Of a DNA stretch of 64,000 bases, positions 1 to 64,000 are shown piece by piece. The stretch's first letter is position 1. Each line of letters begins with the position of its first letter. Position numbers and translations under genes: made by a program. The stretch is from contig NC_086386.1 of NCBI RefSeq assembly GCF_036588685.1, forward strand, positions 18,166,001 to 18,230,000. Reading direction: 5' to 3'. This DNA comes from Mytilus trossulus (Eukaryota). The notes under the pieces were generated by a model. That model did not search any database and was not told where the DNA came from. It worked only from the letters and a program-made list of their open reading frames with translations.

Positions 1-439
1 TTTTTTTTTCTTTCGTATGTTTATTATTATTATAAACTTTTTGTCGCATTTTTCTAATGAACTATAAATCAGAGATTCCTGAAATTTGAAAGTAAGCTTC
101 TTGTGGTAATACTTTACCACAGTATGCACCAGTGGCGGATCCAAGAGGAGTACGCGGGTTGCAACCCCATTATTTTGGACGACCAATGCGTTTGAATGGG
201 GACATAAGGTTAGAACCCCCTTTTAAAAATGTATCCGCCCTTGTGCATGTTCACGTTTATCACTCATTAAATTTTATTTTAACCTAACACATAGCATCTC
301 ACCATTAAACTTGTTTTAATTTTATTTGTGTACAGAGTTATGGTTTTATCTTCCCTTTGTTTACATATACCATCGAATATCATACAAATAACCAAAATGT
401 ATTTGAAATCGCAGGGTTATTTCTTAATGGAAAACATAC

Positions 440-2642
440 CAGCAGCAAGTCTCTAAGAAATATAAATGCTTCTGACTCTTCTGGATACAATCCCATTACT
501 ACTGGCAATGCTTCGTGCCATTGTATGTCAAACAAACCATCATACATATCTCCTATTCTTGTAGGTCGTATTGGGTTACTAGTACCAAGTTCAATGTATT
601 GTCCGTGGTGTTGTTTTCTACTCGACCTTAATATGTTAATATAAAAAGGCTTTATAGTTACGTCACATTTGATGACTAGGTAGACTCAAATGAGCCAATA
701 TTATAATGCTGTGATTCCATTTATATGTTACATACGTGATATCTTAAAGCACAATGTAATTGAAATAATATTCTATGCACTTCAGACTATTTCATATGCT
801 ATGCATATTCTCGCTGTTTTGAAGACCTATTGATGGATTTCGGCGGTTTTCTACTTTTTGGTCGGATTGTTGTCTCTTGGACGCATTCCCCATTTCCATT
901 GGCGCATTCCCCATTCTCAATTGTATTCACTGAATATTCTTTAATGTACAGCTATATATTTGACCTAACATGCAAAAACAAAAAACACAAAATAAACTTT
1001 CGTCTTATTCTATATGGAATATAAGAACTAAAACTTGTGATTTCATTTTCATTTAGACAACTCTGCGTTTTGATAACTTGAAAGAAGCGAATACTACCTA
1101 GAATTTAACTCATCGAGCTCTAGCTTCTGGAGCCTCATTTTTCTCCTCATGTCTTCATAGTCTTCTAATGGTATAGTGACCGTGTCTGGTAACTCACAAA
1201 ACCGAGACCGTTTCTTTTCATCCAGCTGAAAAATAATTATCTTAGTCGATTTGTATTTATAAATTTAAAGTACTTTTTATAGTAATTATAATAATAGTAG
1301 TAGTACTAATGATGTGCAAAAATATCATATTATGGAATTTATTTTTTTACATTATTTTAACTAATTAAATATTTAATTTAGACCAAAAATACAAAATGAC
1401 CAGTAGATAAGGGGTAAACGATACAATATTTTTTTTACTAAAAATCATGAGGCATCAATCCAGTAAACTCCCCCTTGCAACCAAAGTTCAGAACACTTCA
1501 AACTCATGAAACATAAAGTGTACAGAAGATACAGTAAACCGACCGGAAAACAAGATTTGTTATTGAGGAAAAATAACAGTATAACCTGTTTTGCTGAAAT
1601 AATATCAAATGCTTCCTTTACTACCAGGAGTCGACACAGCTCGTCTTGTGCTTCTTTCTGTACAGGAACACCGTTTCTATCTGTGGTTAACATTTCATAC
1701 AAAACATTGGCATGTTTCTGCAAAGGAGCTAATGCTTCAATCCTGTCCACGTCCTGCTTATCTATAGCTAGGAATTCCTAGATGAAAATAAATATTAAGT
1801 ACTAAATGCTAATATAAAACAGTACTAAATAAATTGTTTTGAAATATTGTGTAGACACATGTTCATAATTATGCTTTGTTGAAGACATTTGCAGATTTCT
1901 AGACGTCTTGTTTAGCTAGTTGCTGTTGCATAATGCCATTGGTGTAACCAACGATTTTTTTTGTGTATTGATAAAATTCTATCGCTTGCTTATGTTGCAT
2001 CAAGATAAATGATTAAACTATTCTATATAATACATTAATTAATGAGTACTAGTAATCATTGTTGCAAAGTATTATAACCTACGTCATAAAAAATTCTATC
2101 TGACATTTATAGTAAAAAAAAGTGCAGATATCTGAACGACTAATTTTATAGTTTTATTACATCACATATATAACAACAACTAACTTTTCCTGGGTATACT
2201 TGAAATCGCTGATCCGCTGCCAGTAGTCCTTCATACTCCCCCTTGGCCTGCTTGATTTTGTCAATAGTATATGCATCTTTGACTTGTCGGAGTAGTCTAA
2301 TGATTGCCGACCGCTTTGATTTTGAAGATGCACTACTGGCACTTTTCTGGAATCAAGGAGAACAAGTTCATTAAATGCATTTGACACACAGTTATGACAA
2401 TTACACAAACTATTATTTTGTCTTTAATAGTGTATGATAGTGCTATTGAACATTCTGTATTAATATGGTAAAACAATTTATCTGTAACTGACCCCATCTA
2501 ACTGACACATTGTAAAGGTAAACATTTTGCTGTAAACGATTTTCAATTCCGCATTCTACATAAAAATTCTAAAATTTCATAGGATATCCGCTTTTTGCAT
2601 TTAATTTAAATTTAAACTACAAACCTGATGTCGAAGTGCCAT
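440..2642 (-). CDS. Mieap/SPATA18-domain-like coiled-coil protein A (5' part; continues beyond window start)
   Basis: Exons 2642-2625 (MALRHQ), 2346-2185 (KSASSASSKSKRSAIIRLLRQVKDAYTIDKIKQAKGEYEG...), 1777-1586 (EFLAIDKQDVDRIEALAPLQKH...), 1225-1098 (LDEKKRSRF...MRLQKLELDELNS-R), 626-440 (SSRKQHHGQYIELGTSNPIRPTRIGDMYDGLFDIQWHEALPVV...FLRDLLL). All are GT-AG with compatible phases (0,0,0,2,0). The last exon matches the NRPTKxxExYxxLYDxEWxxA motif of gene B. Mostly missed by the ORF track. Confidence 0.75.
808..922 (+). repeat. Abundant interspersed repeat end (...gaagacctattgg...ttgtctctttgacacattccccatttccattctcaattt)
   Basis: Same sequence recurs at ~7110-7250(+), 7760-7855(-), 21400-21503(+), 33100-33220(-) and as the end of the longer copy 33666-34325(+). 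Confidence 0.75.
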
Positions 2643-3204
2643 AACCACAAATAATTCCACCGTTTTTGGCGAAGATTACAATTATCTCCAAAAAAATCCA
2701 GTTTCAAAACTCACGAGTAACAAACCATGACGGAACACTACCATCAAATCATGATAAAATGTCAAATTATTTAAATATTATTGAATGTTATTGTAATAAT
2801 TCTTGTATTGTTAATATTAAACTACAAATTAACAAAAGGCATTCGACATAACTGTGTCTTTATAGTGTACCTTGTTTAGATTGTAATCTGGACCTTTGGT
2901 ATGCTGCAACCAATGTTTCACACAGACAGTCAATCGACTAAAACGTACTCATTGTATTTAACGCATGTGTAAATTTCAATATGTACACAATATTGTCGTT
3001 TTAAACAAAGTTAGAGATTTTTTTTATTGTACAAAAATATTAAATGTGTAGATATTCAACACATATTAATATCCACCAACATGCAATCTAAAGCAGGGAA
3101 CGTCAAATTTCAAAGATTCGCTACGCAGGCTAGGCATATACTAAAGATCTTTTTAAATACTTTCTATTGCCTTTTCAACTTTATTCTATTTGAACCATGC
3201 ACTC

Positions 3205-3730
3205 AGTCTGGGTCGATGCCACATTTGGCAGAGGGTTTTCTCTCCTATGATATCACCATCCAAAGAGTCAGCACTTCTGTGTTGACATGTATTATCATTT
3301 ATAGGGTCATAATTACAAATTTACTGGCCCGAAAACACAATTTTTCGTATTGCATTTCATTTAGACAATAAATTTAATTTCATCTTCCTACGTAATATGT
3401 CATGCATTTAATATATTTAATATCAAGAAATAAATTGGGGAAAGTATTTCAAATTAAAAATCTAAGTTATACACTGTTCAAACTAGGGACTATATTCGTG
3501 TGTCCTTGGACCTACTGTTGAATAAACATTTTTCTAAATACTCAGGATTTTCTAATACAGGAATGGTATTCCTTTATCTGTATTTGGCTGGCAAAACCCT
3601 TTTGAATTTTTGAACTACTTATGTTTTTCAAATTTGTCCTTTTTTTTGCCTATTTAACGTTTTTGATTCGAGCTGACGTGATGAGTCTTTTGAGGGCGTA
3701 ATGTACAGATCAAATTTTGATTGGCGTCAA
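3205..3730 (+). mobile_element. Decayed retrozyme-like repeat with remnant hammerhead core
   Basis: Ends in ttttgattcgagc..gtgatgagtcttttg, homologous to the hammerhead-bearing repeats at 15285-15355 and 22630-22720. Body recognised from memory as a Mytilus-type retrozyme repeat, interrupted at ~3350-3525. Confidence 0.5.
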
Positions 3731-4970
3731 TGACCAGCAATTTGTCAATAGAAGAGTTCACATGTCTTGTACATGTATACATGCTGGACAAAAAGTTTTC
3801 AGAATAATAAATACGACACTCTAATCGTCATCTAGCTCGTGTCATAGAATAGAATTGCAGTTGTGAATTCTAGAGATGATAGGCTGATTGAACAGGCAAT
3901 AAACTGGATTGGATTTATGTTTATAATGTTTCTGCACATTTATTTCTCATCAAAAATAGGTGTACGGGTAATTTCAGTACGTGGAGGATTTTGATTTGTA
4001 CATGCCGAAGAAGAAAATAAAAACAACAAATGATTGTACAAGGATGGTGTTAAGTTGTCTCACAGACGAATTTCTTTTAAGTATGACGCCACAAGGACTC
4101 TTTCTATAATTCATCCAAGTCAATAGAATTTCCATTTTTTTTAATTAAAAAACCGCTATAAATTAAAAAAAATCTGTTCAAGGTCGAAGGTCAAGGCCAT
4201 AATTGACCATTACCTTCAAGTAGACATAATTATGTTCCCGTAGTCATTGCTGAAGATCCCTTTTGTCTTTCACTAACTGTTCTGAATTTATCATCATTTG
4301 AAAATTAAAAAAAAAAAAAATGCCATAGGGTTCTATAGTCAATCCTTCCTTTCTTCCCTCCCCCCCCCCCCCCCCCCCGCCAAAAAAATACCTCTTCATG
4401 TATCCCAATGCAAAAACAAAACCACGACGGTCCAACAAGAGGTCAGACATACTATGGAACCCTGGGTAAATCTGACAAACGGTTTTGGAGAAGTTCTGTG
4501 GACAAGTTCATAGAAGAAAACCTAACATAATTTCCCGTTTATCATTTTCAATTTGTTGTGTCCTGTAAACTGAATATACTGTTGGCACGTAGTATTGTTT
4601 GTTAAATAGATGTTGTTGTTTTTTTAAGGGAGACGGTTTTATAAAAGTTTTTCCAAACTTGTTTCCGAATCCCATACTTGACCTTTATGAAACATTGTAA
4701 TAATTATCTTGTAATTTGTTGTGCCCTGTGGAAAATATTTCATGAATATCCGGAATATACCAAATACTCTGTACAAAAAGTCAAATGGTTGCTTTGTTTT
4801 ACAAATTTAAAAAAAAATGCTAGATTTTTCCATAACTGAACACGTTGGCTTAAATTTGTTATTTTAATGTCTAAGTGGTAATACAATCAATGTGTTCAAC
4901 ATCCGTCATCTTTCTCAATATAACACCTTAAACAATAATTGTAAAACGCATATTAAAAAGATCAGCTTCT

Positions 4971-7900
4971 CTACAAAAAGTCAAAGAATGATTTGTATGT
5001 AGAACCAGTGGTCGATTCCTTAGCTTCAACCATAAGTTCAGTTTCTCCAAAAATCATTTTCACGTCAACTTTGAGTTTTTCGTCCACTTCCGGTAGCTGA
5101 ATGACAACCTTTCCCAAATACTCGCATCCTTTATCTGTGACATATTTAGGATTACTATCTTCAGTTGCAAATATCTTTAAAAGCATTTCTTTTTGGCGTT
5201 TCTTTATTGTGACATGACGGCCACTAACAGCTTCGCCAACTTTTAGTGTTTGGTCGGCTTCTATGTATTTCTTGAAAACGTCTTTTACTCTGTCTGTACC
5301 TTCAATGCTAACACGCCTTTCTGGTGAATGTTCACCGGATTTAAATGGCGGAGAAATGTTTATTCCATATGTATATCTCGATATTCTGACGGAAATTGTT
5401 TGTGGTTGATGCCCATACATAACGGCACCTTTCAACACAGCTAAACCAGCTTCATCTGGAACGACGACTTTCTTGCCCGGAAACGCATCTTTAATTGCCG
5501 ACTGCATTATGGGAGACTCGGAAAAACCTCCGACCATTAATATCGTGCTTACATCTTTTAAAGGGCCTTTAGTCATTAAAGCCTTCACGTGGTTTACCAA
5601 ATTGGTCTTTGGATCATTGAACAATGCACGGAAAAGATTGGCCTCCATTCGTAACTTGTCTCCGACCCAAGTCATTTTGCCTGCGTATGCCATCTGTTTT
5701 ATAACTTCTTTGATTTCCTCTCCCGTTTCTTTTTCAAATGATTGAATTAGTGAAACAGGGACTTTTAACGTGACTTTTCCTTCGGTTTCGTTTGTAATGT
5801 TTCTTTTCTTTGTTTCCATCTCCCTCAAGATATCTAATGCATCAGCTTTGTTTTTCTCTTGAAAAATTCTAAAATGATGTCCACCAACAATTTTAATAAG
5901 AAGCTGATTAAAAGCTTCATCTACACGCGTACCACCCCACGAACCCCCACTTGGTTTCTGTAACTCTCGGAGGCTACCCTCGGCATCCTTCTGATGACAT
6001 GTTATATCAGCTGTTCCACCTGAAATCATATTTTCTACATGTCAGTTTTATAAAGTATATATAAAAATAAGGAGAGATGCGATATGATCGTCAATAAATC
6101 TCTCCACCTATAAATTTCGTAAGAGGTTAGCAACTGTAGGTTACCGTACAGTCTTTAAGCTCATAACAGATAGCAAGCTATAAAATACCGTATAAACTAC
6201 CGTATACTGCCCACCCATCTTTAAACTACAATAAAGTATAGTTTGCATCAATTATTTCGATTCTGAATAAGAGTTATATTGTATGTTCTATATATCGTCG
6301 GAATAATTAGCATAATATTTGTACCAGCCTAGATACAGTTTTTTCGACAAAAATTACGATTTATTATATTAAAATACTTTACTAGAATTCGTTTGACGTA
6401 CCATAGTTAATTGTTATCTTCGCTATTTTATGTGGGTTTCTTTTTTGGGGGGGGGAGGGGGGGAACAGGTCTGAATAAATTGTTCCCGTTCAAAAAATGA
6501 TTCTGATAGTTCCTAAAGTAAAGCCAATATAAAGAAGACAGAACATGTATGTTTAACTTTAATCTAACATACCTCCCAAGTCAAGAACCATGTATTTAGC
6601 CCCTCTTCCGGATGCTGTAAATTCATTGCCTATACCGTCCTTATCTTTAAGTTTTTCTATTGGTAAATGTTGACAATATAAGGATGCTGCTTCGGGTTCC
6701 AAACATATGCTAAGCTGTTCTCCACTAATACCAGCCTAAATTAACAAATGGCAATAATAAAGATTATTTAGTTTGGTGTTGGACAAATATCTGATGCACG
6801 TTCTTAGAATATATTTAAAATAGATAATCAATTATTATTAACGTTTAGGTCAACTTGTTTCGCCAACGTCAGTATATATGTTTTCTTCGGACACTAAAGC
6901 ACTCTTTGCCAATTAAAGAAATGAAGTCATTTAACCAACACAGATTACATTACAAGCTCCCTGGTGGTGCCGTGCTGTCATTTGTAACAATACCGATGGC
7001 TAATAACGAGTTGACAAAAGGATCCCTCATATTTTATCCCGAGTAGTTTTAATTCACATTGATTCAAGGATAAAATCAAAATATACCCTTGAAAACATAT
7101 ACATTTTTGTTAAGGGGCCAGCTGAAGGACGTCTCCGGGTGCGGGAATTTCTCGCTACATCGAAGACCTATTGGTGACCTTCTGCTGTTGTGTTTTTTCT
7201 TTGGTCGGGTTGTTGTCTCTTTGACACATTCCCCATTTCCATTCTCAATTTCACATTGTACCATCATTGACGCCATGCATCAACAAGGAAGAGAGGGATT
7301 GTTTTTAAACATGCTTAAGATCTCATACTTATCTTCCAATTAAAGTTTGAAAAAAATATACCATAAATTAATAATGACATGAAATTTGATAATTTTGATG
7401 TCTTACTTAGCAACAAATAGTTATAAGACCTGAATTAAATTAAAAAAAGCAAGCATAATTTCAGTCAAGTTAGATTTAAATTGGCGAGGTATGATAGTAT
7501 AGAAGATATAAAAAGTATATCCCAGAAATCCTATTAGTATTAGATCTATCTATAAATAAAACGAGGATGTTCAAGTTGTCGCTAGTTTAAATTAAAAAGT
7601 TGCCTTTTCATTCTTTTTATTTTCAAAGAACAAGGCAATTGAAAATGACCAATCATTATCAAAGTTTAAACGTTCTGGTAATGTTTTTCACTTAAAAGTG
7701 GGGAAATGTCCACATATGATCATCAAAACGTTTTGCTGCTTATATTTGTCAGTTTGAATAAAATTGAGAATGGAAATGGGGAATGTGTCAAAGAGACAAC
7801 AGCCCGACCGTAGAAACAGCAGAAGGTCACCAACAGGTCTTCAATGTAGCGAGAAATGAATTCCACTTTTATTTTGAATCTTATTTGTAGTTTTCCCATT

Positions 7901-9913
7901 GACGATCATATCGTATTCCATAATTTTATATGTAGAAAGGCGCCAATACAAATATTGACAACTTTCTTGTGTAGCCATGGCGTTGTTAGTTTATTTTTGA
8001 CTCATGAGTTAGAATGCTCCTCTTGTACATGTATCTTTCGCCTCTCGTTTGAACCGTTTGCTAAGTCAGCTAAATAAGTTTGAAAAGAGCACTTCCATTT
8101 ACTAGTTGGGATATCTAAATTATTTTTTTTGTCATTTTTTTGTGTTCATTTCCGTCAACAAATCAATAACAGTTACAGAAGTGGGTTTTCACATGGATGA
8201 ATATGAAATACATTGATTAAAATAAATAGCCCCAAATACGATGATCTCTTGATTAGTAAAAATAAGTTGGTAAACAAAACCCCATCAGTTTACAATTTCA
8301 CTGCACCTTTTCTGCGGCTTCTCTCATAAACTGTTTAGCAGGCTCTGTCCAAATAGCTGGGACTGTTAACACCCAATGAATGTCGTTATTATCTAGTCCA
8401 GTTCCTCGTGTTTCCAGGGTTTCTAACAAATGACCCTTCAGATATCTTATAACCATGGAGAATATTTCTAGAGCTGGCATTTCTTTACCATTATCGTCTT
8501 TGATCATCGTTTTTCGTGTAAGATGCTTTAAAATAAATTGATGAATAACGCACGTCAAATTTACGAAATGGATAATCTGACAGTTGATAATCGCTTTAAA
8601 CGAAACAATCTGATTGAAATACAAAACATTTATTAGCCAATCACGGCGACAAACATGAGCAGAATAATCACAATATAATTTTCAAACATTATATAAAGCA
8701 AATTAAAGATAGGTTAAAAATACAGATTCTCAGTCCAATCTTTGCTTTCAAGGATCTCACAACACTTCGTTTAAATTTTTGTGGGAGTAATTACTTCATC
8801 AGCCAATACAATTATAGCTTTCAGATTTGTTGAAGGATCGATGCGGCAAAACCAGACTGAAAGAATCCCGAACGGTCTAAAAATATATAGAACGGAGCTT
8901 TTTCAGATCCTCCAGTGTAAACAAAGCTTGCCAGGGAAAAGATCGGTATTTTAATTACATTGTAAAAGGAGCAAATTAACATAAAAATAACTATATAAAC
9001 TGTCAAGATCATTTCTATGGATAAGATAATATTTGGAGAAAATCTGTCAGAGACAACCCCCCTTATACGTTCAGCAAATTGATATCTTAGAAAAAACAAA
9101 CTTGCGACATTCAGCAATGACATTCCTAGTTGTGAATAAATACATTTATCTTATAATATGTAGTCCAACTTCTCAATAGGCTATCCATTGGTTCATAATA
9201 CCGTGCACAAAGAAGTTGCAATTAACGAGGATAAGAGGAAACAACCTGTTTCAAAGAAAAATCTTTGGATTTTAGAATTTGAAATTTAATATTTAACGGT
9301 TTTAAGACAAATTTTAGGAAGCCGTTTTTCGTCGGTTTTATAAGCTTTCTATAAACATGTTCAGTCTGTTTTAAAAGCATTCAATCAATAACATTTCAAA
9401 TACTAAAAGCGATGGATGCATTATTTATTTTTTATCTTTAGTCATAGTTCTAAGAACTAAAGTTGTATGCCAAATTTTACCAAAAGGCTGAGACATACCC
9501 AATTTACAGTCATTGGCATTAAGCGGCATGTCAGCATATACCTTCCTTGAATATCAAATAAAACATCTTTCAAATTAATGAAAATGCGTTTTTATAATTA
9601 CCTTTGTTTCATGAAGTAACATCTTAAATCTACGAAAGTAATAAAAATCAAGATGTTCTTCGTCTAAAGCAGCCTCCGAGTACTTGTCTTCAGCATCGTA
9701 TCCAAAAGCCAGGAACTTTTTGGATTTATCTAACAGAACAACAGTCGGTGCCTTCAGTGAAATCAAGCTTCTAGAACCGGCTGTCCATTGTTGATTGACG
9801 GAAATTTTCATTGGATCATTTTCATAATCAGTTTTGAAGGAAAAAGCATATCCTGAAAACGTTGTTCCAAAGTCAATTGCTGCCACAAGGATTTTATTTT
9901 TTTTGCTCTGCAT
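4971..9913 (-). CDS. HSPA12: Heat shock 70 kDa protein 12-like (atypical Hsp70), 580 aa
   Basis: Exons 9913-9602, 8525-8307, 6735-6573, 6019-4971 (1743 nt, open frame). Motifs LVAAIDFGTTFSGYAFS, WVLTVPAIW, LEPEAAS, VLDLGGGTADIT, WGGTRVD, LMVGGFSESP, RISRYTYG; ends FFDFL with no EEVD, as typical of HSPA12. Confidence 0.95.
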
Positions 9914-11528
9914 CTTTGATCTTTTTTATTTGTGAATATCTATCTCTTCACTTGTTTGCTCATTTCTGAAGAAAAAAATGTGACAGAAAATGCCATTTGA
10001 TATCGTGTTAGCCAGATTACAAAAAAATACAATGAAATCAATTTAGTGAGCACACTTGTATTGGAAATGACATTCGTGATTTCAGCAGCTAAATCTTTGC
10101 TTAAGAGCTTGGGTTCCATTAGCGGCTACGTTTTATTCAACAGAGGACACCACTGGTAAGATTTGAAAAAAGGAGAGGAAAGGGCGATTCATTGCCTAAA
10201 AAATAGTTCTATGGTCATCAGAAATAAGTTGACTTTATCTTGATAAGATACAACTACTCAAATCTAAAACTATTATGACTATTTTGATTTGGCTTGTTGT
10301 CTTAATTACTGAAAGAGTAATTATCACTCAATAATGATGTATATGGTGTGCTGTGGCAGTTACAGGGGTTGGGGTTGTGGGTTGTGGGTTTTAGTTTACA
10401 ACTCCTCCCTTTTTAACGTTTTGGGTCTCAGTTTAGGCAACTCCTCTCCCTTTCAACGTTTTATTGATGTAAAAAATACATAAAATGTGGGAAATACTTA
10501 CTCTTTCTTTCCTATCCAGATAAAAATAGACGAAAGATGGCAAAGAGATAAAACTGTTACATAACCGCAAATGTCGAAAATAAACCGTCGTATTGTTCAC
10601 GGTTAGCCCATTCCAAATTAATTCCATTCGGTGGTGTCATAACCTGAAGTAGGGGATTGTGGCAACGCAAATTGGGGCATTTATTTTGTCATATATATGA
10701 CTGCTCTGAAGGTACGTGTTAACAACAGAACACCTATCAGAATTTGCGGGATCCACCTCTGACAAAAGTATGATATGAAAGCGTAGTGTAAGGAATATCA
10801 GGATTAATTTTTCATGTGTGTCCCATGTCTTAAAAACTTCAATACATCTTAAAAATATTCAAGTGTTGGCCATGTTTAAAAAAGACCGTGAACAAAGACT
10901 GGATGAGATTCAATCGTATATATACATGTATATATGTCATACATCAACTTTCGATGAAACACAATACATTCAATCAAGCCAATCAATCTAAATATAACTT
11001 TTGAGAATACTGAATTCATGATTGATTTTTTTGTGATACATGATGCATGAAGTTGCTAGTTTCAGTCATGAATTATAAAGAAAGGATGATTCTTAAAATC
11101 ATATGAGGTTACTGGTATCTGTTTGACCGTAATGACAGTTTTTTATATGATCTTAAATATGTACTTTTTGGTTCTATAAAACATGTCATTCTTGTAGGAT
11201 AAACGAAACGAAAATGCATTTTGGGTCGAGCTGAAAATGGTCCTCGTACAGTGAGGATCCAGTGACCTATTCATAATAATCATTTATCACTCAGTTATAG
11301 TCATAAATAAAGCTCAATCACTACTAAAAAAATGTAAATCTAACCTCATAATTTCAATCATCAACACGAGGGATACACTTCCTGGTATAAAAATACGATT
11401 CCAAGTACTACATGTAACAACACAACGTTTCCTAGTCGATCAGTACATATTTTAATAAATTATCATCCACATGGGTTTAAAGGAGTGTTGGTTTTTCGAA
11501 GAGAAAGCAAAAAATACTATACATTTAC

Positions 11529-12034
11529 CTTGTAACACCTAGTCTGTAGTCCACGCATGCGTCTTTCAAGTTTAACTTTCGGTTCTAACGTAAACACAAA
11601 GTAAATGGAATGGGAAATATTTAATGCACTCTGACATCGGATAACAGGTACATACTATTTTTTGCGTTATTTCAATTGTATCTATTTTAAATGAACAAAG
11701 CTATACAGTATTGTTGGTTTTTGTATTCATCTTATTTTAGTGTTTCTGTTCGTTATAAACCTCCCCCTTTTTATAGTTGTGTACAGAAAACCGTTATAAT
11801 TCCTTGAATATTTAAATTTTGTTACTAAATACTCTATTTAATTTAGAGAGACAGAAATTAAGAGAGCTCACTTAATTTGAAAAGTATTTTTTTCTTCTGT
11901 CGAAGTACATCGTTTTGAACAATAAACGGTTTCTAAGTAAGGCTTTCCCGATAATGTTTGTGGAGTGGTTATAAATATTTTATTCAGACACATTATTGTG
12001 TAAATTATTATGTGTTTGCCACAGGTAAGATCAG
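11529..12034. promoter_or_regulatory. Putative divergent promoter with non-coding first exons of HSPA12 (-) and Mieap-like B (+)
   Basis: Both ATG exons begin at splice acceptors (9965 on -, 17136 on +), so upstream exons must exist. Candidate donors face outward: AAG|gtaaat at 11529 (-), and CAG|gtaaga 12024 / CAG|gtaagg 12034 (+). Confidence 0.45.
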
Positions 12035-12905
12035 GTAAGGTACATACGTATTTTACATTGGTTGAATTGAGCGTTATCATGTACTAAGACTATTATACTA
12101 AGCAGAGAAGTCCAAGATATGTATTTATAAACATCTACTGTAAGGAATGCTCATACAAGTAGTGACATGATCATTATAGAATAAAATGGTGTTTACTTTT
12201 TTTTTTCCTAAAACGTTTTTTTAAGTAATCTTCGGAGTCGGCGATAAAGAACAAAGGAAGCTGTGATTTATTTCTTACATGATAGGAACAAAAGTTGTTC
12301 AAAGTTTGCAAAAAATCGATTATTTTAAAAATAAATATCACGTGATTGATCGATTGAAAGGAATTTACTTCGATCCATTTGCATTTTTAAAAAAAACTTC
12401 CTTGTAGAATAAGAACAAAATTTTGAAGTTTGTGCAGGTTTGTCATAATGATTAAATAAGTTTTGCGTTCTACAATGAATGCTAGAAATGTATTCTGGTG
12501 CAACTGCAAAGTTGTGTTAACACTTGGTTAAATATATATATTTACTTAAATGTGCACTTTCGTTTCCTATTTCATTTGTGTATTCGTGTAAGTTATAATT
12601 TTTATTAGTGGTTTTGTTATGAAACAGTAGTATTCCCTTATCTTTGCATTATTGCAACTTAACAACATCTGATACATTTTAGTGTTTTGCCGTTTTTAGC
12701 ATGTTGTATAGCTATGCATCGGTTACTATGAGCATTTTGAAATAGTCGTATAATAGAAAAGAAAAGATATGGGGTGTTCATCCATGACACATAATTAGTT
12801 TATGTACAGTAAAACACAAAAGTGGACAGCGCTCTCATTGCTATTCTTCGTCTCAAAGTCACTGTGAGTTCTTCAACAAATAGTAAAAAAAACAAACCAA
12901 AAAAT

Positions 12906-13194
12906 CCAAGATAGTGTGTCCAAAGTACACGGATGCCCCACTCGCACTCATTTTCCATGTTCAATGGACTATGAAATTGGGGTCAAAAGTCTTATTTGGC
13001 TTTAAAATTAGAAAGATTATATCATAAGCAACAAGTGTACTTTTAATTGGACTTCAGCTTCATCAAAAACTACCTTGACCAAAAACTTTAACCTGAAGCG
13101 GGACGGACGAACGATATGACGAACGAACAGACGGACGGACGCACATACCAGAAAAACAAAATGGCCCTCTACTATCGTAGGTGGGGCATAAAAA
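12906..13194 (-). mobile_element. Short Helentron-type non-autonomous element (HINE)
   Basis: On minus: tttttATGCCCCAC start, (CCGT/CTGT)n microsatellite, matching sub-terminal GTGGGGCAT and 3' hairpin gtgtac-tttg-gacac. Confidence 0.6.
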
Positions 13195-13727
13195 CAAACA
13201 CGCACCTAGCTGTAAGTTTGAAGACGGCCCTTAGCACCGTTTTGAGTGGAATTATTTTCGAAATAACGATCACGCAACATCTGAGAATTGATGAACAAAG
13301 GAATAAAGTAATATCAATCAAATAAATCTGGCAAAAAAATGATCATACTGACGCTTACAACACAAACATTGAGATATATGTATATATGCTTTCTTTCATC
13401 CATATGCAGTACATTCACGCTATAAACAGAAGTAAATCTGCAGTAAATACAACTTCATCGCTTTTTTCTTTTGAGTGAATTTATATATTTCTCGGCCAAA
13501 GATTAGGCCTGACTTTTATTTTACATATATGGGCGTTTTTCAATAAAAGCGTGACTTTCAGACCTAAAAAAAAATGAAAATTAACTTGTCTTAAATTTTA
13601 TTTCAAGAGTTATTTTGAATAGACCTGTTTGTAAACAAACAATCTTAAATATTCTTTAAAATGATATTATTTTCATAATCGATAAAGATAAACAGTACTT
13701 CACATATGAAGGTTCAACTCATGTTAC

Positions 13728-16252
13728 CAGTCTATGGAAGAAGCGTATCGATAAAAACTTTTCTTATATCAATGAGCGATATTGTCTAATATCAATTGTA
13801 AACATGCAGACATTTCATGCGGAAAATGTTGTTTTTGGCAACGAAAAATTAAGTAATTACTAACTTTTAAACTTATTGTCAAATATAAACAACAATTGAG
13901 TCTAAATATACATTCAGAAGTTAGCTAAAAGCTAACGTTTATGTCCGTGTAAAATTTGAAGTGCTGTGTTTTTCTTATATACATAAATAAGCAATGCGAT
14001 ACTTTTAAAATATCAATGCGATACTTTTAAAATATCATAGCGGTATTTTTGTTATATCAATATTAGCACTTATTAGTATCAATATTTGACTGCTGTACCC
14101 ATATTTTTACAATTTTACCCATTATGTCTGTTTTGTTTACGCGTTGTTAATATGACAGAATTTGACGAGACTGTCATACACGTGAGAGGTTAAGCGCTAT
14201 AAAACCAGGTTCAATCCACCATTTTCACAATGTAAAAATGCCAGTACCGATGTGGTTTAATAAATAATATCGTAATCAAATAGCTAAGTATCAAATTATT
14301 GTTCACATGCTATATAACATTAATGTTTAGCAATTTTATAATGAACGCACCGAAATAATATATATCTGATATGCTCGCAATGCATGCAGGTAAGACTTTC
14401 TTTATTGATAAAAATGAAACTAACTTGTGACAAAGATGAAATATACTGTTCTCGTTCAGATTGATTCGATAACATCTGACCTGTACTTTTGAAACTCCTT
14501 TTTTTATACAAATTAGACCGTTGGTTTTCCTGTTTGAATGGTTTAACACTAGTATTTTTTTGGTTCCTATATAGCGTGGTGCTTGCTGTGAGCCAAGGCT
14601 CCGTGTTTAAGGTCCTACTTTGATCTATAATGGTTTACTTGAAACAAATCATTATACTTTGTGGAAAGTTGTCTCATTCGAACTCATGCACCATCTTCTT
14701 ATATCTATAAATCTTTAAAATATCCCTTTATAAATAACTGCTATCCAGACCTCCAAAAACGTCATTTGGGTGCTGAATCTTTTGTACAGTGCAATATAAA
14801 CTAGTACACTTCTTATGCTTTAACGGTAACGACAGTTATGATGGTACAAGAACGATTACGTCAATAAAAATACCAAATAAACAGCACTGAAAGATCTAAA
14901 TTTATAATTCTAGTATGACGTGCTTCTTTCGCTTTGTAAACAACACTGTGACAAAATTCTCGATAGATCTATACTTAGCGCAGACTCACTCAGAGGTATA
15001 CATAATAATTGCTGTTATGTACAATATACCTCCCGCGTAAATCTACATGCATTGGAACCTATTTGCAGACCCCTTTGCCGATTTTATTGTTTTAAAAAGT
15101 GCAATTATAAAAAAAATAACTATTATTCTTATTCGGATGCATAATAAAAAGAAGTAATGCACAAGAACTCGGAGAAATCAACAGGATAAAATTCGAATAT
15201 CACGGCACAATCCATGTGTAAATTTCCAACAATCTATGGCTTCCTGAATTATTTCTAAAATATAGAAAATATGTATACACATTTGGATTCGAGCGTCACT
15301 GATGAGTCTTTTGTAGAAGAAGCGCGCGTTTGGCGTATATACAAAATTTATCCTGGATTCGGCCAAAAAGGGGGGTTCAACCCCCGCCCCCTCCAGATCC
15401 GCCACTGGACCTTTATTAGAATCGAATAGGTCGGTAGACTATTTACAACCGCATTCAAATTCCGCCATTGCATCATCACTTCAAACAGAATTTGTCGGTT
15501 AAAGCATGTGATTGCAAAACAATAGACTGAACCGGTTGTTAACACTTTCAAATATCAATAGGGTCACGCAACATTTTAAAAATGATAAGATCGTGTAAGC
15601 GTTAATTTTGTTACAGAAACGAAATTTTACTGATATTGATCCTCAAACATTAAGCTGGTCATGAAATAAGTTTGTGAATTATGTTTGCGGTTCTTTTGAC
15701 ATGCATTGTGACGTGTCGTCGTATTAATTCTATATTAGAAAACTATAGCAGTTATATTAGAAAAGTATCGCATTCATAAATTTTTGATATTAAAAAAATA
15801 TCGCTATGATATAAGACAAACATCGCATTGATATTTTAAAATATAGCAGTATCTTTGACTTATAGGCGATTTTGGCTTATCCAACAATTGAATTCATCTC
15901 GATTGCATTCCACATAATTTGCTACATGACATTAATTGAATTTGTACATATCTACAAATGATAAATCGTGCATTTATGTCTCATTTATTCAACAATTCAA
16001 TTTTCTCGTTTAAATACATCTTCCTTGGTATAACTTAAAATAATTCATGGAAATTATACAGCAGACGTATGTCTTGTTAAATGTCAGCCTGTTTTAAGAA
16101 AAGAATCATTTCTTTATACCGAGAAATCTTCGTTCTTTTATAAAAATGTAAACATTCGTCTGAGATTTCCCACAATGCAACTCGTTGATATAAGACAATA
16201 TCGCTCATTGATATAAGAAAAGTTTTTATCGTATAGCACCTTCCATAGACTG
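13728..16252. mobile_element. Non-autonomous TIR DNA transposon (~2.5 kb, ~70-bp TIRs) with nested repeats
   Basis: CAGTCTATGGAAG...aaaaacttttcttatatcaatgagcgatattgtc at 13728 is inverted at 16185-16252. Flanking direct repeat GTTAC (13723-13727 / 16253-16257). Confidence 0.75.
15292..15336 (+). ncRNA. Degenerate type I minimal hammerhead ribozyme (retrozyme/Penelope type)
   Basis: gcgtca-CTGATGA-gtct(tttgt)agaa-GAAG-cgcgcg-TT-tggcgt. Stem I and palindromic stem III are present, but GAAA is changed to GAAG and the stem II closing pair is lost. Confidence 0.6.
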
Positions 16253-16446
16253 GTTACGTATAGTGGATATTTAGATGCGTTTCATAGTTGACAAAACCGT
16301 TTTGTAGTGGACAAAAAGTTTCGTAATTGACATCAACCCTATTCTATATTGATAAAAACATACTAAAAATTACATGAAACTAACCCTTGTTATTTGTTTT
16401 GCACGAATATAATTGAAAAAAGAGTAAAAAAAGACTGCATGGTAGT

Positions 16447-16809
16447 NNNNNNNNNNNNNNNNNNNNNNNNNNNNNNNNNNNNNNNNNNNNNNNNNNNNNN
16501 NNNNNNNNNNNNNNNNNNNNNNNNNNNNNNNNNNNNNNNNNNNNNNNNNNNNNNNNNNNNNNNNNNNNNNNNNNNNNNNNNNNNNNNNNNNNNNNNNNNN
16601 NNNNNNNNNNNNNNNNNNNNNNNNNNNNNNNNNNNNNNNNNNNNNNNNNNNNNNNNNNNNNNNNNNNNNNNNNNNNNNNNNNNNNNNNNNNNNNNNNNNN
16701 NNNNNNNNNNNNNNNNNNNNNNNNNNNNNNNNNNNNNNNNNNNNNNNNNNNNNNNNNNNNNNNNNNNNNNNNNNNNNNNNNNNNNNNNNNNNNNNNNNNN
16801 NNNNNNNNN
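16447..16809. other. Assembly gap (N run)
   Basis: Run of N. Confidence 1.
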
Positions 16810-16861
16810 TGATTTTAGTAATTTAACTTTGTTTTGATAAATACATAGAGAATAATAGATT

Positions 16862-16977
16862 ATAGGTAGTTTCGTCTTTGATACTGACTATATCACGTGG
16901 AATATCTAGACAAGCCCGTAAGGGCGAGTTAAGATATTCCACATGATATAGTCAGTATCAAAAACGAAACTACCTAT
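16862..16977. mobile_element. Palindromic hairpin MITE
   Basis: ~46-bp arms ataggtagtttcg..tgatactgactatatca..tggaatatct and its inverse, with central gccc-gtaa-gggc hairpin. Similar architecture at 57701-57830. Confidence 0.65.
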
Positions 16978-17137
16978 TATTCTGTTTATCGGTAATTATG
17001 ACGTCACACAATGTATTGCCTAATATTTTCAGTGATACAGCCAGTATGTTGATACTAGAAAATATTAGGCAGTAAGATCGAAGGGAAAATATACGAATTA
17101 CCGATAAATGTGTATATAACTTTTCTTCATTACAGAT

Positions 17138-20100
17138 ATGGCCTATAAAAACTTTTCCAAAACACATACTGGTACTGGAAATTATTATGGTCTCTACGGA
17201 GGAGGTACTTCAAATCATCTATCAACTGGACATCTTGGTGTAACAACTAGCGAGAGGTCACCATATAACTCCAGATCCACATCACCGGCAGGACTCTCAT
17301 ATTTGGATAACATCCGACATAGAAACCCTTCGGAGGAATCTCCTGGAATTGACAGAGATCGTCACAGAGATACACATTTATCAACCTCAAAACAAGATGA
17401 TGTTTTGAAATTAATAAGTTGCGTCAGGAAACTTCAAAATGTTGATTTGGACAAAATTGAAAAGGAAATTGATGGATATAAGGTGAAATAAATCATTCTT
17501 CTTTTGCCAGTCTTCCTATTTTGATACTTTTAAAATTCCTAAACTAAAATGAAAGTGCTTTTTGTCTAATATGAAAATTGAGTTGCGCATGTCATATTAT
17601 TATGTCTTATTTGTGGAAGTCTTCCTTTTAGGTTAAAGTATAGGTAAATAGTATTATTTCTCTTATTATTTAAGAACAAATATAAAATGATGTAAGATAT
17701 GATTTTATCTTAGTTTTGTAAGTTTATAGTTTTTGAACAGTTTAATTGATATTTGATATTTGTTTGTAATTAGAAAACAGTACATACCAGTAACCAAAGA
17801 GATGTTGAAAATACAAAAGAAGAGCTACAGAAGTTAAAAGAGGAGAATCTTGCCTTACAAGAGACAACCGAAAGTTTGAAAAACAAATATCTGCAAGTGG
17901 TTGAGGAAAAAAGTGACTATGAGGAAAAATTTCAAAAGGCTAAAGAAGAGTTTAGGCAGCAAGATAAACAAATAAAATATTTGGAACGAATTGTGTCAGA
18001 AAAAGACTTAGAGGTTAAGACACTGGCCAAAGAGAAAGAATCGGCACTTTCAAGGTAAAATCATCTTAGATGCTAAAATGTAAAATATATATAACTAAAC
18101 ATACAGGTTTTGATAAGTGACTACTATTAACTCAATTTATATTTCATGTTTTTCGTCAAACGTATTTCTATTTTTATTTTTGTTTATTGTCTATTGCAAT
18201 TGTGTGATAAAAAAAGTCAATGTACTGATTATGCCATAATGGGTCCACTATTGGAAATATTGGAAAAAATAAATATATATATCTCTATATAATAGTTGGT
18301 CTTTAAAAATACCACGTCCAAGTGGAATAGTGTTAAGTTGGTGCTTGAAAGTGTGTGTATAAAATTAATGCTCTATTTCTACCCATGTATCTATAGCTTA
18401 TCCGCGATTTCCACACTTAATATCGGAAGACAAACTTTGCAGAACTCCATATTATTATTGATATAATGATTAGTTTGTTTTAACTCGAATATGCATGGAA
18501 TGTTTTCTACCTAACATATAGATTTGATAAACATATATATAAATTTCATCCAATTTCTACCAGTCATGATTTACATATATATTTTAAAGGAATAAAAATG
18601 ATAGGACCAATCCCTGAAGGCCAATTTCAAACATTTTCAAATCTTTACTAAAATTTACAGTATGGAAGCTTCGTATGCATACTATGTGACTCTTACACAA
18701 CTATGGCGTATTTAAAACATGTAATTACTCAAAACCGGAATTTAAGTAGATTTATGATAATATCGTATTATTTATTAACTCAAACATCTTTGCAAGGTAT
18801 CACTTTGTTCTGTCTTTCAGATGCAAATCATTTCATGCTGGTTAAGGATGATTGTCCTTGGATGCAGAATTTTATAAAAACGTAAATTTGCAATATTTGA
18901 TTAGACCCGTCTTAAATACAGCATATAACAAACAAATGCCTTTTTGATTTTATGAATAAAATAATCATATGTAAAGTTTAATATTGAAAAACCTTTAATG
19001 TGAAACAAATCATGAAAATTGTTTCTACCTCATTCTTTGTGTACTTTGTTTTAACTTACTACGATTCCATGTATGTGATAAAATTTTGTAAAACTGAAGT
19101 TCTGATAAGTATTAATATATTGTTTTTAGGCTAAGTAAGGAAATGGGAGACAAACTAAGCCAAGAAAACACTGCAATTGCAGATCTAAGCGACCCAAACA
19201 GATCAACAAAACTAGCTGAATTGTATAATACGTTGTACGACAATGAATGGACAGATGCTTTGGAAACATTACAGAGTGCAGGACTAGATGAAGAACTTGC
19301 TGTCAGATCTTTATTGGAAATAATGAAGGTTATTTTCTAGTTTATAGAGCACAGCAGATGCATGTACCTGCGCCATTGTCACTTGTTATCTGTCGTCTGT
19401 CGACTTTTTATTCAAAATCTTCATTTTGGTTTAGATCGACTTGAAAGTTCGAATTTCAGTTAAGTTAAAGCAAAGCTTGTTTTTAAATTTGCCTTAGTCA
19501 AAAGAAGACCATTTTTTATTCACACCCTCTTTTCTTTGTAGCACATATATGACTTTTGCAGTAAAGTTAAAGATGATCATATGCAGCAACTGGAAGCTCA
19601 TTTGATGAACCCTGTATGTATACTTTTTTTTACTACAAATCGGTAATGAAACCATGTAAAATGCACCAGGCAGAAGCTAGAGAACAATAGCGAGCTAGCA
19701 ATAAGCCAGCGAACAATAAGGCGATATATTGAGAAACCAACAAAAAATGATTAGACAGCAACCGCCGTTAAATCCACAAATATTTAAAAAGGCAGAAAAT
19801 CAGTCGAAATATTGCAATTTCAACTCAATCTTGAAATGGTTTTTTATCCCATTAATTGATAAAACAATTCACATCTCTTTTTAGGCTAATATTTAGTACC
19901 ACAGTAAATAAGCATTTTTACAATTTTTTTCAAATTTTGAGCTCTAGTTTCAGATTTTTTAACATAGTGCCCTTCAATACCTTGCGAAACAGAAGCGCGT
20001 GTTTCTCCTCTACAAGACCTATAAAGTCATACCCCGTGACACTCCGAATTTTTTTCTCTGAAAGCCTTGGAAAAAGACAACCCCCATCTCTGAAAATGTG

Positions 20101-23100
20101 TATTTTAGTTTAATTAAACAATGACATCACAGGTGCGATATTTTACAGGGTAGAACTACTTTTAAATTGAAGTGGGTGCATTGATGGTCCTACACCTACA
20201 AATAATCCGTTGATAGATGCAGATTTACTGTGGAACTGCATATAAGCCTTAAAAGAGATGTGACTTGTTTTATCAATTGGTGGGATAAAAACCGTTTCAA
20301 GATATTGAGTTGAAATTACAACATTTGGACTGATTTTCTGCCTTTCGCTAGCTTCAGCCTAGTTATAAATGCAACTATTAGAAACATTAACTTGCACATC
20401 AAAATGCATACAACAGCAACACGAACCATTTAAAGCAAAAAAAGAAATGAATGTACATGCTCAATTAATGACTTTAACTTACTAGACTGAGTATTCATTA
20501 CATTCGATTATATCACAAACGAAAAAAAATTAGACATTCCTGAATAACATTTTTTGACAATTTTTGCAAATGCACTCATTACCCAAAAATTACATTAATC
20601 CCACCACTATCCTGTCTAGTTGCTAGTCTATAAATTCAAAATTTTTCAAAGGTTAAATATATATATATTGAGACACGTGTTACTTTTAAAAGGAGATATA
20701 CTAAGGACAGTTTTTCCCAGTTGAACTCGACCATTATATATATAAGGGGACCTTTAACCCCCTATCATTTAATGGGAAATATCACCAATGTGACATCCTT
20801 TATCAATGAAATAAATAAAACATAATTTAAAAGAGTTAAAACATGTGTTTATTTTCAATTTAGAATTAAATTAAGGCATTCATTATTCTTCTATTCGTAT
20901 GCTAAAACAACGAAATTATGTGTTAAGACAATCTTTTTGTTTCCTGTGTTTTAATATTCAAACGCATGTGTGCTAACGTTATCACGGAGAGTGTTTTGTT
21001 GTCAGCTATAAAAATGAAAACATAAAACACATACGAAAAATACAATAATTATTTAATTATGATTACTCGAAACAGGTATTAACATACTTCTACGCAAGTC
21101 TATGGACCACTTTCAACATTTATGGTAGGAAAAAAATGATATAATATAAGTGGTTGCAACATATTTCTACTCAATGAATTTCAGTTTTTACAAAGACAAG
21201 CTTGGGCTACAGAAAGCGTTTCAACACAATCACCGAAGCAGGTCAGATCAATGTTAATGGATTGTATAAAACTATCATCCAAAGAAATGGGTCGGAATTT
21301 AAGCAAGGTATAGTAATACGAAAATACTTATATTGACATATTAATCGAAACTAAGCATGATTTTAAACATCAACATGATCGATCTTGTTTCCTATTACTA
21401 GTTTCTCGCTGCATTGAAGACCTATTGGTGACCCTTCTACTGTTGTCAGCTCTATGGTCGATTTGTTGTCTCTTTGACACATTCCCCATTTCCATTCTCA
21501 ATTTCATTACAAGCACTTGTGTAAACCTTCGCTTTCTTTGGATTTTATAACACAAGTGTAGTGTGAATCTTAATTTGTATCTTGTTTGAAAAATAATTGA
21601 CTTTCACTGGTCAGAGGCGGATTTAGGGGGAGGCAGGGCCCCCCCCCCTTTTTTTGAGAAAAAAAAATTGTCTGCCTATATAGGGATACAAGATACAAAT
21701 TAAGATTCACACTACACTTGTGTTATAAAATCCAAAGAAAGCGAAGGTTTACACAAATGCTTGTAATGAAATTGAGAATGGAAATGGGGAATGTGTCAAA
21801 GAGACAACAAAAAGCCAGATAAAAAATATGACGTTGAAGTGCGATATTAAAAAAACTTGAATTCCGAAAAGTTGTGCTAAATAGGGGTGTATCGAATAAT
21901 TGCACATTTTATATCAATATTAATGTCAACCCAAACGTGCTTTACTAATGTAAGGTGTAACCAGGCGTTTATATCTTAAACGAACGTTCCAGTAAATACT
22001 TGTATTCAAGTTGTCATCAAACAATACGGCAATACTAAAAACTACAACTATCTGTGTTATGCACAATGAACTTAAATATACACACTGACTCTTTGTCGAT
22101 ATAAAGTATTATACAATTTAACAGCCTGTCTTCTTAATGGAACGGTATGTCACTATAAGACAATGTTGCTGGTACACCTTGTCCTCCAAGTGGGACGGTC
22201 TTTCACTACCAGATGGTACAGCCTGCCTTGTCAATCTGATCAACTGGTACCGTTTACTTTGTACTCACTACCCAGTTACTGTAGCTTTTCTAGTACTTAA
22301 TATAACCGACATACTTACTTGTTGACTTCTGCATGACGGCTCATCAATAGTCAACCGACAGCCTCGAGTGCCTTTTTTTATTTAATTATATACACCCGTG
22401 GTCGAATACATTTTCCCTTAATCGGGGTGTTCTCTAAATGTTACTCTTACGGAACATAGAGAGCACCTAACGATTACCACTAAAACCTTCGATCCGGCCA
22501 CTAATTTTCCCGCCAAACGTCTAAATCTGTCGAACTCTTTCTCGAGCGTAAAACATGCATTGATACAATAAGATTCTAGACCAATATACATTACACTTTA
22601 CTGCCGAGGCATTTACTAAGTGGTTGTAAAATCTCATAAAAATACCAGGCATACAATTTTGTACGCCAGATGTGCATTTCGTCTTATTAAGACTTATCAG
22701 TTTCGCCTGAATGAAAAAAGTATAAAGAAAGAGAAGGGCCAATCAAAATTCGGATTTAAAGACCATTGAAAATATGAGACGGGTAACGTTTTGGTGAGCG
22801 ATGCATCAGTATTTTTTTGTACAAAACGTTGGGCAATTTTGTTAGCTTCCTTCCATGTATGCATTTATAATTCAAACTTTCAGTCTGTTAAATTGTCATT
22901 GTTTCATGTCTTTTCAGTAATAAGCTAGAGATTTTAATGAGGCGTCTTTTTGACAGGGATGTATACATACACATTCAAAAAATGAGGCATTAATTAAGAA
23001 TTTCATTTCACTAAGGTTGAGTGCAACACGTCAAACAAATGAATCCTTACAACGTTTCTTGTGAATATGAAAGTAATATTTGTCACTAAACTTAAACCCA

Positions 23101-24164
23101 TCAACAGTCATTCGATCTGTCTCTCTTGATATCCCTGGCAGAGACAAAATATGTATATCTGTCTCTGGATATCTGAAGAATTTTTTTTTATCTCGCTTAT
23201 GAAAAACCAAATGTATAAGGAGCTCACAAGAATTCCACACTATAATAATACCATTTTTTACCAAGACATGAATTGAGATTTATTTTCGTCATTTAAAACC
23301 ATTTCGCAATGCATTTTTTTTTTTCGTTTGCAGAATTATTTGACAATGAAACAAAAACCAGCTCATGCAGAGCGAATTCCTGAATACGTCGAAAAAGCTA
23401 CAAATCTTTGCTGGATGATGAATTTGTGTAGTCCGCCACTTGTGTTTGGTGCACAACCGCGGACAGGAGACACCCTTGATAAAAACTTGTATAAAGAGTA
23501 CACAAAGCAAGGAGAAATGATCTCCTTCGTAGTATGGCTTCCGTTGTTGATAGAAAAAGACGGACCTGTGCTTTTGAAAGGTGTAGCACAACCTATTCCA
23601 TCTGTCACAAAATCCAGTCGATCTATTGGAAAAGACAGACTATCATCGACCCGAGATTATGGTTATTTAAGCGAAAGAAAACGTACCGAAAAGAAGGACA
23701 ATAAAGATGATCTTTTGTCTGATTTTTTCAGTTCAAATGTAGCTGGTAGTCGAATACATACTGATAGAAAAACTGAGACAGATTTAGGAACCAGGGATGC
23801 ATTGTATGGAAAAGAATTTAGTAAAACGTATACAGCATCATCTGAGAGAGAAAGAAATTCAACGTTAGGAACAATGGAATCGCCTTATGATAATGATCGA
23901 AAAGAAAGACAAACAAAAAGAACAAGTGCTGTAAATTCAGACGTACACTCATGGCGTACCAAAGACTCGTCGTCTGGTGGCTATAGTGGTAGAAATGATT
24001 ATACAACCACACAAACTCATGGATCTCATACATTAGACGCTACCAGTAGTCGCACACATGACAATGGGACTGGTCAAATGATTGACAATATTGAATACCG
24101 CTATCACCACGGTCAAGTGATATTTAAAAAACCAGGTGATACAAAATGGAGATATGCTTCTTGA
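17138..24164 (+). CDS. Mieap/SPATA18 C-terminal-domain-like coiled-coil protein B, 616 aa
   Basis: Exons 17138-17482, 17774-18054, 19130-19328, 19542-19613, 21185-21307, 23334-24164 (1851 nt, phases 0,2,0,0,0). S/T/G-rich N-terminus, E/K heptad coiled coil, IADLSDPNRSTKLAELYNTLYDNEWTDA, LCWMMNLCSPPLVF, LDKNLYKEYTKQG..ISFVVWLPL..DGPVLLKGVAQ, then a low-complexity tail. Confidence 0.85.
19667..20361. mobile_element. MITE with ~75-bp TIRs
   Basis: aaaggcagaaaatcagtc..aatttcaactcaat..cttgaaa.ggtttttatcc (19788-19850) is inverted at 20282-20345. Outer ends caggcagaagctag / ctagcttcagccta. Confidence 0.6.
21462..21811. repeat. 124-bp near-perfect inverted duplication (arms 21462-21585 and 21688-21811)
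   Basis: Direct reading of both arms shows one mismatch; spacer is 102 bp. Confidence 0.9.
22663..22707 (-). ncRNA. Degenerate hammerhead ribozyme (same retrozyme family)
   Basis: Minus strand: CTGATAA-gtctt(aat)aagac-GAAA-tgcaca-TC-tggcgt. Core G8 is mutated and stem III is CpG-decayed. Confidence 0.55.
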
Positions 24165-24664
24165 CATGAAAGTTTCTAGTTTTCCAAGAATTCAGTTTAT
24201 ATGTATACAAAATATTCATTAGTTTTTACTAACCTCGACATGCTAAACACAAAACGAGCCATCAAATCGTATTTTATTATTCATATATTTTATTTATTTC
24301 AAGTGTACATTTTTAATTGCAGGGATCAAAGTTTTTTTTATATTGCAATGTTTGCTAGTTTATAGTGTTTTAGGAATAAAATAAAAAAATATTACAGTTT
24401 TATATTTTACACAAATAATCATTATTTTTGAATGAATACCAAGATGCATGATATTTGGAATAGTACTTGATACTAGTGCATCACATATATTTTTATAAAA
24501 AGGGAAAATAACAGTTTTTGCTTTAAGGGAGCATTGACATGTTTAACCCCACCACATTATTTATGTATGTGCCTGTCCCAAGTCAGGAGCCTGTAATTCA
24601 GTGGTTGTCGTTTGTTTATGTGTTACATATTTGTTTTTCGTTCACATCTTCTTTTTTATATTAG

Positions 24665-27070
24665 TTTTTATACGACCGCAAAATTTGAAAAAAAATTGTC
24701 GTATATTGCTATCACGTTGGCGTCGTCGTCTGCGTCGTCGTCTGCGTCGTCGTCGTCGTCGTCGTCGTCTGCGTCGTCGTCGTCCGAATACTTTTAGTTT
24801 TCGCACTCTAACTTTAGTGAATAGAAATCTATGAAATTTTAACACAAGGTTTATGACCACAAAAGGAAGGTTGGGAATGATTTTGGGAGTTTTGGTCCCA
24901 ACATTTTAGGAATTAGGGGCCAAAAAGGGCCCAAATAAGCATTTTCTTGGTTTTCGCACTATAACTTTAGTTCAAGTTAATAGAAATCTATGAAATTTTT
25001 ACACAAGGTTTATGCCCACAAAAGAAAGGTTGGGATTGATTTTGGGAGTTTAGGTCCCAATAGTTTAGGAATTAGGGGCCAAAAAAGGGCCCAAATAAGC
25101 ATTATTCTTGGTTTTCGCACAATAACTTTAGTTTAAGTAAATAGAAATCAATGAAATTTAAACAAAATGTTTATGACCACAAAAGGAAGGTTGGTATTGA
25201 TTTTGGGAGGTTTGGTCCCAGCAGTTTAGGAATAAGGGGCCCAAAGGGTCCAAAATTAAACTTTGTTTGATTTCATCAAAATTGAATAATTGGGGTTCTT
25301 TGATATGCCGAATCTAACTGTGTATGTAGATTCTTAATTTTTGGTCCCGTTTTCAATTTGGTCTACATTAAGGTCCAAAGGGTCCAACATTAAACTTAGT
25401 TTGATTTTGACAAAAATTGAATCGGTTGGGTTCTTTAATATGCTGCAACCTAAAAATGTACTTAGATTTTTGATTGTTGGCTCAGTTTTCAAGTTGGTCC
25501 AAATCGGGGTCCAAAATTAAACTTTGTTTGATTTCATCAAAAATTGAATAAATGGGGTTCATTGATATGCCAAATCTAACTGTGTATGTAGATTCTTCAT
25601 CTTTGGTCCTGTTTTCAAATTGGTCTACATTAAAGTCCAAAGGGTCCAAAATTAAACTTAGTTTGATTTTGACAAAAATTGAATCGGTTGGGTTCTTTGA
25701 TATGCTGAATCTAAAAATGTACTTAGATTTTTGATTGTTGGCCCAGTTTTCAAGTTGGTCCAAATCGGGGTCCAAAATTAAACTTTGTTTGATTTCATCA
25801 AAAATTGAATAAATGGGGTTCATTGATATGCCGAATCTAACTGTGTATGTAGATTCTTAATTTTTGGTCCCGTTTTCAAATTGGTCTACATTAAGGTCCA
25901 AAGGGTCCAAAATTAAACTTAGTTTGATTTTGACAAAAATTGAATCGGTTGGGTTCTTTGATATGCTGAATCTAAAAATGTACTTATATTTTTGATTATT
26001 GGTCCAGTTTTCAAGTTGGTCCAAATCGGGGTCCAAAATTAAACTTTGTTTGATTTCATCAAAAATTGAATAAATGGGGTTCATTGATATGCCAAATCTA
26101 ACTGTGTATGTAGATTCTTCATGTTTGGTCCTGTTTTCAAATTGGTCTACATTAAAGTCCAACACGTCCAAAATTAAACTTAGTTTGATTTTAACAAAAA
26201 ATTGAATTCTTGGGGTTCTTTGATATGCTGAATCCAAACATGTACTTAGATTTTTGATTATGGGCCCAGTTTTCAAGTTTGTCCAAATCAGGATCTAAAA
26301 TTATTATATTAGGTATTGTGCAATAGCAAGAAATTTTCAATTGCACAGTACTCAGCAATAACAAGAAATCTTCAATTGCACAGTATTGTGCAATAGCAAG
26401 AAATTTTCAATTGCACAGTATTGCACAATAGCAAGAAATCTTCAATTGCACAGTATTGTGCAATAGCAAGAAATATCTAATTGCACAATATTGTGCAATA
26501 GCAAGAAATTTCAATTGGAGTTATCTTTCATTGTCCAGAATAGTAGTTGAATCAACTTAAATCAATGTTTTATACAATATACAATGTATATTCACTTTTA
26601 CTTCCAACTGATAAATTAAAACAATCTTTACCATTCAGTGATAACAAGCACTTTTTTTACATTTTGATATTTTATGATGTATTTAAATGAGTGATTATTG
26701 TTGCAAACTCCATTAGAAATTTGAATTGAGATTGGTTTTGGAATAAAGGATAGGGGGATGTGAAAAAAAAATTAGGGAGGGGGGGTCAATTTTTCTCATT
26801 TGAAATTTCATAAATAAAAAGAAGATTCCAAACATTTTTTTGAGAGGATTAATATTCAACAGCATAGTGAATTGCTCAAAGGCAAAACAAAAATTTTAAG
26901 TTAATTAGACCACATTCATTCTGTGTCAGAAACCTATGCTGTGTCAACTATTTAATCGCAATCCAAATTTAGAGCTGAATCCAGCTTGAATGTTGTGTCC
27001 ATACTTGCCCCAACCGTCCAGGGTTCAACCTCTGCGGTCGTATAGAGCTGCGCCCTGCGGAGCATCTGGT
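24665..27070 (+). mobile_element. Helentron-type non-autonomous element (HINE/pearl-like) with internal satellite arrays
   Basis: tttttATACGACCGCA start and TGCGGTCGTATA sub-TIR near the end, followed by a GC hairpin (gctgcgccctgcggagca). (GTC)n at 24721-24784; ~160-bp x3 (24795-25240), 261-bp x4 (25245-26290) and 35-bp x6 (26313-26515) tandem arrays. Confidence 0.8.
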
Positions 27071-28188
27071 TGAATGATATTTTCGTTTCTTTTTCTCGTG
27101 TGACTATTTAATTACACAAGTTTTACCCAAGTTCAAGAAATTTTGGTTTCAAAAAAATCTGATATCTTATAGGAGAGCTTTTGATAAAATACATAAATTC
27201 AATTGGTCCATGTAAGAAAACTTTGTTCACACATTTTAGAATGGATTTAGTAGTTTTAATAAAGAGAAAAATATAATATTCATAACAGAAGATAATGATT
27301 CAGTCTATTTAAAATCCAACTTTTATCTGTGGTCTGCTGACCTGAAATCAGACAACATAGCATTTTAAAACTATCTTAAAGATCTAAATACTAAACTTAT
27401 ATATATATATATAATGCGGTATATATATGTCTTTTTCTATGAGTAATAACTTTATAATATTCAGTCAATTTGGATATATGTTTTACAGTGCTGTTTCTTC
27501 AAAAATTATTAATATTGCATCAGTAATTAATAATATTGCAGCAGAGCAAACACATTTAATAGTTAACTATCATCTTAGAATGCCGTTTGTTGAATTATGT
27601 TAGAAAATACGTATAAATAAAAAAAAAAGTACATGTTGTGTAATATTTTTTTTATAATCTCAAGAATAGACTAATGTTCTTTTACGACGTAGCTGCACGT
27701 ACGAAATTTAGTTTACCTGGAATTGCAACCGACATAACTATAGCATAATAATTTACATAATTTATTGACTATAAATTTACAGCCGAATGTACATTTGTCG
27801 TTCGTCTGTCTTAGCACTGTCTACTGGGTGGATGGTATCCTTCATAGTCCATCAGCAGCATTTAACGACACGTTTTATTTGAAGGGCAGGATATATTAAA
27901 TTCATTATATGTCTCTGATATTACGATGTAATTGATTGAGATTAAACTTTCCTAGAAACAATGATTGCGGTTATCAATAAGCGATCGAATTTCTATTTAA
28001 TAATGAAATATAACAATGGCTACCTTTTATGAAATGTTCTGGATCTACCATTGTAATCATGTATAATGCCTATCACATAGAAGCTTGGTGGATTTTAACA
28101 AGGCACGAATACATGTGAATGAACCCAACTCGAAAGTGTTCCATTAAAATTTTTGAGGGCGAAAAATATGAACAGTCTAAAGTTGCTA

Positions 28189-31100
28189 TTAATCATGACT
28201 TTTTTTTGTACTTACGCTAATAACAGTTCCTGGTGTGCGGCAAATGTCTGGAACAGTGAACACTGACATGTCTTTTATTCCTTTCTTGACATCATATATA
28301 CCAACTGATTCCATTGTCTGCCCTGTAATACATTTCAACTTATTAACAAATTTAGTTGTCGTTAATAACCCGCATGGCGGATGATACAATTCTAAAACTG
28401 TAGGCGGATCACGTGTTTGCATATTTTAAGTCTTGCAATTAAGAACAACAAATTTTCTGTGAATACCATTTGTTTTCATTATTGCAACTCTTAAGCAAGC
28501 TATGAAACCAAGAGTTCCAAGTGATGGCGTTGAAATAATCCCGTCGTATTTTTTCAGACGCCATATCACTAGGCTAGTTAGTTGGCCGTAATGTCCCTTT
28601 CACAGATGATAGCGGATATGTTCCAAATGTAACTAAAATCCCGTCCACATTTACCCCGAATGTGACTTATCAAATAATACTTATTACCGGGTTTGTACTA
28701 AGATGAGCCATACGACGGGTGCCACATCTGAAGCAGGACTTGCTTACCCTTCCGGAGCACCTGAAATCACAGCCATGAATTTGACAGCTAATGTCCCTTT
28801 AAACACAGAAACACATTTAAAAAAACAATGTGATAATAAATACGTCCCCTGTCACACTATTTTCAAGTGGAGGGATAGCTTTAACAATCTCATAACATGG
28901 ATATCCCTGCACTGTCTAGACTGTCTAGTTCGTCTACATATTTTTTTTTTAAACCATGACATAAATTTACAATGCATATAATAATAAAAGGAGTTACCTA
29001 CAGTGACACACCGTTTTAACAACACAACATCTCCAAGACTAACCTCTAAACAAAAAGGCAACTACGGAGACATTTAGCTAGAATCTGATAGTAGCGGGCA
29101 TTTTCAGTTCTAGTTTCCAAATTATGTACCGTTATTTACTTTTTCTTGTTGAAGTTAGTCATTATTTAAATTTGGTAGCTGCACTGTGCAATTTTGTTTG
29201 TGTGTTTTATTTTACACTGTGCCGACTAGGTAGGCAAAAAAGGTGGCGGAAGTAAATTTAAACTGTTTTACCCCCAAGCAGAGGCTGTGGTTGCACTACG
29301 TTAACTCTGGACCAAGTGTTGTTTGGTTTTTATTTCATTTGTTTTCCAAGGGGATTCGATGTGTTGATAGTTGGTGTGGTAGTTTATTCAACACATACAT
29401 GTAAACTTACTTCCATTGATATTAGCAGTAACCTGGTATAGCACAGGGATACAGTCATTATCTGTTATAGTCAAATAACCGTCTCCAATACTGCCAAAAG
29501 GTATCTTAAAGATTGTCCCTGGTGTATGGTCTGATCCAATCGTCGTCTTCATAACAATTGTTGCATTACCTGAAAGAATATTGAAATCTTAAAATTTTAA
29601 ATTCCCTAACCTATTTTATCAAAATGTATATCAATCATAATAACTTGGTAAACATATATAGATATACTACACATTAATTCAAACGAAGAGTGAATAACAA
29701 TCACCAAGGATTTGTATAGTAAGTTATCTAACTATACAAATCCTTGCAATCACCAAATCTACATATGAACAAAACATATATTTAAATGCATTTTCTGCAC
29801 GAAAGCAGTATAGCTAAATACGTACTAGGAACGCAGTTGAATGTAAATGGACCTTGCATTGCTGATTTTGTACACACGCCTTTCTCAACAACGTACTGCA
29901 TCTTCTGAAAAAGGTAAAATAAATGTTTTCAAAATAAATGACATATCTGTAATTTTTACTTCATGGAAACTTTTTAATTAATTTGCTTTCATCTTATTTG
30001 CATGTTTTTTTTAATTTTTTTAATCAATTATTCCTTGCATGAAGCTGTATGGCTTGAACATGATAGTCGGTTAAATAGATCACCAGACTTCATGTTTTAT
30101 CTGTTACCATGACAATTGTATACATAAGACTAGCACTTTAAATAAAACGTAATTTCCAACATTTTGTACTTACTGTAACATATTAAAAGTTTGATATGAA
30201 CATATACTCCTTATAAAATTTCCGGACTAGTATATTTCCATTCAATTTTGGAATTAATTCTAGCACAATTTGGTTTAATCATTAAAATGACACATATTGC
30301 TTAGACAACTTAGATTCATGACAATAAAAACTAATGCAGTAATATATAACTTACATGGCCATAGTCTTGTAACACAAACATATCTGATGTATGTTTTTTT
30401 GCTCCTACAATACCAGTGGTCACAGTCATATTCAGTGCAATCTTCTCGCCAGTTGTGTCGGCAGATATATTCATAAAACCCTACCAACAGATATGTTAAA
30501 ATATATAAAGAGTCAAAATGAGGCTCGTTTTGACTGAAAGATGTTCTATGATGCCAAAGTTATCATGACTAGAACCAATGAGAGAACGATAGATTTGACT
30601 CATCATAATATGGCTCTGAAAATAGTCTCAAGTACATGGCGTTGAATAAACTTCTTGCCGGTTTTCTTTTTTCTCTCGAAGTTTTATAAGGAGGATAAGA
30701 ATTCTGTAATTTAAATAGTTATTGCAGGAAAGTATGATGACAAGACTACGTAACAATATATATAAAAAAAAATGTTTTTTTTTATTATGATTATGTATTT
30801 TAGAAATCTCTATTTTTGTCTTATTAATGTGCCATGTATGTTATTGTTTCAAAGACATTTTATAATGAAACCATTAACTATAATGTATAAAAACATTGCA
30901 AATAATATAATATAGACGCACCATCACTTCTACCCTGATGACTGGTGCCCCCGATGTAAAGGGGTAGTTTTCTAAATAAAAAATATATATATATATATAT
31001 ATGCAAAAATCCAAAAGCTGACAAAACCTTCGGTAGCGTATTGCTCACCGGGTAGCATTAATCTCCGTTTTGTCTACCATTTTTCTTACTTCGGTATTGT

Positions 31101-32118
31101 CATATTTTGTAACAAGCCTTTATTGAATTGTCCGCCTATAGATTTACAAATTATTGAAAAATATAAGACTCTCCACCAAGTCAGAATTTATAAAATTAAA
31201 CCATTATAGGTCAAGGTACGGTCTTCACCACGGAGCATTGGCTCACACCGAAAGATATAGGAAGATGTTGCAAAAGGGCCAATGAGACAACTCTCCACCA
31301 AGTCATAATTTATAAAAGTAAACCATTATAGGTCAAGGTACGGTTTTCTACACGGAGAATTGGCTCACAGCGAAGAGCAAGCTATAAAGAACCCCAAAAC
31401 AATATTAGTGTAAAACCATTCAAACGGGAAACCAACGGTCACGAGAAACGAATAGCACTAATGAACCACACCAACAAACGACAAATACTGGACATCAGAT
31501 TCCTGACTTAGGACAGGTGTAAACAATTGCAGCGGGTTTAAACGTTTTGATGGTATCAAACCTTCACCCTTATCTGAAACAATAGTGTAACATCACAATA
31601 TAGAAAGACACACAGACTATAAAATATCAATTGGAATTACTTGTTGACTAAGATTGGTTTTGTTAGTTATGTTTATGTCCTTTTTGGTTATATAGTCGTT
31701 CTTATTAATCCTTGCAATATGACGTTCAAAGATTCGCTCCAACCATTCCTGAATAAGGTAAATACAGTAAAAAAAATGCAGTTTATAAGATGTTATTCTC
31801 ATTTTTAACATAATTCTATTACGAGAAATCAAGCAATGATGAATTTAATAATTTGTGCATGCATATAGAATAGTAGTGTTTATGTTTTCGTTAATATCTA
31901 TAAAAAAAATTATACGTATTCGAAAAACTTTCAGTTTTGACTGATCAGTTACTTTCAAGGATTTCCATATTCTATACCTGTGATACTCTGACTGTTCCAT
32001 TCATAACTGTTCCAACATGAAAACCTTCAGCGCCTTCCCATTGAGATGGTAAACAACAGTTTGACGCTACCAACGGAACCAGTGCTACCAAACCCAGTAT
32101 ACTCAACAGACTCATCAT
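28189..32118 (-). CDS. Ependymin-related secreted glycoprotein, ~212 aa
   Basis: Exons 32118-31978 (signal peptide MMSLLSILGLVALVPLVAS then CCLPSQWEG), 30480-30355 (..VLQDYGH), 29904-29826 (KMQYVVEKGVCTKS..FNCVP), 29569-29411 (..DNDCIPV..), 28322-28189 (GIKDMSVFTVPDIC). Ependymin Cys pattern. The last exon could alternatively splice at 28216. Confidence 0.88.
28515..28772 (+). mobile_element. Degenerate 3' fragment of a Penelope-like retroelement repeat
   Basis: Contains acgacgggtgccacat..agcaggacttgcttacccttccggagcacctga, recognised from memory as a common bivalve retroelement end. Confidence 0.45.
29705..29746. mobile_element. 42-bp palindromic micro-MITE with 7-bp TSD
   Basis: CAAGGATTTGTATAGT / ACTATACAAATCCTTG flanked by CAATCAC on both sides (29698-29704, 29747-29753). 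Confidence 0.8.
31165..31645 (-). repeat. Interspersed repeat with internal ~123-bp duplication
   Basis: ctctccaccaagtca..ccattataggtcaaggtacgg..ggctcaca occurs twice. Homologous pieces at 14500-14700, 24538-24660, 40255-40440 and 59340-59470. Confidence 0.65.
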
Positions 32119-33665
32119 ATTTAAAATGTCGTGCTTCTTTAACGTAGAACTACTTCAATTTGTTTATCAATTTTTATTTAAAAGTTGCAGCATACTAGTA
32201 TTTATATCAAAATCTTATCTTCAGTCACAAGATTCGATTATTGCGAAATTGGTTTATTTTGATATGACATTAATGTGTATCTAAGTCAAGTTGTCTTGAT
32301 GTAAGCAACATAGAGGATAAACGATTTTTAAAAATCTTAAAACGGTCAAGGTAGTAAGAACTCAGTCACGTTCAATGACAATCTTGTGATAATAAGTATT
32401 TTGAAATACGAATAAGTTGTATCGAGGGTTATTAGTGCGAATTCTCCAAAATTATTCATATGTAGTGTCTTTATCGGTTTTGTATCTATTCACTGTAATA
32501 AAATGACGAAATGTCGGCATGAATTTGGAAATCCTATATCATACCAAAATAAAAATCAAGTTGTTATAAACTATCCTTTAAAACCAAACGAAAGAAGACG
32601 CATACCACACAAAACACTCCTTCTACAGATTTGAAATAAGCTTTCGTGGTCCAATTTGTACTTTAAGATGTTATCGTCATAGCTTAGTTTATCTCAGTTA
32701 TTGTGTTGTGCTTTCATCTAGCGCGGGAATATTTGGTCAAATTTTTGATGACCCATTGTTCTGCTGTTGTGCAAGTTGGGTCTAAGTAGATCGGCGACAG
32801 ATTAAAGACTAATCGACTACGGGTCAGAAAATGTGTCCAGTTGGCCGTTGGTGGATATTTGTTTTTCTACTGACTACTACAATCCGAGACAATGCAAGTG
32901 TCTATAAAATTTTCAATTTCTTAATCGTTTATTGTAGACAAAAAATAAATAGTACAGATACTAATAAACAGGATATATCAGATGTGAAATATTTTGGTGT
33001 TACATTGGTCATTTTTTTTTATCTGGTGAGAATATATTAGGCTAATGATAGACCTAAAAGTTAATAAAGGTGTACTGCATTTATTAAAAAAAAAAATGAA
33101 AACAGCAACGGGAAATGTGTGAAAGATCTACCAAACGACCAAACAGCACAGGGCCACCAATAGGTCTTCAAAAATGCAAGACAATCTCACACCCAGAGTC
33201 GGCATCAGTTGGCCCCTAAACAAAAACGAATGTCATGTTGATTAAGCATGTGCTTTATGATGTGAAGGTTAATTTAAGAAGCCCAATGTTACCCATAAAT
33301 AATAAGTCTCGCCTATAATTGTAATTTTTATTGCAAATTACAAATGCTGAAATTGAAATAAAATGACAATATTTAAACCTGTTATCTATGCAAAATATTC
33401 CAAGTCATAACTGAAAGAACTGAAATAATGTGTTACTAGTATATCATCTCCCTAGAAATGAGACTTATTACTGAAACTTCTGCATGCATGCTAAATATCA
33501 ATGACTTTACAGAAGTTGTTCCCCTTAAACTAACTTTATCACAACTATTCTCCTCAGAAATTAACTAACAAAACCTTTAAATAGACTTATAATAGGGGAA
33601 ATAGTTACGATATTGTTGTCAGGTCATTAAAGATTGCATATTTTGGCTTTAATATTGATTCACTG

Positions 33666-34325
33666 ATAGGGTCTTTGCATCGGAACTAAACACATTTATT
33701 TCTAAAAAACAGTTGTTGGCATGACACGGGTTATTCTTCTCATATATTTTATGATAGTATGATACTAAACCCCTAATGGGAGGGATTGTGCCTGATATTC
33801 ATATGATGAAGACATAATCTTTCAATCAGTTTAATTGAGGTCTGGAGCTGGCATGTCAGTTAACTGCTAGTAGTCTGTTGTTATTTTTGTATTATTGTCA
33901 TTTTATTTATTTTCTTTTGTTACATCTTTTGACATCGGACTCGGACTTCTCTTGAACCGAATTTTAATTTTCGTATTGTTATTCTTTTACTTTTCTACAT
34001 TGGCTAGAGGTATAGGGGGAGGGTTGAGATCCCATAAACATGTTTAACCCCGCCGCAATTTTGCGCCTGTCCCAAGTCAGGAGCCTCTGGCCTTTGTTAG
34101 TCTTGTATGATTTTAAATTTTAGTTTCTTGTATATAATTCGGAGTTTAGTATGACGTCCATTATCACTGTACTATTATGCATATTTGTAGGGGCCAGCTG
34201 AAGGACACCTACGGGTGCGGGAATTCTCGCTACATTGAAGACCCATTGGTTGCCTTCGGCTGTTATCTGCTCTATGATCGGGTGGTTGTCGCTTTGACAT
34301 ATTCACCATTTCCTTTCTCAATTTT
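33666..34325 (+). mobile_element. Longer copy of the abundant interspersed repeat
   Basis: Contains catgtttaaccccgccgca..gcctgtcccaagtcaggagcctctggcc and the gaagacccattgg.. end shared with the short copies. Confidence 0.65.
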
Positions 34326-35084
34326 ATGTATGCAAACTATGCATAAGTCACACAGGCGCTTTTCTCAGAACAAAATTTACAATATACCTAATATAAAAGT
34401 ATATAGGGGAAAGAATTTCTGAGACAAGTTCATGTGATAATTGACCTATAATGATGGAGGAGGAAGGTCCATATGATCTCCATGGAATTGAGATGAGCAA
34501 ATTTTGATACAACTGCACACCAAATAATCATTTGTTTTCCATTAGTGGTTCATCATAAACAGACCCAATCACAAATTCTAACTTTAAACCAAAGCACAAC
34601 TTTCAACGTCAATACACTATGACTGAGTGGGCAGGGCAAACAAATTTCCATGGAAATGATATTTGACATTGCTAATTAAGTGGCCTATCAATTATCAATG
34701 ACCTACCGATAGTAGTTCCCCTTAAACTGAACTTATAACCAAGTTTTACATGTAGAGTAAGCAGAAGTTATAAAGTCAATAGATCAAAACTGAGGGGGTG
34801 GGGCCAATGATTTCCGCGGAGATGAGACTTGCTAGTGCTAATACAACTTCATACTAAATATCATTGACCTTCCACAAGCTATTCCTTTAAACTGTCCTTT
34901 TCACAAATTAACACACGTTGATGTCATCAACACCAAAGGTGCTGGAATCAACAAGCTGAGGACTAGCCTTTTCTATCAAAGTGAGTTAATAAAATGATTT
35001 TATAAAAAAATGTGTTTTTTTTCCCACTATCTACTTTAGTTAAGAACCTGCAAACCTGTTATGTCAATTGCTATATTAAATTAA

Positions 35085-35152
35085 AAGAAGAAAATTGCTA
35101 TATTAAATTCAAAGAAGAAAATTGCTATATTAAATTCAAAGAAGAAAATTGC
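35085..35152. repeat. ~27-bp tandem repeat, about 2.5 copies
   Basis: aattgctatattaaattcaaagaagaa repeated. Confidence 0.8.
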
Positions 35153-35407
35153 TTGCTAAACAAGAAATAAGGTAAATTCACACCACATTCTTTTATAAAC
35201 ATTACGTTATGTGATTATCTCTCCTTCTATCTGATTTGTGTATCCTCCTTATTTGGAAAAGTTGAAAAAAAATTGAATCACACAAAAAATAGGTGGTGTT
35301 TTTTTTTGGTGGTAATATACAGTGGGAAAAATGATAAAACACATAATTTTCTATAACACGAAAAGTCTAACATGAAATACATACTACTCTCGAAATTTGC
35401 ACTTGTC

Positions 35408-37463
35408 TTCTTCTTCTTCTTATCGTTCGCCTTTACACTTGAATACCAGTCTCATCATCAAATCTGGTGGTCTTCTGTAGGGAATCCACTGGTCCGTATA
35501 GCTTCTCTTCGAGTGATGTTACTGAGTGCCATATCTTATCTCTCAATGCCTGATGGAAATTGCATGACTGTAGGAGGTGTGCTGTATCCTGCTCTGCTTC
35601 TCCACAAGGACACATAGGAGATGGAACAACTTTTATGACTTTGTATAGATGTTGGTTGAGTCTGTTGTGTCCTGTCCTCAGTCTGAAGATAGTGGTTTGT
35701 TCAGATCTTGTTAGCTGGTGGTAACTATCTTGTTGCTGTGGAGTGTTGAACAGAGATTTTATGATAGTCTTCATCTCTGAAAAGCAGACTGGATTTTCTT
35801 CCTGTAGTTGTTCAGCACCATTTTTTTGCTAATCTGTCGGCTTGTTCATTACCCCAAACTCCACAGTGTGAAGGGATCCACTGAATTACTGTTGTCAGAC
35901 TTTTGATGTTGTATAAAGCTTGTTGAAGTTGAGGCAGCTTGTCGTTTTTCAAAGCTTGTAGAACAGAGAGGGCATCAGTCAGGAATACTACTTGAGATGT
36001 ATCATCGATTTTGTTTTTGATGGAATGTGCATCATGAGTAATGGCTTCTTCTTCAGCTTTGTAGTTTGAAGAATGTAGGCCTGTTGGTATTGCCTCTGAT
36101 TGTTGATCTCCATTGGGGTACTTAATGTATATACCAGCCCCTCCATTTGTTGTGGCATTTGTGGCTGACCCATCTGTATATACTCTTACCCAAGTTTCTG
36201 AAGGATACTGTTCTTCAAGCATACTCATCGTAAGTATTTTCTTTACATTACTAGTCTGTTCATCTCTGGTGGTAATGAGCGGAACTGAGGTCAGGATGGT
36301 GACATTTCCAAATTTTTCTTCACAAGGGGTGTTATTCTTTGTGAAAACTATGTGTTCTTTATATTTTGGTAGGGCTTCCTGGTGTTTTCTTTGCAATGCT
36401 CTTGTCTCTAATGTAAAGCTGGATCTTTTAAGTCTGCCTGATGAGAGTTGTTTTAGTCTGGAATTCATTGGGTGGTCTTGTGAACACTGATATTTGGTGG
36501 CCTGTATCATGGCTTTGCACTCCCTTCTCTTTCCTAATGGGGGTATGTTTGTTATATCCTCCATACTTTTTATTGGTGTTGATTTCATAGCACCTGTGAT
36601 GATACGTAGTGCCTGATTCTGAACTTTGTCTAAAGTCTGATGGTGAGACTTGGCTGCAGTCATCCAAGCGTTAGATCCGTATTCAAGGTGTGGTCGTACA
36701 TTTCCTTGGTAGACAGATTTCAATATTTGTTCATTTGCACCCCATTTTGTTCCTGCAAGTTTCCTCATGATGTTCAATTTTCTCCTAGCCTTAGCTTCAG
36801 CTGATGTTATATGTTGCTTCCAGGTCATTCTTTTGTCAAAAGTTACCCCAAGGTATGTTTGTTGGTCTTCCATTTTAAGTGGGGTATCATCCAAAGTCAG
36901 TTTGACAGATTGGGTTTTTGGAGAGAGTGTGAAGAGTGTTCCTGTTGTTTTTTCTCTGTTGATTGTAACACACCACTGCTTTGCCCATGTGACTATAATA
37001 TCTAAAGCTGTTTGTATTCTATATTAAGCTGTAGATGCATATACTCTTCTGAGCACCAGAGAACAAGATCGTCTGCATAAAGTGCTGATTGTACCCCTTT
37101 TGGTAGCTCTGGTACTAGGTCGTTCATAAAGAGTATGAATAGAGTTGGTGGTAATACTCCTCCTTGTGGGACCCTTTGTTTTAAGAGTACTTTCTGTCCA
37201 CATTGCCCATCTACCAGCACTCTGGCTCTTCTATTATACAAGTAAGATTTGGTCCATTTGTACATTCTTCCACTGATGCCATATCTAAGCATTTTTGCAA
37301 GAAGTCCATCTTTCCATACCTTATCAAATGCTCTTTGAAGATCTACATAGACAGCCAACGTTACTTTTTTGGATTGGAATGCATCTTCTACTACCTGGGA
37401 TAGATGTGTAATCTGGTCTTCTGTGCTTATGTATTGTCTAAAACCAGCTTGTTCATTTCCAAT
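35408..37463 (-). mobile_element. 5'-truncated non-LTR retrotransposon (I-group-like; RT + RNase H + C-terminal Cys/His motif), two frameshifts
   Basis: QAGFR, DLQRAFDKV, VPQGGVL, YADD, YLGVTFD; RNase H YTDGS..E..TDALSVL..QWIPSHCGVWGNEQAD; RLRTGH..CPCG..H..C. (AAG)n tail at 35408-35420. TSD aatttgcac(t/g)tgtc at 35394-35407 and 37464-37477. Frameshifts near 37040 and 35820. Confidence 0.93.
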
Positions 37464-38211
37464 AATTTGCACGTGTCATTTAAAAAGATCTAGACCGATT
37501 GTTATCTGCTTTTTTCAAAATCCAAGATAGAGGAAAACACCTCAGCCACCTTGAAATCATATCAGATGGATGGGCAACTAGCCCATGTGTAATGATTGAC
37601 CAATAACACTAGTGGTTTGCTGAAAATGAGATAACATGTCTATCCAATAGCATGGGCATCACATTTTCAATCCACATATTTCATCATCTTACCAAGGAAA
37701 GGATTCAGATCCAGTCAGCTACTCCCCACCCTTGTCATATTAAGCCAACATAATATGTGATTACAATGCCGAGCAATCTATACCATAGATAAAATTTACA
37801 CCCATTTGGACTATATCCTTCTTGACTAATGGCAGCATTTAGACTCTCACCAGTGTGGAGGTGTAAAAATGGTTATCAAATTTATTTTGGGGTTTATTAT
37901 GCCTAATGTTAAAATTTTCTTGCAGTAGAACCCCAAATTAAATTTTGACATTCAAACATTTGCACTAGAAACATACCCAGAAATTCCAACAATTGATTAA
38001 GAACTTAAATTTGTCACTAAAAGCTTAATATATTTTTCAGGTGAAGACTTGTGCACAATGTGCATGTGGTAATCATTTATTTTCATTTTCTATATTTACA
38101 TGAAATTAATTTTTGTGTACTATTGTTTGTCTGTTTACGGGTTCACTTTACTGCTGGTTACTGTTGAAACAGTATCTATATAAATAGGGTGCAAACATTA
38201 ATCCACCATTC

Positions 38212-38254
38212 TGCATCTGATGAAGGTCCCTTTTGGACCAAAACCGGTCTTGCC
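38212..38254 (+). ncRNA. Degenerate minimal hammerhead ribozyme of a second family
   Basis: gcat-CTGATGA-a-ggtcc(ctttt)ggacc-AAAA-ccgg-TC-ttgc. Intact 5-bp stem II and palindromic ACCGGT stem III; GAAA is changed to AAAA. Confidence 0.5.
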
Positions 38255-39466
38255 ATGAAACATCACCAGGCACTGTTTATTATGTGTATTGACCATTTGG
38301 AGCCAATGTGTTTAGAGACCTCTTATATCTGTACACCTTTTTTATATTGCCTGTTGTTTGTCCGTTTATCTTTTTCTTTCTATGCCACAAACATTGTCCT
38401 TTATTTTTCGATTTATGAGTTTGAATGTCCCTCTGGTATCTTTTACCCCACTTTTAAAGGCGATTTTTCATTGGATGCAGACAGTTACAGGAAACTATTA
38501 TCTCATGGCTATACAAAATGCATAAATCTGTTTAATTATATATTTTGTGTAAATAAATTGATATATAACAAAATAATGTAAATATTACCACTAAATTTAT
38601 ACATATACAAAAAAATATAAATATATTATTCACTAATAAAATGCCTATGTTGTCATACAAATAGTACATCATGTTTCATGTAGTTACAGTTACCAGCTAA
38701 CAAAATAAGTTTTTATTGGCCCTTTATTCTTTGCTATTTTAAGGAAACTTGAAAATATTCTTAACAGAAGGACAAATTTTATTCAACTTTCACAAAAGCA
38801 TCTTCAAATGTTGTATTTAACTGACAATGCAAAATACAATATGAATCATATTAATCTGTATGAGAACTGTAACAGAAGAAAAAGCTGTATAAAATGGTAT
38901 ATTAATTGCAATATATTTTATTCATAAATGCAACATTCACATATTTATCATGAACTGGCGAGTTTGTGCTACTTTAAATATATTTTCATGATCTGGAATG
39001 TACAATGATATCAAATGGGTACTTTGGTTAGTTTTTCAGGTAATTTACTAATAAATAACAAAGAATGAAAGTGTAATAACCTACCAAAATATATATGAAA
39101 TACCAATTTTATGATGGTTGATGCTAATGATTTGTTTATGTGTACTGTAATGACTTATATGTAAATATAAGGCCAAGAATAGATGCCACCAACTCGAGAA
39201 TTTCGGAAAAGAGAATTTTCTAAAATAAAACCAAAAAAACAGTTGTAAACCATGTGATGTCAATATCTTCATGATCTCAAAAGGGCAATTAAAACCAGTT
39301 TAAAAAGTTTGCAAATCCTGCTTTCAGAAATATATGAAATGAATGCAAATTTTTAACGACAGTTCTCTTTATGGAAGTTCATTTGCTAAATTCACAACCG
39401 TAATGACTACATCACTTATGTTCTACATGTCTTCATCCACACATAAATCTCCAACATAGTAAAATG

Positions 39467-42400
39467 CTATCTTCTTGGTGACTGTTGATGACTTGATGCT
39501 AATGATTTTGTTTTATCATATGTTCTGTCATAACCTACAAATATAAACACATGTATGTAGGGATCAGGACAGTTTTTGCATTATAATTAAAATTGATCTT
39601 GCTATTTCAAATTGATACCCAATGTCAAAAATTATCTAAAACTCACAATTTTCAAAATTGACATTAAAAAATACACACACTATTCAGTTGCTCATGTTTT
39701 TAACATTTTTAGCTTAATGTACATAGGACATATACTGATACAACTCCTGGTGTCAAATTTATTAAAAAAAATTATGCCTAATTAACATGCATTGCTTTGT
39801 TTTTGTCAATATCTATTAGATTGTTTCTGTGCCTCACACTACAATATATAATTCAAGCCCTTGCTGACATACCAGTGTCTAAAGATGTATTCATTTTTCA
39901 TATTTTTGTAATTTTTTCCCTCAATGCAATATAATTTAGTTATTTCCATGTCATCATCAACTAAAATAGGTGGCAATGTAACTTCTAGGCATTTACCAAA
40001 TTCATAATTATGGTTGCTTTTTTGTGAGAATTATCATGAACAAAAGACAAAAGTCAAATCTTAATTTCATTTAAAGAGCGGTCTAGGTCTTACAAATGTG
40101 CCACCAATGTATTTAAATAGACTGCAGACTTGCGTGATCCATTGCTTTTTTTTTCTTCGTGTTTTCTACACATTTATAACAGTAGTCTAGAGAACAATTT
40201 GCAACATCCTTTTAATTTTAAAAAGTCTTCTTGATATGTCTTGAACTAGATAGATATAGGAGGATGTGGTATGAGTGCCAGTGAGACAACTCTCCATCCA
40301 AATAACAATTTATAAAAGTAAATCATTATAGGTCAATGTACGGCCTTTCACACAGTGCCTCGGTTCAAATCGAACAACAAGCTATAAAGGGCCCCCAAAA
40401 TTAATAGAGGAAAACCAACGGTCTAATCTATATAAAAAATATATACAACTCCTCTAAACATCAACCCAACAATGTTAGATCTGTAAATTTGCTTTCGCAA
40501 ATTTTTGGTTCTTCCCTCGCTGGGATTTGAACCCATGCTACTGTGATATCGTGACACCAAATCGCCTGCACTGCAGCCGTCCCGCTAGACATATATATAT
40601 ATATATATAATTAGCTTCAAACTTGAATGACAGAACTTACCATAGGGAAAATCACTGACAATCATATCTATGGAGGTATTAGACTTCAGTACACCAACAG
40701 CCTACAACATCAAATAATCGTTTATTAAAAACAATATAAACCTTGAAGTAATTGAAGTAATTGCAACAGAAGAATTTAAAATTTTAATCTTTAGCATTAT
40801 ACCCCAAATATACACAGAAAAAAGTCCCATAAAATCTAACTTGAGGAAAACTAAAAATCAGGATTGTAAAATCCTACAGAGATTTGCATTGGTATGGGAG
40901 AAACCCAGAAATATCAATTGAAATTTATTCAAAATTATAACTTTACCGCTTCTACTCAACAGAATGTATTGATTCTTGATATTTTAGCCATATTTTGAGT
41001 ATAACAAACAACTCTAAAGGTGTTTTCATATCTTTTATCAAGCTACAACCTAAATTTCATAATTCATTAGTTGACCATTTATTAGATTTTTCAGCAGTAA
41101 AGAATCTCAAATTGAATAAAGGTAATTAAGCATATTTTCTTCTTTTTATGGTTTAAAGTTTCTCACAGCCATAAATTTTCAATTTCTTTAATGAAAAATG
41201 TGCCCAAACAATAAATACCCATAACACTTTGGTTTTGTACATTTCATGAGCAGAAGATTATATAATATAGTCAAATACAAACATAAAACCCCATCAAAGT
41301 ATCATATTTTACCTGAATTTTAAGAAAATCAACCAAAACTGACCAAAAAAAAGACTCATTTTGCAGAGTTATTTCCCTTTACATTAATAATTTCAATAAG
41401 AAATTAAAAATGCAAAATTTGAGTTTTCCTCAAGTTAGATTTTATTGGACTTTTTTCTGTGTATATTTAGGCCTTAATGCTATAAATTAGAATTAAAACA
41501 TTTCTGTTGCAACCAGTTTGAGGTTCAAACTTAGTTTGACTGGACTACAGGATTGACAAGAATCTAATTGAAAGTACTTTTTTTAAGATGTTGTTTCTAT
41601 GCACAAAAATGTAGACTGCTTTCTCAGTGCTGTTGCAGTCCAGTAAGAAAGAATGCCTTAGACAGGAAGAACAGAAAGTGTTAATAAGATCTTTTTATAA
41701 CTTACATAACGAGACTGATTCAAACATAATGAAGAAAAGGATGCCCATCTTTACAATATCTTCTCCCTCTGAACTGCAGCAGTGGACAAATAATATTTAA
41801 ATTTTATTAAAGTGTAAGTATACTTACTTCTGAGTGATTAATGTTTTCAAAGTTTATATGGTTCACAGCTAAGATCTAAAAAATAAAACATATATTTTGA
41901 TGTACCTAATAATCATTGATTTATATATTCATTAATAAGATTCTGTTTTGATATAAAAACACTTGACACTTAGGTAATTGGTGGATTAATTATACAGCTG
42001 CATTTGAATAACTTAGTGGTTTTTACTTCTGAACAATATTTGACATGCTGTATGTATTAAAGTCTTGGTTTGCTTGATTTTGTCTATCTATTTTTCAAGC
42101 TTTGGACTGAAAATTTGTTTTATTATTGTAAAACTATATATATTTTTCAAATGGTTTACTCTATTGACTAGTCTAAGATTAAGATCGGCTATACAATGTG
42201 GTCAGACTCAGTGTTACAAATCTAGATACAGATATCAACCAAGGGTAAATAACAACATATTAAATTAAGTGCATTTGTTGCTGTTTTCTACTTTAATCAT
42301 GATTTAAACTGAACTAAACTTTAGTATACTTACATTTTGGTTTATATGTTCTGAACTACAATGAACTATAATTATGTTAAATGTTTTGTTACCTAAATAA

Positions 42401-45400
42401 AAATTTTGAAGCAGAAATCAATATTTGCTGAATTTTTGGTCAATCTGTTATTTTGTCTATCCTTATTAAAATACCATGAGGTATCCTTTGTTATAAATGT
42501 GAGCATACCTGATCACCTTCCCTCAATCCTAAAAGTTCTGCTTCACTGTTTGGCATCACCTTTAATATAAACATGATAATAATGAATAGAAAAGGAAGCA
42601 AACTATTACACCTTGTCTAAATTATTTAGTTTAATTTTTTTTCACATCAACAATTTGAAAGCAATATATGTTGGAGAGACATCTTCTAAGTAGTAAGAAC
42701 ATTAGAATATACAGTTATAGTCATGTCAATGTGAGGGCACACCACTCTTGGTAACAAAGCTATAAAACTATATACATACATATCTAAATTCTACAAGAGC
42801 GCTGAATGTGATGCGATACTTCTCCATTCAAGATAGATGAGTTTTAAGAGCATTAACAATTTAACTTTCAAGCAAGAAGAGATATCCGTTTGCACAAGAT
42901 TGATGGTGGAATCATTTTTATTTACAGATTTAAAAAAAAATTAGCATATTTCTAATTTTTATATGACTGATAAATAGATCAGTTCTTTCTATATCACATT
43001 ATCAGGAATAGTTGCTTTATTCTATGCCAAAATACACATGTAGGAAAGTCATATTAAAGAAAGCAAGAATATTTTCCTGTCATAACTGAATTTTGCCTGA
43101 GCTTTCATATAAGAATTAAGAGTAATTACCATATATGTGTAAACCAATACAACAAATGTTTTTTTACCTTGGATACAAATATTCCACAATGATGTTCTTG
43201 TCCTCCACGAATGTTGAAACCAAGCTATGAATAAAAAGAATTATACATGTAAATTTATTCAACAGATTTAATTATACTTTAGATGTCATAGATATATGTA
43301 TATGTGTAAGAGGATCCAAAAATGGATGTATAAACACAGAAATATGTGAATTGGTATGATTTTAATTTTTACAATTTGAAAAATCCTGTTTATTTCATAT
43401 AAAAATATTCAAAATGCTAGTTTAAATTGTTGAGTTTACAACTTTGTTGCATTTTTCACAATAATACTAACCTTGCAATATTTTCTGAATTTACCATGAT
43501 TATTTACAAAATGAAATGACAATCATTTTGTATTTGAAAATATCTATATCTAAGGGAGATAATCATAACTTTGTGTTTTTAAACTGATATTTCTACTTTA
43601 CTAGTATGTCTAAAATGTCTAAACAGGCAATTAGTTACTGATGATAACACAATGCTAAAAAGTGTGTGTCTTAACATCAAAATAGACATGTTCCAAAATT
43701 TAACCTGTGCAGTGTATGTGTGTTAACAAAAGATTTGGTGAAGGGGTACATTTTACTTTCTTATCACCAAGAATCCAAAAAAGATAAGTCAATAGAGCAA
43801 AAAGAATCTATAAATAAATACTTTTATACTGTGGTGCTCCTTAATTACAAAAAAATCTATTGTACTGAAAGAATCATTATTGTGGTAATACTACCAGACC
43901 ATCAAGAAGCAGATTTTAAATTTTCATTGTTCAGAAATACAATTGCAGATACATTGTATGTTCCATTGTCCATCTATGAGTGTAAAATCAACCTGTTCTG
44001 TTGCCTTTGATCTTTGTAATTTCAGGGATCTTGGAAGAAACTGCCTTATATCACTGTTATATTCAGGATTGTTTTCCCTCTGAAATAAAAACAAATTGAA
44101 TATTTTATTCAATATTTAAGAAATGAACGCTTCTTTTTGTAATTTTATTAGGTTTTAAAAGTGTTGACCAAAGCACATGTATGTATGAACCAGGCAGTGG
44201 GTGTCTATCATATGGTTGCTTTCCTAGTGTGAATAATATTTGTTTTTCATTTATTGTTTTGTACATGAATCAGGCCGTTATTTAGCTAATAAAAAATGTT
44301 TACACAGAGATGTATCATGTTATAAGGGAAACAACTTGTTTTTTTTATATTACACATGGGAGACAACTCCATAACACAAGTTTCATATTTTATATACAGG
44401 TTTTCAATTTGTTCAATTGGAGCTCAAAGGTACAACATGTACAGGAAACAGTTTTAAAGCATCTACTAGATGGTGAAAAGTTCAGTGCAATTTCAATTTT
44501 GGATATATAAAAAAGTTTTTTTTTTGTTCTTGCAGAGGTATAAACAAAGTTGTTTAAAATCTTTTATATATAAACAACTCATGAGTTAAAATTGTATTCA
44601 TTGAAATAGTTATCATTAAAAATATCGACACAACAGGTAATTTTGTGTAACTGAATGGATTGTGTCAAATGTTTGTTCATTTAACCATCTTCTTACCATC
44701 TTGTCATGACAGTGTTGAAAATAAATTGAATCTCAGAATCAAAATTTTAAGATTTTTTCTTTCTTAAACATAAACACCTTAAACTTTTTAGGGATGCTAG
44801 CTAGTGCCGTGCTCTGCAAGTGTCAATAAAATGTGGATGTGCAAACTTTCTTCGTCTAATAGAATATATTACTAGTAGAAAATCTGCTTTGCTCTGCACA
44901 TTAGGCCTAATATGTTATAATCAACTTAACATGTACAGGTCTAAGAAAGGGTTGCTTGCAATCACAATCGACTATTTTCATATTACCGACTTTTGACCCT
45001 GGTTTATAATATTTTTTGACAAGTTACCTACCACATCCTGGTATTTGGTCTAATAAGAGCAACGTAAAAATAGTAAAATTGCCCCTCAAATCACTAAGAT
45101 TAAATGTTTGATGTTACTTCTTTGTTTTGCTCTTAATTGACCAAGAACCCGGATGTCATAGGTAACCTGTCGAAAAATAATATAATAAACATTAGTCAAA
45201 AGTGGGTAATATGAAAAATATCTATTCACTCAGTCAAAGGAGTGAATTTATAAAATCAAAATATCTTTAATTTTAAATTTTAAAAGTGTTAGAAACTTTT
45301 TAATGAGTGTTAAACAAAAATACATCACAGTTTCAATGCACATTTTTGTTTTGCCTCCCCCTTCTAGTTTTTTAAAAAATCGTTTATTTTTCCCTTTCTC

Positions 45401-47882
45401 TATATATTTCAATTATTTTTTTGTGTTTTTAGTTTTATAACAACATAAATGTACTAAAACAACCTCTTGTATTTGCTTTTCACTATCGCTTCCGAGTTAA
45501 CAATCCACAGCTGTCACTGATGTATTATAGAGAGAATATATCAGTGACTGTGACTGCTGTGGAAAAAAGGGGGAGGGCAAAAAAAAAATGTCTTGTCCTG
45601 AGTACATATGCTATGGAATACACAAGCACCATGCATGATTCTATTTAATGAGACCTTTTTAACCAGTTTAAATATATACTTCAAACAAAATAATTTTTTT
45701 ACTAGTCTATAATTTGATGTTTGAAAAAGTGGATCATAATCTATAATATTTTTTTTTATGCCTTAGCTCAACATACACGTCATTTTTTTTAAATATAATA
45801 CATGTAGCCTTTAAAGATGTCATAATAGGGCTCTAAATATTTAGTTCGGCCATACATGCCATATTGGATAGGGGGCAGATTTTCAGGAAAAAGGAGGAAA
45901 TAGTATGAAAGTGGAAAATCCTATGCATGTTTCTAAGCAACTACATGTACTATGTATAAATGATGTGTTCCTGTATTTTCCACATTATTCTGGACTTGTC
46001 AATGGGTACCCCTTTATTTTAATCTTCATCATGCTAAAAATATCTAAAAACGAATATATAATTCATTAAAAATAGAATTCAAAACGACTATAGGTGCCTA
46101 TTTGACTATAGATACTGAGTGCTGATTCAACTAAAATTCGACTTGGGTGACGGTTCAACATGAAATTGAAAGATTATGAATGCCTCAAAGTCTAAAACAA
46201 GATCAAGAGCACAGTCAAAGTGTATTTACGTCAATAGACGTTGATACTGATACTATAAATGGTAACAAGTCAAGTACTGTGATCTAGCATGCGTCTTTAA
46301 AGACCGAATTTTCGGAAGCAAGTTAACTCGTACCACTGTAAACTCGTACCATTAAAAATATATTAAAGAATATGAATGTTGTGTGAGGTTTTTTTTTAAC
46401 ATAAAAACAAAGTTGAATTACTTGAATTTTATACTGGACTTAAAGGAAAAAAATCCTTGTTTAAACTGCTCTTTCAAGAAGAAGAAATTTAAAACATTGC
46501 TCTGTTCCTTAAGTTGAATATCAATATCCAAAATAAATTAATCAAAGCTGTAATCCATGATCAAATTGAATGCTATGTTTACAATTGTTGAAAGCCATGT
46601 GCTTTTTGATATTTTTAACTGCTAAGATTTGTGGGGGATTTCCCCCATGGAGACTCTCAAATTGAATTTTATAAAGAGCAGTTGTGTCCACAATTTTAAC
46701 AAAACAATTAATTTTACAATGAATTGAGGCTTATAAAAGTATGAAGAAGCCAAAAAAAAACATAACACTGTATTTGAAGGCCCCCTTGAAGAGGGTGGTA
46801 AAGGGTTATTTTCATGCAACGTTTTCTGCCTTTTTATTTCACGTACTTTCGTGTTTTGACATTTTATTTCTCGTTTTCTCCTGTTTGGCTCGATTTACGT
46901 TTTTCGTGTTTCCCCTTAATTATTTTCCGTGTTTTGTGTCGGTGCTCTTAATTTCTCGTGCATGTGTAAGCCAAAAAAGTGTCCCATGAAATTGTGTCCT
47001 CTAGAACATTATTTCACAGTTCGTCTGTGAAATTTTGTTCATGGGACAGAATATCACATTTATAAACTATAAAATAGTGTCTCCCTTAGTGAAAAATTGA
47101 CCTCAGTACTTGCACATAATTTCATGGATGTTTGATGTCCCACATTTGATTAAAATGTCATCTAATAGAAATTGATGTATATATTGTTACCATTCTACTT
47201 TTGCAATATGTGTGGTATTAATAAAGTCCCGTAAATAATATTTGTTTTCAACACAAGGTCTTTATGTCAATTGATAATGGCTACATATTCTCCAAAAACA
47301 GCTGTGTAATAACTTCAGGTACTTTTTTCCTTAATATTTAAGATCTTATTTCTCGTGCTTCGTTTTACCTGTTTTTAATTTTAGTGCAACGTTTTTACGA
47401 TTTTTATTTCACGTGTTTCTGTGTTCAGTTCCCCCCTCCTTGAGTGTTTTTTAGGAGTATGGCAGCCATCTTGCACGCAAAACCACCATGGGTATTTTGA
47501 GAACTTGGCAGATATGAGACAAGGAACATGAATTAGCTACAAATTGGTCATTGTACTTTCAAATTAGACTTAAGAGGTATTCAGTGAAATAAAAGTATAT
47601 ATTCATCATTTAACACCAATCAAATGCATTAAAATAAAGTTGTTACGAGTTAGCAGTGGTACGAGTTTGCATTGGTACAAGTTTTTTTGTGGTACGAGTT
47701 GACGTTGGTACGAGATAACTATATTTCGAATTTTCATGAGACATTGGAAGAACAGTGTTTGGAATCCAAGTTTTGTATGTGAACATTTTAACAACCTCGT
47801 GTGGAGGGATCCATGGAGGGGGATGCTCATAAGGGGGTAATTTTGCCCTGATTAGCTCTCGTCTGTCTCTCGGTGTTGACAT
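39467..47882 (-). CDS. PDZD11: PDZ domain-containing protein 11, 152 aa
   Basis: Exons 47882-47796 (LPPYEHPPPWIPPHE), 44079-43993 (PEYNSDIRQFLPRSL), 43224-43168 (LGFNIRGG..GIFVSK), 42559-42509 (VMPNSEAELLGLREGDQ), 41875-41828 (ILAVNHINFENINHSE), 40701-40641 (AVGVLKS..FPY), 39534-39467. Matches the PDZD11 N-terminal PxWIPPHE motif and PDZ domain. Confidence 0.93.
40443..40590 (-). mobile_element. tRNA-derived SINE, 5'-truncated
   Basis: Minus strand: gtctagcgg (partial A box) ... GGGTTCAAATCCC (B box), followed by a non-tRNA tail; adjacent (TA)n. Confidence 0.6.
46313..47728. mobile_element. Non-autonomous TIR element with sub-terminal GGTACGAGTT repeats and a nested MITE (~46790-47440)
   Basis: agttaactcgtacc..aactcgtacc at the left end; five ggtacgagtt-like units ending ggtacgagataact at the right end. 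Confidence 0.6.
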
Positions 47883-48028
47883 CGGAAATTATAAAATAGT
47901 CAGTCAAGCGCTTGAAAGCCAAATCATTGTTATCCGTGTCTTAAAACGCAAAAGTGATCCTTTGTTGATTTCCCATAATTCTTACTACACTACATGCAAC
48001 TTCCTTTTTTGCCTCAAATATAGCCGAA
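47883..48028. promoter_or_regulatory. Bidirectional PDZD11/RPS3A promoter with TCT/5'TOP initiator
   Basis: 146 bp between ATGs. CTTCCTTTTTT at 48000-48010 is a typical ribosomal-protein TOP start; ZNF143/SBS-like TTCCCATAATTC at 47970-47981. Confidence 0.8.
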
Positions 48029-51000
48029 ATGGCAGTTGGAAAGAATAAGAGGCTTACTAAAGGTGGCAAGAAGGGTGGAAAAAAGAAAGTGTGCGTATTT
48101 AAAGTATCAATTGCTCATAAATGAATGTGTTAAGAAAGAGAATTAAGATCCCCGGTGTACTGATGATGCGATGTTAAACTGATTTTTATTCGATTGGTGG
48201 TCATCATGCCAAAAGTTGTCGTTCATCCTTGCTAAAACACACATGACTCGCTCACATTATGTTAAACCCAAACCGATAGATAAATTTCACAAGCAACTGA
48301 GTTCATATGTTGTGTGGTTCAAAGAACTAGCTCGTATTAATAATGAGAATACTTGTAAATTGACCGCCGTTCATGATGTTTTTACCTTGCTTTATTATTT
48401 AGAGCACAAAATGTTCACATACCATACCTGTCAACCTCTGAAAATGAAAAGTCAGGTCATGACCTGCATTGAGAAAAAAAATCTCAGGTCATAACGCGTA
48501 CGACATTTTGCGGGCTCAATTGAAGAACAAAAATATGTTTACATATAATTTATATAGTCAATATGTATATAAAACAGTTAGAACATGTATACAAGTTTAT
48601 TTCAGACTATTGTTATATTCCATAGTAGCAGACTTGGCATTCTTTAAAAGAACTGCACTTGGTTTCAGTTCATAGCAATGCAAATGTATATTCATTTTAC
48701 AAGAAAGAAGAGCACACAGTGTATCCTTATTAAGATCAGCCCTAAACTCTGTAGCTATTTTCTTTACTAAAGAAAATGCCCTCTCACTGTCTGCATTGCT
48801 GTTTGGCAAAACCAGTAATGTTTTAGCAAGTTTTGACAAAACAAAAAATCTTGGCTTGTTAAGAAAAATGTCATGCAACTTGGACATTTCTCCCCAAAAT
48901 GTACCAATGTCAGTTTCAGGGGAAGTGCAAAGTGGAAGTTCATCTAATGGGGTCAACTGATAGTCACTGAACTCATCTTGTAGCTTGTTGAAAATATCGT
49001 TACTTAGCTCAGGTAAACAAGTCCTACATTTTGACTTTTGGTTACATTGAAAAAGACCGATAAAACCGAAGGTCGTATTACTTCTAAATACCGGAAACAA
49101 TTCCGGTCAGAAATCCGGGTGAAACGGGTAATGTTAGAAATTCCCGGGACCCGCCGGGTAAAGAAAAACTCCCGGGTGATAGGTGAAAATAACGGGTGTC
49201 ACCCGCAAAAAACGGGTGAGTTGACAGGTATGACATACGTTTAATATAAACCATTTACATGCATATTCAAAAGAGGCATACTAATTGATATTGATTGTAA
49301 ATGGCACAAGTCTTCAAAAAAGTACTGAGAAGTAATGTAGAAGTAGTAAGTAGGATGCATGGCCAGTTTTGGACTTAAATAATCCATGCAATGGGTCCTA
49401 ATTTTGAATTTAAGTATTGATCTAGTAAAATCTGAATACCTATATATTCTTTTCAGTGAAAGAATTTCTCTTCAGATGTCAATGTTCATATAGTCTGTAC
49501 GGCCTTCAACAATGAGCAATGCAGGATAGCAAGAGGCGTATTTAGGCCCCCTTTTTTTCAAGGAAAAATTGGGTTGTTCAATAGGGAATCACAAGAGCTG
49601 GCCTCCAGATAGCAGTCAATCTGCCCCCTACTTGATAAAATTTCTGCCCACTGTAAACTGTAGTCCGAGATTACTCTGACGTTGTTCGAAGGCTGTTTAG
49701 CCAGACAAGCTGGGGCCGTGGGACGTCAGAGCTTGTCCCATATCAAAAAGTGGATATTTGCCCACCCAAAATAGATGCGCTACTTCCTCGCTTCAGGAGC
49801 CGACTGAGGGCCTTGGAATTATAAAAATCAGGCATCAATCTCTTCAGTTTTCATTTATCTCTTCATTTATGTATGTTTCACCTACCTGCCAAACCTTTAA
49901 TTTTCTATATTGTAACATTTTTCACAGAGACTCATGATTTCTCCATGTTGCCTTTCATTTCCAAAGATTATCACGTGACCACGAGAAAACAGTGCAAATG
50001 ACCATAATGTAACATCTCGTTCATTTACGCTGTGTTACCTAAATGTCCGAGAGCTGCCGATTGTTATCGGGGTCGGAACTAAATGCTAGTTAGAAAAAAC
50101 GTGGTTGCTTCTAAATGTTATTCATCGATCTCCTATAAAGGAGGTAACAAAATATAAATATTTGCATATTTGAGTCTCGAGGCCACGAAATCTCTCGTAA
50201 CTTGACATCCATTTGAAAGTGAAAGTCACAAATGGAGAAATCATGGGTCTCTGTGAAAAATGTTAAAATATAGAAAATTAAAGGTTTGGCAGGTAGGTGA
50301 AACTTACATAAATGAAGAGATAAATTAAAACTGAAGAGATTGATGCCCGATTTATATAATTCCAAGGCCCTCAGTCGGCTCCAGAAGCGAGGAAGTAGCG
50401 CATCTATTTTGGGTGGGCAAATATCCACTTTTTAATATGGGACAAGCTCTGACGTCCCACGGCCCCAGCTTGTCTGGCTAAACAGCCGTCGGACGTCAGA
50501 GTAATCTCGGACTATGTAAACTGGGGCTGTTGAATGTTGTCCCATGTCAAGTGGATATTTGCCTGTCGAAAATAGATGCACACTTCCAGGCCTGGGGCCA
50601 TTACATTTCAATGTAATGCATTACATTACAATTACTTTGTGATTCTTCCATTACAATTACATTTTTTCTCACATGTAATGCACTACATTACAATTACTTT
50701 GCCTGTGTAATGCATTACATTACAAATTACTTTTTCAATATAAAAACAAAAAGCATTTCAAAAACAGAGGTAGTGTTAGGTACATAGACTTCAAATACTG
50801 GTTAATTAATATGTCCATTGCACTTTATCATCATGAGTGGTTTAAGTGTGATGCCATTAAGAGAACAGCAATCAGTTCTTTTTTCACCTTTCCGGCAATA
50901 CTTAAAAGCCTTTCTACAGGAGATTTTGTGTGGGAAATGGCTAAATACTTGATAGCTGTATTAGCCAAAGAAGAAATACACTGAATTTGACTTCCATTAT

Positions 51001-54000
51001 TCCAGTGAATTGATTGAAATTTCTTTACATGGCTCAGACATCAGACAAGTAAATGTCAACATCATGCACTGCACCGTACCTGTCTATACCCTTTGATTGA
51101 GTAGAAGGAGGCATGAAACTGAAAAAGTCACTTTCAAGTTTCTTAGGTGGTGGTAAAAAATAAATAAATTATCATATAATTTTGTTTCTAACATTGATCA
51201 CTTAATCATTAAGACATCATTAAGGATTTCAAAGGGATATAATTAATATGTCATTAAAGGATTATCTTCTGAAATGCTTAAGGGTTCTGTGAGGACAAAC
51301 ATAAGTTGAGAAGATTTGATTGCAATAAAACATTGTGATATTAAATTAGGTGAAATGACAACACAGACATGTTAAAAATGTTGTTTGATAAATTCAATAT
51401 TTCATTGAAATACATATAAGGCTTAAATTAAAATATTGTTTGTTTGCCCTTTACCGACCGACCCTATCAATTCGTTCCGCCTGAAAATCTTTTATTTGTA
51501 TTTACACAAAATGTACCAGCAAGATTTTATTTTATTTTATTTTTTCGTTCCTACCAAAAATCTTATATTTGTATTTCCCGCTCAAAACTTTTTTACCGGA
51601 ATCCTCGGGTTTTATCTTTACGTGTAAGGTCCAGTCCGTTTGGTATCACCTGAGCGTTTGACATGAACACTTGCATTTGAAGTTTCAAAGCATCTGTTTG
51701 AAATCGATGTTGAACGCGATATGAAGTACGTTACTCTGTACCTTTAAACTTAAAGAGCAGGGTTCATTTACAAAAAAGTTCGTTTGATACAAAAGTATTA
51801 ACGTGTGTACAAACTAATTTGTAAACGGACGTTGTATTTTATGTAGGGATGGCCTTTTGTAATCCGCATATCAGAATGATTATGTTAACGATGCCGCTAA
51901 ATTATTTATATCTGACATGAACCAAAAGTGACAAAACCCTGTAAAGTGGAGAATATCTGGCAGTAAAATCGCCAAGTTTTCCATACAGATCATTTATAAA
52001 TGTGATGCAAAATACGTGACAATTGAGTTTTAAGTCTTATAGCATTTTTATTGGAAAAAAAGGCACACACGAAATTTGTAACACTCTAGGGACTTTTTCT
52101 ACTAGTAATATATGTCTGCCCGGACATTATCTTACCAGTACAAATTTATCTCTTATATATTTTTTTTTCAAAACTAATAGTCCCAGCGGAAAACTTATTT
52201 GCAAAAACAAAACGGACAAAAAATGACATTATGCAGATTTTGTATCTATAAAATAAAATATTTTACCTACTGCCTACCCATGACAAATAATATACCGAGC
52301 CAAGTTATTTTTTTGGGGAAAAAAATAAAATATTTTACCTACCTACCTACCCTGTTTCAAAACATAGGGTCGGAAAAGGGCAAACAAACAATATTTTAAT
52401 TTAGGCCTAAGGTGTTTATAGAATTATGAAATTTTCATCTTTGATACTTGTTTAATATGATATGGGAACACCAAAATATTCCCATATGATCATATTAAAC
52501 AAATATCAGAAATCAAGATCAAAGACTTGATATTTTTTACCATTTTATATTTCTTACCTTAATGTGTGTTTTAAAGATTAATGTAATTTATTTAATACAG
52601 TTATTAACTGTGACAAACATTTTATTCCATACTTTCTTATGATTTTGTAAATATTTTATTTTCATTATACAATATTCTTCAATTTTATATATTTTACCAA
52701 TTTGTAATGAAAAGTAATGTACAGTAATGGAGACATTTCATTGATTTTTAACAAAAGTAATCATTACATTACATGTAATTGTAATGCAGAAAATGTGCAT
52801 TACAAATTACTTTGCATTACATCCAAAAAAATGTAATATTACAATGCATTACAATTACAAATTACCATTACCCCAGGCCTGCACACTTCATTGCTTCTCA
52901 AAATAAAAGTTAAAATGTTGATGACAGAAGCCTTCTGTCATCAACATTTTAACTTTTATTTTCAAATGGACATCAAGTTACAAGAGACTGCAGCCTTGAT
53001 ACTGAAGTATGCAAATATTTATGCTTATTTTGGTATTCATGATCTGTATATTTCCTCACCTCCTTTATAGGAAAGCAGTATTAAACATTTAGTAGCCAAC
53101 CATGAAGTTAACAATCAAAAAGTTAAACATCTGGATATTTTGCTTACTTCCTTTCATAATGACCCAAGGTCATATGCATAAATAAGCTCGCATAACTATT
53201 GCTCATTACTTATTCTTGTTGACAATCTACATGATCTAGAAAATATTTATTTTTGTACCGATCAGGTCATTAGTTGAACAATATTATTTTTAATGTTTTT
53301 CAGAGTTGACCCTTTCACCAAAAAAGACTGGTATGATGTCAAGGCCCCTTGCATGTTTGTAGTCAGACAGATCGGCAAAACTCTAGTTACAAGAACACAA
53401 GGAACAAGTAAGTTCTCACAATGACACACATGCAGTATTTACAAGATGGACACTCACAGAAAATTTAAAGTGTACTTTAGAATATTATTCTCAAACTACT
53501 TTCTATTGGAAAGTCTTGTATATCATATGTTTTTTTTTATATTTTCACTTACATGTATGCATACCTTGATTTTTTAATTATTAAAAACTGAGTGCTGTCG
53601 TTTTACTGGAATGGCCCTGTAGATACATGTACAGCAAGTTAAATCTGAACACTGCAATAGGTGATGTTGAAATTTAGATTATGTCTTTTTTATGATGTTA
53701 AGAAAATTCCTCTATGACAGTAAAATAATACTGTCAAAGTTTCATCTTGCTGAATATGCATGAAATATTTGTCACTCACTGGACGCTGAGCAATCAACAA
53801 TCAATTTAAACTATCACGGTAAAATGAATGTACAATATATAGGAGACATCATTTTCAATAATTTGAGAGATTACAAAAAGTACTGGTGTTAATTGTAAGA
53901 TTGGAAAGATTTTAATTCAACAATAGTTGACTATCTTTTATGAAAGCATTTACATTAAAAACCATTTATATACATGTATTTAACCTGAAAATTTAATTAC

Positions 54001-57000
54001 TAAAATTGGATGTACAACTTTTTATTTTTCAGAAATTGCTTCTGATGGTTTGAAAGGACGTGTCTTTGAGATTTCTCTAGCTGACCTCCAGAACGATGAG
54101 GTGTCTTTCAGAAAGTTCAAACTGATGGCCGAAGATGTTCAAGGACGTAATGTTTTAACAAACTTCCACGGAATGGACCTTACAAGAGACAAGCTCTGCT
54201 CTATGGTTAAGAAATGGCAGACACTGATCGAGGCTAATGTAGATGTGAGGACCACTGATGGATATCTCCTCCGTATGTTCTGTATAGGCTTTACCAAAAA
54301 GAAGGCCATGCAGAATAAGAAAACATGTTATGCTCAGCATACACAGGTTTGTACATGTAACTAGAATTCAAAAGGGGCATGTTTGAAAAATAAGTCAAAT
54401 CATCATGGTCAACATAAACACTCAGGAATTCATGTTCATGCTATAATAAAATACAAGACATGGTATGATTCATTAACATCATCAATAAGTCAATCAGCAA
54501 TTTGATCTTACTGCTTAATGTTTTTCTAGATCAAGGACAGAACCGCTAAAAATATTGAACAACAAACTATCTGCATTTATTTATCAAGGAATGCATGCAT
54601 CTTCATTTGTGCATACGAAATTACTGCTCAGCCTTTGGTAGGCTTAAGAAAACCAATAACACATATAACTTGCTGATAAGAGGTGAAAAGCATTTTGTTT
54701 TAGGCCCCTGCTGAGGGGTATTAAGTTTGTCACTTGTCGGATGTGACCATGTCTGTCTGATCTTCTCTATATATATCTCAAAATTGGTGTCTGATCCCTT
54801 CATCTGCCAATGTTACGAAATTTATACACTGGGATGATTACAAAAAAATCCAGATCTAGTTTGGTGTCACTTTTACATTAAAAAAGTTCTCTGTTCTCCA
54901 ACTTTAGTTTGACTCATGAATCTTGTACTAGAATGAAGTTGGGTAGGGTTACTTTTACCATTCTAGAGTTGAGTTCATTTATACATGTTATAAATTTGTA
55001 AACAAGCCATGTATTTTATTGTTAGTATGTGGTCTGACAGCATGCACAAGTTCATCATGTTTAAAACTTTTTTTTTTTTTTTAAATCACCAATAAAAAAG
55101 AAAAATTTCCAAGCATTAGTCAACTGGCAAATAGAACAACAGACCACAAAAAAACTAAACACAAATATTCATAATAGAGATACAATCATCCAACAAAAAC
55201 AGGGAATAGAAATTGGTAATCTGTGAGTTGGCCAATCATGTTTAAACATTATTCTTATTTTAACCTATTATATAAAGTAATAAGAAGGATTCAGTGATAG
55301 TTACATTAACAATGGGAGTTTTCATGAGAAAAACGATGCATTTAATCTTAGGTTAAACAATTATTAATAATGTCAAGTTTTCCTGAGAAAAGTGATTGTG
55401 ACAATACATTTAAGGTTAAAATAATTTACCTGAAAGTGGTCTTGATTATAGTTATGCATTTACTTGTAGGTTAAAACCATCAGAAAGAAGATGGTAGATA
55501 TTATCACCAAGGAGGTCTCAACCAATGACATGAAAGAGGTTGTCAACAAATTGTAAGTCAAAACTATATCATTAAAACACAATTTAGCTACAAACATATT
55601 TGAATAATTGTTATGCCCCTTTTACCATGATCAAATGATTGTTTAAGGAAAAGTTCAAACTTGTGTGATGTCATTTTCACTGTCCTTTTATCAACGGAAA
55701 CAATTGCTGAATTTGCAGTTTCTTTACTCCAACTACTATTTGCTATAATCTAATGGTCTGAAACTTGTTCACAATTCATGTTTGAAATTTGGTGGTTTGA
55801 TTCACATTCACTTTTCTTAATCAAGATATTGAATGTCCCTTTTAAATAAATTTGAATTTTGGTAGATTTTTTGTTGCCATTTCTTTCTCAACTTTGTCCA
55901 AACCAAATTTTCTGAAATGTATACCCAATACTTGTTGCCACCAATTACAGATCGAGTTCAAACTTGTGTGTCCTTTGGCTTATTCACTTTTAAAAAGAAA
56001 ATATAGTTGAAATTGCTGTTTTTGCACTCTTACTTTACTGTGCTCCAATTCTGCAACCAATTGAAATGAAAAGTATACACAAATGCTTTTTACCAAACAC
56101 AGATCAAGTCTGAAGTTATGTGGCGTCACTCCAACCATTCAAAAGTTATGCCTTTTATGAGTGACTTAATTTGTCAATTTCCAGTCAGCACTTAGAATTG
56201 TGCAAGTGTTCTTGTCTACTTTATAAAAATTTTCATTTGTTTTTCAGGATCCCCGACAGTATCGGTAAGGACATAGAGAAGGCCTGTCAAGGAATCTACC
56301 CACTTCATGATGTATATATCAGAAAAGTTAAAGTACTGAAGAAACCCAAATTTGATTGTAAGTTTATAGATTATGCTATACTGTAGAAATGTATTGCAAA
56401 TACTGCAAACCTGTCATTTTTATACGACCCCCCAAAAAAATTGGGATCCTATAATGGTATGATGTCGTCGTCCTCGTCCGAAGACACATTGATTTCGAGA
56501 TAATAACTTTATAAGTGAATAGACAGAAGGTTCAATACCACAAAATGAAGGTTGGGATTAATTTTGGGGATGATGGTCTCAACCGTTTAGGAATTAAGGG
56601 CTCAAAACAAGCATTTTCTAGTTTCAGGATAATAACTTGTGTACAAGTGTTTCAATTGCTCTGAAATTATATCACAATTTTTAAAACCACAAGTAGAAGA
56701 TTCATTTTCAGGGATATGGGGCCAAAATTGAGGAGTTAAGGGCAAAAAAGTGGCCAAAACAAGTATTTTTCTAGTTTTCAGACAATAACTTGTGTGTAAT
56801 TGTATGGATCTCTCTAAAATTGTACCACAACATACCATATAACAAAGGGGAGGCTGGGATTTGGGTAAAATGCCCGAAAAATGTAGGATTTAGGGACCTA
56901 AAAGAAGTATGTTTATAGTTTCTAAACAATCAAGATGATATCTTGTGTTTAAGTGTATGGATCTCTCTGAAATGGGGGTTTCGAAGTGGGTGGGGGGATT

Positions 57001-58581
57001 TTTTGCTTACCATTTTTTTAAGGGATTCCTTTTTTTTCAAAAATTTTCACAAGTTTCAAGAAGAAATATTCATTGCACAGTATTGTGCAATAGATTTGTT
57101 AGATCTTTGACCACATTATTTTGTGACAAAAACTCGTTATGTAAAAAAAAAATGAACACAATCCAAATTCAGACAGTATCAAGCATTGATATTGTGACCA
57201 TATTTGTCCCAGCTGTTCAGGATTCGACCACTGGGGTCGTATATAGCTGCGTCCTGCGGAGCACATGGTTGTGGCATACTTGTGATCACTTGCTGCATGC
57301 AATAATATTTCAATTATTGCAGTTAGATTCTAATGTTGTAAAAGGGACTGTAATTACATTGTGAATGCTATCAGGAACTAGTTTATTAATATATCTTGTT
57401 CAATTTCAAACTTCCCCTTTCATTAGATGTTGCATCAAGTTTTAATAATGTTCCCTATGATTAAACATTCTTTTTTCAAAGTGCAAACAAATACAAACTA
57501 TTGATGAATTCATTATTGTTTTCAAAATTGAGAATTACATGATTACCCACCTTAAGTTTTGCAATTAAATCAATGGGTTGCTAATCAGAATATTTAGTAG
57601 TTTTATTTACAATATTAATTTCAAAATTTATGTAAATTTACATAATTTAAAAGAGTGTGAGATAGGTGGACTTGAGTATATACAAATATTGTAAACTTAT
57701 TCACTGGGTATGAGTGGAATAGTAAGTTTATTGTCTCCGAGGTGCAACTGTTGACCTGAGGCATAGTAGAGGGCAATAATTGTATCCGAGTGGACATTAA
57801 ACTTATTATTCCACTTTATCCAGCCAGTGTTTTATTATATCAAAAAAGACAACAGAAAATAAATGGCTGCAGAAAAATAAACTATCTTTATATATCAAGC
57901 AGAAATCCAACCATAACGTTTACTTCATATTCTGAAATGCTAAGGTTATGTTTAGCACTGACTTCAACCCTAGATACAATATGTAAAAAGCAATGTTGTT
58001 ACTCCCACTGTATTTTCAAAATCTTTCAATCATGTAGTGGCATTGAAATTTCAGTGTCTTGTCTACCTAGTGGTGGTGTCACTTTTTACCATTCTAGAGT
58101 AATGCCCCTTTACAAATGGAAAATTGCTGAATGTTTTTGTTTCCTTTCTATAACTTTTGTTTGTGTCAACCAAATAATATGAAACTTATACACAATGCTC
58201 ATTACCACAGAACGCAGATGGAGTTTGAATTTTGATTGCCTCACTTTTACTGTTCACGAGTTATGCCCCTTTCTAATGTTGCATGCTAGTGGGGGCGTCA
58301 TTTGTGTCATGGACACATTCACCATTTATCTCCCTTTTATTTTGGTAAATTGTATGTAGAATTTTTTGGTAGGTTTGTTTGATATTATGTATAATAAACT
58401 AATTTTCTGAATGATATATTATATTTAAAGAACATAAACACATACATACATTGATTTTTCAGTGGGAAAACTGATGGAACTCCATGGAGAGGGTAGTGCT
58501 TCAAAGACAGTTATTACAGAATCTGGAGAAACAGTCGAGCGACCTGAAGGATACGAACCACCAGTGTTACAATCTGTTTAA
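48029..58581 (+). CDS. RPS3A: 40S ribosomal protein S3a (eS1), 263 aa
   Basis: Exons 48029-48090 ([20 protein letters not shown]), 53304-53407 ([15 protein letters not shown]), 54033-54346, 55470-55552, 56248-56357, 58463-58581 ([10 protein letters not shown]). 792 nt, open frame. Confidence 0.98.
48423..49232 (-). mobile_element. Internally deleted hAT-family transposon retaining the C-terminal dimerisation domain
   Basis: 13-bp TIR CATACCTGTCAAC / GTTGACAGGTATG; ACATAC duplicated on both sides. ORF 49100-48597 contains [25 protein letters not shown]. Confidence 0.9.
49661..50514. mobile_element. Non-autonomous DNA transposon with ~300-bp TIRs, TAG termini and 9-bp TSD (Academ/AcademH-like)
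   Basis: TAGTCCGAGATTACTCTGACGT.. / ..ACGTCAGAGTAATCTCGGACTA. TSD TGTAAACTG at 49652-49660 and 50515-50523. Confidence 0.85.
50587..52881. mobile_element. Non-autonomous hAT element with CATTAC/GTAATG sub-terminal repeats
   Basis: TIR CAGGCCTGGGG / CCCCAGGCCTG; 8-bp TSD CACACTTC (50579-50586, 52882-52889). Confidence 0.88.
51420..52407. mobile_element. PIF/Harbinger-type MITE nested in the hAT element
   Basis: TIR GGC(T/C)TAAATTAAAATATTGTTTGTTTGCCCTTT; TAA TSD. Confidence 0.82.
56417..57270 (+). mobile_element. HINE element related to 24665-27070
   Basis: tttTATACGACCCC ... GGGGTCGTATA, then gctgcgtcctgcggagca; short (GTC)n; decayed ~160-bp units. Confidence 0.75.
57701..57830. mobile_element. 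Palindromic hairpin MITE
   Basis: cactgg..agtggaatagtaagtttattgtc / gacattaaacttattattccact..ccagtg. Confidence 0.6.
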
Positions 58582-58591
58582 AATGCTGGAC

Positions 58592-58597
58592 AATAAA
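58592..58597 (+). terminator. RPS3A polyadenylation signal
   Basis: AATAAA 10 nt after the stop codon; a very short 3'UTR is typical of ribosomal protein genes. Confidence 0.7.
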
Positions 58598-58902
58598 TAA
58601 AAAAAAAATTCAATGATGTGTTATGTCTTTCAGCTGATGAATATGCACATGTACATAGTCATTGAAACAGAATTGGTCAATGTTGCAATTATTTTAATAT
58701 TCTTTTGTATAAATACCTCTTCTCTAGGCAATGAACTGATTGTCAGTCTTTGTAAGAATCGTGAGTGGAAGCTACGAGTTTCAGATAAAAGCGTATGGTG
58801 CTCGATTATGCATCATTTCTGTAATATGATGCGGTAAACTGCCAATGCACAATTTATATTGGCCTCTAAGAAGTTCCTCTTAAATTTTGATGTTGACCGT
58901 AA

Positions 58903-59155
58903 GGCCACACTTAAAAATATTTTGGTTTGCCCAAACCCTACCCAAAGGTTGAGACGGTGGGTAGGGTAGGTAGGTAGGCATTTTCTTTTCTTTTTTGAAA
59001 AAAAGAAATTGTGAAGTATCAGATGTTTATTAGTCTTCATGCCTATTTGATTAAAAAAAGACTTCTTCAAATTAGGACAATAAAAGAATTTGAGTAGGCA
59101 GCTTTTTTCTGGGTAGGTAGCATTTGGGCAAACATACCTATTATTTATTATGGCC
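58903..59155. mobile_element. Harbinger-type MITE
   Basis: GGCCA..tttgcccaaa..ctaccc / gggtag..tttgggcaaac..TGGCC with TAA on both sides. Confidence 0.7.
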
Positions 59156-60329
59156 TAAAATGGCTTGTGAAACTGATATCTGTAAGACATTTGATAGTTG
59201 CAAGTATCAAAATTTTGAATAGGCAACAAGGGCATTGATTTATCCAATTACAAGTATATTGACAGCTACTGCCTTTAACAATAAGCAAAGAAGATATATT
59301 TATAGTTCACTATAAAAGACCCACAGTCTTGACGAAATTTGCCTCAGTTGATAAGAGAATCCCAAGATTTCAAATTCATACTACAGCAATTAAATAGTAG
59401 CAATCTTACAGTTACGAATGACAACCAATGGATAACATCCCTGGCTTTGGACAGGCATAAGATGTCAGAAAAAGGATTTACAAAAAAACAAAGCAGATTA
59501 TCTCCCCTGTAATCACTGCCCATGGACAAAATTGAGTAGAAAAAAGTATAGTTTCACCCAGTAAACATGTAAATTACAACAAAACTTTGTACCATTAATG
59601 CACACGTAATGTCCAGAAGGTGATTTAATTCAAAGTTCATGTGCTTGAGATGGGATTTTTGAACATTTAAAGGTAAGGCCACACCAATTTGATTTATAGT
59701 TCTTTGGATTTTCCCGCTCCTGTTTTTTTTTCGAAATCAAGTTTTCAACAACAAAAACTACCGCTTTCGTATTTTTAGTAAATTTTTTGCTCCAAAATTA
59801 GTCTTGCCTTGTTTGTTTTTTTCTTTGACGCTTTTTTTCCTGTAATCAAAGCTCGGTTCAAACGCACGTGTGATCAATCAATAAAAAAAAAAAATGTTGA
59901 GCCATCTGTTGTGGTTTCGGCTTAATGCAGAGGACAGCTAAAAACAGCTATCTGTTTGTACTTTTATGAAGCTCAAAGGGTAAAGTCTGTCAATATTTCG
60001 ATATCAAACACATACAAAAATTCGTCAACAGCCGTCAGCATCACCTCTCATAGTCCGATATTACTGACATTCAACGGTTAGAAAAGCTGGGGCTGGTCTA
60101 GCAAAACAGCAGTTTGACGTCAGAGTACTGACATGGATATTTTTGTGTTGGGATAAAATATTGTACAAAAATTTATACACTCAAGATAGTGCGGTGACAA
60201 AATAGGAAAAAGTCGATTATTAAAGAAGTTTAATTTCACTTCATGGTACACGGCTAAAAATTGGCACAGTACTAGAAAAATGATTTTACTTGAATTTAAG
60301 ATTGGTCGTCAAAAAGTCGTATGGTGCAG

Positions 60330-61565
60330 TTTTTTAGCTCACCTGACCTGAAAGGTCAAGTGAGCTTTTCTCATCACTTGGCGTCCGTCGTCCGTAAACT
60401 TTTACAAAAATCTTCTCCTCTGAAACTACTGGGCCAAATTTAACCAAACTTGGCCACAATCATCCTTGGGGTATCTAGTTTAAAAAATGTGTCCGGTGAC
60501 CTGGCCATCCAACCAAGATGGCCGCCATGGCTAAAAATAGAACACAGGGGTAAAATGTATATTTTGGCTTATATCTTTGAAACCAAAACATTTAGAGCAA
60601 ATCTGACATGGGGTAAAATTGTTGATCAGGTCAAGATCTATCTGCTCTGAAATTTTCAGACAAATCGGACAACATGTTGTTGGGTTGCTGCCCCTGAATT
60701 GGTTATTTTAAGGAAATTTTGCAGTTTTTGGTTATTATCTTGAATACTATTATAGATAGAGTTAAACTGTAAACAGCAATAATGTTCAGCAAAGTAAGAC
60801 CTACAAATAAGTCAACATGATCAAAATTGTCAGTCAACCCCTTAAGGAGTTATTGCCCTTTATAGTCAATTTTTCGTAATTTTTTGTTACTTGTTCAAAA
60901 ATCTTCTTCTCTGAAACTTCATTGCCAAATTTAATTAAACTTGGCCACAATTAACATTGTGGTATATAGTTTAAAAAATGTGTCCGATGACCCCGCCTAC
61001 CAAACAAAATGGCCGACATGGCTAAAATTAGAACATAGTGTTATAATGCAGTTTTTGAATTATATCTTTGAAACTAAGATATTTAGGGAAAATCTTTCAA
61101 CATTTAAATGTCCATCAGAATAAGATCTATTCCCTCACAAATTATCAGATGAATCTGACAACTCGTTGTTGGGTTGCTGCCCTTAAATTGGTAATTTTAA
61201 GGAAATTTTGCAGTTTTTGGTTATTATCTTGAATACCATTATAGATAGAGATATACTGTAAACAGCAATAATGTTCAGCAAAGTAAGATCTACAAATAAG
61301 TCAACATGATCAAAATTGTTAGAGGACCCCTTAAGGAGTTATTGCCCTTTATATTCAATATTGAACAACTTTTCGTCATTTTTGTAACTTGTACAGAAAT
61401 CTTCTTTTCTAAGACTATGGGCCAAATTTAACCAAACTTGGCCACAATCGTTACTAGGGTATCTATTTAAAAAAAGTGTCTAATGACCCCACCTACCAAC
61501 CAAGATGACCGACATCAGTAAATACAGTAACAGGTGAGCGACACAGGCTCTTGAGAGCCTCTAGT
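60330..61565 (+). mobile_element. HINE element with ~495-bp internal tandem repeat (~2.3 copies)
   Basis: tttttaGCTCACCTG start, CAGGTGAGC sub-TIR, 3' hairpin aggctc-ttga-gagcct. Unit starts at ~60406, 60897 and 61396. Confidence 0.8.
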
Positions 61566-62009
61566 TTTATTTCAGCTTTAAATCAGCGAATTTGACATCA
61601 AATGTAGATCATTAGTGGCATGCAATTTGGCTTTTTATTCAAAAGCTGTCATCGCATATCTTTCTTTTTTGTTTTATTCAAACATCAGACATAGTGTTTT
61701 ATGCATTAGGCGAAAAGGGTAATCCTCAAAGCCTTTTGATGACAAATTATGAAGGTACAAACTACTATTAACGGGGACATTTTGTGTTTTACTCGATTCC
61801 AACATCATACAATAAGGCGCTGATGAATACATTATATCGTATCGACTATAAAGTAATAAAACTGCTATTTTTCTTTTCATGTACACATGTTTTTATGAGA
61901 TAATATTGTTTAAAACAATATTTTTTTTAATTTTAAAATCTCTGCTTAACAATCATTTATACTTACGGACGGATTGACGACTACAAACAAAAATCTATGA
62001 CAAAATTTG

Positions 62010-62190
62010 GAGGGCGATTTTAACTTTCCAATGTCAATTCCCCAGGTCTCAATGTACTGTACTCCTCTGCGCCATCGTATAATGTGCACATATCTCAAAT
62101 AATACCCTACCTTGGTGCTTGTTCAGTCAATAAATACTTCATGAACAGGGGGTGAACCTCTGACTACTTAAAACAGGCCACAGGATTTAA
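62010..62190 (+). pseudogene. Decayed Penelope-like RT C-terminal fragment
   Basis: With frameshifts and stops, reads like DFNFP..NSP..APSY.VHISQII.Y..ACS...F..RG, resembling the bivalve Penelope-like RT thumb region. Confidence 0.45.
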
Positions 62191-62602
62191 AGGGATATTA
62201 ACACATATTAGTCGACGATAATATCAAGACGGCAGGGTAAGAGTAGAAGAACGACGCAAATGGCAAACAGAATTCTGCAAAGCTCTATATGGACCACCCA
62301 AGATAACACGAAACATACTGAAAAACAGGGGTTATCTCGTGTGCCCCCGGAAGGTTTAGAAGATTCTGTTTCAATTGTAACACCTGAGTGTCGAACGTGG
62401 AAATTTAATTTTGGGGACATGTACTGAATTATGAAGACCTGGCGACTAAAACAGAACAGACAACAGCAGGAGGTCACCCTATCACGAGTAATGATACCTT
62501 TAAGCTCTGTCGTTGTCCATCCCATTAGTAACATTTTGCGGTTTACAATTTTGAGATATTAAGTATAAGATCAGATCTGAAAATTTGCAATAATTCCTGC
62601 TT

Positions 62603-62675
62603 GTAACATATTGATTCTTCTAACATATTGATACTTCTAACATATTGATACTTTTAACATATTGATACTTTTGAT
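62603..62675. repeat. 17-bp tandem repeat x4
   Basis: taacatattgatacttc repeated. Confidence 0.8.
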
Positions 62676-63205
62676 ATGCATGACACAACCAAACTGAACT
62701 ATTTCTTTTTTCTTTTCTGGAATTCCACTAGTTTTGGTTAAAAAAATAACCATCGGTAACTTACGTTATGTTGTCTGTAATGTTTTTTTGAGACATACAG
62801 ACAAAATGGCAGCCGGCTCAAGTCAAGAACTCGAAGTCACGGCTATCAAAGGTTGTGCTCTGTGTACTATTGTCTGTTGGTGTTTTCCATTTTTTGGCCA
62901 TGGCGATGTCAGTTTATTTTCGACTAATGACTTTTAATGTCCCTTTGGTATATTTTGTCTCTCATTCATATGCTTGCATCTATTGTAAAGAAAACTACAA
63001 CCAAGACGAGGAATTTCATTCTCTAAAACAGAACATTTAAGTAAAGGCTGTTTAATTAATACTTATTTATCATATAGCCACTGTAAACCTTTACTGGGAG
63101 TTAATCTGTTTTATTTTGAATTACAAGAACATTCACAGAAGAAAGTTTTTTACCATCAGCAGTGTGATATAAATGTTGTCCCTAGTTCAGATATCAAATC
63201 ACTTA

Positions 63206-63838
63206 ACGTAAGGGTACCCACATTGCACCGAGTACCCAAATTGCACCTATTTAGAAAAAATAGCAAGGGAAATTTTCCATGATTTCCTAGAGACTTAACC
63301 ATTTGTATTTTTATGATTTGATACTCTGCACGTCTTTTAACATAGGTAAACATATTTAGATATACACAAAACGTTCACAGTATATTTATCAACAGATGGA
63401 CTGTTTACTGAAAAAGCAAAATGTACGAAAACGTCACCATGCGACGTCATCAAAACGTCATCTTTTTAAAATTAGGAAATACAATATGTTACAAGTATCC
63501 ATTTCGTAAAATATGAAGAGTAAGCATGGACTAATATCCAATTGTTAAAAAATATTTGAAGAAATTAAACAAAAGCTCGGTTATTAGACTTTTGATGATG
63601 TGAAATTAAGCATGGATGCAATTTGGGTACCCCTAATTACAGAATCATGGATGGTTTGGTGGTTGATTCAAACCCATTTTTTTATGACTCAATATGGATT
63701 AAAAATTAAATTGGTGTACCTATACAATAAAGAAGGATAGGGCTACAAAATAAACACAGTATGGACATTTTTTTCTTCATAAAAAAAAACGTAGGTGTAA
63801 AAACTGTCAAAATAGGTGCAATTTGAGTACCGTCACGT
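63206..63838. mobile_element. MITE with TA target duplication
   Basis: ta|ACGTAAGGGTACCCACATTGCACC ... GGTGCAATTTGAGTACCGTCACGT|ta, with internal aaattgcacc repeats. Confidence 0.65.
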
Positions 63839-64000
63839 TATACAGACCAGACTGTAGGTATAACGACCACGACAATCGGAAACATTCTACAGATTACAGT
63901 CATGTGATCATGGCAAGTGAATACTGTCGATGCGGATCACAGATGTTGTTTTTTTCTGGACTTTTGTTTAGATATATTTTGAGTTTCATGCAGCAGGACA

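Follow-up and report, generated by a model that had tools for sequence, protein, structure and literature searches.

The last exon of a Mieap-type gene, in a stretch of mussel DNA of 64,000 nucleotides, encodes a small beta domain or head, which is almost certainly homologous to the head of GrpE. This whole stretch is called the window here (G000:C14:18166001-18230000); the closest named relatives of its proteins come from Mytilus mussels. GrpE is a dimer, held together by a long coiled coil and a four-helix bundle, that resets bacterial and mitochondrial Hsp70, as the exchange factor of DnaK and of mitochondrial Hsp70. In the window, the Mieap gene is accompanied by a gene for an HSPA12-type Hsp70; both are intact and spliced, and they face away from each other. 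In addition, bacteria encode a family with homology to Mieap as well as to GrpE, its genes coming directly after those of the HSPA12 type. As a GrpE-like fold is predicted and the pairing is also seen in bacteria, Mieap proteins are likely to be the missing dedicated helpers of HSPA12. That is, Mieap is probably a GrpE-derived, dedicated partner of HSPA12-type Hsp70s, and most likely their nucleotide exchange factor. Here, the predicted binding of Mieap to HSPA12-type proteins is quite likely, and exchange activity on HSPA12, for which the argument is one of analogy, is mildly favoured.

The Mieap-like gene spans positions 17138-24164 of the forward strand and has six exons, GT-AG introns and a 616-aa open reading frame without an internal stop. 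Coding exon 1 (17138..17482, +) starts with the ATG and encodes a low-complexity N-terminus. This is followed by exon 2 (17774..18054, +), a long, coiled-coil-like segment with weak matches to generic coiled-coil families in Pfam, whose GrpE match at E 0.32 is meaningless. The Pfam MIEAP domain (PF16026) begins in exon 3 (19130..19328, +), which contains DLSDPNR from 19182 and YDNEWTD from 19236 and is predicted to contribute a part that touches HSPA12. Exon 4 (19542..19613, +) and exon 5 (21185..21307, +) encode the helical part of the domain, while exon 6 (23334..24164, +) encodes the last helix, the GrpE-like head, a polar tail of about 190 aa and the stop. The exon joints were found in contigs from public runs, which were guessed to be RNA and of which only the joints were used. 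The first joint (17482/17774) is present in 4/4 runs and three downstream joints in 3/4; one contig reaches from exon 2 into exon 3, and exons 4 and 5 are likewise joined in run contigs.

The protein belongs to the Mieap/SPATA18 family by the curated cut-off. Exon 6 passes PF16026 with E 4.2e-7 and 30.6 bits over a 92-aa part (cut-off 27), and the whole exon scores 27.2 bits, the gathering score being 27. The window protein is identical to P0001 at 574/616 positions, and the family residues DLSD, YDNEWT, CW, PP, W and KG are conserved. It differs from the family in the long polar tail after the head and in having W-L-P in the place of W-P-x. The sequence-only reading that preceded this work had suspected W-L-P to be such a departure, and this is borne out: among 158 readable heads (58 of the 216 rows were unread by the pattern) W-P-x occurs in 155 and W-L-P in one. 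As W-L-P is common to P0001, P0002 and P0003, it is a lineage substitution and not decay. W-L-P as the mark of a pseudogene was ruled out by this sharing, the joined exons and the stop-free frame. Elsewhere in the family, B-box zinc fingers are fused to the MIEAP domain in 3/53 representatives scanned (P0081, P0087 and P0100).

The motif residues for which a GrpE pattern had been proposed by eye lie in frame on the forward strand at 23385-23591. They comprise a helix, YVEKATNLCWMM (23385-23420, +), followed by GDTLDKNLYKEY (23466-23501, +), VVWLPLL (23529-23549, +) and LLKGVAQ (23571-23591, +). The residues assigned to 23400..23595 were correct; the start was not, since the helix begins 15 nt before 23400. 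In the AlphaFold2 model, the helix preceding the head (model residues 12-31) corresponds to 23367..23426 (+), and the GrpE-like beta head, placed by the model, structure searches and profile bridge, to 23430..23597 (+). Of the helix and coiled coil that had been expected before the head, the helix is present in the model and a coiled coil may be encoded by exon 2, with its weak, generic matches.

Two AlphaFold2 models were used for fold comparison: a 92-aa model of helix and head (pLDDT 89.6, built on 61 aligned rows of paralogous exons) and a 231-aa model (pLDDT 88.8, from 57 rows). For the 92-aa model, ranks 1-10 in Foldseek are all GrpE chains, with probability 0.99-0.60 and E 0.04-0.25, and no match reaches E 0.001. 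VIA-align, run on 48,161 chains, also returned GrpE at ranks 1-4, with Z of 6.7, 6.4, 6.1 and 6.1, in the range of 6-7 that the tool calls common, and rmsd of 3.8, 2.8, 3.1 and 2.4 Å over 82, 74, 78 and 52 residues; the next match has a Z of 3.0. The best of the four is a mortalin-bound GrpEL1 chain, which is tied with bacterial GrpEs. For the 231-aa model, GrpE occupies Foldseek ranks 1-6, with a TM-score by query length of 0.21-0.27 for the top GrpE rows, and VIA-align gives 1DKG a Z of 6.0 (rmsd 4.8, 119 aligned), a tie with unrelated helical bundles at Z 6.2. No useful match came from a viral structure library, where the best E was 1.1. With the 92-aa model, GrpE came first in both Foldseek and VIA-align, so that the structural check proposed with the sequence-only reading was positive. 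The claim that the C-terminal domain of Mieap is GrpE-like is supported by these fold searches and by significant, transitive profile homology.

Direct comparison of the sequences gives a different picture. Identity in the structural alignments of the head to GrpE is 6-13%, and HHalign of Mieap to GrpE gives 4.4% over 14 columns, which is not significant. The Mieap profile A1 has 0 matches to PDB sequences at E<=10, A6, compared with the same sequences, reaches GrpE only at E 0.55-2.8, ranked below designed helical proteins, and the head has no match to PF01025 (GrpE) at E<=10, the gathering score being 25.8 bits. Taken on sequence alone, the Mieap-GrpE resemblance is no more than chance. The alignment made by eye is not significant by itself; the resemblance becomes so through the fold and a bridging bacterial family. 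HHalign gives 94.4% for Mieap and this family (E 9e-8, 74 columns) and 95.8% for the family and the GrpE head (E 8e-9, 50 columns). The two bridge pairs score 44 and 49, as against 19 or less for reversed and 40 shuffled controls. Here, Mieap W-P-A-L aligns with bacterial Y-P-G-Y and with Q-K-G-Y in GrpE. Convergence, in which a small beta domain unrelated to GrpE happens to follow a helix, would fit the low identity, the structural matches at E>0.001 and Z<8 and the 4% of direct HHalign; it is largely refuted and deserves next to no credence, given that all four matches with Z>=5 are GrpE with a gap of >3 to the next, and that the significant two-step bridge is joined by an Hsp70 gene context.

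Single sequences connect the families as well. In Nostoc, the gene after the HSPA12-like one scores above the MIEAP cut-off (E 1.7e-6; one of 59 ORFs scanned) and matches GrpE weakly, at E 0.03-0.05. At E<=1, 8/21 bacterial heads match GrpE and 4/21 match MIEAP. In the opposite direction, the bacterial profile gave weak matches to several Mieap proteins among 342 proteins scanned, with iE 6e-6 at best, and none to P0001. PF16026 was found in 0/14 control genomes.

Mieap can be compared with GrpE/Mge1/GRPEL1 (PF01025; PDB 1DKG, 3A6M, 4ANI and 9BLS) feature by feature. The two have in common the helix and beta-head fold, predicted for Mieap, a coiled coil upstream of the head, putative in Mieap, a G-x-x-F/L-D motif and a pattern of C-terminal strands, for which the bacterial family is the link, and the contact with Hsp70 lobes IA and IIB, again predicted. 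Unlike GrpE, the Mieap head is far below the PF01025 cut-off and has W-P-A-L for Q-K-G-Y, the N- and C-terminal regions are long and variable, and the predicted partner is HSPA12 and not DnaK. In the model, the helical part between the coiled coil and the head is also larger than in GrpE and differently packed, and this bundle carries the Mieap-specific DLSD and YDNEW motifs.

In an Atlas search with residues 200-430 of P0001, the nearest clusters outside MIEAP were unnamed ones from Mucoromycota (0.90 and 0.85) and Actinomycetota (0.84). The C-terminal domain of plant GIL1/IRKI (PF24994), present on 71% and 44% of the members of two Atlas clusters, is a look-alike of the Mieap domain at 0.76-0.77, below 0.9. 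This similarity is a lead only, and the plant proteins might represent one more GrpE-like branch.

The second gene of the window was located by a six-frame scan at 4971-9913 of the reverse strand. It has four coding exons: exon 1 at 9602..9913 (-), exon 2 at 8307..8525 (-), exon 3 at 6573..6735 (-) and exon 4, with the stop, at 4971..6019 (-). Exons 2 and 3 are found in run contigs, and splicing of the gene was seen in 4/4 runs. A probable 5' untranslated exon lies at 11529..11557 (-), from the joint 9965/11529 in one contig of one run. This gene and the Mieap gene are arranged head-to-head, with start codons 7.2 kb apart. Its product is identical at 580/580 positions to P0219 (heat shock 70 kDa protein 12B-like), and is as such an Hsp70 of the HSPA12A/B type. 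It matches PF00012 weakly, at E 3.6e-12, keeps the Hsp70 nucleotide motifs and gives 98.9% in HHalign to E. coli DnaK. What sets it apart from that type is a candidate cofactor and bacterial operons, both identified in the present analysis. The sequence-only reading had passed over this neighbour, which would give the GrpE resemblance a function.

The same pairing occurs in bacteria. A search with the mussel HSPA12 exon led to 8 plasmid records of Streptomyces, and all four of the loci inspected have a coiled-coil gene of 229-244 aa, beginning 10-28 bp after the HSPA12-type gene and encoding the partner head. A GTDB scan gave 25 HSPA12-like loci from cyanobacteria and gammaproteobacteria, among others, including single Chloroflexota, Bacteroidota, Myxococcota and Acidobacteria records. 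In 23/25, the head is encoded by the gene directly downstream of the HSPA12-type Hsp70; in the two exceptions, the Hsp70 is truncated and fused (L081) or the contig ends (L084). The bacterial profile was seeded by eye on 15 downstream genes and found 8 non-seeds at iE 1e-14 to 1e-29, with none of the other ORFs (533 scanned) under iE 0.08. When 301 genomes were drawn evenly from one phylum, each of the two genes turned up in the same 4, side by side; 3 of these genomes were already in the set, and one of those 3 was the centre of the draw. Among 144 genomes of one family, 8/8 HSPA12-like genes have an adjacent partner, 3 of the 8 being new. Of 4 further partner matches in these genomes, two lie at the ends of contigs, one adjoins a C-terminal fragment of HSPA12 and one, next to a DnaK-like gene, is a canonical GrpE. 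Many of the bacterial loci are cyanobacterial and they have common ancestry, so that these counts do not amount to independent events. At two loci, L083 (G014) and L153 (G424), the HSPA12-like gene is broken or partial, and the L083 partner is also short. Viral contigs yielded no HSPA12-like locus and contained only 2 near-identical GrpE copies.

Genes surrounding the bacterial pair include dynamin-like GTPases (L080, L089), double-AAA ATPases together with a second Hsp70-like gene (L070, L071, L073), and vWA and radical-SAM-like genes (L082, L069). In several loci (L069-L093), an unnamed gene of about 600 aa lies upstream. The dynamin-like, AAA and vWA neighbours would suit a role for Mieap as an adaptor, anchor or inhibitor that occupies the exchange-factor surface of HSPA12 and is not an exchange factor. 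In this role it would tether HSPA12 to a client, a membrane or a condensate, or keep it switched off pending a signal, and might belong to a stress or immune module. The wide variation of Mieap N-termini, B-box fusions included, points the same way, as do the strong expansion of Mieap and an Hsp70 orthogroup in bivalves (reported in the available part of PMC8382680) and the tandem Mieap copies borne by Endozoicomonas/Endonucleobacter bacteria. Such a role is nonetheless rather unlikely: GrpE homology and an Hsp70-then-partner gene order recall dnaK-grpE operons, and PADLOC, run on 16 proteins, reported no system, giving generic coiled-coil noise alone, in 3/16. NCBIfam named no system among 18 proteins, the partner and neighbour matches being generic coiled-coil or HTH.

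The tandem copies are found in P0007 (Ca. Endonucleobacter bathymodioli) and P0011 (Endozoicomonas sp.), which have 4 and 3 animal-type Mieap domains, respectively. These genes are possibly host-derived and may engage host HSPA12. A metagenome scan with P0011 gave 24 loci, where split matches resemble host DNA with introns.

In mussels, the pairing was followed through the genome. There are 85 MIEAP matches, 69 of them on C14, and at least 150 matches to the HSPA12 first exon (180 candidates, of which 150 were scored), with 50 on C14 among the matches listed. For linkage, 66 of the 69 C14 MIEAP matches were used (3 other exons of one gene were dropped), together with the 50 C14 rows among the 150 HSPA12 matches listed; the 16 MIEAP matches outside C14 were left out. 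Four of the 25 Mieap clusters on C14 are within 20 kb of an HSPA12 exon, where 0.75 are expected (P 0.006), and 3/24 are when the window's cluster is removed (P 0.023). A second compact, head-to-head Mieap-HSPA12 pair exists at L159, with coding frames about 1 kb apart. A 200-kb cluster (G000:C14:17.99-18.19 Mb) holds 15 matches to the MIEAP last exon. The Mieap gene of the window is the final one, and the single HSPA12 gene listed there lies inside the end of the cluster. Weak hints come from named records, that is, Tegillarca locus tags that are five apart (P0040, P0245) and same-length scaffolds in two scallops. For 19/25 C14 Mieap clusters, the nearest of the listed HSPA12 exons is over 200 kb away. 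Pairing is thus no general rule, and a proposal in which each mussel Mieap gene has its HSPA12 neighbour was rejected.

The unlinked majority of clusters, and the size of the two families (85 and at least 150 exon matches), could also mean that the GrpE-like head is real and was re-purposed in animals, for the binding of lipid (cardiolipin) or of a canonical Hsp70 such as mortalin, with HSPA12 adjacency in the mussel being due to chance. Lipid-related roles of the C-terminal structured half of human Mieap (described in the main text of PMC10845071) and a top structural match to mortalin-bound GrpEL1, tied as it is with bacterial GrpEs, fit such re-purposing. It is distinctly improbable, as the mussel linkage is above chance even without the window locus and as the bacterial co-occurrence of HSPA12-like gene and partner is strict. 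In addition, a predicted complex with HSPA12 passes, on conserved residues, and a canonical mitochondrial GrpE exists elsewhere in the genome, on C4, where the one and only own-genome PF01025 match is located.

That complex was predicted for P0219 and residues 200-430 of P0001. It scores 0.77, 0.77 and 0.81, the best of three controls scoring 0.00; at least 95% of the contacts are common to the runs and the partner pLDDT is at least 84. In microbial pairs, the mark for passing is reached by 51/78 solved and 2/108 mismatched pairs, and in eukaryotes by 39/65 solved pairs without a like complex and 2/126 unrelated pairs. Proteins closely related to a true partner pass too, as did 7/44 blind neighbours, and the score does not tell which paralogue binds. 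P0001 was modelled as a monomer, where GrpE is a dimer, and the score may stem from likeness to solved DnaK-GrpE structures.

On the Mieap side, the predicted interface of 45 residues includes parts of the sequence at L205-N245 and, in the head, K392-Q397, V405, G415-L418 and V422. It holds 20 of the 42 most conserved positions (>=80%; P 3e-6). On the HSPA12 side, the predicted contacts correspond to DnaK lobes IA (about 17-33, 130-135 and the last helix) and IIB (helix 9 and sheet E). The comparison with DnaK-GrpE rests on the main text of PMC2940730, where the IA and IIB regions are named as contacts of all exchange factors. The head of GrpE also wedges against lobe IB of DnaK, at residues 47-60 (available text of PMC10803776). 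The HSPA12 residues aligned to this segment are outside the confident predicted contacts, and consequently the model gives no opening action. The absence of a confident IB wedge, and an interface drawn in large part from Mieap-specific helices, are what an adaptor, anchor or inhibitor might show; against this, the modelled head docks on IIB, the lobe contacted by all exchange factors.

For the preferred reading, of Mieap as exchange factor, the following mechanism is proposed. In line with the predicted complex, the head and a helix-loop-helix that carries DLSD and YDNEW would dock on the nucleotide-binding domain of HSPA12, at its lobes IA and IIB. By analogy to DnaK-GrpE, this binding would open the HSPA12 cleft, ADP would be released and the ATPase would be reset. 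The variable N-terminal coiled coil and the tails of Mieap may then choose location or clients.

A broader reading, which is tentative and falls somewhat short of an even chance, is that eukaryotes have a second GrpE lineage beyond the organellar one. Here, Mieap/SPATA18 would be the exchange factor of HSPA12 within an ancient two-gene module, which is an operon in bacteria, a head-to-head pair in the mussel and a co-expanded pair of families in bivalves. If so, human SPATA18 would act through HSPA12A/B.

Human Mieap is placed in mitochondrial, cardiolipin-rich condensates by PMC10845071, whose main text is without Hsp70 or any other chaperone link and one of whose supplements contains no HSPA12, HSPA9 or GrpE. 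The same main text ascribes to it a role in mitochondrial quality control and states that Mieap orthologs are absent from bacteria and fungi. In the available part of a 2026 review (PMC13580251), the function of HspA12 is called unknown, no cofactor is named for it, and eukaryotes are said to retain no dedicated cytosolic GrpE. If Mieap is a GrpE-derived HSPA12 cofactor, these statements in both papers, as far as their available text goes, need revising. Bivalves have 53.1 Mieap (OG24) genes each, as compared to 0.6 in other molluscs, and 68.1 genes of an Hsp70 family (OG10) as compared to 4.4; OG10 is not called HSPA12 in the available part of this source (PMC8382680). The parallel expansion of the Mieap and HSPA12 families in bivalves would then have a cause, and the small bacterial operon would be a simple test system. 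HSP70 and GrpE also occur in the GAP1-N2 GTPase systems of Kaur 2020, a different context and, in the available part of PMC7159879, without a Mieap link. A full-text search of the freely accessible literature on Mieap/SPATA18, GrpE and HSPA12 found no description of such a link between them, and the fold assignment of the Mieap head may already be recorded elsewhere. What is new here is an animal Mieap member with a fold match, a sequence bridge, animal linkage and a complex prediction that passed. Mieap and HSPA12, two families of relevance to humans and both poorly understood, are in this way brought under a single biochemical hypothesis.

Other features of the window and of the genome were noted in passing. 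The preceding Mieap copy may have an exon at window positions 1448-1777 (-). Intronless MIEAP copies, with the whole domain in one frame, are present at G000:C2:83751895-83756855 and C5:36717518-36735270. Just downstream of the Mieap gene, a GTC-type microsatellite (24724-24783) is followed by a degenerate tandem repeat array (about 24790-26400). A retroelement resembling reverse transcriptase/RNase H, read from translation in several frames, lies at 35436-37475 (-), a hAT transposase dimerisation domain (PF05699, E 2e-9) at 48600-49106 (-) and an exon of ribosomal protein S3Ae (PF01015, E 2.8e-41) at 53984-54361 (+).
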